NCBI GenBank assembly: GCA_973851085.1
Contig: OZ316776.1
Location: forward strand, 2,604,001-2,668,000
Direction of reading: 5' to 3'
From: Ptychomitrium polyphyllum
Lineage: Eukaryota
Length of the DNA: 64,000 nucleotides
The position numbers and the translations under genes are program-made. The notes under the pieces are model-generated. The model searched no databases. It saw only the letters and a list, made by a program, of their open reading frames with translations, and was not told the origin of the DNA. Positions within the stretch are counted from its first letter, which is position 1; the number at the start of each line of letters is the position of its first letter. Below are positions 1 to 64,000 of the stretch, piece after piece.

Positions 1-2308
1 CCATGCAGATTTTTATTGGTGGCTAAGGTTTTTATTGGTCTTCGTGGTTTTACCATCCTTATTGGTATTAATTACAAATTGCTTATCCAATGTGCTCATC
101 CTTTATGTATATAAAATTTACAAGTTTTTATAACCTCATCAATGTGTACAATATTAGCCACAAGGCTCTTTCTAAATTGGCTAAAATCTATGGTTTACAG
201 TTAATATTGTCCAAAAGTCCATTTGATTGATTAAAAAATATATTTGTTCTTGTACAATCAAAACTACATTATAAAATATGTAGGAATTCTTTTGAGTTTT
301 CAATCAATGTCTACAACATACATGGTATCTTTTACAATAAGATTCAAAAGAAGCAAATATAAGAATTGTTTGTACTTTTATAGTATCATCTGTTTTATTG
401 TCAATAAAGATGCACCTCAATATAAACCTCATTGTATGTCCACATGCTATATTGACATGCTACATTGATTCAAATTAGAAGAGAACCAAAATACCAAAAT
501 AATTAAAATTTCGATTCCAGTAGAAGTTAATTGACACAATTGTAGATCTAAATGTTCGGATAAAATCAAAACTATATTCAATATACACTCCTTGCCATGT
601 TATGGATCTATAGTAGGCCTTTGCACCTTATATTTATAGAATGTGCTTCAATACTCGTCTCAATAATAAATATATATACTAAAGCACTTTCTAATTAGAG
701 AATAAATTTAGAAACTTTTAAGCACCTATGACATACTAAAGGTTGGCTTAAGAGAACTTTGTTAATTTTAAAGAGGTTCAAAGGCTATACAACCAAGCTC
801 CAACCACGCTCCAACATTATAAAGGTTCATTATTACACATTCCAAAATGCGTTTACACTCACCTAATGTAGCCAATATGGACGAGCCTTGTGATGGCTAT
901 AGTGAATTGCACCTAAAGCGCATTCTGCTTCTAGCTCCGAAATTCCCCAACTAGTGCACAAGATGAAAATTAGAAAAGATCCAATCTCATTTCCAACCGT
1001 TCATCCTAAATGAAGTTGAACACCCCCTGGAGGAGCAGCTACCTCGGATGTAGTGTTGACTCAACAAACCATGGGCAGCCAGCCTGAAGGAATAACTGTA
1101 TATAAATTTTTTTGAGAAACCAATTAAGGAAAAACAAAAATGAAAATAAAAAAGTACACTTCCCTAATAGCTGGTAAACCTGTCTAGACTTACCTCAACT
1201 TTACAGTGCAATTCTTAGTTAACCTGCTTGAGCGGGCTGGGATTTTTCAGAAAATCATAAAAATTCTCTGCCAGGTTGTGGCTGCTTCCTGCCCGACATC
1301 AGTAGATTCTTTTGGCCTTGTACTCTTTTCAGTAGAATAAGTGTTAATTAATTATGAAAACGATAGGAGACAGGAAAAGGAAGAAATAGAGGGAAACACC
1401 TATTGAGCTTCTCATTAAGGGTAGACTAGTTTGTGATTCACTAGAAGGACAACCTGAAGAAAGAGTTGCCCGTACGGCTAAACAGGGAAAATAGTAGAGT
1501 GCACATTGTGTTCCCCACATTCGTTGGGGGTAATCGATGTTAATAGAAAAATCCTGATGCACACTGCTTCCTACTAAAGTCCCAGGTACGAAAAAGCACC
1601 CACCACTTTCGATGTGCTGTATCCGAACCGTGCGCACCAGAAATCATCATTCATGCTACACAACTTGCACTTAATATATGAGAGAATCCAGTCAGAAGTC
1701 GAACATCGAGTAACTCATAAACAAGGCAAGGAGAAGTTTCCACTGAGCAAGAACTTGTCAATCATCGGCAACGGCGCTTTCTCCCTTCCCTCTCAGATTA
1801 CAGTGTACAGAATCATAATTTTAATCTCCCGGTTAGAACGTAACACTCCGACGAAAAAAATTCTTGAATAAGGGAATCCACAAAATGTTGGCTCCACATA
1901 GTTGCATCCAGAACACCAAGTTGTTACATCAATGGTAAGCTATAAATGGATCTTACAAAAATGTCTTCCCACTACTCGTCGACATGCTCACAAGAGAACT
2001 CCAGTTTTCATTCAAGCGTGGCCAGGACACCTCATAGTTCGGTCCCAACTACTTCTCAAACTTGAATCAACATATATACTCCGCTCAAAGCTTGAAAGAA
2101 GAATGTAATGTGCTATATAACCGGTCAAATATCCAAAAGGGTTCACGGCAAAAGCAATGCAACACCCCGCGCTCCAAAAAAACCATCTATAAAAACTAAT
2201 CCAATATTCCCACCCAACAATTAAGTTCCTGCTCCGACTGCCAAAAACCATATCAATTAAAAGTAACTCAAAACGTTACAGAACTAAAGCCAGTCAATAA
2301 TAAGAATC

Positions 2309-5300
2309 CTACACGGTTGGGAAGGATACGTAAGGGAAGCCCATCACAGCTTCGTTCCCAGGTCTTGAGAATACAATCTGCAAATTGCGGAAAAAACACG
2401 GGCCATATGAATATGAGAACAACTCCATCTACACACTCTCAAGGACGGCTAGCATCTCTCCACTCAAAACACCAAGGCATAACAAAAATCAGAAGTTAAA
2501 AAGTACCTGTAGTACACCAAGAGTGCAAGATTTGAAACCAGCGGCGCAGTAAAAGAAGTAGTAATCCCATGTCCGGATGAATTTCTCGCCAAAACCAAGC
2601 TTCATGATTTTGCTGCACATAACAAAGCTCCATCTTGATAAGTCCAACTTCCAACTACATCATCCAAATTAACTCCAACACACAAAACACACATTTACAC
2701 GACAACCAGCGCTTACTTGTGACTCGTCTGAAATCGATCTTGCCATCTCAGGAGAGTTTCGCAGTAGTGAATGCCAATATTCTCCATGTGCTCCACACTA
2801 AATTCGTCACAAAACATAGTCGATTTCACGTCGGATAATTGCCAGCTCTCGACATGGTTTTCTGACTCAAAAACGACCTCATCCAACAGACAGTGGAAGG
2901 CTACACCTTACCAGAAGGAGGACCCGGACCCCATGGCTGCGGTAAGAGCTGCAAACGATGGCAAGCAACCGCCCGGAAAAATGTACTCTTTGATGAAGTC
3001 CGAACTTTGCCGGTAAGCATCATACCGCTCCTCTGGTATGGAAATCACCTGCCGCCAACCATGTTCGACCACACTCAGCACCAAACGCACACAACACCCT
3101 GACGTGGAACCCAATCTCGAAAGAAACTGGGTACTGTACGTACCTGGACGACGACAAGGCCATCCTTGGCAAGAAGATCATCACATCGTCTGAACCACTC
3201 TGCATAGTACTCATGTCCCACTGCCTCCAGCATCTCACTGCACATACCACAGACCATGTCATTCGGCTGTCTCCCCAACATGGCTACTGTCTCACATCCT
3301 GCAGTACTCACATTGTTCTAGGTGGTAACCCAGTATCTCCAGAGCCTACCAAGATATGATGCGGTTGAACTTGTGGTAGCTCTGTACATTGCGGTAATCC
3401 ACCAACTGGAACGTTATCTTGTCCTCCAGACGGGCCTCCTTCACAACATTCTGGGCGTACTCAAGCTGCTCCTGAGACAAGGTGATGCCAGTGTAGCGGC
3501 ATCCGGTTCGCCGCACCAGCTGGATGGCCAGAGCTCCCCACCCACTGCCAATCTCCAGCACCTCGTGTGTGCTCTCCACCCGAGCCTTCATACACGTCCA
3601 ACAGTCCGTTACACAGAGATCATCACTACTCCAGTAGGTTCCCGAAAGCTCCGAGCTTCTACTAGAGCTATCTGCCACCGCCAGATGTTGACACGTCACA
3701 TCGACATGTAGGACTTAGAACTCACGCATCAGAGTTCGGACTCCGACGGGCAGAAGGGAACAAGGAAATCATACCTTGTCAATGAGGTGGTTGATTTTCC
3801 GCAGTTGAGCGTCGATCAAGGGCTCTTCTGGTCCCTGCAAAACCAAGTCAAATACTAATCTCCACTCAACCTTCGGAACACCGTAAACCGTACACGCTCT
3901 TCCATACGTTGAGGTTAAAACCTTGAGGCGTGCTGGGGATCGAACATACCTTAAAAATAGCACAGGAGTATGTCATGGTCTCGTCAAGGAACAAAGAGAA
4001 CATGTCGTTGCTCTGTTTTCAATCACCACAACCGCGACGGTCCGTTAGTCGTTTGCACTCTCAAAAACGTTCACCTACAAGCGCGTACACCAGTCCTAGT
4101 GTTGATCCCATACCACAGTTCATCACACACACTCAGATGCAGTGCACAGCGGAAATATCTTCAGGAAAGGGGCATGCCTTGCTGCGACAAAAGCGCTGCT
4201 ACCGCTGTAACAACTCAGAAACTGTTCATCACAAAGGACAGAGAAATAGTACTAAGTCATAGTGTTGGGAGATGTTGCGGCGTGTGTTGGTAAGAGAGTT
4301 GCTGCGCATGACATGTCGTAAGTAGGACGTTGCTGAGCCCAATGCAGCTGTCAGAAGCACTGGACTCCACCAAGCCCTGAGTGTAACCAATACAACGATT
4401 TCAGTATCATCCGCTTCACTGTAGTAACTCTCCAGGTCATGTCACCGCTTGCTACTTACAATGAAATACTCCCGACCCACAGTGTTGAAACATTCTCTGG
4501 AAGGGTAAGTGGCTCAGAGACATACTTTACTGCAACTTGGTTCAGGGACAAGCGGTCAATGTCACGATTCGCAATTACAATCTGCAGAACAAACAACACC
4601 GATGTCAGATCCTTCAACACAAGAAGGCTTCGTTATCGCACACCAAGCCACTTGATGAACCACCTATTTGACTTTGTAACAGAAAAACAGACACCCGACG
4701 TTGTTCGGAGCAGCGACGAATCTCACCAGGAAGAAGTTCAGCAGACCCTCTTTGGGGTTCACGAAGGTAAAGTCCCCATCCACGTAAGCATCAGCAAGGC
4801 CCAGGTCTTGTCTTGTAGCAATCTGCTCACCACCCAACCACAACTCAACACACCATAGTTCTACATGGGCGAACGGTCCGAAAGCTCGTCCAACTTTCTC
4901 CACATCACCCATCTCTAAACGGCTCACAACACGTGCAACTCTCTCCGTGGCTGCCTTCACATATCATACTGACCTTCCAGTAAAAAGCAGGGTTCAGGAT
5001 TCGTAGGCTGCTTCGCAGAGGTGACCCTTTCTCTTCACCGAAGAAATTGAATACTGTTCCTCCAGCCTCCAACAATCTGGAGCACAAGGACTCAAAAACT
5101 CAGTCTCGTGTTGATGGATCCAAAAGCACGCAAGAAGAACATGCATCAATCCATCGTACCATGGAATCGGCCGCACACAAATCAACAGTGTGAAATAAGG
5201 AAGATGCATTAACTGGACATGTCCAGTCCGGATGAACTTCCGGAAGAAACTGGTCACCACCAAGCGCGCTGTGGATTCAAGACAGGTGGGCACCATCTGT

Positions 5301-7688
5301 TTCACAAGTGGTAATGCACTGAACTCAGCGCCAAGCAAGTCGAAAGCTGCCTCCAAGCCCGCCTGTACCAGCACCAGATATGCCAAGACCATCAGCTCTC
5401 GCGGGCAAATACTCTCCAAACCTCTGAACCAGTCACCGCCGGACTTGGAGATCAGGAACAACCAGAACTGTCACGAAGATGCAGAAACAAGGAAAGACGG
5501 AATCGAGAATGCACAGCACAGTATGAAGCACCTTAAGCCCATCTTCGTGAAAGCCGTAGCCTTGATAGGCCCCGCAAAACCATACACCTCGCTTGCCCTG
5601 AATGCTTCCAAACTCCTTCGCGGCTCTGGCTGCTGCTGGAGAAGGAACAGGATGGCTGGTCCTCCACACATCCACGACATCACTGGGCTCCTCCGCCGGA
5701 TTCAGGGTTACCAGGTACGGTTTGCCCGTATCGCCCAAATTCTGAAAGAAAACAAAAAGCACCAGTCCTCTCAATCCTCACCTACAATCACGATGACTGC
5801 AGACCTTTCTGGTCCTAGTTACTGTCGCGTTCCAAACGCCTGACGATACACCAACCATCCAGCAATACCACACAACTTCCAGCTCCTCGGTACCGATCCA
5901 GCAGACCATAAGCCAAACGACTCCCACCACGGTACAAAATCTGCTAACCTGGAGAATGTTGAGCCAGTAAGTAACGCACACTCGACCATCAGCGTCCCCT
6001 AGGAAGTTCCAAGCGCACCAAGCTGCCTGATTCCGAGGCATCAATTTGTCATCCCGGTGCAGATAAATAGTGCTGTCATGCAATCCCAAGGTGCACACAA
6101 TCACGTACACGCATTCCATGACACAGCACAATTCCCACCATCTCGATGACATGTTCACGCAGAACTCCAACACCTCGGAACAAACACACTCCGAAACTAC
6201 ACTCCATCTTCGCACAAAAGCAGCTGCTCGCATCCTAGGGGCTTCCAAACCCGCCCATACCTGGGACTGTACTGAAAAGCACCCAGAATACTCCGCTCCC
6301 CATAGCTGGCTCCTTCTCCCAGCATCTGCAGAGCATCAGGGGCATGCGATCCTACAACGCATCTGTCGAACACTTCCACCCTCCCATGGACGTCCTCTAC
6401 CTCCACACCTGATCCCGTGCACCCCAACACCCACTCTCAGCCGACTGACTACGCCTCACAACCAAACGCAGCCGCTCGCATTCTAGGCTGCGCGTTCACA
6501 GCTCCACGCTACATTCCCAACAAACGCCCGCCGTCCCCACATGCATCTCACCTTCTGAGGTGCTCCTCATCCCGGTTACTCCGCAGCTTGTCCGAACCGT
6601 CGCTCCCGCACCTTGTAGGTCTCCTACCATCTGCCACCATGTGTGTCAGTTTTCCGGCACGTGCCTCCCACCACTCACGATCGCAACACCACATACCACC
6701 AACCAACCAACCCTCCGCAGCCCCGGCACCACATGCTCCCCAAAGCATCCCCCTACCTTAGCCACGTACGCTTCGGACCGCCCCTTCACGGTCAGCCACT
6801 GTGGACGCCCAAACAGCTGCACATCCACCAACACCAACACCAACACCTCAGAAACCCCGGGCCCCCCGGAACACCCATCGATCACTCTCGCACTTCGGAT
6901 CGCTGTCACGCATGCACCATACAGCTCCGCGCCACGGTTCACCCACACGTACCTGGAGTAGATGGTGGTTCCTACAGAATGCCAGCACCGACGCCGCCGA
7001 GAAGCCCAGCACCACATCGCTCGAGCATGACCAGATCGACCCACACACCGGGACCAGGTAACAATCGCGAAACTTGCTCGAGTACTTGTGGGAGCTCACG
7101 AACTCCCCGAGCGTCTCGTCCTTCCGAATGCTCCCGTCTCCGGACTCCAACTTCTCCAGGTACCTGCCACCAGTACGTTGCCCCCAAGACCACCGCTTCA
7201 GCCGAGGTGCCCATCTCTTCCACCCTCACCGGTCCGTAGGCAGCTGCGCCATCATAAAATCGCACAATCTGTCCAAAGAGGCCCACATCGAGCGCATACC
7301 TGCCCACGTCGTCCTTGAACCGGACGATCTCCCGGAGCATCCCAAAGAAGAACGGGTTCACCATGTTGCGCTTCTGGGCGAACAGCCCGCCCAAGCTGTT
7401 GCTGCCCCACTCGCACCCTCTGCCCCCGTCCAAGCTCACGGAGAACGACATGTCCGACTCCTCCATCTCCACTCCCGCTCGCTCGAACAAGTCTACCATG
7501 TTCGGGTACGTCACCCGGTTGAACACCATGAACCCCGTGTCCAGCCCGATGCCTGCATCATGGACGGTCCGAGCATGGCCTCCGACGTAATCCTCCTTCT
7601 CGTACAGGGTCACCTCAGCGCCGGCACATGCCAGAGTCCGGGCAGCTGTGAGCCCGGCCACCCCGACCCCTACCACTGCCACCTTCAT
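2309..7688 (-). CDS. Plant-type cyclopropane fatty acid synthase-like protein (N-terminal FAD oxidoreductase + C-terminal SAM methyltransferase), copy A, 20 coding exons, 864 aa
   Basis: ATG at 7688 gives MKVAVVGVGVAGLTAA (Rossmann GxGxxG) and LDTGFMVFNRVTYPN. Later exons give WFCGAYQGYGFHEDG, RRNISQHYDLSND, VLEIGSGWG (SAM motif I), EMLEAVGHEY, FIKEYIFPGG and FIRTWDYYFFYCAAGF. Exon 1 is 7300-7688. Exons 2-19 mirror copy B (coordinate = 25224 minus B). Last exon 2309-2377 encodes IVFSRPGNEAVMGFPYVSFPTV*. Confidence 0.93.
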
Positions 7689-7755
7689 TTTGCTCTGGTG
7701 CTTTGGCTCGTCAAGAAGCTCCAAGTACTCACACCTCGACTCCAAGTTCAGCTGC
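2531..7755 (-). repeat. Left arm of 5.2-kb near-perfect inverted repeat (partner 17465-22693)
   Basis: ORFs in all six frames of the track recur with identical translation on the opposite strand at mirrored coordinates. Coordinate sums are 25224, and 25220 beyond a 4-bp indel at 7237/7238. Confidence 0.97.
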
Positions 7756-9343
7756 TATGCACAATTCAGAGCGTTAGTAGAGATTGGTACTGGCTGAGGT
7801 GATCAGGTTTCTGGTCGTACTAATGTACCGCGAGAGGCATCAGGTGCGCTGAAATAGAATTCTGGTAGGATTGCGAGGTTTAGGCTGTCGTACACCTCCA
7901 GTTTCATTTCTGAACGAAAAACTGAAACGCGGAGTTTGGTAGTTTAACACAGCATTTGTGTTTGTGGATCACGGGTATAAAAGTTCGTTGGACATGATAC
8001 TACTGATCATTTTCCTGGAGCGAGGCTGATGTCTAAGTGCAAAAGCTCTCTTTTCAACCCCGCTTATGTCAGTCAGTTCCCGCCTGCCCGATTTGAATAG
8101 TCCACTACAGTATGACCAAATAAGCTCAGAGTAATAAATTTCTTCCCCAGCACCAGGATATTCCTCACAGAACTTTTTAAAACCCTCAGAAATCTTCTGA
8201 AGGAAAAGCGATAAAAGCATCGATTAAGCAACGAATCCTGATACTATACTTGTTTGTGGGTGAGTAGAAGGACTGGACCACTTCCTTGCAACCAAACCTA
8301 ATTTTCCTGAGTTATGCTCTAACTGATCTTTATAAAGGTCTCAAGAAACTTCAGAACGATTAAAAAACAACCTGTGAGTGGATTAGCGGAACCATGGGTT
8401 CAGGCACTGCACAAGGCACACACCTGCACTCAAGAGGGCCTCTCGAAATAGTGAAGCTAATGATGTTTACAGCAAGCATCTCTCCGGAACTAAGTTCGCA
8501 TCGTGCCAGCATTTCCGGCTCTGACAAATTCTAAACCCGAAAATGTTCACAAGCTCAACAAACAACACTCTCGAGTTCATCAGCTCCTGGCGTTAATTGC
8601 CTTAAGATAGTCACATAGTATCGCGCATTTAGAATAGTTAGTAAAGAATCGCCGTCGACAAGCTCAATCGAAGCGGACGCGCCCACGTCCCCCCACTAAA
8701 TTTATCAGGTTCTCGCCTTTTCTTAACTAAGATTCCGTACTTCAAATATGGACATAGCCACAACACTTACAAAGTCACCTTCTGCAATGAGTTCCAAAAT
8801 GAAAAAGAACCTCGCTTGAAACGCAACCGGTCAGTTTCTAACTCTACAATGCGCTGATATAGACGCGCTTCCGGATCAAGTAAATTCCCCCACCTTAAAG
8901 CGGTGCGGTGATTCTACACAGGTTCAAATGCGGAAAAACAAGGTGTGCACTTCTTGACCCTCAAACCAATCTCTCTCTCCCTCAGCCCGAGCTCATACCT
9001 GAAACAGCACTCGTGATTGGAAAGCACAAAGTTATCGTAACTCGAAGGAAAACATGCTCTAGTAGAATCCAATACAACGTGTGCGCGGGGCGCGAGGCGT
9101 CAGCAGCATTGTACATAATTTCTGACTTGGTCTACAACAGAAAAAGTTTCTCCGGAAAGTGGATCCTTACACCCCAAGTGACGTGGGCAATCCCGTGGAC
9201 CCGAAAACACACACAGGTTTCAAGAAATACCAAAGCCGTGCGACGACAGCACCCAGTAGTTCTGGAACTCCTTACCGTTCTCCAACCGCGACAGCCTCTC
9301 GTTCCCCCAACAACGAAACCGCTGCAATGACGCAAGACTTCAC
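7752..9343 (-). other. Probable 5'UTR intron of CFA synthase copy A
   Basis: Minus-strand donor GAAAG|GTGAAG at 9343 and acceptor TGTGCATAGCAG|CTGAAC at 7752, about 60 nt before the ATG. A GC-rich leader exon lies upstream (~9344-9860). No transcript evidence. Confidence 0.5.
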
Positions 9344-11469
9344 CTTTCTCGCAGCTGGGTGGGCCTGGGACTCCACTGCTGTACAGAAAACACTAAAAGC
9401 AAACGACAAACCCCAAATGTGGATGCAGCTGCAAGAAAACGTAACGCAGAGGGGGGATATAGAGCAGCTGCCACACTGCAGCACTTTGAGCTGGAAATGC
9501 TGCCGCTGCGAAGCTCCACGCCTGGTGACGTAATAGGAGAAGTGGAGGAGGAGCGGTTGAGCAATCGGAGAGAGCACAGCTGCGATCCGCGGCTGCAGCG
9601 ATCGCAGCGGTGGAGCAAGCGCCCGCGACAATGCAGCAGAGTGAAGAGACCGACGAGGCAGACGCCACCCACCAGCTGAAGCGCAAGCTCAGGCTTTTGC
9701 ACTGCCCGGTTATCATTCATTCCTGATGATTTCATCCATTCGGTTCTCGTCCCTCGCTCGTGGATTCACTCTGTCGCCGTCGCACTTGAATGCCTGGCAG
9801 CGCATCCTTCAAGTGGCTCACCGGTCCCCTTCACTCCTTCAATTCCTCAATTCTTCAATTCTTCAATTCTCTGAGCCCTAACTTTCGGGCAGCCTTCCGC
9901 ACCCACCCTATTGCCGCGGACTAAAGCTTTTTCTCACCTGGGTCTCTCTCCATAAATACATATCTACTATGACCAAACTTGTTATTATCAAATCTCAACG
10001 TTGTTTGATGAAAGGGATATCTTGAAGTTGTTTTGTGGCTAGGGGACTTGCTGCTGTATTATAATGCTTTTTTAACAAGGTATTTGTAACTTTTCCTTCT
10101 AGAAGAGTGATTTCACCTTGTGAAGATATATGTCATAGTTATAAAATCTTATTTTCTTGGAAGTTGAAGGAATTTGAATTTAAGTCCATATTCTAAATTC
10201 GAATCTTTGTACATTCATTGCCACATGTTTCCACTATCATCTAATATGAGGTGAGATGATGGTAGATTATAATTCGAATAGTAGAAAATATCAAATTGGG
10301 AAGTGAAGTATGATGAGTTGGGTTTCGTCAAGTACTAGAGAATTTTACTATTACTTTCGGAGCTGAGGTGAGATGAGTGTGGGTTGCTTTAAGTAGTATA
10401 CAGTATCACTGTGGCAACTTGGAGTGGGGCAGTGATTTTCATATCGTAGAATGTAATTTTGAAGGAAAAATAAAGTTACCACAAAATGCTGGAAACGGGG
10501 AAGTGGGATGACATGGTCAATGCCAGGTGCAATGGAGGTCAGTGGAAGGAAATCCTGGAAGTACAGAACTTTTGCGTTCACACGGGTTTCATAACTAACT
10601 CGCTGTTCATGTCCATGGGGCCCACCCATCCCCCGAATTCCTCAACTTATAGTCTTTTAATTCGAAGGTGGTTTCTAAGTAGGGGGTTAATCAATCCTGG
10701 CACAGGGTTAGCTGGTTTCGAAGGTGCTGTGGACTCTAAATTATACACTAGTATTGCCATTGTCTTTTAACCACCACCAAATCAATATTTTGAACTACTA
10801 TCTTATGACAAATGATTCTCCACATGCTTTACATGAAATGTATATTTTTAATGAAAAAGAGACTTTCGTTTTTGAACTTGGATAAATAGTTAATTGTTAT
10901 TTGATACTAACATTATTTAATGCTGCAAGTTATATTTCACGAATTCTCAATTTTTGAGAGTATTGCTAGTATTCCACTGGATGGTCAATATTATTGTAAC
11001 ATTAATTTATGAAAATTTTAAATTTTCAAAATATATATGTGAAATGAGTCATTGAATTTGAATGAAGAAAATAGGAAATATAGTTACAAATATGAAATAT
11101 GTTTTACAACTCTATTATCATAAAAAGATCCCTTAGTTGAAGCTATTTACATCCATGTAAGTGACTTATAACAAGTAAAAGATAATATTCATACATTTGA
11201 AAGAAATTTAGATCTTTTCATAATGTATTGTAACTCTAATTGAAAATTGAAGATAAAAGCATAAAGTACTACTAAATATATTTATTTGAATTTTATGATT
11301 TAAAATATATCAATTTCGCATCAAATTACAAATAATTAACATATTATTTATGTTTGTTAAATACATATTTTGCAATTAAGAAAAATGTATATTTGCACTT
11401 GATTCCAATAAAGCATTTGTACTTGCTATACATACAATTACTTGTATGCAATTATTACGATTATACATC

Positions 11470-11994
11470 ATACAATATAGACTTTAAAAACCATCCATTA
11501 GCTTCTAATAGCTTCCAGTAACATTTACACACTTTCTAATAGATTTTAGCAACTTTTATAACCTTCTAAAAGCTTGCATTACCTTCTACTTCCTTTAAAA
11601 AACTTCTTAGAAGATTGTAAAGACCTTAGATTATTGTGAAGCTTTATGAAAAGGTTTTTAGAAAATACCTTATGAAACATAAGCTTCATAGTATGAATAA
11701 GAAGCAAAATGAGATACATTTTAGTTGTACCAATGCAAATTGTGGAGCACATCTATTGTATTGCCTTATTTATAATTCTTGCAATAATTTTTGTTATCCA
11801 ATAGCCCATTGGAATTTGTTTTTGAAACCATATCTTGTCTATGTTTTTATTTCTTGTGTTTTTAAAGTTAACAATATTTTGTTTCCTATGTACTTTAAGG
11901 AAAAATAAGACTAAAATAAGACTTAATGAACTTATACTTGTATAAACTTCAACACTCTCTTTAATTTAGAGCTTTTAATTTACTTGTGCTAACA
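11470..11994. mobile_element. Highly degenerate LTR-like remnant in the spacer
   Basis: CTTCTA/AAGCTT/CTTCTTAGAAG-rich words resemble the Gypsy LTRs at 42-58 kb, and the segment ends in GTGCTAACA. No clear 5' end or TSD. Confidence 0.3.
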
Positions 11995-12715
11995 GATTAT
12001 TGGTTTTTTTATTTTATTTTATTTTGTAATAAATATGCTACAATATTATGTTGTAAATTTCTAAATACATGATTAGGAGCTTATTCAACTTCAAAAATTC
12101 TACAAAAGCTAATTTGATAACAATGATAAGTACATATTTAACAAACAACAATTTCACCTTTTATTAAAAAAAAAGTGTTATTTCCATAGATGAATTTGGT
12201 ACAAATGCTAATGCTTAAAGTCCATGCCTTCCTTCTAAACAATAAGATTGGATGCAAGTGTAATTGATTAATTGTTTTAATATTAATTTGTGGCTATTGG
12301 AACAAATGTCAACATTGACAAAGACAATGAATTATATTTTAACAATTTGTCTTCTGCTTATAGATTCTAAAATGCAAGTCCAAAGCTATTATGCAATATT
12401 TGTTCATAACTTTCAATAAAAAGAAATTATACCAAAGAGTCAATTATAATAAATCAACCATCAATGTTGTATAATTTGTCATTTGCTAACAAATTTTGAA
12501 GTTTTAATTGTATATTTCCTTCTGATATTTAATTTTTAGTTTTAAATTTATTCAAAAAATTGGTTTGATATTTATTTGGAATCATCTTAAATATATATCA
12601 ATTGTATTATGGTATCAAACTGACACTAATTGTTACAACACACAATTAGTATATAATTGATGTATTTAAGGTGGATTCCAACTGACGTTGAATCATCACA
12701 AAAGTATTAACATTC

Positions 12716-12721
<6 letters not shown>

Positions 12722-12785
<64 letters not shown>
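12722..12785. repeat. (TA)32 microsatellite
   Basis: Perfect TA run read directly. Confidence 0.97.
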
Positions 12786-12787
<2 letters not shown>

Positions 12788-15700
12788 TTTTTTATTTCCT
12801 ATTGTTACTGCAGTTCTGGAAATGATTATGATTTCATATTAACATGGTTTTCATGGAAACCTTCTTTAAATTTGATTTGTATAAGAAAAGTGTTGGAAAT
12901 GTATTGGGTAGACCCCAAGTTTTGTTCGACATGCAATCAATCACACATCGTGCAAATGCAGTGTGGGACAGTTCATGAGCATGGGAATCTAGGCAGTGAA
13001 CCACTTCCAATAGTACACTTTGTGCTTAGATTCCAACTTCCCATGGCTGGACCATGTAGATCAAACAGGGTCTTAGTAGGCCCTGAAGCACCACATTGTA
13101 GCAAAGGCCAGTTATTCCGCAATAGAAGCAGTACAGTACTGGAAACTGTCATAATGCTTGGTCATTCAGCTCCTCTTTAGAAGAAGATTTTAATTCAGAG
13201 TTCAGACTCAAGCGTACTGCTGGGAAGTTTTTTGAGTCCCAAACTGAACCTTACAAATAAGGGCTTGCCACCTAGGCTTCACAATAGCCTACAGTTTCCA
13301 CGTTTGAATCAAATAGATTTTGAATGCTTGTGAAAAGTATCTCTAACCTCTCTCTCGCTCCCATTAGTATTCATTTTTTAGGTGTAGATGCCAACAGCTA
13401 CGCATCTTGAGAATGAACTGAAGGCGCTTCTAGATCTAAGTCTTTCAAAATCTTCAGTTCTCAGGCAAAGTTAGGTGGAGTGTCATGTGAGGAAAATGTG
13501 GCACACACAGTTACAGGCTCACAGCAGCAAAAGTTACATGTTGATGCGTTTGGGACCTTTTGATTTTTGTAAAATTAGTTGTGAGTCTTGTGACCCATCA
13601 CATTGCACCATGTGAGGAGTGCTGTGAATCTGCCGTCCACCAGCAGGGAAGCAGCCCTTCTCTACCACATGGGAAATTTTCAGCCTTCAGGAGGTGTTAC
13701 TAACTTTCTGTGGTGGAAATGTCATCTGCCAGTTGTCATTGAATAAAACTTTAGATCCAAATTTTAATAGGTCCAAGTCAAGGTCTTATATGGGATATCC
13801 ACCCACCAACTCTACATGGATGAAGGCTGTTACTCTTAAATCATACTGGCTTCCGCTTGGAGCTTTCTTTTTAGAACGATGAATCATTTGCTAGTCAGGT
13901 GCTTCACTTACTCCCTTCTATGGAATGTGGTCTGAGATAACTACCATAGTAACTTGATGCCTACATTTGACAATCCAAAGCTATGAAGGATGATGTAATA
14001 TCTTTGCAGAATGGGGAGTCCATTGCATGTCTATCTTACATTGTATGTCCAAGATCTCTAATTAAAATATATATTTGATTCTGCTTCTACCTGGTGAACC
14101 AGTTCCCTCTGATTATGTGTGATACTCATCCAACACTATATTTTGCATGTTTGTTGTAAGTTGCATTGAGCAACAGAGTTCAGCATACCCAATCAACCTT
14201 TTTATGCCAGTGTATTCATTCAACAGAATCTTCCCCAGTGTCAAGCAAGCTCATCTGTAGTAGTTGTTCCTTTTCCAATGTACTACTAAACCTCTTTTAT
14301 TCCCCTTTCAGTTGTAATTCCCTGGGGATGAAGTTGCTAGAGGAAGGTTGCCAGAATTGTCAGTGAATTGTCGTTCTTCCCTACTGTTGTGCACATGCCA
14401 CTTTGTCATCCATTGTCCAAAGTGGGAGAATACAACTTCGGGTAACTCTCACTTGGATGCTGTAACTTTTTCAGTGAACGCATATTCTCGTAGAACAATT
14501 ATGTGAACACTCATGTTGCAGTTGATATTTTTAGGGTGAGGAGTAGGGTGCACGTGAGACTGGGTGGTCACAGAAGAATCCTATAACCTGAGGCTCCAAA
14601 CAATTTGGCTCACTCAAAACATTGTTAGCAGAAAACTAGACGTTCAAGTAGAGCATGCTTGCACCTGGAAGCAGATGCCAATCACCGAACCAGAGAACTA
14701 GCAATGACATTCAAGATTCATTTCACACACATCATTCAAACTTTGTTCATGGAGGATGTGGAAAGTTGGTGCGGTTACGGAACTCTTTTAACACATTGAT
14801 AGCTTATCAAAGTGCAAGCAGACAGAGACATTTACCTCGAAGATGGGAAGTACTTGCGGAGCAGTGAAGGAATCCACATGATCTGAATTTTTGGTCAAAA
14901 AAGAGAAAGGTTGGCACTTTCTTGAGTGGATGCTTGCAGCTCGATCTGTGAACTGGTGGCGAGCCACATTTTTCTCATTCATGCTTTCGTCCTTGACTCC
15001 AAACAGAAGTTTCTGCTGCAGCATCAAAGGAGCATTCTCAGCAGGAGCACATCAGATATCCAGACTCCAGAAAATCCTCCGAAAACAATAAGTGGAAGAA
15101 GTAGTTTGGCTACTCATAAAATTGTGGGTCGATTCTAATCTTCTCAAGCAAGTTTTATATTAAAAATTGCATTTCTCACCTAAAAATCTCCAAAAAACCT
15201 TTAAAATGTGCATACATATGAATCTCAATTTTGATAAGCTTCAAACAATATCGGATAAGATAAAGATGGTTGGATCCCATTAATCCCCATTTGCACACAG
15301 TGAGAAAAATATGGCTCTAATGTGAACACAGCAATCAAAAATCTATACCTGTAGTAGATGCAACTCGGTTAACGTCCAACCATCCACCTTTCGACCACTT
15401 CAAATGCCGACAATTTTACTCGTGGAATCATTTCTCACCTTAAAATAGAAAACAAAGTCACAAAAATTCCGATATCCACCACAAGACGCGTGGATTGGCC
15501 CCTGGTTATATTACTGGGGGGTGATGCTGTTCCCGATTGGAATCAAATCGCTTTCCAAAAGCTATGAAAACAGACCTTAAATTATCTCACATAGCCTGGC
15601 GACGGCACTGGGATCTCCATTGCCAGCTTTCCTTCTCCAGTGTAATTCCAAAGACTCAGAATAGACAAACGATGACTTCGATGATGTTTACCTGAAGTGG

Positions 15701-16193
15701 GAAATTTCAAAGTTTGTGATAGATGAAAGTCGTCGAAAATGGATGCTAGACCATGTTGGCATGAGCTTTGGCTGAGGTTCAGCTAACACTGTTGGGCAGC
15801 GACTCTTCTACTTAGTTGTTGCTTTCATTCCTGCAGAAGAGTCGAGGTGCCAGCTCCTTCCGCCACAGGAATCACCTCCTCATTGCCGGATTCCCACTTG
15901 CAACACTGCCTTCGATTGCTATGAACAACACTACTGTCCTCCTGCTCATGTCCACTTTTCCAATACTCGTGCCTTTGTTCTTCAAGTTGGGAGCTTTCTC
16001 GAATCTTCCAGGTGGGGCATTGATTGTGGAGTGGTAATTTTGTTTACGTTTCTGATTTCCTCAACTCGTCTTGCAGTTGCATTTCCTGACAAAGAGCTCA
16101 ACTTTTTTGAGATTGACTGGTGTAGTAAGGAACACAGGTGTTCTAGAATTGTGTAGAATAGTAGTGAAGAGGAAGCTGTCGCATTTGCAGCTG

Positions 16194-17468
16194 GTGAGTG
16201 GATCTGCTCGAGTTTTGAGGCTTCAGTATGTGCCTGCTTAATTGCTAATTCGACTCGAAGGATCGATCGAGTGTTATAAACAGCTCTTGAATAACAAAGC
16301 TTTTGAGAATATAGTTTGTAGTAATTTTGGGATAATTGGGGTGGACCTCTGGGGAGTGATCAACTCAGTTCTGCAAAGTCGTCCCTATCATCCGTGTGTC
16401 AGAAAGCTCGAACAGAAATTTAATTGTACAAGGGTGGAGGGTGTGACCGGTGCAAGCTTCTGCATCCTTTGTGTCTCTTTCTCGCACGGTTATTTGCATG
16501 AGGTTACTCTGAAGCATTGAGTGCTTCTAGACTTTTGTACTGCAATCACAAGTGTGCATGCGAGGTTTGACAGAGTCAACAAAGGCTCATCATTTGCATA
16601 GCACTCTGTTACCTCACAAGACCCAGTCTTTCCTCTCCCGGAGCTGCAGAATTGCAACCTTTTGAGTTGGAACTATACAACGCTAGAAAGCATTGCGATT
16701 GCTAAACTCTGAGGATGGTATGGGTAGGACGTCCATGATTTATCACCAATAACGTGACCTAGCTAGACGATTGACCTTGTAGTTGCCCTGGCTATGTCAA
16801 GTTCCGCATAAAAGAATCTTAAGAGTACATATTGTCGAAGAACAGAGCATTAGTAGGAGAATTAGTAAGGGAAGACGTGGGCGTGCTTACCTTGCATGAG
16901 CAATGTGAACTCTGGGCGGGGAATCCGTTATTTCTAAATGTGAACCACGCCGTCACTGTTGCTACGAAATCAGCTCGTCGCATCTCTCTGAAATTTTAGG
17001 GATTGAATATGACGAGCTCTAGCAATTTCTGGTGGCTCAGTCGTCAGAGCAGCCCGATTCTCTCTTTTAAAGCGTTCTGAAGTTCTTAGTGATGTAGGCC
17101 CAGCCAGAACTAAAAGCACTAGATTTATAACCCTCGTTCCTTGTAGGACAAATTAACCTGCCATTATATACCAGGTTAATGATGCCAATCTGCTTCTTCG
17201 ATATTTCCTGAATTGCACAAGATTTAAAACTTTAAAAACTTCCTAAAATTAATGGCACAACTTTTCCTGAAAAATCTATAGCATAATTGGGAAGTGAAAT
17301 GCATCCGCAGCTCTTAAACCAGCTCATTATTAATAAGAACTATTTCTCGAAAAATAGATCCCACCACAACCGTAGGTTCGCACACTGCTTTACTTTCAGC
17401 TGAACGCGGAAGGCCTGGACCGCATGGCACTTGACATCTTCACTAGACCTCTGAACTGTGCATTGCAG
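16194..17468 (+). other. Probable 5'UTR intron of CFA synthase copy B
   Basis: Donor GCTG|GTGAGT at 16194 and acceptor TGTGCATTGCAG|CTGAAC at 17468. Patchy homology to the copy A leader intron. Confidence 0.5.
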
Positions 17469-20400
17469 CTGAACTTGGAGTCGAGGTGTGAGTACTTGGA
17501 GCTTCTTGACGAGCCAAAGCACCAGAGCAAAATGAAGGTGGCAGTGGTAGGGGTCGGGGTGGCCGGGCTCACAGCTGCCCGGACTCTGGCATGTGCCGGC
17601 GCTGAGGTGACCCTGTACGAGAAGGAGGATTACGTCGGAGGCCATGCTCGGACCGTCCATGATGCAGGCATCGGGCTGGACACGGGGTTCATGGTGTTCA
17701 ACCGGGTGACGTACCCGAACATGGTAGACTTGTTCGAGCGAGCGGGAGTGGAGATGGAGGAGTCGGACATGTCGTTCTCCGTGAGCTTGGACGGGGGCAG
17801 AGGGTGCGAGTGGGGCAGCAACAGCTTGGGCGGGCTGTTCGCCCAGAAGCGCAACATGGTGAACCCGTTCTTCTTTGGGATGCTCCGGGAGATCGTCCGG
17901 TTCAAGGACGACGTGGGCAGGTATGCGCTCGATGTGGGCCTCTTTGGACAGATTGTGCGATTTTATGATGGCGCAGCTGCCTGCAGACGGACCGGTGAGG
18001 GTGGAAGAGATGGGCACCTCGGCTGAAGCGGTGGTCTTGGGGGCAACGTACTGGTGGCAGGTACCTGGAGAAGTTGGAGTCCGGAGACGGGAGCATTCGG
18101 AAGGACGAGACGCTCGGGGAGTTCGTGAGCTCCCACAAGTACTCGAGCAAGTTTCGCGATTGTTACCTGGTCCCGGTGTGTGGGTCGATCTGGTCATGCT
18201 CGAGCGATGTGGTGCTGGGCTTCTCGGCGGCGTCGGTGCTGGCATTCTGTAGGAACCACCATCTACTCCAGGTACGTGTGGGTGAACCGTGGCGCGGAGC
18301 TGTATGGTGCATGCGTGACAGCGATCCGAAGTGCGAGAGTGATCGATGGGTGTTCCGGGGGGCCCGGGGTTTCTGAGGTGTTGGTGTTGGTGTTGGTGGA
18401 TGTGCAGCTGTTTGGGCGTCCACAGTGGCTGACCGTGAAGGGGCGGTCCGAAGCGTACGTGGCTAAGGTAGGGGGATGCTTTGGGGAGCATGTGGTGCCG
18501 GGGCTGCGGAGGGTTGGTTGGTTGGTGGTATGTGGTGTTGCGATCGTGAGTGGTGGGAGGCACGTGCCGGAAAACTGACACACATGGTGGCAGATGGTAG
18601 GAGACCTACAAGGTGCGGGAGCGACGGTTCGGACAAGCTGCGGAGTAACCGGGATGAGGAGCACCTCAGAAGGTGAGATGCATGTGGGGACGGCGGGCGT
18701 TTGTTGGGAATGTAGCGTGGAGCTGTGAACGCGCAGCCTAGAATGCGAGCGGCTGCGTTTGGTTGTGAGGCGTAGTCAGTCGGCTGAGAGTGGGTGTTGG
18801 GGTGCACGGGATCAGGTGTGGAGGTAGAGGACGTCCATGGGAGGGTGGAAGTGTTCGACAGATGCGTTGTAGGATCGCATGCCCCTGATGCTCTGCAGAT
18901 GCTGGGAGAAGGAGCCAGCTATGGGGAGCGGAGTATTCTGGGTGCTTTTCAGTACAGTCCCAGGTATGGGCGGGTTTGGAAGCCCCTAGGATGCGAGCAG
19001 CTGCTTTTGTGCGAAGATGGAGTGTAGTTTCGGAGTGTGTTTGTTCCGAGGTGTTGGAGTTCTGCGTGAACATGTCATCGAGATGGTGGGAATTGTGCTG
19101 TGTCATGGAATGCGTGTACGTGATTGTGTGCACCTTGGGATTGCATGACAGCACTATTTATCTGCACCGGGATGACAAATTGATGCCTCGGAATCAGGCA
19201 GCTTGGTGCGCTTGGAACTTCCTAGGGGACGCTGATGGTCGAGTGTGCGTTACTTACTGGCTCAACATTCTCCAGGTTAGCAGATTTTGTACCGTGGTGG
19301 GAGTCGTTTGGCTTATGGTCTGCTGGATCGGTACCGAGGAGCTGGAAGTTGTGTGGTATTGCTGGATGGTTGGTGTATCGTCAGGCGTTTGGAACGCGAC
19401 AGTAACTAGGACCAGAAAGGTCTGCAGTCATCGTGATTGTAGGTGAGGATTGAGAGGACTGGTGCTTTTTGTTTTCTTTCAGAATTTGGGCGATACGGGC
19501 AAACCGTACCTGGTAACCCTGAATCCGGCGGAGGAGCCCAGTGATGTCGTGGATGTGTGGAGGACCAGCCATCCTGTTCCTTCTCCAGCAGCAGCCAGAG
19601 CCGCGAAGGAGTTTGGAAGCATTCAGGGCAAGCGAGGTGTATGGTTTTGCGGGGCCTATCAAGGCTACGGCTTTCACGAAGATGGGCTTAAGGTGCTTCA
19701 TACTGTGCTGTGCATTCTCGATTCCGTCTTTCCTTGTTTCTGCATCTTCGTGACAGTTCTGGTTGTTCCTGATCTCCAAGTCCGGCGGTGACTGGTTCAG
19801 AGGTTTGGAGAGTATTTGCCCGCGAGAGCTGATGGTCTTGGCATATCTGGTGCTGGTACAGGCGGGCTTGGAGGCAGCTTTCGACTTGCTTGGCGCTGAG
19901 TTCAGTGCATTACCACTTGTGAAACAGATGGTGCCCACCTGTCTTGAATCCACAGCGCGCTTGGTGGTGACCAGTTTCTTCCGGAAGTTCATCCGGACTG
20001 GACATGTCCAGTTAATGCATCTTCCTTATTTCACACTGTTGATTTGTGTGCGGCCGATTCCATGGTACGATGGATTGATGCATGTTCTTCTTGCGTGCTT
20101 TTGGATCCATCAACACGAGACTGAGTTTTTGAGTCCTTGTGCTCCAGATTGTTGGAGGCTGGAGGAACAGTATTCAATTTCTTCGGTGAAGAGAAAGGGT
20201 CACCTCTGCGAAGCAGCCTACGAATCCTGAACCCTGCTTTTTACTGGAAGGTCAGTATGATATGTGAAGGCAGCCACGGAGAGAGTTGCACGTGTTGTGA
20301 GCCGTTTAGAGATGGGTGATGTGGAGAAAGTTGGACGAGCTTTCGGACCGTTCGCCCATGTAGAACTATGGTGTGTTGAGTTGTGGTTGGGTGGTGAGCA

Positions 20401-22693
20401 GATTGCTACAAGACAAGACCTGGGCCTTGCTGATGCTTACGTGGATGGGGACTTTACCTTCGTGAACCCCAAAGAGGGTCTGCTGAACTTCTTCCTGGTG
20501 AGATTCGTCGCTGCTCCGAACAACGTCGGGTGTCTGTTTTTCTGTTACAAAGTCAAATAGGTGGTTCATCAAGTGGCTTGGTGTGCGATAACGAAGCCTT
20601 CTTGTGTTGAAGGATCTGACATCGGTGTTGTTTGTTCTGCAGATTGTAATTGCGAATCGTGACATTGACCGCTTGTCCCTGAACCAAGTTGCAGTAAAGT
20701 ATGTCTCTGAGCCACTTACCCTTCCAGAGAATGTTTCAACACTGTGGGTCGGGAGTATTTCATTGTAAGTAGCAAGCGGTGACATGACCTGGAGAGTTAC
20801 TACAGTGAAGCGGATGATACTGAAATCGTTGTATTGGTTACACTCAGGGCTTGGTGGAGTCCAGTGCTTCTGACAGCTGCATTGGGCTCAGCAACGTCCT
20901 ACTTACGACATGTCATGCGCAGCAACTCTCTTACCAACACACGCCGCAACATCTCCCAACACTATGACTTAGTACTATTTCTCTGTCCTTTGTGATGAAC
21001 AGTTTCTGAGTTGTTACAGCGGTAGCAGCGCTTTTGTCGCAGCAAGGCATGCCCCTTTCCTGAAGATATTTCCGCTGTGCACTGCATCTGAGTGTGTGTG
21101 ATGAACTGTGGTATGGGATCAACACTAGGACTGGTGTACGCGCTTGTAGGTGAACGTTTTTGAGAGTGCAAACGACTAACGGACCGTCGCGGTTGTGGTG
21201 ATTGAAAACAGAGCAACGACATGTTCTCTTTGTTCCTTGACGAGACCATGACATACTCCTGTGCTATTTTTAAGGTATGTTCGATCCCCAGCACGCCTCA
21301 AGGTTTTAACCTCAACGTATGGAAGAGCGTGTACGGTTTACGGTGTTCCGAAGGTTGAGTGGAGATTAGTATTTGACTTGGTTTTGCAGGGACCAGAAGA
21401 GCCCTTGATCGACGCTCAACTGCGGAAAATCAACCACCTCATTGACAAGGTATGATTTCCTTGTTCCCTTCTGCCCGTCGGAGTCCGAACTCTGATGCGT
21501 GAGTTCTAAGTCCTACATGTCGATGTGACGTGTCAACATCTGGCGGTGGCAGATAGCTCTAGTAGAAGCTCGGAGCTTTCGGGAACCTACTGGAGTAGTG
21601 ATGATCTCTGTGTAACGGACTGTTGGACGTGTATGAAGGCTCGGGTGGAGAGCACACACGAGGTGCTGGAGATTGGCAGTGGGTGGGGAGCTCTGGCCAT
21701 CCAGCTGGTGCGGCGAACCGGATGCCGCTACACTGGCATCACCTTGTCTCAGGAGCAGCTTGAGTACGCCCAGAATGTTGTGAAGGAGGCCCGTCTGGAG
21801 GACAAGATAACGTTCCAGTTGGTGGATTACCGCAATGTACAGAGCTACCACAAGTTCAACCGCATCATATCTTGGTAGGCTCTGGAGATACTGGGTTACC
21901 ACCTAGAACAATGTGAGTACTGCAGGATGTGAGACAGTAGCCATGTTGGGGAGACAGCCGAATGACATGGTCTGTGGTATGTGCAGTGAGATGCTGGAGG
22001 CAGTGGGACATGAGTACTATGCAGAGTGGTTCAGACGATGTGATGATCTTCTTGCCAAGGATGGCCTTGTCGTCGTCCAGGTACGTACAGTACCCAGTTT
22101 CTTTCGAGATTGGGTTCCACGTCAGGGTGTTGTGTGCGTTTGGTGCTGAGTGTGGTCGAACATGGTTGGCGGCAGGTGATTTCCATACCAGAGGAGCGGT
22201 ATGATGCTTACCGGCAAAGTTCGGACTTCATCAAAGAGTACATTTTTCCGGGCGGTTGCTTGCCATCGTTTGCAGCTCTTACCGCAGCCATGGGGTCCGG
22301 GTCCTCCTTCTGGTAAGGTGTAGCCTTCCACTGTCTGTTGGATGAGGTCGTTTTTGAGTCAGAAAACCATGTCGAGAGCTGGCAATTATCCGACGTGAAA
22401 TCGACTATGTTTTGTGACGAATTTAGTGTGGAGCACATGGAGAATATTGGCATTCACTACTGCGAAACTCTCCTGAGATGGCAAGATCGATTTCAGACGA
22501 GTCACAAGTAAGCGCTGGTTGTCGTGTAAATGTGTGTTTTGTGTGTTGGAGTTAATTTGGATGATGTAGTTGGAAGTTGGACTTATCAAGATGGAGCTTT
22601 GTTATGTGCAGCAAAATCATGAAGCTTGGTTTTGGCGAGAAATTCATCCGGACATGGGATTACTACTTCTTTTACTGCGCCGCTGGTTTCAAA
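17465..22693 (+). repeat. Right arm of 5.2-kb near-perfect inverted repeat (partner 2531-7755)
   Basis: Reverse complement of 2531-7755. The only difference seen is an extra GCAG at 17983-17986 in intron 1. Confidence 0.97.
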
Positions 22694-22921
22694 AGTTGTA
22701 CACTTGGAGTCGTACAGGTAAGGTTGAGTTTTCGTCAGCTTCTACAGTGAGTCTTAGAATGGCCATGGTGCATGCAGTGATTTGCAACTTGTGAATCTTT
22801 GTTAGAGGTTTCTGATTTGGGATTTGCAACTGCTTTTGTTCGTTGGTTGCAGATTGTATTCTCAAGGCCTGGTAATGAGTCTGTGATGGGTTGCCCGTAC
22901 TTGTCCTTCCCAACTGCGTAA
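17532..22921 (+). CDS. Plant-type cyclopropane fatty acid synthase-like protein (FAD oxidoreductase + SAM methyltransferase), copy B, 20 coding exons, 864 aa
   Basis: Exons read from GT-AG boundaries: 17532-17920, 18061-18271, 18408-18467, 18594-18672, 18816-18963, 19152-19275, 19483-19692, 19862-20010, 20148-20250, 20402-20497, 20643-20698, 20848-20971, 21212-21274, 21390-21449, 21639-21874, 21987-22080, 22176-22312, 22427-22507, 22612-22717, 22853-22921. Total 2595 nt = 864 aa + TAA. Same motifs as copy A; C-terminus IVFSRPGNESVMGCPYLSFPTA*. Confidence 0.93.
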
Positions 22922-23639
22922 TGGTCAAGAGGTTTTGTTTTTTGTCTGTACAAATGAAACATAATGATTCCGCAATTCGTACGCATTACTCGTTTGAACT
23001 TTTAGTTGTTTGTAAACGTACCGATGTAAAATAGGAACATTGATTTAGTTTCGAGGAGATAGTTTCACTTTATACCTGCTCCATGTCGAGTTCCGTCTGC
23101 TATAGGCCCTTTTGTATAAATATTTCAGACCATAAACATGATTTTGAGTTCTCTGACCTTCAAGCAAAGAGTTTAGTGATCAAGTACTTTCTAACCTGAT
23201 TTCCCATTGTATTGTACTGGATTAAGGTTTGACGAGAAATTATGATCCCACCTGGTATGACATTTTCGGCTACCAGCAAAAATCAAAGATGATAAGAAAA
23301 TTCAATCAAATTTGCTAATGCGAATTGGTGAATGCAAGCTCTCACTTTCGAATGAGTAATAAATACATAGAAGGGTCGCTTATAGAGGAATCCGAAGTGA
23401 GGAACTATTTCCAGTACCATGTTTAACAAACATGGAGTCCGTAAATGTGATAGCTGCACAGCCGTGACGTGGTCCTAATCGAAATTGAGCACACTAACTA
23501 ATGTCATGTACCTTTTAAAGCCCAGTGATTACCATCTGGAAAGCTTGAGTTCATTGTAACTATGGTTTAATTGTCCGTCTCTTGCCTCAATTACGAATAA
23601 AGTATGTAGCTAAAAAGGACCAAAATCTGTCGCCTGTTA

Positions 23640-25607
23640 TCACTCCGGTTCAATTGTAACATTTCGTAGAAACTCGGCACCTTTTTCAGGAGAAACTGAG
23701 TTGATATAACACCCGCTGCCCATTTCAAAACCTCCTGGAGTTGCCAGCCGTGGGGCGATGTCGAGGTACCAGTGATAGTAAGGTGAGTTAGAGTGCTCCT
23801 TTCCTAGCGGAGCTGTCTGAAGCGTATAATTGTACGGTGGATATCCAAATGCCAAGTCCATCTTCCGTAGTGTCAATTTCAGCATCTTCGCCATAGCTTG
23901 AATCTGTAATAAAAAGAACAAGTCAGTTTTAGCAGCGCAGTTCTTCATGAACTAAACAAACTAAACCAGACAAGACACCCCCATATGTGACACACTGGCA
24001 ACTATGATGAAGTTTCAAGTAGAAAAGATTATTATCATAAAATTACATAGCGACAGTGAATTAGTCACTCCTTCATGGCCCGATACCCGTGAGGAATCTC
24101 TTTAGCCTGTTTACTGACATGTATGGATCACTTTACATCTATTCCTGCAGTGTGTATTTACCTCAACTTCGCCGATCAATTCAAAATTTGAGGAATGGCG
24201 CTTGGGCACCAACCAAGTCTCATAAGGGTACGCTGGTGCATATGGAGCAATGGTGACGAAGTGATCATCCTCGTCGATCAGACGGCTGCGTACCGATTGT
24301 GTATCATGTTCTACAACGTCACATAGGATGCACCGCTTGTGATTGTCGTAGTACTCTTGAGCGCTGCGAAGTTCAGTTATCTTGTTGTGGGTTATAACTG
24401 GAAGTGCAATCATTTGGCTGTGAGAATGGGTCATTGATGCACCTGCTCTATTACCCCTGTTTTTAAACACCTGCCAAAGCGCATCTCATCATTTAGGTCA
24501 ATGCCGACATGCTCAAACTGCCAAGCTAGTATTCATTTGCAACCGTCTAAAGACTCAGAAGGTTATTCTACACAGGACTGTAGGTATCAATGTATCAACC
24601 CTAGTTCAATACCATGCTATCCTCCGGAGACCGCATGTACCCAACAATAAGGTTTACATTTCAGGCTATGATGCAGGGGATAATCAAGAGCTTCCTTGAT
24701 CAGAAATACAAGGACAAGGAACAACAATACGTACCTGACAAAATTTGAAACGTGAGTCACTTTGGAACCAACTTATCCGTGCTTGATAAGCTTTCAATAC
24801 CTGCAACACAGCCAATTCAGTTTAGAGTTAAGCAGCTGCTTTCTTCACACATCAACATTGAGGCTTGGAAATAGTAAAACCTGCACTGCGCTTCCCTCAT
24901 CATTCAGTTGTTCGTTGGACACAAGTAAATAATAAATACCATTTTGTAAACTCAGAGTTTAAATTTCACTTCTGCTTTTAACTCATATGGCAAAAGAGAC
25001 AAATTTCAGGACACTTCATTCTAATTGGGTTAAAATGCTAATACCAAGCACAATTCTAATCACTCTCTTGCTCTTGCATTGCTTCGTACCCACTGTTAGC
25101 AAGGACCAGCATCCCTCAACCGAAACCTAAAACACAAGACTGGCCAGAACTCTGCGTTCAAACCCCAATAACTGGAAAATTTTACGAAGGGTTCTTCGAT
25201 CAAACTACCTCTGCGACGTGAGAAGCTGGAAGCTCTGGTATAGTCATTTGATGGTTGGGCGTTTCAATCACAACTTCGTGACTTCCAAAACCTGGCAGTC
25301 TGCACTCATCATACACTGTCCCCTCACCCGTCGGTTGCAAGTCACAGGAATCCATGGACACGGCTGGATACTTATTCACGATCACACGGACCCGCCAGTC
25401 GGACGCATCGGCTTGGCCACCATCCCGAATCGCGAAAATCTCGTGCCCATTCGAAAGCTCAAAACCAGGGCAAAAGGCACACGGACCCGGGTTACACCCC
25501 TCCTTCCGCTGGCTATCCGAAGTCTGAAAATCAGAAGGGCGCTTCCCTCGTTTGTCTGAAATCGTAATCCATCTCTGACGAAGCTGGTCGTGCCGAAGCT
25601 CCGACAT
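23640..25607 (-). CDS. GalT-like HIT-family nucleotidyltransferase (ADP-glucose phosphorylase / galactose-1-phosphate uridylyltransferase-like), 4 exons
   Basis: Exons 25607-25209 (MSELRHDQLRQRW...RGKRPSDF, CAFCPG, VRVIVNKYPA, GFGSHEVVIETPNH), 24800-24735, 24470-24162 (FKNRGNRAGASMTHSHSQ with the HxHxQ catalytic motif; CILC; PYETWLVPKRH) and 23903-23640 (YHWYLDIAPRLATPGGFEMGSGCYINSVSPE). All introns are GT-AG and in frame. Confidence 0.92.
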
Positions 25608-25982
25608 CGCCAGAAAAAATCTAACCAGCCTACAACCAGAACAATCCAACGCTCTGCACAAAAATCCACCCACCTCAAAAACCCTTCAAGCGCGCTCTAA
25701 CCTCAGAGAATCAAGCTGCCTACCTAAGCAAGCATCCATCAACCTAGAAACCATGTGCCGTGACCTACTCTCTAAGTCACTGACGTCCGATCCTGAAAAA
25801 TGGTCCAAACTGCAAAACTGCACTACTAGCCCAATTCTACACTTGAAAGCAAGCTGCGTCGGGACCTTCTCAAAACTGAAAACTTAGTTTTTCTAGCAAG
25901 TCTAGTCTACTCAACCGAAGCTTTGATGTGCGGTCACCGATGTCTGCAAGCGCGCGCTTCCTCAGGATCGTTTCTACTACAC

Positions 25983-26200
25983 CACGTGTAGAATCTGCAC
26001 AAGCAGGAATGCTACTCTGCAACTGAGTGCAACGAACGCTCTCTCGCAGCAGCCGGACCGTCAGATCAGACACGTCGTGTCACGTCTCGATTGCATGCGA
26101 TATTTCCCACTTTGTCGCGAAGCGTCCTCCCAATGCACGCAGCGTACTACAGTCCAAGCATTTCGACCACTCGAGTACATTGCACGCAAGACGACACGCA
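25983..26200. promoter_or_regulatory. Cluster of ACGT-core (G-box/ABRE-like) and CACGC motifs upstream of the GalT-like gene
   Basis: CACGTG 25983-25988, GACACGTC 26069-26076, GTCACGTC 26079-26086, and three CACGCA words at ~26136-26200. Confidence 0.4.
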
Positions 26201-29200
26201 GTCACTTTCTGAGCATTTGAGCGTCCTAGAACATAATGCCATGCTTTTTGGAAAAGAGATGTAAGAAAGAATCTAGGGCACGATTCTTGTTTGTAAGGGC
26301 AGTCGTTGGTGTCATTGGTGGGTATGTTTTGTTATCATTTCTAGTTGTTGATTTAAAAGGTTGTTTGAGGTGAATCTCTTCAAGGATTGCCATGATTCAA
26401 TATTGTTGAATGTATGATCTATTGTTAAAGATTTGGCAGGGATGTTTGAATAGCTAAGGTTTCATATTGCTTTTTGAAAAACTATATTTCATATCAATTA
26501 CAAAAGACTATCCATGGATCAATGAGGATGTAGAAGTGAAAATTTTAGATAGTATGGTGCCACAAAAAATAAATTATTGTTCTGTATTTTGTACCAAGCA
26601 TCTAGTTCAAAGTTTAAAAAATATTGAGATTAGTTTAAATTAATGATGGAATATTATGATTGTAGTAAATAAATTACACATATCTATTAGAAGCATTGTT
26701 TGAAAGATTGTATGTTATAATTAGAATTATTCCTTGAAAGCCTTTTTGTTGGCCATCATTTATTGCTTCTACTAGTTTATTAAAATATTTTTAATTACAA
26801 TTGACAAAAAAATTGTTTAATAAATCAATCTTCAAATCTTGAAATATAATTTCATAATTGATATTCTATTTATCAACTAACAAGTGATTCTATTATTATT
26901 TTGATATGATTTTCATTATCTTTTAAAATTTTAGCATTTAATTCATCTTAATTTTTATTAATTAAAGTTTACTTACTTTAATTGTCATCAAAATATACAC
27001 AAACTTTTATTTAAACAAATACATTATAATGCCTTCTAATCATTTCAGTAAACTAGAATTTTTAGTTTTTTTTCTTTTTTTTTCTTTTGAACTTTTACAT
27101 TTTTGAAAAAAATAAAATTATTTTTTCTTAAGATTTAACGATTTCAATCATTTTGTATACAAATGTTTTTTACCTTTAAGTTTCATTATTAATACTAATT
27201 TGAAAAGAATTGAAACAATGTTAAATTTGGATATTTCTTATTTATTTTATAACATTACATTTATTTAAGTTCACTATAATAAATGACCTTGGAAATTAAT
27301 ATATAATGCACTTTTTATATTTTTAGTGAATTTATAACATTTAAATTCAAATGCCATCCAAATTGTTAAATTTTATGAAAACCACAAAATATTGTATGGA
27401 AGAGATTTTGCAAATATTAGCAATTTTATAAGTTTTGTAATCAATGGCCTTATACCATTACTAATGCATGAACGTGTTGCAATCACTTCAACATTGGATG
27501 TCTATATTGTATTTGCAATTTTTTTGATAATTTCTTGAGAGTTCTAAAGTATGATACATATAATACAACAATAGATGAAGTAAAATGTATGAAAATACTA
27601 GAAGGTTTTCAAATAGTCATGCAAACACACAAATGCAAGAAAAATAATACATATAAGTAAAAACACTGTTTGAAAAGTTGAAGTTGACATCCAAACACAC
27701 TATTTATTTTGGTATATTAATAAAACGGCTAAGAAATTTAAAGCAGTCAAGAAATTAAGCTTAATGCATATAAACATAAATATATATTAGAATTCATGAT
27801 AGCTATGCTATTGCAAACTGGCATATTATTGTACAATCATCTTTTGAAAAACATTAGCAAAAATTAATAACAAACTAGGAATATAAGTAAGTTATAAAAA
27901 TATATGGAAAAAAGAAGAAAAGTAAATAAAATACAATTAAAACCAAAGAGTTTACCAACAATTTATTATTTATATTTATTTAATAAGAAACTTCAATATG
28001 ATCATTAACAGCAATCTGGATACAGTTTGTACTGCATTGCTTTAGAATAACTATTTGTAACATGTACTTTTTTTCTTATCTTACAGAAATTTGCAGTTAC
28101 AAGATGTCTTCAACTCTTGTGAACGTCAGCAATAAAGCAATAGCATTACTCCAGTACACTGAAAACATGGAATTTTTAAAAGAAAACATTGAAATACCCA
28201 ATGTAATACCATCCCTAAACTAACATGCTGGTGAGAGTCAGAATCTTGACCTTCACAAGATACAAGACTGCAGTCAGGGCAGTACACAAGACGCAGATCT
28301 GGAAAAATTATCCCAGACACTTTCAGAAATTAGAGCTCCGGGGATGTACTTCATGTTTACAAATCACAATGCATAGTATCATAGTATAATTACACACATA
28401 GCAGCATGAACCAGAAACATGTTCATGTACTTGTGAGCCTATCAATGCAAATGTAGAAGTTCATACTTCCATGATGCATCTCTTACCTGCAACTTCAAAT
28501 CCCTTCTTGACATTTGGAATCAAGAAGGTCTGAAATAGTAAGCTGTTTGACTGAAAAGTTTCCTTTGATGTTCATTGACCCATTAGTGGCAACAGCTTCT
28601 CCAGGTTCCATGCAGAACACACCTATCCTCATTCAATCTGTGTAAGAGAAAGGCACAACTTTCACACGGCCATCACAGAAAGCCAGTAGAAATTGTAACC
28701 AATAGCCATCTCTTTTTAAGGGAGGCTTTCAAGGACCAGTGAACAGCACATATTAAATCACACATAATTATTAGTGTTTTCCTTGGACATTAATTTTCTT
28801 ATCAGTTACTTGTTTCAAAAAGAACATATGATTTCTTATGCAAACAAATGAGATTCTTTGATCTTTTGCTTTCATTTAATTTTGAATATTTTGAATATTT
28901 AGCAAAGCCAGTGCCAATTAGGCCCCTTTATTCAAAATACAAGTGAAGAAATTCCATGAAGATTATAAAAACTTAGCTACATAAACACAAGTGGTTAAAC
29001 TACATATTAGCACTATAAAATGACGCTACTTTATAAAGAGAAAAACAACATTAGTTTTTTTCCAAAGGTTAAACTTGAAAGCAACGGATTACAAAATTTT
29101 CATATTGACCATAATTTCTACATAATTTCTACATAATTTTGGTCATCTTGTGAAAAATGTAGATTCATCTATGAATAAAAATATCCTTTGCTATTACTCT

Positions 29201-30195
29201 CATTTACAAAGATTATTTAGAATTATGTGTTATAGGTAAAGACAATATTATATAACATTCTATGGATCATAAAAGGAACCACTTTTGAAATATGGCTCCA
29301 TAAAAGATTCTGATGCAATTTAGTTTTTTTATTTGTAAGCAAATTTCATATTTATATAATGAATTCTCATACTTGCATTCAATATACTAAATTATTGATT
29401 TCAAATATTGGTCCAAAGAGCAAAATAAAACTTTATCAAAAATGATATCTTAGAACCAAAGTTATATAAAATATGTTGTGTTTAATTAAGGAATAAACCT
29501 TGGTACAATTACTATTTTATAATGTTCAACTATTTTCTACAATAAAATTTACTAAATGTGCCAAACTTACTTTCCAATTACCACATAATGTTTATCAACA
29601 ACACCTTCACAGGAAATTAACTAAAAATAAATAGTGTAGGCACGTGGCAAGGAATGCACTTATAACACCCAGGTGCATAACATTCAAAGAGAGCAAAAGA
29701 ATGATGGGCAAAAGGGAGGGTGATACTATCTCCAGTGCAAATGCAGAACGTAACGTCTTGCAGTAAAAGGATTCTTCGACCGAGGAGGGAATGTTCCCAC
29801 TTCGACACATACTGAGCGAGCCACGGTGTGAAAGCAGCGAAATCCACTCGCAATGGCACTCGAAGTCCGGCTCGGAAGTCAGACTTGAACCAAGACCAAG
29901 ACTGGCGTCGCGATGCTTGAGCAAATGTCTTCGCACAAGTCGTTGTGTGCGATTGAACTCGACGCCATCGCCAACGCCATTGCCATCGCCATCGCCGGAC
30001 TTACTGCTTCTCGTTTCTCCCTTGCCCCCGCTTTGCCGTAGCGTGCACACGGTTGCGTGCTGCCTTCACCTAGTAGAGTTGGAGTGCAATCCAGACCAGG
30101 AGATGTAGAGTTTCTGCCTCTCAAATCTTAAGCGGAGAGGAGCTCTGTAACGTTCAGGAGCGCCAGGGTTTGGTGCGTTCTTTGCGAGGAGAGCC

Positions 30196-33100
30196 ATGAC
30201 TGAGGTATGATACGCTCTGACGATTGGCTTGATTCCGAGATTTCATTTTTCGTTGATTTACGATTTCGTTTCGGGGTGAGTATTGCTTTCAGTTTGATGT
30301 GGAATACGTCCTACTTAGATACATCCTACTGCGTATGATGTGGGTTTCGTTTTTTTAGGTTTTTCTTTTTTTACCGCGCAGAATGTTCTCTGTTGTTGTT
30401 TGATCTGTGTAGGTGGACGGTATTGCGTCGCGTAAGCATTTGGTAGAATCTGTGAGCTCGTGAGATCGGGGTTGCGTAGGCTCGTTTGTGAACTGTTGTT
30501 CCTTTGCGTCCCTCTTTAGAGAAACTGTTGACTTATTTGGTGAAGGATTATCATGCGTGTAAACTGGTCGTCCTTTCAGGTGTATACTTTTTAGAGTCGA
30601 ATTCCGGAGTGAATATGAATTCTCGACTGCGTTTTGGAAAAGTGTAGTGATTTTTGCTTTAAGCTTTGGGATACAGCATGTTCGCTTACCTTATGGTCTG
30701 TAGCGGATTCTTTGAGATAACTTGGCTTCAATTGAGTAAAATGTGCCGTTTTGGCTGGAATGGACTAGGGTTTATATTCTTCCATTGTCCAAACGCACTG
30801 ATATTCTACTCGGAGATGATAGCATCTCATCAAGCATGAAAGATTTCTGTCTACAAGCTGTGAACCCTTTCTTATGCTGGATGCTTGTTTGTCTGTGATT
30901 TGGCTTCCTCATTCTGGTACCAATGAAATTTTGATGCGGAATTCTACTTAGTTTCTCTTGCTCACATGCTGACGACATTAGCCGACCTGCAAGCAGGTGT
31001 GCCTCAGACAATTGTTTTGATAGTGGTTAGGGCTTTAGCTCCTAACACAGGTTGCCTTCTTGAAGTGATCATGCCTGGAACTCATCATGGTTTCTCTTGC
31101 GGGGTTTAGAGCATGCATTTGTAATTATGGTGATGGATAAATCGAAGGTCTTTCAGGACGTTCTAATTACCTTAAACTCAATTGGGTCTTCTGTCTCTAA
31201 CCTCAATCCGCTAAATTCTGTTCCTCTGTACCTTTTAACAAATCTTCATTCGCAGTCACGTTGACTAGACTGGAGTTTAGCACTTGCATCATGTTGGTTT
31301 GTTTATTAGCTAAACTAATTAGGATCCAATCTGTAGTTTTTCTTTGGTTCGAAATGTTTTAGCACAATTTTTTCTACTATATATTTTTTGTTCTCAAGTG
31401 TTGGTTCTTTTATGATCTGATGTGCAGTACTGGGTAAGCCAAGGCAAGAAGTGGTGTGACTATTGCAAAATATTTATCGCCAACAATGCGTCCAGTCTGC
31501 GTAATCATGAAATTGGAGCACGGCACAAAGAGGCTATGGCCCAGCGCCTTACGACCATGCGCAGAGACAACATTGCCAAAGAAAAGGAGAAGCAGCAGGC
31601 TCTTAAGGACCTTGAGCGTATTGAACAGGTGTGTAATACTTCATAGTTATCTCGTGCCCTTTAGATCACAATAATCTCTGCGTTCTTGATTCCAAAACTC
31701 AAATGCTCTTCACTATTATCCATGCCAGATGAGTCTCAAACGGTGATAATAGACTGAAACATTAGTGGAGCAGAAGAGTGAGGAGAAGCTGGATGGATGT
31801 CTCAGATTTTACAGTTAAGACTTAATGCCAAAGGGACGGCTTCTTGGCCGTAATTACAAGTCTTGTTAAAGTAGTCTTCTACTATATTCGGTACTAGAAG
31901 TCATTCTCGTTCTAGAGAAGTTTTTTGCTCTTCGTTGACTTTGTATTTGTGCTGGTTCAGTAATTGAGCGCGGGGTATGCTGTGGTGATCTTCGACTGGT
32001 GTGTTCTCTTTTGTTCTTTTTCTATTTCCTTTCCAGTTAACATTTAATTTTAGAGGCTCTTATGGTCGTGAGAGAAATGAAATGCTGGCAAAAGAAGACA
32101 TCTACAAGTTCCCACCTTGAATTCGTCAGCAGCCAGATTTACTCAGGGGATAATTTCTTTATGAAAGGATTTTTCAGCTGTTAATTATCATGTCTTGAGA
32201 TTCGTCATAGTAATTGTTCCTAGTGTATTCATTATCGGAATATAGTTATGCGAGGTGAAGTGCTCAGAGCATGATAATTATTAATGAGGGCTGTTTCATT
32301 CTTCGAGATCTAATAGTCTGTTTGAGTCACTGTATTGAGAAATCTCGAAAACGATTGTAGTTGAGGAGGAACCGTTTTTGAAATAGTCTTAACGTGGTAA
32401 TATTTACTCTGGTATATGTCTAGCTGGCTTTCCTCAACAATCAGATGATCTGGAGATTGTTCTATTGCAACTTGTGTTTCTTAACTTGGTTAATTGAATG
32501 TCTTCATTTTATGTAAAGATATTCTCTAACCCATGGTCATAATTATGTGGATTGGGTGATCAGCAAGCAAAAAGGAGCTACGAGAGGGACGTAGCAGCAG
32601 CAGAGAGGCTTTCAGCTTCTGCGTATAGTAGTGTTCAACAGGCCTCCCGTCCACCTGAAGCTCCTGGTGGTGCCCCGCCAGCCCCTGCCATACCTACGCC
32701 AAGAAGCAGCCAAGTTAGTAGCAAGTACGAAGGAAATGTTAACGGTAAAGGTCTACCTCTTTGGTCTTCTGGTGCAAGCAGCTGTCTGCTTTTTCTGTCA
32801 ACTAGCTGTATCATCGAGCTGATGGTTCTCTAGATGCTGTTGAAAGGAACTATCGAAATAATTATTGGGTTAGTGGTTTGGTCATTTCCTTTCAGTAACC
32901 TTCTGATGAGGTCATTATTATGCTTGGAGTGTACAAAGACATCCATGAATAAGGATTGCACATTGTATGATGCATTTTCGTTGGCGTTCTTGCAATGGCT
33001 TCAACGTAAGAAAATAGCGAAGTGAATGAAGTATAATAAATGTGTTTCAGGCAGTCTTAGCAGTCTTACTGAGAATGACATGAATGACGGTGTTGGGTAT

Positions 33101-33840
33101 GGTCTGTACTGTTTCTGACTTTGTCGCAGTATGAGCCTTCCTAATTCTTGGGTTGGCCTTATAGCTGGTTGTACGACCTCTCATCTAAAATCTTATGTTT
33201 GGTGGTTTTGCAGAATGGACGTACGATGAAAAAACAGGTTATCATTTCAATGCAGCCACAGGGTATTACTATGATCCCAATTCTGGCCTCTATTATAGCG
33301 ACATTCTAGGTATGAAGCTTCTCCTCTTATATAGTCTTCTCCCAGACTCTAGTAGCAGACCATCGGTTGTTTCGTCTTGCCACTTAGTAGGTTGTCTGTT
33401 CCTAAATTTGTGTTCACTTCTATTACACCTTGATTTCTGCTTCAGGAAAATGGACAACACAAGAGGAAGCCCATCTAGCTTCTCAAAAAGCGCATGTGGA
33501 GGCTGGAATAGCTCCTGCAGCATCCACACTGTCAAAACAGCCATCTCATACTAAAGATGAATCGAAGACAAGCAGTAACGCTACCACAACATCGCATGCC
33601 AAGGCAGCAGTTTATACATCAACTTCTGCCTCTCAGAGACCTGTTCCAAAGCAGAAGTCTCTACCCAGTAAAGTTGGGAAAGGAGTTGCATCATCACTGG
33701 AAATCAACAAAAGGAGGAGAGAAGAGAAAACTGAACCTGTTTCAAGTGAAGAAGCTGCTGCATTGGCAGCAAGGGAGGCTGCAAAGAAACGGGTACTTGA
33801 CAGGGAAAAGTCGTTGTTAGGGCTCTACCAAGCATACTGA
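30196..33840 (+). CDS. ZOP1: Zinc-finger (U1/matrin-type) and OCRE domain splicing factor, ZOP1-like, 5 coding exons
   Basis: Exons 30196-30204 (MTE), 31428-31628 (YWVSQGKKWCDYCKIFIANN...HEIGARHK), 32564-32744, 33214-33309 (OCRE: WTYDEKTGYHFNAATGYYYDPNSGLYYSD) and 33446-33840 (EEAAALAAREAAKKRV..REKSLLGLY). An alternative in-phase donor exists at 32750. Confidence 0.9.
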
Positions 33841-34908
33841 GTTATGTATCTCTTGGGTACTGAGTTACCCTCTTTCCTGCTCACTTGGTCATGTGTTCCC
33901 AATCTGATACTGTAACAATATCCTGACATGGGTTGCATTCAGTTCCTTCTGTTGTTCATAATCGTTAACGCCATTGCCGTGAGTTTTTCAACCAGCACTA
34001 CTTTGGAATCGGGATTAAGATTCCATTTTCAACCATGTTTGTCATCCCAGACCAAATGGGCAGAATTTATGCAGTCTTAGCAGCATGCATAGTGGCTAGG
34101 AACTAGATATGAGAGTTTTTGAAGCTACGGTAACGCTGGAAGATGAATTCATCATGAGAGTTTCTGCATCTCAACGAAGTGACCATCCTAACACAAGCTG
34201 ATGACAACTCCACTCGTTTCTCACTGGGTGATGATTTTCCACATGAGTTGCTTCACAGGGACACTCTTACCACGGTATAGTTCCACGTTACTCAACAAGC
34301 TATCAGGAACTCAAAGAATTTTTGAATTTCTCACTCTTCTCATTAGAGTTATCCCTTAAGAGTGTGTTTGAGAGTGAGTCTTTGCGAAAAAGTTTTACCA
34401 TATGTTTTATCTAACTCATTAAGTCATGAAATTCCAAAATCTCATACCGAACTACAAAACACACCCTAGTGCAAGTGGATCACGAAACTCAGCTTAAACT
34501 ACAGAATGCACAAATGGAGCAAGTGGGCCACATGCACACTCGCTACTCTTGCCAAAATTACAAATACACTCCAAAAACTCCCAAAAATTGAAATACTGTT
34601 CTTTGCCATACATCACAGTGAAACAGCATCCCCAAGTCTCATAATGCTAAGTTCTCGACTGATCAAGCACATCATTGACATCAATGACCGCATCAACAAA
34701 GTCAGCCTAAATCAACAAGAGTCCACTAAGCATACAAGGCCTCACAACTAGAGCAAATCATGGACGAAGCAAGTGTGACTAGTGGGAGAGAACAGGTTCC
34801 GATTCCTCGACAGAATGCTCACTGGCAATCGTTCTTCGCAACCCGCAATCAACTTGAAGTTGTAAACCTCACTTCACAATGATATCACCTGCGGCTTCTG
34901 TGCATTGA

Positions 34909-34946
34909 ATATATATATATATATATATATACAGAGAGAGAGAGAG
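34909..34946. repeat. Compound (AT)11-AC-(AG)7 microsatellite upstream of RUS3
   Basis: Read directly; lies about 200 bp upstream of the RUS3 ATG. Confidence 0.9.
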
Positions 34947-35145
34947 ATTGAGATTGGTGGACTGGTTCTAGCTGCATTCTTTATGGACGGACTGCAACTG
35001 GAGTAGGTGAAGTCGGTGACTATGTTTTGTGGAGGTGCATTTGCATAGGTAGGATTTTGGAACCCTAGGAACTCGATCGGAGGTGGAATGGTGTGAAGGA
35101 GAGGAGTGGAGTGGTGCGATTGACGAGTCGGCTACTGTATCAGAG

Positions 35146-38100
35146 ATGACAGAAGCGCACTTGTTTCAGGAGTTTAGCATGGCGCGGGCGGTGCCTGTGC
35201 GGACGGCCGTGCTGGTGGAGGATGATGCCGGTGACTCGTCGACGTTCCACCTGCGAAGGTTTCCGCCTGAGGCTTTTTGGTGTTTCCTTTCTTTTCTGTC
35301 GAAAGAGACCTTGCAGTTTGTATTGCTCCGGTTTTGCAAGGAGTTACGAGCAGCTTCTGTGGGAAATCTACAGCAGGTTTTGGTTTGAGGTGACGCGATA
35401 AGGTTTTGCTTATTGGCGATTTTCAGTTTGTTTTGGTTGATTTAGAGCTTCTCGATGCGCATGCGCACTATCAGTTCAAGTCATGCTAGAGATTTTTTGA
35501 AAAAGCAGGAGTGAATGCACGTTGTGGCGTCCCCAGGGTGTGATCTAGGTCAGCGCTGTTTGTCAATGATGCGTTGTATTCAAATGTGAAGGGAGGGAGG
35601 TCATTCTCGAGTCGTTTGGAATAATTTCCTGTCTGCATTCCTTCCCGAGGCAAGTATCAGGAGCCATTTTTTTGTTTGAAGCTATTCTTTTAAAATCAAC
35701 TGAAATTATTGGTGTTTTGAAGAATCAATTTGCGCGGTATTTCTGTGACGAGGCTATCGTTTTTTTAATTCTTTTTTTCCCTGTGTGCTTGAGTGCAGGG
35801 GTATCCTAACAGTGTGACACCAGACTACCTTCCCTTTCAAACATGGGACACTTTACAGGTCTTTTACAAAACCTTTGTGGAAGTGTAGAGTCCATTGATA
35901 TTGTAGCTAGTTAGGTTTGATGTAAGGCTTTCTGCTTTAACACGATGGTGGATTTGGGAACATGACCTAGTCTTTCAAGATATTGACACCTTATCTATCT
36001 GCGCAATATTTGACCTGCAGGGCTTGTCTACATACATCCGCAGCATGCTCTCCACACAAGTAAGACATAGTTAGCTTACATAATTTGAGATTCAAGTACT
36101 CTATCTGTAAACTTTTTGTTTTCTTTGAAGTGCATGCCGAATTCCTGCTTGTAGAATTTAGAATTGGAACTAAGGGAAGAAAGTATATGTGTTGAATCTG
36201 TAAAAATAATTGCATTCATAACCAAACCTCAATGTTATGCAAGAGACATGTAATAAGTGTTTTCCTTGGATTCGGAGTGCATCATCATAAGCAGGAGTTT
36301 GGTTTTGTGTACAGGCACTCTTGGGTGGTATTGGGGTGGGCGAAACAACTGCCACGGTAGTGGGTGCCACTTTCCAGGTAGTTCAGAACGAGATATTCGC
36401 TATGTACAGTAAGTCCATTTGTATATAGAGAGAGTTCTGTTGTGAGTGTTGTATGAATTTTCAGACTTTGTTGATGGATATTGATATTGAAAATGAATAA
36501 ATTCTTGGAACGATCTCTTATGATTTCATCTCCAATGTGGCAGTGGTTTTTACGAGACTTTACCGGCATGTTGGGGAGTATTATTTTCACTCTTAAACAA
36601 GTACGCTGTCAATTGAAAATGAGAATTGAGCATCTGCAATGTGCCTTGATGCTGCTATTGCTCTTAGGATAAAAACATTTTACTGCATTAATAGTTTTCT
36701 CGTGCTCTGAGTGCTAAGCTTTGTCAACTATTGAACAATAATCTCTACGTGCAGGGATCAAACTTGGACAGCAGTGCCAAGCAATGGCGCCTGGCAGCAG
36801 ATTTAATGAATGATGTTGGTAAGTTTCAGTTACTTTTCAGTCCATGTGCTATTTCCTTACCTGCTGTGTCTTTTCTTCACGTTCGAATGTTCTGCCATGG
36901 TTTATCATGCTAACATTACCCTGAGCTAAATCCTGCAATTTAAGACTTACATTGGTATATCGTCATCTTGCATTGGAATCATGCAACAAATTTTACTCTC
37001 TTGTGCAGGAATGTTGATGGACCTTGTATCGCCACTATTTCCAGGGGCCTTTGTCATGATTCTGTGTATCGGCAGTATGGCTAGATCAGTTAGTAAGCTC
37101 GTTTCACTTCGTACACAACGTGGTTTCAAGTGTTTCTATAAGTCAGCTTCTTGAACGCGCTTGCTGAATACCAGAGCATTAATTCACGATGTAGACTGGA
37201 TGGATCCAGTACTGAAACTGCAGAAATGAAAATGCCAATGCAGCGGGCGTTGCCAGTGGAGCAACACGAGCTGCCTTGACACAACACTTCGCCCTACGGA
37301 AGAATGCTGCAGATGTTTCTGCTAAGGTACTTGTTTGGTAATCCACAATCTCTGCTTTGAGGAAAATATACTCTTGTTCGGTACTCGTTTAGAGTACTAT
37401 CATTATGACAATCTGTCTCAGTTACTCTGGCCGAAGTTTGCTTACAAAACTAAAGGTAGAATCAAGTCACTCTCTTAAGCATGTCCACACGGCACTTCAT
37501 GCTGGGTAGAGTCAGTAAGGCAGATAAACTACTACAATATCAGCATAGACAGATAAACTACAATTCTTCATTCTTTGTAGGAGGGAAGCCAAGAGACTGC
37601 TGCAACCATGGTTGGGATGCTGCTAGGTATGGTTCTAGCACGCTTGACAGCAGGAAATGTGGTTGCCCTTTGGGTTTCTTTTCTCCTCCTTACGGCTTTC
37701 CATATGTATGGTGAGTATCTTCCTCAGCACCGTATCACAAACCACGCAATTGAGTCATTAATTAGTAATTTCAGCCATTCATGCGTGCTGATGATGGTGT
37801 TTTTGTGTGCGCTTCTTGATGGATTTAACATCTCATTATCATATTTGGGGTTGCTTTGGGGTGACCAGCGAACTACAGGGCTGTTCGGTCTCTCTGTTTG
37901 ACAAGCTTGAATGGTGAAAGAGCTTCAATTGTTTTGTGCGCTTTTAAAGAAGGCAGAAGAGGTCTTTAATATACTCCAACCCATTCCTGGTGATATTTGA
38001 TTTTAATATGTCTGAGAAACGTTCAAAAGTCGTGTTGCAGCCAAGGATTACAAAACAGTCAAGTACGAATCTGATGTCCACTACGTTCTCTTGTTATGGA

Positions 38101-39118
38101 ACATATATTTTCAAATTTGTGAAAAGGTTCTTTATTGGTTCACGAGTTTCAGGTGCATGTGCTATTTGTCACCTCTGATCCATGCCTTGAACTGCCTTTG
38201 AATGAGCAGTACCAACTCCACGAGAAGTCGCAGACCAAGAACATCTGCTTCCACAAATCCCGAGGTTTCCGTGGCAGAAGCGACGTGCAGGAGATGCGTG
38301 GCTGCCGCAGTCTATATGCTTTGGAGCTCCAATCTCCTCCTTGAAGTTGGCTGATGGGTTTGTCACTTCCTAACAAAGATTGCTTCCCAGTCTTCTACTG
38401 ATTTTTGATAGACACTGTTTGCGACATTGAAGTGGCGTCTAAGTAATCCTTTATTTTTACATGGGACCTGAATTGTGTAGCGGTGGGATTCTTGCAGCTG
38501 GAAAAGTTTTCCATCGCTAGTGGAGCGATACTTGAAAGGTATAATTGTTGTTTTACGACACAGTTCTGGGGTACTCATGTGATAGGAAAGTGGCATAAGC
38601 ATGTGCCCTAGTGTAATTTAGACACGGATCAAATAACTGTAAACCTACTTGGCTTTTATTGGATTGAATAAGCTTACTCGGGTTTAACAACGAAGGTCTT
38701 TCATTTAAAGATGTACATGTTGGATGCTACACAGATCCATACCTGGTGGTTCCCGAGGGAGCAAATGTCCACGTAGTACTGCACAAAGTGGCAACCTTGC
38801 AGGATTTTCTGCGGGCCTATGTACACGCCCTTTGTCTAGCATATCTTCAAGAACGAGCACCAACTGATCAATCCGAAGAACTCGCTATTTCATGGATGAA
38901 GAAAAACTACACTGCATTTTTAGACTCCGTAAGCTGATGCATTTCCCTTGATATCTCTGTAGAACTCTGTGAATACCAGGTACCAGTTTTTTACATGTTT
39001 CTGACCAGGACAAGTATTTGATTGGCAGCTTGGGAAAGCAGGTTGGACCACAGACCGTATTTTGGTGGTATCTAGTGAATGGCGGGCAGAATGGCTTAAT
39101 ACGCACAAGCGGGAGTGA
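35146..39118 (+). CDS. RUS3: ROOT UVB SENSITIVE 3-like DUF647 protein, 15 coding exons
   Basis: Exons 35146-35258, 35592-35649, 35799-35858, 36021-36059, 36315-36377, 36544-36600, 36755-36818, 37009-37092, 37244-37326, 37581-37710, 37869-37961, 38210-38357, 38498-38538, 38735-38928, 39029-39118. They give AFLPEGYPNSVTPDY, WDTLQGLSTY, GATFQWFLRDFTGMLG, NLDSSAKQWRLAADLMND, GVASGATRAALTQHFA, AKEGSQET, FHMYANYRAVR. Intron 2 is GC-AG. The start codon is less certain. Confidence 0.9.
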
Positions 39119-42100
39119 TCTCATAAGGACTGGAGATGCGACTCAGGCTCCTAGAGGAAGCCATCTTTGCATTCACCAAGATTTTCTTTTAAGGACGGAA
39201 GGACAACTGGACAAGAGCAAGAGAGTTAACCATCTTCGTCTTTCGTTTAAAGAAGAACTGCAGGTAATCCTCGTTGCTGCTTTGCAACCAGTTTGTTAAT
39301 CTGAAAAGGCTCGCTGTTCAGCAGTGACTGGGGCGTAGCCGTACACATTATTCTTGGAACGCGGCAGTATTCATTTTTTCGACAATAGCATGGTTTTGAA
39401 GCTAGTCAGCTCGGTATGCAGGCATGCCAGGTTTAGAGCTTCTTTCTCTTCAATAGGTCAGAGCTTGGTCCTAATGCATTTGAGGGACTGAGTCTCATGT
39501 GTTCATGCACAGTACAAACTAGGGCCACTGTTTTGTTCAGGGTGTGCCATGTTCTTTACAAAGTACATCGCCAGCATCAATGGATGCGTGTCAGCCCACT
39601 GGCCAGGCATATTTTCAAAGTAATAATTTTTAAATCAAAACGTTGCCTGTGTAAGTAAAAGTGAAAGTAAAAATAAAAGTGAAGGATGATGTTCCCAGTA
39701 TCTGAATTCCACAACAGAACGTACAATCAAACCACTGTGCAAGCAAGTCTAGTACCCAAGTGTTCTATATCGGGGACTAAAACAATGGCAGGATGAGCCA
39801 TTGTTGTGATACCCTCGTCGAACCCCAGTAACTGGTTTCCTTCCGGTATTATAGGGGCATTTCTAAGAGTGGGTTTTCCTCATGCGGATTCTTCAAGAAT
39901 GCACATTTTTTGAATTTATTATGTAAGGACATTTTAAAGGTAGATAACCAACATTTTATTGGTAGAATGTTCAATGGAGAATCGTTGTGGATGCTTGGGA
40001 ATGGAGTGTGGCGGTGAGTGCTTCATTTGTAAACATAGAAATGTAAAATTCATGAGTTTTGTATGTTTGTAAAGTAACAGATTTTTTTATGTTCACTAGC
40101 TTATTATTCGATTATCATTCTAAAATTCTCTGCGAAACAAATTTAGTCCAGACCACTTTTAACTTAGGCTTGGTAACTACCATGCATTGGGGTGTGGCTC
40201 CAAGTAGTGTATCTGGTATTTAACCTTCAAATAAATCATAATTATAGAACGTCCATAATACATTCAGTGCTTTGTCTAGTTTAATGTCTCATTAGTTTGT
40301 CATGAAACTAACATAAAACAAGATCAAATTAACATAGATTTAGGAAAGATTTCCCTTGTCTAAATTTAAAATCATGTGACATTCTATGGTGAACTTGAAA
40401 CTACCTTCTAAGGATTGGTCCTTTGTAAATATTCTATATGAATTTACTTTCTTAAACTTCATACATGTTAGCACAAATTATAAAATTGGAGAACTATTTA
40501 ATCTTATTAGTAATATATACTAATTTAATTAATAATTAATAATGAAATTAGAGTAAATTATTTGAAGCCATATTTTACTATTACAAAAAATAATAACAAA
40601 AATAAACATTTTTAAAAAGATTGAATCTTATTCTTTTTGAAAATTTGCTAACAAACGGCAACCATGCTATGTGGCTATTATATTAAAATAGAGAATGAAA
40701 ATTAGAATAATAAATTAAGTAGCATAAACAATTTGATTAGAAAGATTTTTTTTATAATATAGCTAAAATAAATACGGATTTTGAAGAAAATGTAGGTAAA
40801 GGGAAAAGTTTGTTTTATTACCAAGTGTATTTAACCACCATCTTTAAATCTTAATTCAATGGATAGTTATACCATTATAAAATGCTATAATTACTCTTAG
40901 CGTTGAAATAGGATTGAATATTTTTTTTAGATTTGATATTATTATAAAAATTAAAAGACCTCTTAGAAATGAATGTTTATTTTATAAATAAGGCTCAAAA
41001 ATCTTTGTATCAAAAATGAGAATGGCATGTATTTTATAGGTAATAACTAATTAAAAAACATTTTGGTATTTTCAGCAAATGATATAAAAAATATCAATCT
41101 TTCAATAATAACAATTTCATAAATATCTTTTATATTTACTTTAAAAAAAATTCCATTGAAATAATCGAAAAATTATTCAAATCTGGATTAGATAAAAGCT
41201 TTCTTTAGGTGCTAATTCACAGATTGATAATCCTTTATGAGCCAAAAATGTTTTCTATGTAGAACTGTTCTTTATATGATTTAATTAGTTGTTGTCTTGG
41301 AAAAAATCGAATTTATATTCATGGAACATAAATTTAGAGAACAAAGGATAATATTCGATTTATATTAATATCAAAGTTATAATAATTCTATTTTAAAAAT
41401 GATAATATTGTTAAAGAACAAATTTATTATAAAAGTAAAAATCTAAAGACTACTTCTTAGTTGAGTTGGAATATGCTATATTAAATTCAATATAAGATGT
41501 AATTAAGAGGCAAGAAGAAGAAGCAAAGAAAACTAAATTTTAAACTTTATAATTCAATTTTGAAATGCCCTCTTTGCATAGAAAAAAAGGTGCAAAATTG
41601 AACAAAATTAAAACGGTTTATTGGATATTTTTAAATTTTTTTTTTATAACGGATTGTTGAAATAACCACAATTACTAATTTGAATTAAATTTTTTTGAAG
41701 TGAATTAATTATTTTTCAAATACGGCAAGATTTATTAAAATTAAACATGCTTATTATACAATTATAGATTAATAGGCACAAGGTTTTATTTCTACAAAAA
41801 TAAAATAAAAGACATGTTATAGAATAGAAGTCTAATGATACAAAACACATATGATTTATCACCCAACCACCAAAGATTCAAGAAAATTAACCTCTTGAAG
41901 ACAAGCCTTTGTCCCAAATTCTTATATTGCAAGATCTTAGTTTAATCACACAAACTTTTTATTGCAAATACATTAACAATCAATTTAGTTAACAAAATCT
42001 ATTTGACAAATTTACACTTATTTTGTTGAACTATATAAAAGCTTGGTGAGCTATGTTTGTTAAAAACACAAGAAACAAAAAGTAGACACAAAGTGGTTCT

Positions 42101-42276
42101 CTAAGAATTAGCTTCCAAAGAGCTACTGATTAATAAGAATTGATACAAAGACAAAAACAAAGGCATGATACAATATGATCTACAAATTGTATTGGCAAGA
42201 CTAAAATACACCTTGTTTTGCCTTGTATTTATACTATGATACTTATATTTCTTAGGATACTTCTAAAGGAGCTTTC

Positions 42277-42860
42277 TGTCACGGACATAAATCATGCAAC
42301 ATAGTCTTTAGAACATTCTAGAACCTTCTAGTATATTATAATAGCTTCTTAGAATACTTTTAGATGTCTCCATAGCCTTTTTATGTTTTTAGAAAGCTTC
42401 CTAGGAAAGTTCCTCCACCTTAAGAAACTTCCTAAGAAGGTTCTATCATCTTAGGTTACTTCCTAGGAAACTTCCTAGGAAGGTTCTACCTCTTTAGGAA
42501 ACTTCCTAAGAAGGTTCCGCTGCCTTGGAAAACTTCCAAGGAAGGTTCCAATTCCTTGGAAGCTTCTTAGGAAGGTTCCAACATCTTAGGAAACTTCTTG
42601 GGAAGGTTCCTTAGACTTCCAGAACATTCTTAAGCCTTGTAGGAAGCTTCTTTAGAAGTATCCTAGGAGATACAAACGTCCTAGTATAAATAAGAAGCAA
42701 GACAAGGTATTCCTTAGTCTTGCCAACACAAGTTGTGGATCATCTTGAATCCTGCCTTGTTTTAGTCTTTGTATCAAAGTTCTTGTTAATTATTAGCTCT
42801 CTGGAAGCTAATTCTTGGGAAACACTTTGTTTCTGCTTCTTGTTTCTTGTGTCCCTAATA
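42277..42860 (+). mobile_element. Solo LTR of the same Gypsy family inserted antisense into the 3' LTR of the outer element
   Basis: TGTCACGGAC...GTGTCCCTAATA, homologous to the LTR at 55551-56048. Flanked by CTTTC/TTTTC (5-bp TSD, one mismatch). The host LTR sequence resumes after it. Confidence 0.85.
42392..42610 (+). repeat. ~31-bp tandem repeat with palindromic core inside the LTR
   Basis: About seven units of TAGGAAACTTCCTAGGAAGGTTCY followed by ~7 variable nt. Confidence 0.8.
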
Positions 42861-45800
42861 TTTTCTATGAAGATTAAGAATGTTTTAGAAGTTTATGGAA
42901 CTTTCCTAAGAAGTTTTTTAAAGAAGTGGAATGGCTATGGATGCACTGAACGTATTTTAAGAAGCTTTTATAATGTGTTTGAAAGTTCTAGAAGATTCTA
43001 AAGACTATGTTACATGATCTATGTTTGTAACATCACCTCCTTTTTAAGCAACAAGCCCACAAAGAGCTCTTGTTGTAGTTCACTTGTTACATCCTCACAA
43101 ATTCCAAAATTTGTCAAAGAAGAGAAGCAATATGTTCAACTTATTGCTCTTTGTCCACTAGTTCAACCGGTCCTTGCAAGAAACATTAGTAACCACCAAT
43201 CAAGATTTTTATTGTTGAAATATCCCAACGTGTGATTCAATCTTGCTTAAGTCCTTCAAAACATTTTCCAAATAGAACTCTTTGGTTCTTTAGGAGTGAC
43301 TCTTCCAATTTCTAACTAGACGATTAGAGCTTGAGTATCTAAATCAAGAGTAAAATGTGAAGGGCGACTCGTCAATATTTCTACACATAGTTGTACTTGA
43401 CATTGGAATACCTTTATCATATAATGCCCTTGATCTTTTGGTGCTAAAGGTTGATAAAGTTTAGTTAATTCAATAGATATTGCCATTGAAAAAAATATAA
43501 TTAATTGCTCTTTACGCATATCCAAAATAATACAAAGATTTGATATTTTAGCTAGAATCTAAAGATGATCTATCTTGGAAATATTGTTGTGTACAATTGA
43601 AGGTTGGATATTGCTTTGCCCTTCTTATACTTGTATATGGAAAAATCTTTGTGTAAAGCTAACGGCTAATGATTTATCATAACACATTATCAATAACTTG
43701 GTTTTTGAGGATTTCATTAATGGAATTTGCATACCTTGTCAAACGCGTTTGTCACGTTTATTGAAGGTTTCTATGTTTGGTTACTGATGCTATATCCTTG
43801 CCAATAAAAAAGATATTTCACACGTCTATTATTGATGCGTGAATCTAAAATCTCTTCAGCTTTATATTCCATATCATTATCAAAATCTATTGTAGGACGC
43901 AAAGGAATGGCCTTCCTTAATATACATGATTTATTATAGGATTCCAACAAATATATGTAAAACACTAGATGAATCTACATGGTTGATGGTAGTTTGAGGC
44001 GATAACTAACTGGGTTTATTTGTTTGATGATTTCAAATAGCCCAAGCTTATGATAGTTTAGCTCCTTTGATGATCTTTTTGTTTGTATGTTTTGTAGTAT
44101 GAGTCATACACTATTTCCAACCTTGAACTTTGGATGGTTTTTTTAATGACAATTTGCATAAATTTTGTACCAATCTTGAGCTTGTTGTAACTAGAAAGCA
44201 AATTTTAGTAAATTGAGTTGCAAAATCTTCTAGTGCAGGACTTCCAATATGCTTTACTTAAAATGGATCTGCTTGAGGATGATGGCCATATTTTGCAAAA
44301 ATGGAGTTTGAGCTATTGAAAAATGCATCATATTCTAAGCAAATTTTGTCAAAGGTAAGAGGTCCATCCACTTTTTTTATTAGTAGATTATGCTACAACA
44401 ACTATAGTATTCCAAAATTTAACCATTGGTTTGCTAATAAAAGGTTGATCTTTATACACAATAGTTAGAATAGAGCCCTCAAAGAGTTGGAGATGAATTG
44501 CGGCCTTCAATTAGATACAATATCATTTGGTAGTTCATATATGCAATAAATATGATTTAAAAACTACTAGGCAATTTTTTTTTATATTATCATCTTGTTA
44601 CATGGAATGAAATGCGCCATCTTAGAAAATTGATCTACCACTATTAATGTAGAGACTTTAGAATCAAAATTGGAGAGGTCCGTAATAAAATCTATTGATA
44701 ATGACAATTATATATCTTTTGGCATTAGAAGAAGATGGAAGAGACCATGAGGTTGGTGTTTTAGTACCTTGGCCCATGCGCAAGTGTTGCATGATCAAAC
44801 AAAGTCCTTTACAAATTTCCAAATTTGTAGCCACCATTAATCTCTATTAATCAACTCCATTGTTTTGTTGAATCCAAAGTGTCATGTTATTGGAAATCAT
44901 TGCGTGTTTGAAGGATCTTCAATTCTAAAGGTCTTTGGAATAGGTACATAAGTTCTTTATAGTAAAGGAGGCCCTTTTAAAGTTCAAAGTTATCATCACT
45001 ATTTGAAAGATCTCTGTTGTCCTTGAAGTGCCTCTTCATATTTGAAACAAAAATATTATTCTTCAAAGCCCTCCAAATTTTGTCAAGATGGAATATTATG
45101 ATGATGGTCATTGCTTTCAATTAAAGATTTTGTGGCTTCAACAAAAAACTCCTTTTTTTAATTCAAAACTTCATCTCTAGATATAGAAGCCAAATAAGAT
45201 CTTTAAAATACAACATTTAGCTTATTTTATAGGCTATTTAATTGATAGGTAATGACAAAGTCAAATTTGGAAAGTAACAGAATCCACTTTGCTTGTTATC
45301 AACTTAAAATATGTGCATTCATAAATTACTCCAGATTCTTGTGGTCTATATATATGGTGATGGTATGTTGAGATCTTTCCAATAAATGTTGTCATTCCTT
45401 AAGTGCATCAAAAATTACAAGTAATTCTTTTTTATGTATATTATAATTGATCTCTGCCATTGAAAACTTCCTTGAACAAAAGGTAATAGTGTGGAATCTT
45501 TCCATCTTTGTCATTATATAAGAGTACTAAACCAAGCGTTTGGTCTAAGGCATCCGCTTGTAAATAAAAATGTTTATTGGATTTTGGTGAATAAGGATTG
45601 GAGCCGACGTGAATGACTTTTTAAAACCTTAAAATGCTCTCTCTGCTTCTTCATTCCAAGTGAATTTTTTCTTTTTAATATGTCGCTTCAATAATGCAGC
45701 AATTTTGGAATAATCCTTGATGAATTTTGTATAGAAATTTGCAAGCTCTAGGAAGCATTGATCATTTAAAGTTGATCTTAGCATACTCCACTCTATGATA

Positions 45801-48178
45801 ATGCTTATATTCTTTTTGTCCATATAGATTCTTCCTTTTGAGATGATGTAGCCTAAAAATTCAAACAAAGATTTATAAAAATAGCACTTCTCTAATTTGG
45901 CATATAATCCTTATTGGCATAGTTTTCTAAGACCAGTTGTAGGTGATATTTGTTGTTTTGTTCATTTTTTGAATACATCAAAATGTCATTCAAGTTGATG
46001 ACTATAAAATTGTCCAAATGCTCATGGAAGATTCCATTCATCATGTGTTGAAAGACTGTAGGGGCATTAATAAGGCCAAAAAGCATAATCTTGTATTCAA
46101 AATGGCCATACTTAGATAAAAAGGATGTCTTCCATTCATTTTCTTCTTTGATACGTACGAGGTTGTAAATTCCTCTATTATTTATCTTAGTGAATATCTT
46201 TGCTTGGCCAAGTTGTTATAAGAGTTCTAAGATTAATGTTATTGGGTAACATTTCTTTTTGGTTATTTTATTAAGACATCAATAGTCCACGCACATACAT
46301 GATGATTCATCTTTCTTCTTTACAAATAAAGTGGATGCTCCAGTAGGTGATTTAGAATGTTGGATGAAGCCTTTCCTGAGGTTTTTATCAATGTATTTTT
46401 TCAAGGTAGTCAACTTGGTTTGTGATAAGTTATAGAAAGGTCCAAAAGGTAGTTGGGCTCTTTTTTATAATTTGATGGCGCAATAATAAGATTGATGCTT
46501 TGGTAGTATATCTACATTCTTTTTTTCAAAGACATCTTTATAATCTTGGTATTGATGGAATATGCATTGATTATTTTCTTGTATATAGTTAAATATTGGC
46601 GTGGTATAAATGGTATAGATTGGTTTATCCTTTGTTGATTTTATTAATGCCTTAATTCTAATAAATGATGGTCCAAGGTTTCTTGTACTTTAATGTATTT
46701 TCCTTAAATCCACACTCTATAAGCGCTTATCAATGTCTAGATTATATAATTCAAACCAAAGAAAGCCCAAGACAATATTAATGACATTGAATAATATTAA
46801 TGACAATCTTAGATGTTTGATCTTCTAAAACAACCTCTAGAGGTTGAGTTTTTATAATAACTTTACCAAATGCAAGAGGTCGTTCATTGGTAATTTCAAC
46901 AAGTGTGGGATGTTTTTTGTTCAGAAGCACCATGTGATGTTTGGTTGCAAAATCCTTGTTTATGAAGTATGCCATTGCACTAGTGTCTAAAATTTTTTTA
47001 TTAAATTTTTCATTATTTGATAATTTTATTTTGATAGAAAATGTAAAGCAAAAGATAGGAATTAGAGGCAGAAAGAAACCTTGACTTGCTGGTTGTTTCT
47101 TTGTAGTATTCATTTGCATGGTTTCCACTATAACTGGGCATCTTTGTTTTTCAATTTCAGCATTGTTTTCCAAGCCTTAAAGGTAGATTCCTAAATCTGG
47201 CAATTGTATATTTTATATCCAAACTTGCCACAATACAACCACAAATTTCTTTTTTGACGTTTTTCCTTCTTGATTTGAGTCAAATATCTAGATTGGACAG
47301 CATTAATTTGCTTAGGTTTTGATCTTGGTGGTTGGCTTTTCAATATTTTTGAAGAAGTAGCTGTCACACCTTGATGTATTGGTTTCCATTCCAAGTATTG
47401 TTTTTGGCGCCTCTCAAATAATCTATTGTCACATACTATTGCTTAAGTAATGAATTTGTCCAACGTATAAATCCTTAGCATTGTGAGTCGTAAATCTTTC
47501 ACATTTTTTCTCAAACCCCATTAAAATTATGTGACTAATGCCTTGTCATTCCAATCAAGGTTACAAGTTAGTTATTAAAACTTTGCAACAAATATAGCAA
47601 CCAAACATTGTCTTTGTTATAAACTTTGGATTTTTATTTCAACCACCTTCTTTAATTGAAATTTCCAAATGTAGATGTTAACATTTTCATGAAAACATCT
47701 ATATTGTTCAACAATGGTGATTTCTTCTTTATTAATGATGTGAACTATGATAGTGCATTATTTGATAGAAAAGTGGTTGCAAATCTCATTTGAAGACTAT
47801 TGTTAAGATAAAAAAATTGATGCAAATTGAGAAAGAGCCTTAATTGTTGCATGAAGCATTTTAATTTTGATCTTGATCCATCAAACTTATTTGCTATATT
47901 AATCTTTGGCTTTATATGGTTTTAACATTGTTGTGATGTATTCAGTTGTACAGTTTAAAACTTAACTTGTATTTGTTATTTTGTAGAATTTAATGTATTG
48001 TATTTGATAAAGAATATTAGCAAAAAAAAACAATTGGATTAAAAAAGGTTGTAGTGAAACTACGATTTTTATTTGTCTTGGAGGTAGAACCACATCTTAT
48101 CTTAGCTTAAGGTGAATAGGCTGGTTGACTGTAGTATTTTTCTGCCTGCCATTCTCACTAGCAATACCAAGTCAAGTT

Positions 48179-51100
48179 TTAGAACCTTCAGTATATTATT
48201 GTAGTTTCTTAGAATACTTTCAATGTTGCTATAGGTGTTTTCATGTCCTTGGAAAACTTCCTAAGAATATTCCATTACCTTAGAAAACTTCCTAGGATGG
48301 TTCTATCTCTTTCAGAAACTTCTTAAAAAGGTTCTATCATTTCAAGAAACTTTCTAGAAAGATTCCAACATCTTGGGAAGCTTCTCGAGAAGGTTCCATA
48401 AAATTCAAGGACATTCTTAGGCCTTGTAAGAAGCTTCTTTAAAAATATCCTAGAATATATAAGCATAATAGTATAAATAAGAGGCAAGACAAGGTATTCC
48501 TTAGTTTTGCCAACATAAGTTGTGGATCATATTGTATCTTGCCTTATTCTAGTCTTTATACCATGTTCTTATTAATTGTTAGCTCTTTAGAAGCTAATTC
48601 TTCATAAATACTTCATTTCTGCTTCTTGTTTCTTGTGTCCCTAACAATTTGGTAAGACTACTTTTTAATTTTGTTAGAGCTAAGGTTCTTTGAAGAAAAT
48701 TGTGGATTATCCATCTTTTTTAAGATTCCATAGCATCTTAGAGGTTGCGGATTATCTTCTTTTAAGCTGATATCATAAAGTTGATTTTTCCTTCTAAAAT
48801 CAAGTACTATTTCTTTTAAAGAAGCATCATCTTTCAAAAGATGTGGACTACCGTTCTTTGAAAGTATTCATAGTCTTCTTGTCTTTGATATTTTTAAATA
48901 ATGGATAACGTGCCTAGAACATCAGATAATAGATTTGCAACTATTGCAAACCTTCAAAAGTTATTAAACTTAGTACAAACGAAACTCGCTTGTTTCAATA
49001 CCATCAACAATTTAGAGCAACACACTTGGCAAGCTGAAGAATCCAATGGTGATATTCAAAGTCTATATCAAGAGGTTGTTCAATTGCAAGAGGCTAATAT
49101 TAGAAGAGAAGGCTTACATCAAAACCATGCAGAGCCAAACGTTAGCATGCCAAACAAGTTTGATGAATCAAGATTAAAGTTGAAAGGCTTTGTTCCACAA
49201 ATAAGGCTCTTCCCTAGTTTGCATTAATCTTGTTATCCTAATGGCACAATTCAAATGGAATTTGTAGCCACTATTCTATTAAACAATGCACTATTGTGGT
49301 TGGCACCATTAATGGAGAATCAATCACCATTATTAAACAACTTAGATGCTTTCATAAAAGAATTGATATCTACTTTTGAAGACACTGACCGAGAAATGGT
49401 GGCTGAAACAAGGATCCAAAGTTTAAAACAAGGACAGCGCTCGGCTGCTATATATGTTGCAGAGTTTTGACAACTAGCTTGCGACCTTAATTAGAATGAT
49501 ATGGTTTTAATCACACAATTCCAATAGGGCTTAAGAGAGAATATAAAGGATTTGTTACTCATTATGCCAAAGGTTGAAATGTTTGACGAATTCATCATTC
49601 AAGCAATAACATGTGACAATAGACTATTTGAAAGGCGCTTAAACAACACTTGGGATGGCGACTGGTACATCAAAGTATGGCTACCATTTCTTCAAAAGTA
49701 TTGGAAAGCCGACCATAAGGACCAACATCTATGTAAATTGATGCTGCCTAGTTTAGATGTCTGACTCTAGAAGAAAAAGAAAGGCGTCAAAGTGGAAACC
49801 TATGTTTGTATTGCAGCAAGTCTGGACATAAAGTGTGCAATAACCATATAAAAGGATCTGCCCTTAAGGCCCAAAACACAATGGTAAAGTTGGAAAATGA
49901 GGTTGTCCAGTCATAGTAGAGACCATGTGACTGGACACTACAAGAAAACAACTATCAAATAAAGGTCTCTTATTACCTCCAACCCCTACTCCTTACTTTA
50001 TATTTCCTATCAAAAATAAATTGTTAGATGATGAAATAGTTAGTGAAGCTTTTTTGGACATTGATGCAATGGCATGCTTCCTAGATAAAATTTTTGTAAC
50101 GAAATACAATATGGTACTTATGAACAAAAAACATCTTGCACCTGTTGAAGTTATTGATGGACAATTTCTTGCATCTAGCAATGTTATTGAAAGAACTCAA
50201 TCTTTTGAGGTTGTTTTAGGAAACCAAGCTTTTAAGATTGTCTTTAATATCATTCAATGCCAAAAAAAACCTATTGTCTTGGGCCTTCCTTGGTTTGAAT
50301 TATATAATCCAAACATTGATTGGCACTCACAAAGTGTGGTCTCAAGGAAAAAATGTTAAGGTACAAGAAATCTTAGACCATTATTTATTGGAGCTTAGGC
50401 ATTAATGGGAGTGGCAAGAGATAAACCAATATATATTATTTATGCCACACCAATGTCCGGCACTATAATAGAGATTAATCAAAACATACCTTGTCGATAT
50501 CAAGATTATATAGACGTTTTTGAGAAGACAAATGCGGACATATTACCAAAGCATCGGCCTTACAATTATGCCATTGAGTTGTAAGAAGGAGCCCAATTGC
50601 CTTTTGGACCTATTATAATCTATTCCAAACTAAGTTGAAAATTCTAAGAAGATATACTAATGAAAATCTTGGAAAGGGCTTCATCCAACATTCTAAATCA
50701 TTTATTGGAGCACCCATTCTATTTATAAAGAAGAAGGATGGATTATTAAGTATGTGCGTGGATTTTTAGGATTCCTACAACAACTTGGTCATGCAAAAAT
50801 ATTCACCAAGATTGATTTTAGGAAAGCCTATAATTTTGTACGCATCAAAGAAGAAAACAAATGGAAGATAACTTTTTGATCTAGAAATGGTCATTTTGAA
50901 TACAATGTCATGCCTTTTGGCCTTATTAATGCCCCTGCAGTCTTTCAAAAAATGATGAATGATATCTTCCATAAACACTTGGACAATTTTGTAGTCATCT
51001 ACTTGGATGGCATTTTGATATATTCAAAGGATGAATAAGACCACAAATGTCATGTACAATTGGTCTTAGAATAACTATGCTAGCGAGGATTGTATGCCAA

Positions 51101-54100
51101 ATTGGAAAAGTTTTTTTTTCATGAATCTTTGATTGAATTTTTAAGCTATATTATCTCCAAAAGAAGAATCCATATAAATGAAAAGAAAATAAGCATTGTC
51201 ATGGAGTGGAATACGCTAAGATCAGTTCGAGATATTCAATGTTGCTTGGAATTTGCAAACTTCTACAAGATATTTATCAAGAATTATTCCAAGATTGCAA
51301 CACCATTGACACAAGTTACGGGGAAGCAAAAATTCACTTGGAATGAAGAGGTGAAAGAATATTTCAAGGTCTTAAGAAATCATTCATGTCAGCTCCAATT
51401 TTTATTCATCCAAATCCATCAAAGCCTTTATATTTGGAAGCAATGCCTCAGATTTTGCACTTGGCTCAATACTCTCACAATATGATGTAGACAAGAGACT
51501 CCATCTTATTGCTTTTTGTTCAAGGAATTTCTCAGCGGTAGAGATCAACTATGATATACATGATAAGGAATTATTTGTAATTGTGGGTGCGTTTGAAAGA
51601 TGGAAGCACTTGTTGGAAGGAGTTCAACATATCATCACAATATATATAGACTACAAGAACTTAGAATATTTCATGAGTGTGCGCATTCTAAATTGCTGTC
51701 AAGTAAGGTGGAGTATATTGTTTTCAAGATTTGAGTTTGTTATTATCTATTGACCTGGTAGCCTACAAAGTAAGTTAGATGTCTTATCTCGAAAATCTTA
51801 TTTAGCTTCCCAACCTGGAGAAATGATGATTTAAATCAATAAATGACTATTTGATTGAAGCCTCAAAATCTTCAATTGAAATTGGCAATTATGACCACAA
51901 CATTCCATCTTGACAAAATTTGAAGGGCCTTAAAGAATGATGTCTTTGTTTCAAATATAAAGAGGCACTTCAAAAATAATAGAGATTTTTTAAATAATAT
52001 TGAAGATTTTAAATTCCAAGAGGGCTTACATTATTATAAAAGACTTTTGTACCTACCTTGAGATCCTTTGCGAGTGAAGATCCTTCAAGGACATCATGAT
52101 TTTCCAGCAGCAGGGCATTTTGGATTCAATAAAACAGTGGAACTAATTGCTAGAAACTATTGGTGGCTACAAATTTGGAAATACGTGAAGGACTTTGTTC
52201 GATCATGTGATACTTATGCAAAGGCTAAGGTACCAAGGCACCAACCTCATGGTCTCCTTCATCCACTTCTAGTGCCAAAGGGCCCATGGTTGTCATTGTA
52301 AATGGATTTTATCACAGACCTTCCAAACTCCAATTTTAAAGATTCTATTTTAATTGTGGTGGATTGATTTACCAAGATGACACATTTCATTCCATGCAAC
52401 AAGACGGTAATGGGAGAAGAAACTGCCAAGTTATTCCTAAATCACGTTTATTGCATACATAGACTACCAAATGATATTGTATTCAATCAAAGGCCGCAAT
52501 TCATTTCCAACTTTTGGAGGCCTCTATTCTAATTGTTGTGCATGAAGATTAACCTTTCTTCAACATACCATCTATAAACTAATGGTCAAACTGAATGTAT
52601 AAATTAAAATTTAAAGCGGTACCTTTGTTGCAATATAAACCTCTAGCAAAACAACTGAATGGACCATATACCTTTGACAAATTTTGCTTACAAGAATATA
52701 ATGCATTCTTCAACAACTCAAAGTCTATTCTTTGCAAACTATGGCCTTCATCCTCAAGCAGATCCATTTCACATCAAGCATATTGGAAGTCCTACAGCAG
52801 AGGATTTTGCAATTCAACTTGCTAAAATTCACCAAGAATTTGCTTTCCACTTACAACAAGCTCAAGATTGTTATAAAACTTATGCAGATTGTCATCAGAA
52901 GGACCATCCAAAGTTCAAGGTTGGAAATAGCGTATGGCTCCTACAACAAAACATACAAACAAAAAGACCGTCGAAGAAGCTGAACTATCTAAGGCTAGAA
53001 CCGTTTGAAATTAGCACACAAATAAATCCGGTTAGCTATTGCTTCAAATTACCATCAACCATGCAAATTCATTTAGTGTTCCACATATTGTTGTTAAAAA
53101 CTTACAACAAGTCATGTATACTTAAAAGAGTTGTCTCTACATTATCGTGCTGTAAATAATTTTATGGCTTAAAACTTAGTTAATATGTATTATTTTGTGG
53201 ATTTTGATTTATTATCTTTCATAAAGAAGTACTAGGATGAAAAGAAAAGTTAGGTGAAAATGATCTTTGTAAAACCACGATTTTGAGTATCTTGGAAAAG
53301 AATTGCATTTTGCCTTAGCTCAGGGTGAAGTCGCTGATTGACTGTGTTATTTTCCTGCCTGCCGTTTTCATTAGTAGTACTAAGCCAAGTACTACCATCC
53401 CAGTCAATGAATCCAACAAGAATCAAACTTGGACTGGTTCTGTACCTGGAATTTATCCAGTCAACCAAGCTCGTGGCTTAGTGTTTGATTTTGCCTCAAT
53501 AATGACTTTATGTTCACTAAACTTCAATTTTTTTTCTATTTTCTTCTTTTTATTTTAGTTTTAGTTTTTTACTTTAGATTTGTGAGGATTGATTTTGTCT
53601 TCTTTTGTAGTTTGAAACTAGAAATTTCAACCACAGAGAAAGAAAAGAAAGAAAAGAAAAATAAAAGATTACATATGGATTTAGGATTGGTTTTAATGAT
53701 GATATGGAGAGATAAGGGCCTTATGTGGAAAGATAAGGGCTGACGTGAAAAAATAAGGAGTAGATGTGGTGGTTTGACCACCACCTTCTTCTTCTCTCTT
53801 GGCCTCTCCCACTTGTTACTTAAACTAGTCCTTCCTTCAACTATATCTCATAGTGTACTTCTTAATTTTAGTTGATTTTTGTTGTATTTTATTTTTTTCT
53901 TTATTAGCTCTTCTAATTGTTAATACACGTTCCATTTGGAATTAGTATGTGACCGTGGCTCTAGTTTGAGTGAAGTTGGGTTAGGTGCCTTGAGTTTCAA
54001 GGAACAATTGCTTTGGATGCTTATAACTTTTTGTATATTTTTAAATTGGTAATGAAATTTGAAGAGTAATATTTCGACTACTTCAAAAAGATATTGTAAA

Positions 54101-56048
54101 TATTTGGAGAATTAAAGGCTTGTATATTGGAAGATATAGGAAAAAATTATAGTCGAGACTAGGAGAGCTATATACAATAGAGTTGAGGTTGTACATTTTG
54201 GACCATAAGAGAGGATTGAAGGAATTTTTGAAATTGATATCTTGGTGAAATGTTTATTATAAGATGAGTAATATGTATGTAAATTTTCAAATCTAAATTA
54301 GTAATAGATAAAAAGTTATAAAGTAGTAAAGTAGAAGGGGTCCACAAGCTATGGGAGTGGGAAGTAAGAACTTTGAAAGCATAATAACTATGGTTATGAA
54401 ATTTTTGCCATAGTTTTGTAAATGCCTTAAAAACATAATGTCAATATATCAAGTTCATTAAATTCTTATAATAAGAAATATGAACAAATTTATAAGTGGG
54501 TTTATGATGGCAATATGTAGTTATGGTTTGGATTTGGGTTGTAATCTTTACAAAGCTTAAAAAAGAAGATCAAAGAACTCTTTCACTTAAATGACTAGGT
54601 AATTACCATCTTGTCAACTTATTGAGTGATCAGTAATAGCTAGAGGCCCAATGCTTTCTCAAAGCAAGGCTCTTTTACCACAACACCGCTTCCTTTTATA
54701 TTAATCAATAATGAAATGGAGTATGAAGTCGAAGAGTTCATAGATTCATACATCAAAAATGGATGTATAGAGTATCTAATACATTGGCAAGGATATGGCA
54801 TCAATGACCAAACATGAAAACCTTTAATGAACATAACAAATACATTTGACGAGGTATGCAAATTTCATCGAAGATATCCCCAAAAACCAAGTCAATAATG
54901 ACGTGTTATTGATATCCATTAGCTTTACAAAGAAGTTTTTCCTATAGACAAGTATAAGAAAAGAAGAGAGATATCCAAACCTCCAGTTGTATGCAACATT
55001 ATTTCCAAAATAGATCATCTCTAAATCTTAGCCAGTATGTCAAATCTTTGTATTATCATGGATATGTACGAAGAGCAATCGGCCATGCCTTCTTTAATAA
55101 CAGCATCTGTTGAGCCAATTCAACTTTCTTAGCCTTTAATAATAGAGGATTTAAGCCAAGATATAAGAGAGACATTCCAATGTTGAGTGTGACCTTGTGC
55201 AGAAGTATTGGCTATTTGCCCTTCACATTCTACTCTTGATTCAGATGCTTGCGCTTTAGTCATCTTGTTAGAAGCTAAAAGAAACACTCCTAGAGGACCC
55301 GAGATTCTGTTTAGAGGATGTTTTGATGGACTTAATCAACATTAAATCTTGGATTAGAACATTTCAACAATATGAATCTTGGCTAGTGGTTATTGGCATT
55401 TCTTACAAAAACCAGTTGAACCAGTGGGTAAAGAACAACAAGCAAAATATGTTGCTCCTCTTCTTCGACAAATTTTAGAATTTGTAAAGATGTGACAAGC
55501 AAACTACAAGAAGAGCTCTTTATGAGACTTGTCGGTAAAGAAAGAGGCAATGTCACGGACATGGATCATGCAACATAGTCTTTAGAATCTTATAGAACCT
55601 TCTAGTATATTATAGTAGTTTCTTAGAATACTTTCAATGTCGCTATAGCCGTTTTCATGTCCTTAGAAAACTTCCTAAGAAGGTTCCACTACCTTAGAAA
55701 ACTTCCTATGATGGTTCTATCTCCTTCAAAAACTTCTTAAGAAGGTTCTATCATTTCAAGAAACTTCCTAGAAAGATTCCGACATCTTAGGAAGGTTCCA
55801 TAGACTTCTAGAACATTCTTAGACCTTGTAAGAAACTTCTTTAGAAATATCCTAGAATATACAAGCATAATAGTATAAATAAGAGGCAAGACAAGGTATT
55901 CCTTAGTCTTGCCAATACAAGTTGTGGATCATATTGTATCTTACTTTGTTCTAGTCTTTGTACTAAGTTCTTGTTAATCATTAGCTCTTTACAAGCTAAT
56001 TCTTAATAAACACTTCATTTTTGCTTTATGTTTCTTGTGTCCTTAATA
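48179..56048 (+). mobile_element. Inner degenerate Ty3/Gypsy chromovirus (5'-truncated 5' LTR ~48179-48646; 3' LTR 55551-56048)
   Basis: Gag 48901-49900 (SMPNKFDESR, IQSLKQGQRSAAIYVAEF), protease 50021-50359 (AFLDIDA, IVLGLPW), RT ~50600-51400 (LYAKLEKFFF, IEFLSYII), integrase 52068-53140 (HDFPAAGHFGFNKT, RNYWW, GPY/LEPFEI), chromodomain ~54710-54880 (EYEVEEFIDS..IEYLIHWQGYG), and PPT AAAGAAAGAGGCAA before TGTCACGGAC at 55551. Confidence 0.88.
53160..54630 (-). mobile_element. Fragment of a second repeat family (possible gag-protease region of another retroelement) inserted between integrase and chromodomain of the inner element
   Basis: 53270-53390 aligns by eye with 48060-48178, and ~53510-54240 aligns with ~56080-56830. 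A minus-strand frame reads AWLTG*IPGTEPVQV*FLLDS, resembling a retropepsin active-site region. Confidence 0.5.
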
Positions 56049-57987
56049 GATTCTACTTCGACAATGATATTATTATTAACTTGTCTCCTATTAAATTTCA
56101 ATCTTTTTCCTATTTTTTTATTTTTTATTTTTAGTTTTTTAGTTCCTATTTTAGATCTTCAAAGGTTGAATTTGTCTTCTTTTGTAGTTTGAACCTAGAA
56201 AATTTTAATCAAAAAAAAAAAAAAAAAACAAAAACAAAAGAAAAGAATTTGAGTTGTTTTTTATTTGAAGATATGATTAAATAAGAGCTTGATAAAGGAG
56301 ATTAGGGACTAATGTGGAGAGATAAAGTTGATATGGACTGATAAGGGGTGGATGTGGTGATTTGACCATCGCCCTCTTCTTCTCTCTTGGCCATTGTCAC
56401 TTAAATAAGAAAGCAGCCTTTCTTTCAATGATATCTCATTATACTTTTCTTAGTTTGAGTTGATTTTTGTTGGATTTTTTTTCTTCTCTTGTGAGCTTTT
56501 AAAAAACCATCACATGTTCCTTTTGAAGTTTGTATGTGACAATTGCACTTTCATTGCACAAATATAGTTTGAATAAACTTTAATCAATTGCCTTGAGTTT
56601 TTGAAATCAGCTACTTTGAATGCTTATAACTCTTTGTAGAAATGGTTTTTTATTATAAAAATTATAGGATGACATTGTGACTACTTGAAAATAATGGTGT
56701 AGAAATTTTGAGAGTAATAGATTTTTACAATAGAAAATTTAAGGGAAAATGTAATCGGGTTTTGAAAGCAGTGCACAGCAAAGCTTGAAGTTTTATATTT
56801 TGAGCTATTAGAAATGATTGTTATAACTCCTAAACTCCCCTTCCTCCCTCTCCCTTATTTCATAATTCTGTAACTTCTTTTCTACAATAATTTATATATC
56901 AAACTTTATCCACATACTATCTATCTTACAATAAATATTTCATCAAAATATCAAAAAGTAGAATCATTGATAAAAACTTAGGTTATTTTTAAGATGGGAG
57001 AAAGAAAAGTTGGAAAGTAGAAATCAAAGATGTAGATATAGCTAATAAATAATTAGAAATTGTTGTTTTTATTAAAAAATATAAGTTATATAAAAAAAAC
57101 TTGTGCTTGATTAATTAGATGCAAAAAGACCCAACGTTTCTTATTGCAACTACTCTTACCACAACAACATAAGGCTTTTCTTCCAATATTGGCATCTTGT
57201 AAATAAATAACTTTTTAATATAGACTTTGAATATCACCATGGATTCTTCAAGCTGATGAGTGTACTGCTCCAAATTATTAGTAGTGTTAAAACAAACAAG
57301 CTCTATTCAAATTGTATTTAATAATTTTTAAAAGTTTGCAATAATTGCAAATTTGTTCTTTGATGTTCATGGCATATTATTCATACTTAAACCAATAAGT
57401 TTTATGAATAAAGATGAAGAAAATAAAAACAAATAAGTAACTTAGAAGAGGCTAATTCGCAATTTCTAAGGATCTTTTTTATCTTTATGAAAAAAACTTA
57501 CATACTTAGGACTGTCAGAAACAAAAAGACTATCAATACCTTTAAAAAAAGGTAATCCACGTCCTTTGAAAGATTAATCATTTTTTAAAAGAAATAGCAC
57601 TTGCTTTTAGAAGAAGAAATCAATTATTGATGTTAGCTTGAAGAAAGGTAATCCGCAACCTTCAAAACTCTTTAGGATTCTAAAAAAGATAAAAAATCCA
57701 CTATCTTCTTCAAAGAAATCTTAGCTCTGACAACCATAAGAAGTAATCTTGTCAAATTATTAAGGATATAAGAAACAAGAAGCAGACACAAAGTAATTCC
57801 CCAAGAATAAGCTTCTAAAGAGCTAATGATTAACAATAATTGATACAAAGACTAAAACAATGGCATGATACAATATGATTTACAACTTGTATTGGCAAGA
57901 CTAAGATACACCTTGTTTTGCCTCCTATTCATACTATGATGCTTGTATTTCCTAAAATACTTTTAAAATACTTTTAAAAGAACATAC

Positions 57988-58346
57988 TGTTATAAATAGA
58001 ATAACTATAATACAAGGCTTTAGGATTCTAGGATGTGGAACAAAATATGTTCAAGGTATATTAGAGGTAAAGACCTATAACAAGGTACAAAGACAAGGCC
58101 AAAAGGTCTAAGTTAGACCACAAGAGGTGCGTTGTTAAGACTGAACCTCCTTTCAGCTTAGACTCTTATATATACAAGAATTACAAGCCTTGGAAGCTTC
58201 TTGGGAAGCTTCTACTACGTTACTTTGTACTCAAGCAAGCTTGAGTTGTTTGCTTGGAAGCTTTCTAAGCCAAAATTATTTCCTTAGAAGCTTCTTAAAC
58301 CTTCTAAGAAGCTTTTTAGATGCTTCTAATATGTATGTTTGTGATA
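57988..58346 (-). mobile_element. Solo LTR of a different family inserted in the 5' LTR of the outer element
   Basis: TGTTATA...TTTGTGATA termini (TG..CA type, one end mutated), internal TATATATA, and GAAGCTTC-rich repeats. The host LTR continues on both sides. Confidence 0.7.
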
Positions 58347-58581
58347 CTTTTTGTGAAGATTAAGAATGTTTAAGAAATTTATGAAACCTTCTTAAGAAGT
58401 TTTTCAAAGAGGTGGAATGGCTATGGACGCATTGAAAATATACTAAAAAATTATTATAATGTATTTGAAGGTTCTAGCAGATTCTAAAGACTATGTTGTA
58501 TGATCTATATCTGTGACAATGACAATTATAATATATGAGTAGGTTACAATGGCTATTTAATTATGCATTGATTATTGTTTA

Positions 58582-59725
58582 TATCGCGCACCTCTCTTTG
58601 AGGAGTGCCCGCAACACTAAGGGCACAAGGGGAACCCTGGAGTGACGTCCGGGACTTGTGGCACCGATAGTGAAGGAAACCAAGTGAGCCTAGCGTGGAA
58701 AGAACCCCTAAGGGGGAGAAACATCCTTACCCATGTAGACCAAGGGCCACAAGGGATAGATGGCTGGCATTAGAAGAATCACAAAGAGCTGATTCTAGAA
58801 TGCTAAAGATTGTCCAAATCGGACAAGAAAGCTAAAAGTTATGGCATCCCAAAGTTGGGGTTGCCAAGGGGCTGTTCTGGAGTGTGGCAGCCCCACACAG
58901 TGATTGTACTGGAGTGGGACAATCCAGGGAGGGACTCCCCGGGAGTCCCGAACCTTGGGAGAGGCGTATTTTCCACAATACTAATTCAAATCGGACGTTT
59001 GAGGAATTTGTCGGCATCTACGCAAAAAGTAGATGACGATAGAGTAGTCGCTTGATACATTCGAGCACCGGATGAGGAAGATATGGCTCCCTGAAGGTCA
59101 GCTGGGAGTCCCGGAGGCTTCTAGCGGCTAAGTTCCAAGGGAGATCGGGTGGTCTTCCAAAACTCTAGATGTATCGGGGTTCAGCCAGCTACAGAGGGCC
59201 AGGGGGCCTGCCGAATCCCACAGAGAGTACTATAAGGGAGGGCTGGTCCCCCTCCCACTCCCTTAGTGTCCCGGTAGAGACTAAGGGTGAGTCCCGGCTG
59301 GTGGAGCTAGTGTTGGGGCTTCACCACGGGGGCTCCCACACCATTGTAAGCCGGTGGACGGCCGGTTTCACAAAGGGAACTAGCACGTTCAAAAGGGTAC
59401 GCTTGTTACCACTAAGTTGGGGTGGTGTTTTCACGCCGGCACCATGATGGCCCGGGGTGATTTTAGGATCACATGGGCATCATGAGTGGTGGTGAGGAGA
59501 CACCACTAAGTGCAGTTAGGCCGTGTGGAATGGGAGTAACACCAAGGAGGCCTTGGACATGAATGGAAGTCCGCACCTAACCATTGGCTACTAATAAATT
59601 GGGTGTCCTAAGAGAAATGGTAAAAAGACTTGGAAAGTGAAAATGGGGGTTAACCATGTGCATGTGGAGGTGTACAGGGTTGACGCGCGTAAGGCTTGTT
59701 AAGGTGTATTACAAGAGTTGCGACA
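58582..59725. mobile_element. GC-rich ~1.14-kb solo LTR with perfect 5-bp TSD
   Basis: GTTTA | TATCGC ... GCGACA | GTTTA: terminal inverted repeat T(G>A)TCGC/GCGACA and exact target-site duplication. Abrupt GC shift at both ends. Confidence 0.82.
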
Positions 59726-61118
59726 GTTTAACATATAAGGCTTTTGTCCACATATAACAATATCATAATATCTAATAGGAATTACATTTGAATGTCCATA
59801 TCCTTTAATGATTACAAGCATTGAATTTTTGGTGAATTCTTTTTTTGAATTATACTAAAATAAGCAATAAGAAAATCAAAATATTACAAAAAGATTACAA
59901 GTCTTAAATTTTAAAGTGAAAAATGTACAAACAAGAAGGAAAAAAACATAAAATCAATTATATATAGTAAGTGTCAACAACCATTGTGCATCTTCTACAA
60001 TTGTTGAAGATCACATTTACTACACAAAGTACCACTATTATGGAATTCAAATCAATCAAATAAACATAATTCCATTCAAAAGTACATAACTTAGTTTCAA
60101 ACAATGATATAACCAACAACAATAAATATTTACTACAGCACACAATTGTCTTTCCATCTTACCTAATGTATAGTAAATATTGTAAACCCTATACAATATT
60201 TCAATAAATACAAAAAGTACACTCTTTTCTAAGTGATTGAATTTACTTCAAAGTTCTCCACAATAAAGTCTACATTCCATATTACTTATGGACTTGCAAA
60301 TACACATCATACTCAAGGGCAATCATCAAATGTAAAATCACAAAACAAATCATTATGATCCATCACGCGCTTGAGGGGCTTAGCAAGGAGCCCCTGTTGC
60401 CACCCCTCCGAGAAGTAGATTACTCCAACTCATCTAGGAATCATCAAAATGCCAGAAGTAGAATCTTGGTGGAATGGAGATGGGAACTGCATGCACCTTC
60501 CAGTAAAATTAGAAAAAGGAAACACAGAAAAAGGAAAAGAAAAGGAGAGAAAGAAATGAATAACATGTGGTGCACGAGGGTCCACCGCATTGCTTCGCCG
60601 GGCTCCTCACGTTCCCCGTTATGGCGCAACCAGTCGTGCACACATTGCCACGTCGAAAGTACCAAACAAATTTCACCGTCGAAAAAGTGCTAAAAGACAT
60701 ATCCTAGAATCTTCGAAAGGTTCCGAACCCGGAGAGAGGAAACTTCGATGACATCCAGATACTTAACTACGATACCCTGTAATGACATGCTTACACCCCG
60801 CCATACTAGGCCAACACCTGTGTGATACTCAGGATCTGGAATCGGAGATTGTGGAATCTTATGTGAGGACCTCCGGATGGTGCACGTTTTTTTGGTTTTC
60901 CTTGTTACTGTGCAGTTTGTTTCCATTTTGTTTGCTAATTTTGCAAGTAAAACTGGCAGTCCGGGTGTCTGGAGGCCGTGCACTCTCAGGTTTGCGTGGA
61001 GTTGTTGCAGCAAGCAGGGCAATTCAGCGGGGTGGTCGAAGTTTGGGAGCGTTTGCGAAGTTGTGGTGTTTGGCACAGTGAAGGCGTGTTTGTGAGGCTT
61101 CAGTGAAAAGGGAGCGAC

Positions 61119-63585
61119 ATGGGGATCAAGGTTTGTTGCTATGATCTAGAATTGTGGTTGAAGTGGTTGCTTTTTTGTTCTGTGTGTGGATTCAAGGTGA
61201 GTCTTGTTAAATGTGGTGTATTGAGGGTTAGTTGTGTGGTTTCAAGGGATGGTTTGTGATGGTTAAGAGAGTTTGTGTAGCGTGACTTGGTTTTGGTGTG
61301 TTTCCTTACCGCCTTGTTGTAGTCGAAGTGTAGTCCGTTACCGCGTTTTTGAGTTTTCTCTAACCTTAAGATTTTCTGTTGGAGAAGGCGCCTTGGATTG
61401 TTGTTGCAGAATATGAAAACTGAAATAATATTGGTCATTAGTTGTGAAGGATTTCTGTTCAGGGTTGCAGTTAACGGCTTGTTTGGGAGAGCCCTTGTTT
61501 TGATACTTGTGGTACAATGCAGTTGTGTGTTGTCTCTACCTTGTTGACTGTGTATAATCCACGTTTGTTGTGGATCTGTTTAGCCCTTTAGAAGTTTCGA
61601 TGGTCTGCTTGGACATGATCTAGGGTTTTCACTCGCAGCGGATTTTTCTCTAGTGGCGGCGTTGTTACTTTGTATTTTTCCTGTTTTCTAAAAGTCTCAA
61701 AATTCGAGTTAATTCTCGGCATTGGATTCATTAGATATCCCCCTATGTCAGAATTTCGGACGTTGTGGCTGGTTATGAAGCAGTATTAACGCAAAGCTAA
61801 GCTTGAGAAGGATTTGCTCACAATCTTCTGTATTGTACCCCGTCTTATTTATAAGTTTCGTTATTCGGTTTTCTTGGCCATATTTATCCAGAGTTGTGAA
61901 AGTGAGAGGGAAATTCATGTATTGTATTTCTCGGTGCAGTTTATACACGGAAGGGTATTGTTCAATTTTTTGTTTTTACAGTGACTAACGTTTGTAAAGC
62001 AGGCTGCATTGCATCGAGGTTCTTAGAATGTGCATTATACCCGTGCAGGTGCAGAGGCCGCCCATGGAGGCTTGGTACATGGATGATTCAGCGGAAGACC
62101 AACGAAAGCCTCATTACCGGAACCCACCGGAGTATGTTTCACTGGAAAAGCTTAGAGGTGCGTCAGTGGCAAATGCTTGTCTTATCGAAGTGAAGTCTGC
62201 TTCTCAATGACATGGATTAGTATGAGGTTTAGAGCTTGAATTTTCTCTCCCAGCCTTGATCTGGGGCACGGCATTTCCAGGTTTGTTTGTACTCTTAATG
62301 TTTGACCTCAGCTTTGTGATTGATTTCTTCTGCCGTTCAATAGTGCATATATTGAGTTGCTTGATGTGCTATGTTCTCACTAGCCAGGCTGCTTTGTTTT
62401 TCACTTGTTCTCCAGAGCTCGGTGTACTTCATTGGGTGCTTGATGCTGATAGTTACGAAACTGATCCTGAACTGAAAAAAATTCGAAAAGAGAGAGGGTA
62501 TAACTTTGAGGTTAGTCTTTATTCTCTCTTGTTTGGATTGCTTTGACGTGAAAGCCTGTCCTAGTGGATTGTTGTGTTGCCTTCCTGTTCTGTTATTACC
62601 CTGTGACCTGAAGGCGCATGTTTGGGTTTGATAGGACTTCATAGAGGTGTGTCCTGAAAAGCTACCCGATTATGAGATGAAAATCAAGACCTTTTTTGAG
62701 GAGCACATACATACGGACGAAGAGATTCGTTACTGCTTGGATGGTAGTGGTGAGTATCAGAGATCGATGTCTTTTCTGCTCTAATTGCTGCGTACGCTTT
62801 CCATTATTTGTGTAATTCTGAATTTATCTATATATATTAATGAGTCGGTTAGATTTTTTTGTTAAGTTGTAATTAGTATTATTGATTCGCTACTGAGCAA
62901 CCTATATCACTCTAGTCTACCGGTACAGCTATTTATTTCATGTACTATTAGTGAAGCTCATGGGTTACAATTTGTCTTGGTATTGTATTTCCAGATTCAT
63001 GATTGATGTTATGTTACAGGCTACTTTGATGTTCGCGACCCAGGAGACCGTTGGATCCGGATATGGGTGCACAAAGGAGACATGATTGTGTTGCCTGCAG
63101 GGTGTTACCATCGCTTTACTCTCGATGAGAACAATTACCTCAAGGTAGACATGGCTAACTATCTGTGGCTCTTCTTCCACAAGAGTTTATGCAGGCATGA
63201 GTCGTGTAGATTGACACGTCATAGTATGTGCTACTAGACGTTGATATCCTAATGCAGAAACTGTGTTGTTCATTGAGGTACTTAAACGTAGTTTGAACTA
63301 TTTGCGGCAGGCAATGAGGCTGTTCATTGGTGAACCTATCTGGACCCCATACAATCGTCCTCAAGATGAGCATCCCGTGAGGTGAATGTCGAATTTCAGA
63401 AACTGTTCTAGTTATCTGCATTTTTAGTTACTAGCTTGATTACTGTCTTGATTAATTGTATCTAACTTTTTAGAGAACATTCATTTAGCAGCTTCTGATG
63501 AAACTGTTCTGTGCACTGCTCCAGAAAGGATTACATCGACCAATTCCTCAAGCTTCATAAAATGGACATGTCATTGGCAGTTTAG
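61119..63585 (+). CDS. ARD: Acireductone dioxygenase (methionine salvage, cupin), 7 coding exons
   Basis: Exons 61119-61130 (MGIK, inferred), 62049-62157 ([17 protein letters not shown]), 62416-62510, 62635-62749 ([20 protein letters not shown]), 63020-63144 ([28 protein letters not shown]), 63311-63381 ([17 protein letters not shown]) and 63525-63585. Confidence 0.93.
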
Positions 63586-64000
63586 CATTCTCTAACTCAA
63601 TAAAGATAAAGTAGTATAGTATTAATTTTCGACAGAGGGTTTTGACACATGCAACTCTACATTGAAACCGAAAATCCTATCGTGGTGATTCTGACGTGCA
63701 TGGTATGAAGAAAACTATCATGGGCCTGAATAGTTAGGCAGAGAAGCTGAAACGCAGAAGCCCAATACATGCAAATATGTGTAGAGGAGCTTTGGCTTCT
63801 GCAGTGGAACTTCACAATAAAATAAGAGCAATGGTTCGCCCATCTTTTTGTGGCGTAGATCTAAATTTTTGGACTCTGGTTCTGTTCGTTATTTTGGTTG
63901 TGTTTCACTTGCTGTTGCATGTTTGCCTTGTGAGGGTGTGGGAATCAGGTGGCTGTTCAGTAGTAGCGTTAGTACTGTCAAGATTACGCAATGTGCAGCA

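What the first reader, a model, noticed from the sequence alone, without database searches (positions are those of the whole stretch)
2309..22921. Gene palindrome: old divergent CFA-synthase duplicates share a 5.2-kb near-identical tract with sharp edges (arm-to-arm gene conversion)
Seen: 2531-7755 is the reverse complement of 17465-22693 across 18 introns, with only one 4-bp indel noticed. Identity ends mid-exon 19. Right after GCTGGTTTCAAA, copy A reads TCT TGC ACT CTT GGT GTA CTA CAG and copy B reads AGT TGT ACA CTT GGA GTC GTA CAG, so most codons differ synonymously, including a TCT/AGT serine switch. Intron 19 (129 vs 135 nt) and the 3'UTRs do not align, while exon 20 is still homologous. 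Inference: the duplication is ancient and the identical tract was overwritten recently by conversion between the arms, as in concerted evolution of palindromic genes. A simple recent duplication cannot explain homologous but diverged sequence on both sides of the tract.
Basis: partly seen in the sequence, partly recalled or inferred. Interest (0 to 1): 0.88.

Follow-up and report, generated by a model that had tools for sequence, protein, structure and literature searches.

The report
Moss gene palindrome kept identical
Two old, back-to-back copies of a lipid-modifying enzyme gene in a moss are letter-for-letter the same over 5.2 kb and unusually GC-rich there, likely because the copies overwrite each other by recombination; this is a clear new example of a known process.

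Summary
2531-7755 is the reverse complement of 17465-22693, with 0 substitutions and one 4-bp indel. Both copies are intact 20-exon, 864-aa cyclopropane-synthase-like genes of a moss. Past the edge, 17 of 30 sense codons differ (Ks about 0.85 on 24 sites).

Assembly collapse of diverged arms is unlikely: run X1 gives one 5,225-bp contig with exactly these ends at about double depth (same sample possible). The pair looks old. A second organism (X3) has A-like and B-like 3' ends yet differs 5-16% inside the tract. Ceratodon has a syntenic, unhomogenised pair beside the same GALT-like gene.

This points to GC-biased conversion.

This is a known kind of thing: near-identical tandem genes in Physcomitrium, and palindrome arms. 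The scan noted similar tracts in other genomes, but not on this DNA.

The parts
2309..7688 (-). Copy A: cyclopropane-fatty-acid-synthase-like gene (N-terminal FAD oxidoreductase + C-terminal CMAS methyltransferase), 20 exons, 864 aa, intact
   Evidence: Model; Pfam on exons of B, identical in A; homologues
17532..22921 (+). Copy B: same structure, 864 aa, intact; differs from A at 5 residues, all after position 834
2531..7755 (-). Arm A of the identical tract (5,225 bp): 67 bp upstream of the ATG to codon 834
   Evidence: one X1 contig of exactly this extent, 0 differences, depth 82.5
17465..22693 (+). Arm B of the identical tract (5,229 bp); introns 1-18 average 0.51 GC, introns 1-4 0.60-0.61
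17983..17986 (+). The only arm-to-arm difference: 4 extra bases in intron 1 of B; not seen in the X1 or X2 contigs (bubble removed, or assembly error)
2309..2530 (-). Unconverted 3' tail of A: last 24 nt of exon 19, intron 19 (129 nt), exon 20
22694..22921 (+). Unconverted 3' tail of B: last 24 nt of exon 19, intron 19 (135 nt), exon 20
7756..17464 (.). Spacer, 9,709 bp, unique; holds the two different upstream regions (promoters and 5'-UTR introns inferred); no Pfam hit in the 50 spacer ORFs scanned; about 50 bp next to each arm still align
23640..25607 (-). GALT-like (galactose-1-phosphate uridylyltransferase family) neighbour, used as synteny anchor and GC control; not part of the palindrome

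Best explanation
Two head-to-head copies of a cyclopropane-synthase-like gene share an identical 5.2-kb tract, likely because these old duplicates repair each other by GC-biased gene conversion between the arms. Shown: the identity, the sharp edges, the diverged tails, the doubled depth, the raised GC. Inferred: a break in one arm is repaired from the other arm 9.7 kb away; mismatches are resolved more often to G/C; the edges are frozen where sequence became too different to pair (the probable 5'-UTR intron upstream, intron 19 downstream). The last full homogenisation was likely under about 50,000-225,000 years ago (assumed rates). Within this explanation I put 0.65 on repeated conversion, probably with a later extension over the middle exons, and 0.35 on one long overwrite. 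Net effect: two near-identical proteins under two different upstream regions and 3' ends.
For: (a) 0 substitutions in about 3,330 near-neutral sites (2,656 intron, 605 synonymous, 67 UTR) against pS 0.51 (12 of 24 sites; Ks 0.85, lower 95% bound 0.37) straight after the edge. (b) X1: one contig of 5,225 bp on 2531-7755, depth 82.5 vs 40.8, 43.6 and 54.4 on single-copy contigs; X2: 801-937 vs 303-342. (c) Organism B (X3) covers A's downstream flank (1421-1926) and upstream region (8484-9823). It also has a contig with the same intron-19 joint as copy B, whose loose end, read by eye, has B's stop codon, last residue and a B-like 3' UTR. Its 5 listed pieces inside the tract differ from the window by 5-16%. 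At 5070, 5267 and 5283 two X3 contigs share a base that neither arm has. (d) Ceratodon: GALT-like M758_2G060400 lies beside synthases 060500 and 060600; in strain R40 the tags are 117600, 117900, 118200. (e) GC: tract introns 0.51 (16 of 18 at 0.44 or more) vs 0.33-0.43 for all 17 neighbour introns measured, 0.41-0.42 for intron 19, and 0.40 in two distant single-copy homologues. Window-lineage replacements that can be classed are 19 AT>GC vs 4 GC>AT (p=0.003; 17 of 40 were neutral, mixed or multi-step), against 34:36 pooled in four other lineages of the gene (Fisher p=0.007).
Against: X1 and X2 are one sample and may be the source of the assembly; contigs drop bubbles, so a few hidden arm differences are possible (the 4-bp indel itself is absent from them). 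X2 depth is 2.3-3.1 times the single-copy level, above 2. X3 contigs are unlinked and the tables were cut (228 pieces not shown); a third, about 80% identical paralogue exists in organism A (X1 record 4), so X3's second diverged contigs may belong to it. In X3 the 5' part of the gene shows only single-copy depth (12-16), which does not show shared 5' homogenisation there. The protein tree leaves window, Ceratodon A and Ceratodon B unresolved, so an independent Ceratodon duplication is not excluded; AU tests by halves are marginal (p=0.041 and 0.047) and Ceratodon B is a long branch. The GALT control for amino-acid bias is small (4:3). The X3 base-change bias (396:163 overall vs 14:12 in hand-counted flank rows) is not significant as a contrast (p=0.074).
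Confidence: 0.85

Rival explanations
1. Assembly or polishing artefact: the arms really differ at many sites and the consensus was collapsed.
For: Zero substitutions in 5.2 kb is extreme. Logan contigs drop variants, and X1/X2 may be the assembly's own sample.
Against: One contig with ends exactly at 2531 and 7755 at about double depth, and no second diverged contig over the tract, although laying at 80% did pick up the third paralogue and B's exon 20. The assembly keeps a 4-bp arm difference. A few hidden differences would not change the reading.
Confidence: 0.05
2. One recent copy-and-replace event not guided by ongoing homology (template switching or partial inverted duplication) put 5.2 kb of one gene in front of an old paralogue's last exons.
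For: Edges are abrupt; only about 50 bp of homology remain upstream; X3 may hold a copy with unalignable introns over exons 7-14.
Against: Both junctions fall in register inside homologous sequence, the 3' one in frame within exon 19, as homology-directed repair predicts. X3 has double-depth contigs of its own over about 2550-3540 (27-37 vs 12-16). One event would not raise intron GC.
Confidence: 0.07
3. A simple recent whole-gene inverted duplication followed by fast change of the 3' end, or identity kept by selection.
For: The two proteins are 99.4% identical. The near-identical PpCESA6/7 pair is read as a recent tandem duplication in PMC13672439 (passages).
Against: 18 introns and 605 synonymous sites are identical while half of the synonymous sites after the edge differ and intron 19 no longer aligns. 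A B-like 3' end exists in an organism 5-16% diverged.
Confidence: 0.03

Closest known systems
Near-identical tandemly arrayed genes of Physcomitrium patens (e.g. PpCESA6/7)
   Same: Neighbouring moss paralogues almost identical including introns (PMC13672439, passages). Concerted evolution by gene conversion has been suggested for them (PMC3045890, passage citing Lang et al. 2008, which I did not see; PMC3729371, passages). That many lie on opposite strands is recalled from Rensing et al. 2008, not seen.
   Different: Here the tract has mapped edges, a diverged in-frame tail that dates the pair, a second organism and a measured GC shift. PMC13672439 has 0 occurrences of 'gene conversion' and treats CESA6/7 as a recent duplication.
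Palindrome arms on primate X/Y and the willow W chromosome
   Same: Arm identity above 99% kept by conversion; arms more GC-rich than flanks, with GC-biased replacements (PMC8981503, abstract). Test by interspecies differences without arm differences and by read depth (PMC7023750, passages).
   Different: Much smaller (5.2-kb arms, one gene, 9.7-kb spacer); edges cut through the gene. Probably autosomal: the syntenic Ceratodon tags are on chromosome 2 (that this is an autosome is recalled).
Plant cyclopropane fatty acid synthases (Sterculia SfCPS, cotton GhCPS1-3)
   Same: About 400-aa FAD-binding oxidase-like extension fused to a SAM-dependent CPS domain (PMC3132707, passages; Pfam).
   Different: Activity untested. 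GhCPS3 gave no detectable product, and none was found in Arabidopsis, so the substrate of the moss enzyme is open.
Ceratodon purpureus chromosome-2 pair (M758_2G060500/060600; KC19_2G117900/118200)
   Same: Same gene order next to the GALT-like gene in both strains.
   Different: 87% identical, grouping by locus across strains. The GALT-side copy has an altered SAM-binding motif (residues 636, 637, 640; motif label recalled). Orientation unknown.

Membership tests
Palindrome arms under gene conversion (concerted evolution) | Inverted arms more than 99% identical | tested here: met
   0 substitutions, one 4-bp indel in 5,225 bp
Palindrome arms under gene conversion (concerted evolution) | Two real copies (about double read depth) | tested here: met
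   X1 82.5 vs 40.8-54.4; X2 801-937 vs 303-342; contigs only, one sample
Palindrome arms under gene conversion (concerted evolution) | Duplication much older than arm identity implies | tested here: met
   Ks about 0.85 outside vs 0 inside; both 3'-end types in X3; Ceratodon synteny
Palindrome arms under gene conversion (concerted evolution) | Copies group by species inside the tract and by locus outside | tested here: inconclusive
   X3 contigs unlinked and tables cut; protein tree unresolved
Palindrome arms under gene conversion (concerted evolution) | Raised GC and AT>GC replacement bias in the arms | tested here: met
   Introns 0.51 vs 0.39; replacements 19:4, p=0.003; no close orthologue DNA as control
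Sex-chromosome palindromes | Located in a non-recombining sex-linked region | not tested
   No genome held; synteny with Ceratodon chromosome-2 tags argues against
Plant cyclopropane fatty acid synthases | N-terminal FAD oxidase-like domain fused to CMAS domain, intact reading frame | tested here: met
   PF01593 E=8e-17 (exon 1), PF02353 E=2e-16 (exon 15); 864 aa
Plant cyclopropane fatty acid synthases | Makes cyclopropane fatty acids | not testable with these tools
   Needs an assay; some plant members are inactive in tests (PMC3132707, passages)
Physcomitrium-type near-identical tandem genes | Adjacent paralogues nearly identical including introns | tested here: met
   No Pfam hit in 50 spacer ORFs; 18 introns, one indel

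The most novel reading that the evidence does not exclude
An autosomal single-gene palindrome in a haploid-dominant plant, where arm-to-arm GC-biased conversion has lifted intron GC from about 0.39 to 0.51-0.60 and pushed amino-acid changes into the enzyme (14:0 towards GC in the N-terminal half). The tract later spread across already diverged introns and erased a paralogue that in Ceratodon kept diverging and altered its SAM motif. Moss inverted pairs would then be a natural system to measure conversion bias without heterozygosity, and to watch duplicates escape or be pulled back.
Probability: 0.35. Interest if true: 0.6.

Novelty: new member of a known kind. Interest (0 to 1): 0.38.

Why it matters
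It turns a suggestion in the moss literature (near-identical tandem genes are kept so by conversion) into a case with mapped edges, an internal date and a converted versus unconverted species contrast. It warns that such pairs look young by Ks and collapse in short-read assemblies. If the GC bias holds against close orthologues, it shows recombination bias shaping a moss protein. It does not reveal a new mechanism.

Tried and rejected
No whole genome is held, so other palindromes and the third paralogue's locus could not be read. No RNA holder was listed. X4 holds next to nothing of the stretch. Organism B was seen only against arm A and its flanks, so its B-side flanks and the ancestral state of the 4-bp indel stay open. 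An automatic splice-site search gave a wrong model and was replaced by hand-set boundaries. A metagenome scan gave 29 loci; I examined 13 of them: distant homologues, each with one gene copy, no inverted partner and no GALT-like hit in the DNA held, useful only as a GC control. Strain-polymorphic residues in the Ceratodon pair gave no clear recent tract. mRNA-templated conversion was rejected because 18 introns are copied. Intervening spacer genes: 0 Pfam hits in 50 ORFs; short exons could be missed. A dedicated inversion switch was not supported; contigs cannot show spacer orientation. Ten literature searches listed no paper on this locus; Lang 2008 and Rensing 2008 were not seen, and the one other P. 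patens genome paper I asked for is not held, so absence from print is not shown. PMC2817420 (passages) was not relevant. No supplements were read.
Full report
OBSERVATION. Self-BLAST finds one long inverted match, 2310-7784 against 22920-17436. Base by base, 2531-7755 equals the reverse complement of 17465-22693 with no substitution and one 4-bp indel in intron 1. Hand-set boundaries give two intact 20-exon, 864-aa genes, head to head, 9,709 bp apart between arms. The tract runs from 67 bp before the ATG to codon 834. After it, 17 of 30 sense codons differ (12 silent, 5 replacing); pS is 0.51 on 24 sites, Ks about 0.85 (lower 95% bound 0.37), Ka 0.11. Exon 20 aligns (z=22), the 3' UTR weakly (z=3.0), intron 19 not at all (z=0.6); upstream only about 50 bp align (z=7.1).

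WHAT THE GENE IS. Exon 1 hits the flavin oxidoreductase family and exon 15 the CMAS methyltransferase family, the layout of plant cyclopropane fatty acid synthases (PMC3132707, passages). The nearest named proteins are from Ceratodon purpureus and Physcomitrium patens (84-89.5% over the full length), so the window is from a moss. Enzyme activity is untested.

IS IT REAL? Two runs of one sample hold 99% of the words. Laid on 500-12500 at 80% likeness, X1 gives a single contig of 5,225 bp on exactly 2531-7755 with 0 differences, at depth 82.5 against 40.8, 43.6 and 54.4 on single-copy contigs; X2 gives two contigs over the same span at 801 and 937 against 303-342. That is what an exact two-copy repeat gives in a de Bruijn graph. 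The same laying did detect B's diverged exon 20 and a third paralogue at about 80%, so a diverged arm would have shown. Limits: these are contigs, not reads; the sample may be the assembly's source; bubbles are removed (the 4-bp indel is not seen); X2's ratio exceeds 2; X1's spacer depth is only 17.4.

IS THE PAIR OLD? Three lines say yes. First, the silent divergence just outside the edge. Second, organism B (run X3) covers A's flanks (1421-1926, 8484-9823) and has a contig with the same intron-19 joint as copy B; its loose end, read by eye, carries B's stop codon and last residue and a B-like 3' UTR. The 5 X3 pieces listed inside the tract differ from the window by 5-16%, where the arms differ by nothing, and at three listed sites two X3 contigs share a base that neither arm has. 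Third, in Ceratodon the GALT-like gene M758_2G060400 sits beside synthases 060500 and 060600, and R40 shows the same order, as in the window. The Ceratodon copies are 87% identical and group by locus across strains. Against: X3 contigs are unlinked and most table rows were hidden; the 13-protein tree leaves window, Ceratodon A and B unresolved. By halves, the C-half rejects a Ceratodon A+B clade (p=0.047) and the N-half rejects grouping everything against B (p=0.041), a mosaic that fits old duplication plus N-terminal conversion but is marginal and involves a long branch.

ONE EVENT OR MANY? X3 has double-depth contigs (27-37 vs 12-16) over about 2550-3540, suggesting its own identical block in exons 15-19. 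Over exons 7-14 it shows one contig set that aligns through introns and another that does not. A loose end of the second set, read by eye, encodes Asn476 and Ile481, found only in Ceratodon's GALT-side copy among the aligned moss proteins, but also Cys475 and Lys478 as in P. patens; so it may be B's orthologue or the third paralogue. If it is B, the window's lineage extended the tract across diverged introns after the split. In X3 the 5' part shows single-copy depth only, which does not help either way.

GC BIAS. Prompted by two earlier notes on other genomes, I tested composition. Tract introns average 0.51 GC (introns 1-4: 0.60-0.61), intron 19 0.41-0.42, the 17 neighbour introns measured 0.33-0.43 (14 of them with approximate bounds), and two distant single-copy homologues 0.40. 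GC3 is 0.82-0.84 in codons 1-216 against 0.54 in GALT exon 1. Of 40 window-lineage replacements, 19 need AT>GC and 4 GC>AT (p=0.003; 14:0 in the N-half, 5:4 in the C-half; 17 unclassed); four other lineages of the gene pool to 34:36 (Fisher p=0.007); GALT gives 4:3, too few to weigh. The X3 base-change counts point the same way (396:163) but mix paralogues, and the contrast with the flank is not significant (p=0.074). This matches the pattern in primate X palindromes (PMC8981503, abstract) and needs many rounds of conversion. A moss-wide 5' GC gradient or a local allelic hotspot is not excluded without close orthologue DNA.

MECHANISM (inferred). Breaks in one arm are repaired from the other, favouring G/C at mismatches. 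Tracts must start and end in pairing sequence, so the edges froze beside the probable 5'-UTR intron and 24 nt short of intron 19. With 0 changes in about 3,330 near-neutral sites, the last sweep is under about 48,000 years at 9.4e-9 per site per year (derived from Ks 0.85 = 45 My in PMC1952061, passages) or 225,000 years at an assumed 2e-9. The two copies make almost the same protein under different upstream regions and 3' ends.

COMPARISON AND VERDICT. Near-identical tandem genes are a described trait of P. patens, with conversion suggested as the cause (PMC3045890, PMC3729371, PMC13672439; passages), and converted palindrome arms are known in plants (PMC7023750, passages). Ten searches listed no paper on this locus, but key subscription papers were not seen. 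The scan's earlier notes hold 8 similar cases in other genomes and none on this genome or sequence. Verdict: real, well supported, a new member of a known kind; conversion 0.85; interest 0.38.

Noticed in passing
window 7726-12500: X1 depth on the spacer contig is 17.4 against 40.8-54.4 on other single-copy contigs, while X2 shows no such drop (303 vs 320-342). Unexplained; could be read loss next to the palindrome or the (TA)n run.
   Followed up: no
window 12721-12786: A (TA)n run of about 66 bp lies about 140 bp from the palindrome's centre (12610).
   Followed up: no
outside the window (X1 record 4, X2 record 11; laid on 3434-3581 and 3948-4018): A third, about 80% identical synthase paralogue exists elsewhere in organism A at single-copy depth.
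   Followed up: no
window 17414-17468 and 7752-7807: The 5' edge sits at a probable 5'-UTR intron acceptor; about 50 bp upstream of it still align between the copies. No RNA to confirm.
   Followed up: partly
Ceratodon P0128 / P0004: The GALT-side Ceratodon copy has many changes in the methyltransferase domain, including the SAM motif, in both strains: possible new function or decay after escape from conversion.
   Followed up: partly
window 42000-58600: Decayed Ty3/gypsy-type retrotransposon pieces (gag, RNase H, integrase, SH3 hits) with old inverted similarity, 43917-47923 vs 49121-53125 at 74%.
   Followed up: no
window 30200-39120 and about 63000: Neighbour genes by Pfam: zf-U1/OCRE protein, ROOT UVB SENSITIVE family gene, ARD family gene.
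   Followed up: no
clusters 4-5: Liverworts also carry nearby synthase duplicates by locus tag (Marchantia Mp_7g04870 and 7g05270; Riccia R1flu_023621/22/28, R1sor_001346/47), so local duplication of this gene recurs in bryophytes.
   Followed up: no
L002, L004 vs window: Distant homologues have extra introns within what are exons 1, 2 and 15 here, so intron loss or gain differs between lineages.
   Followed up: no
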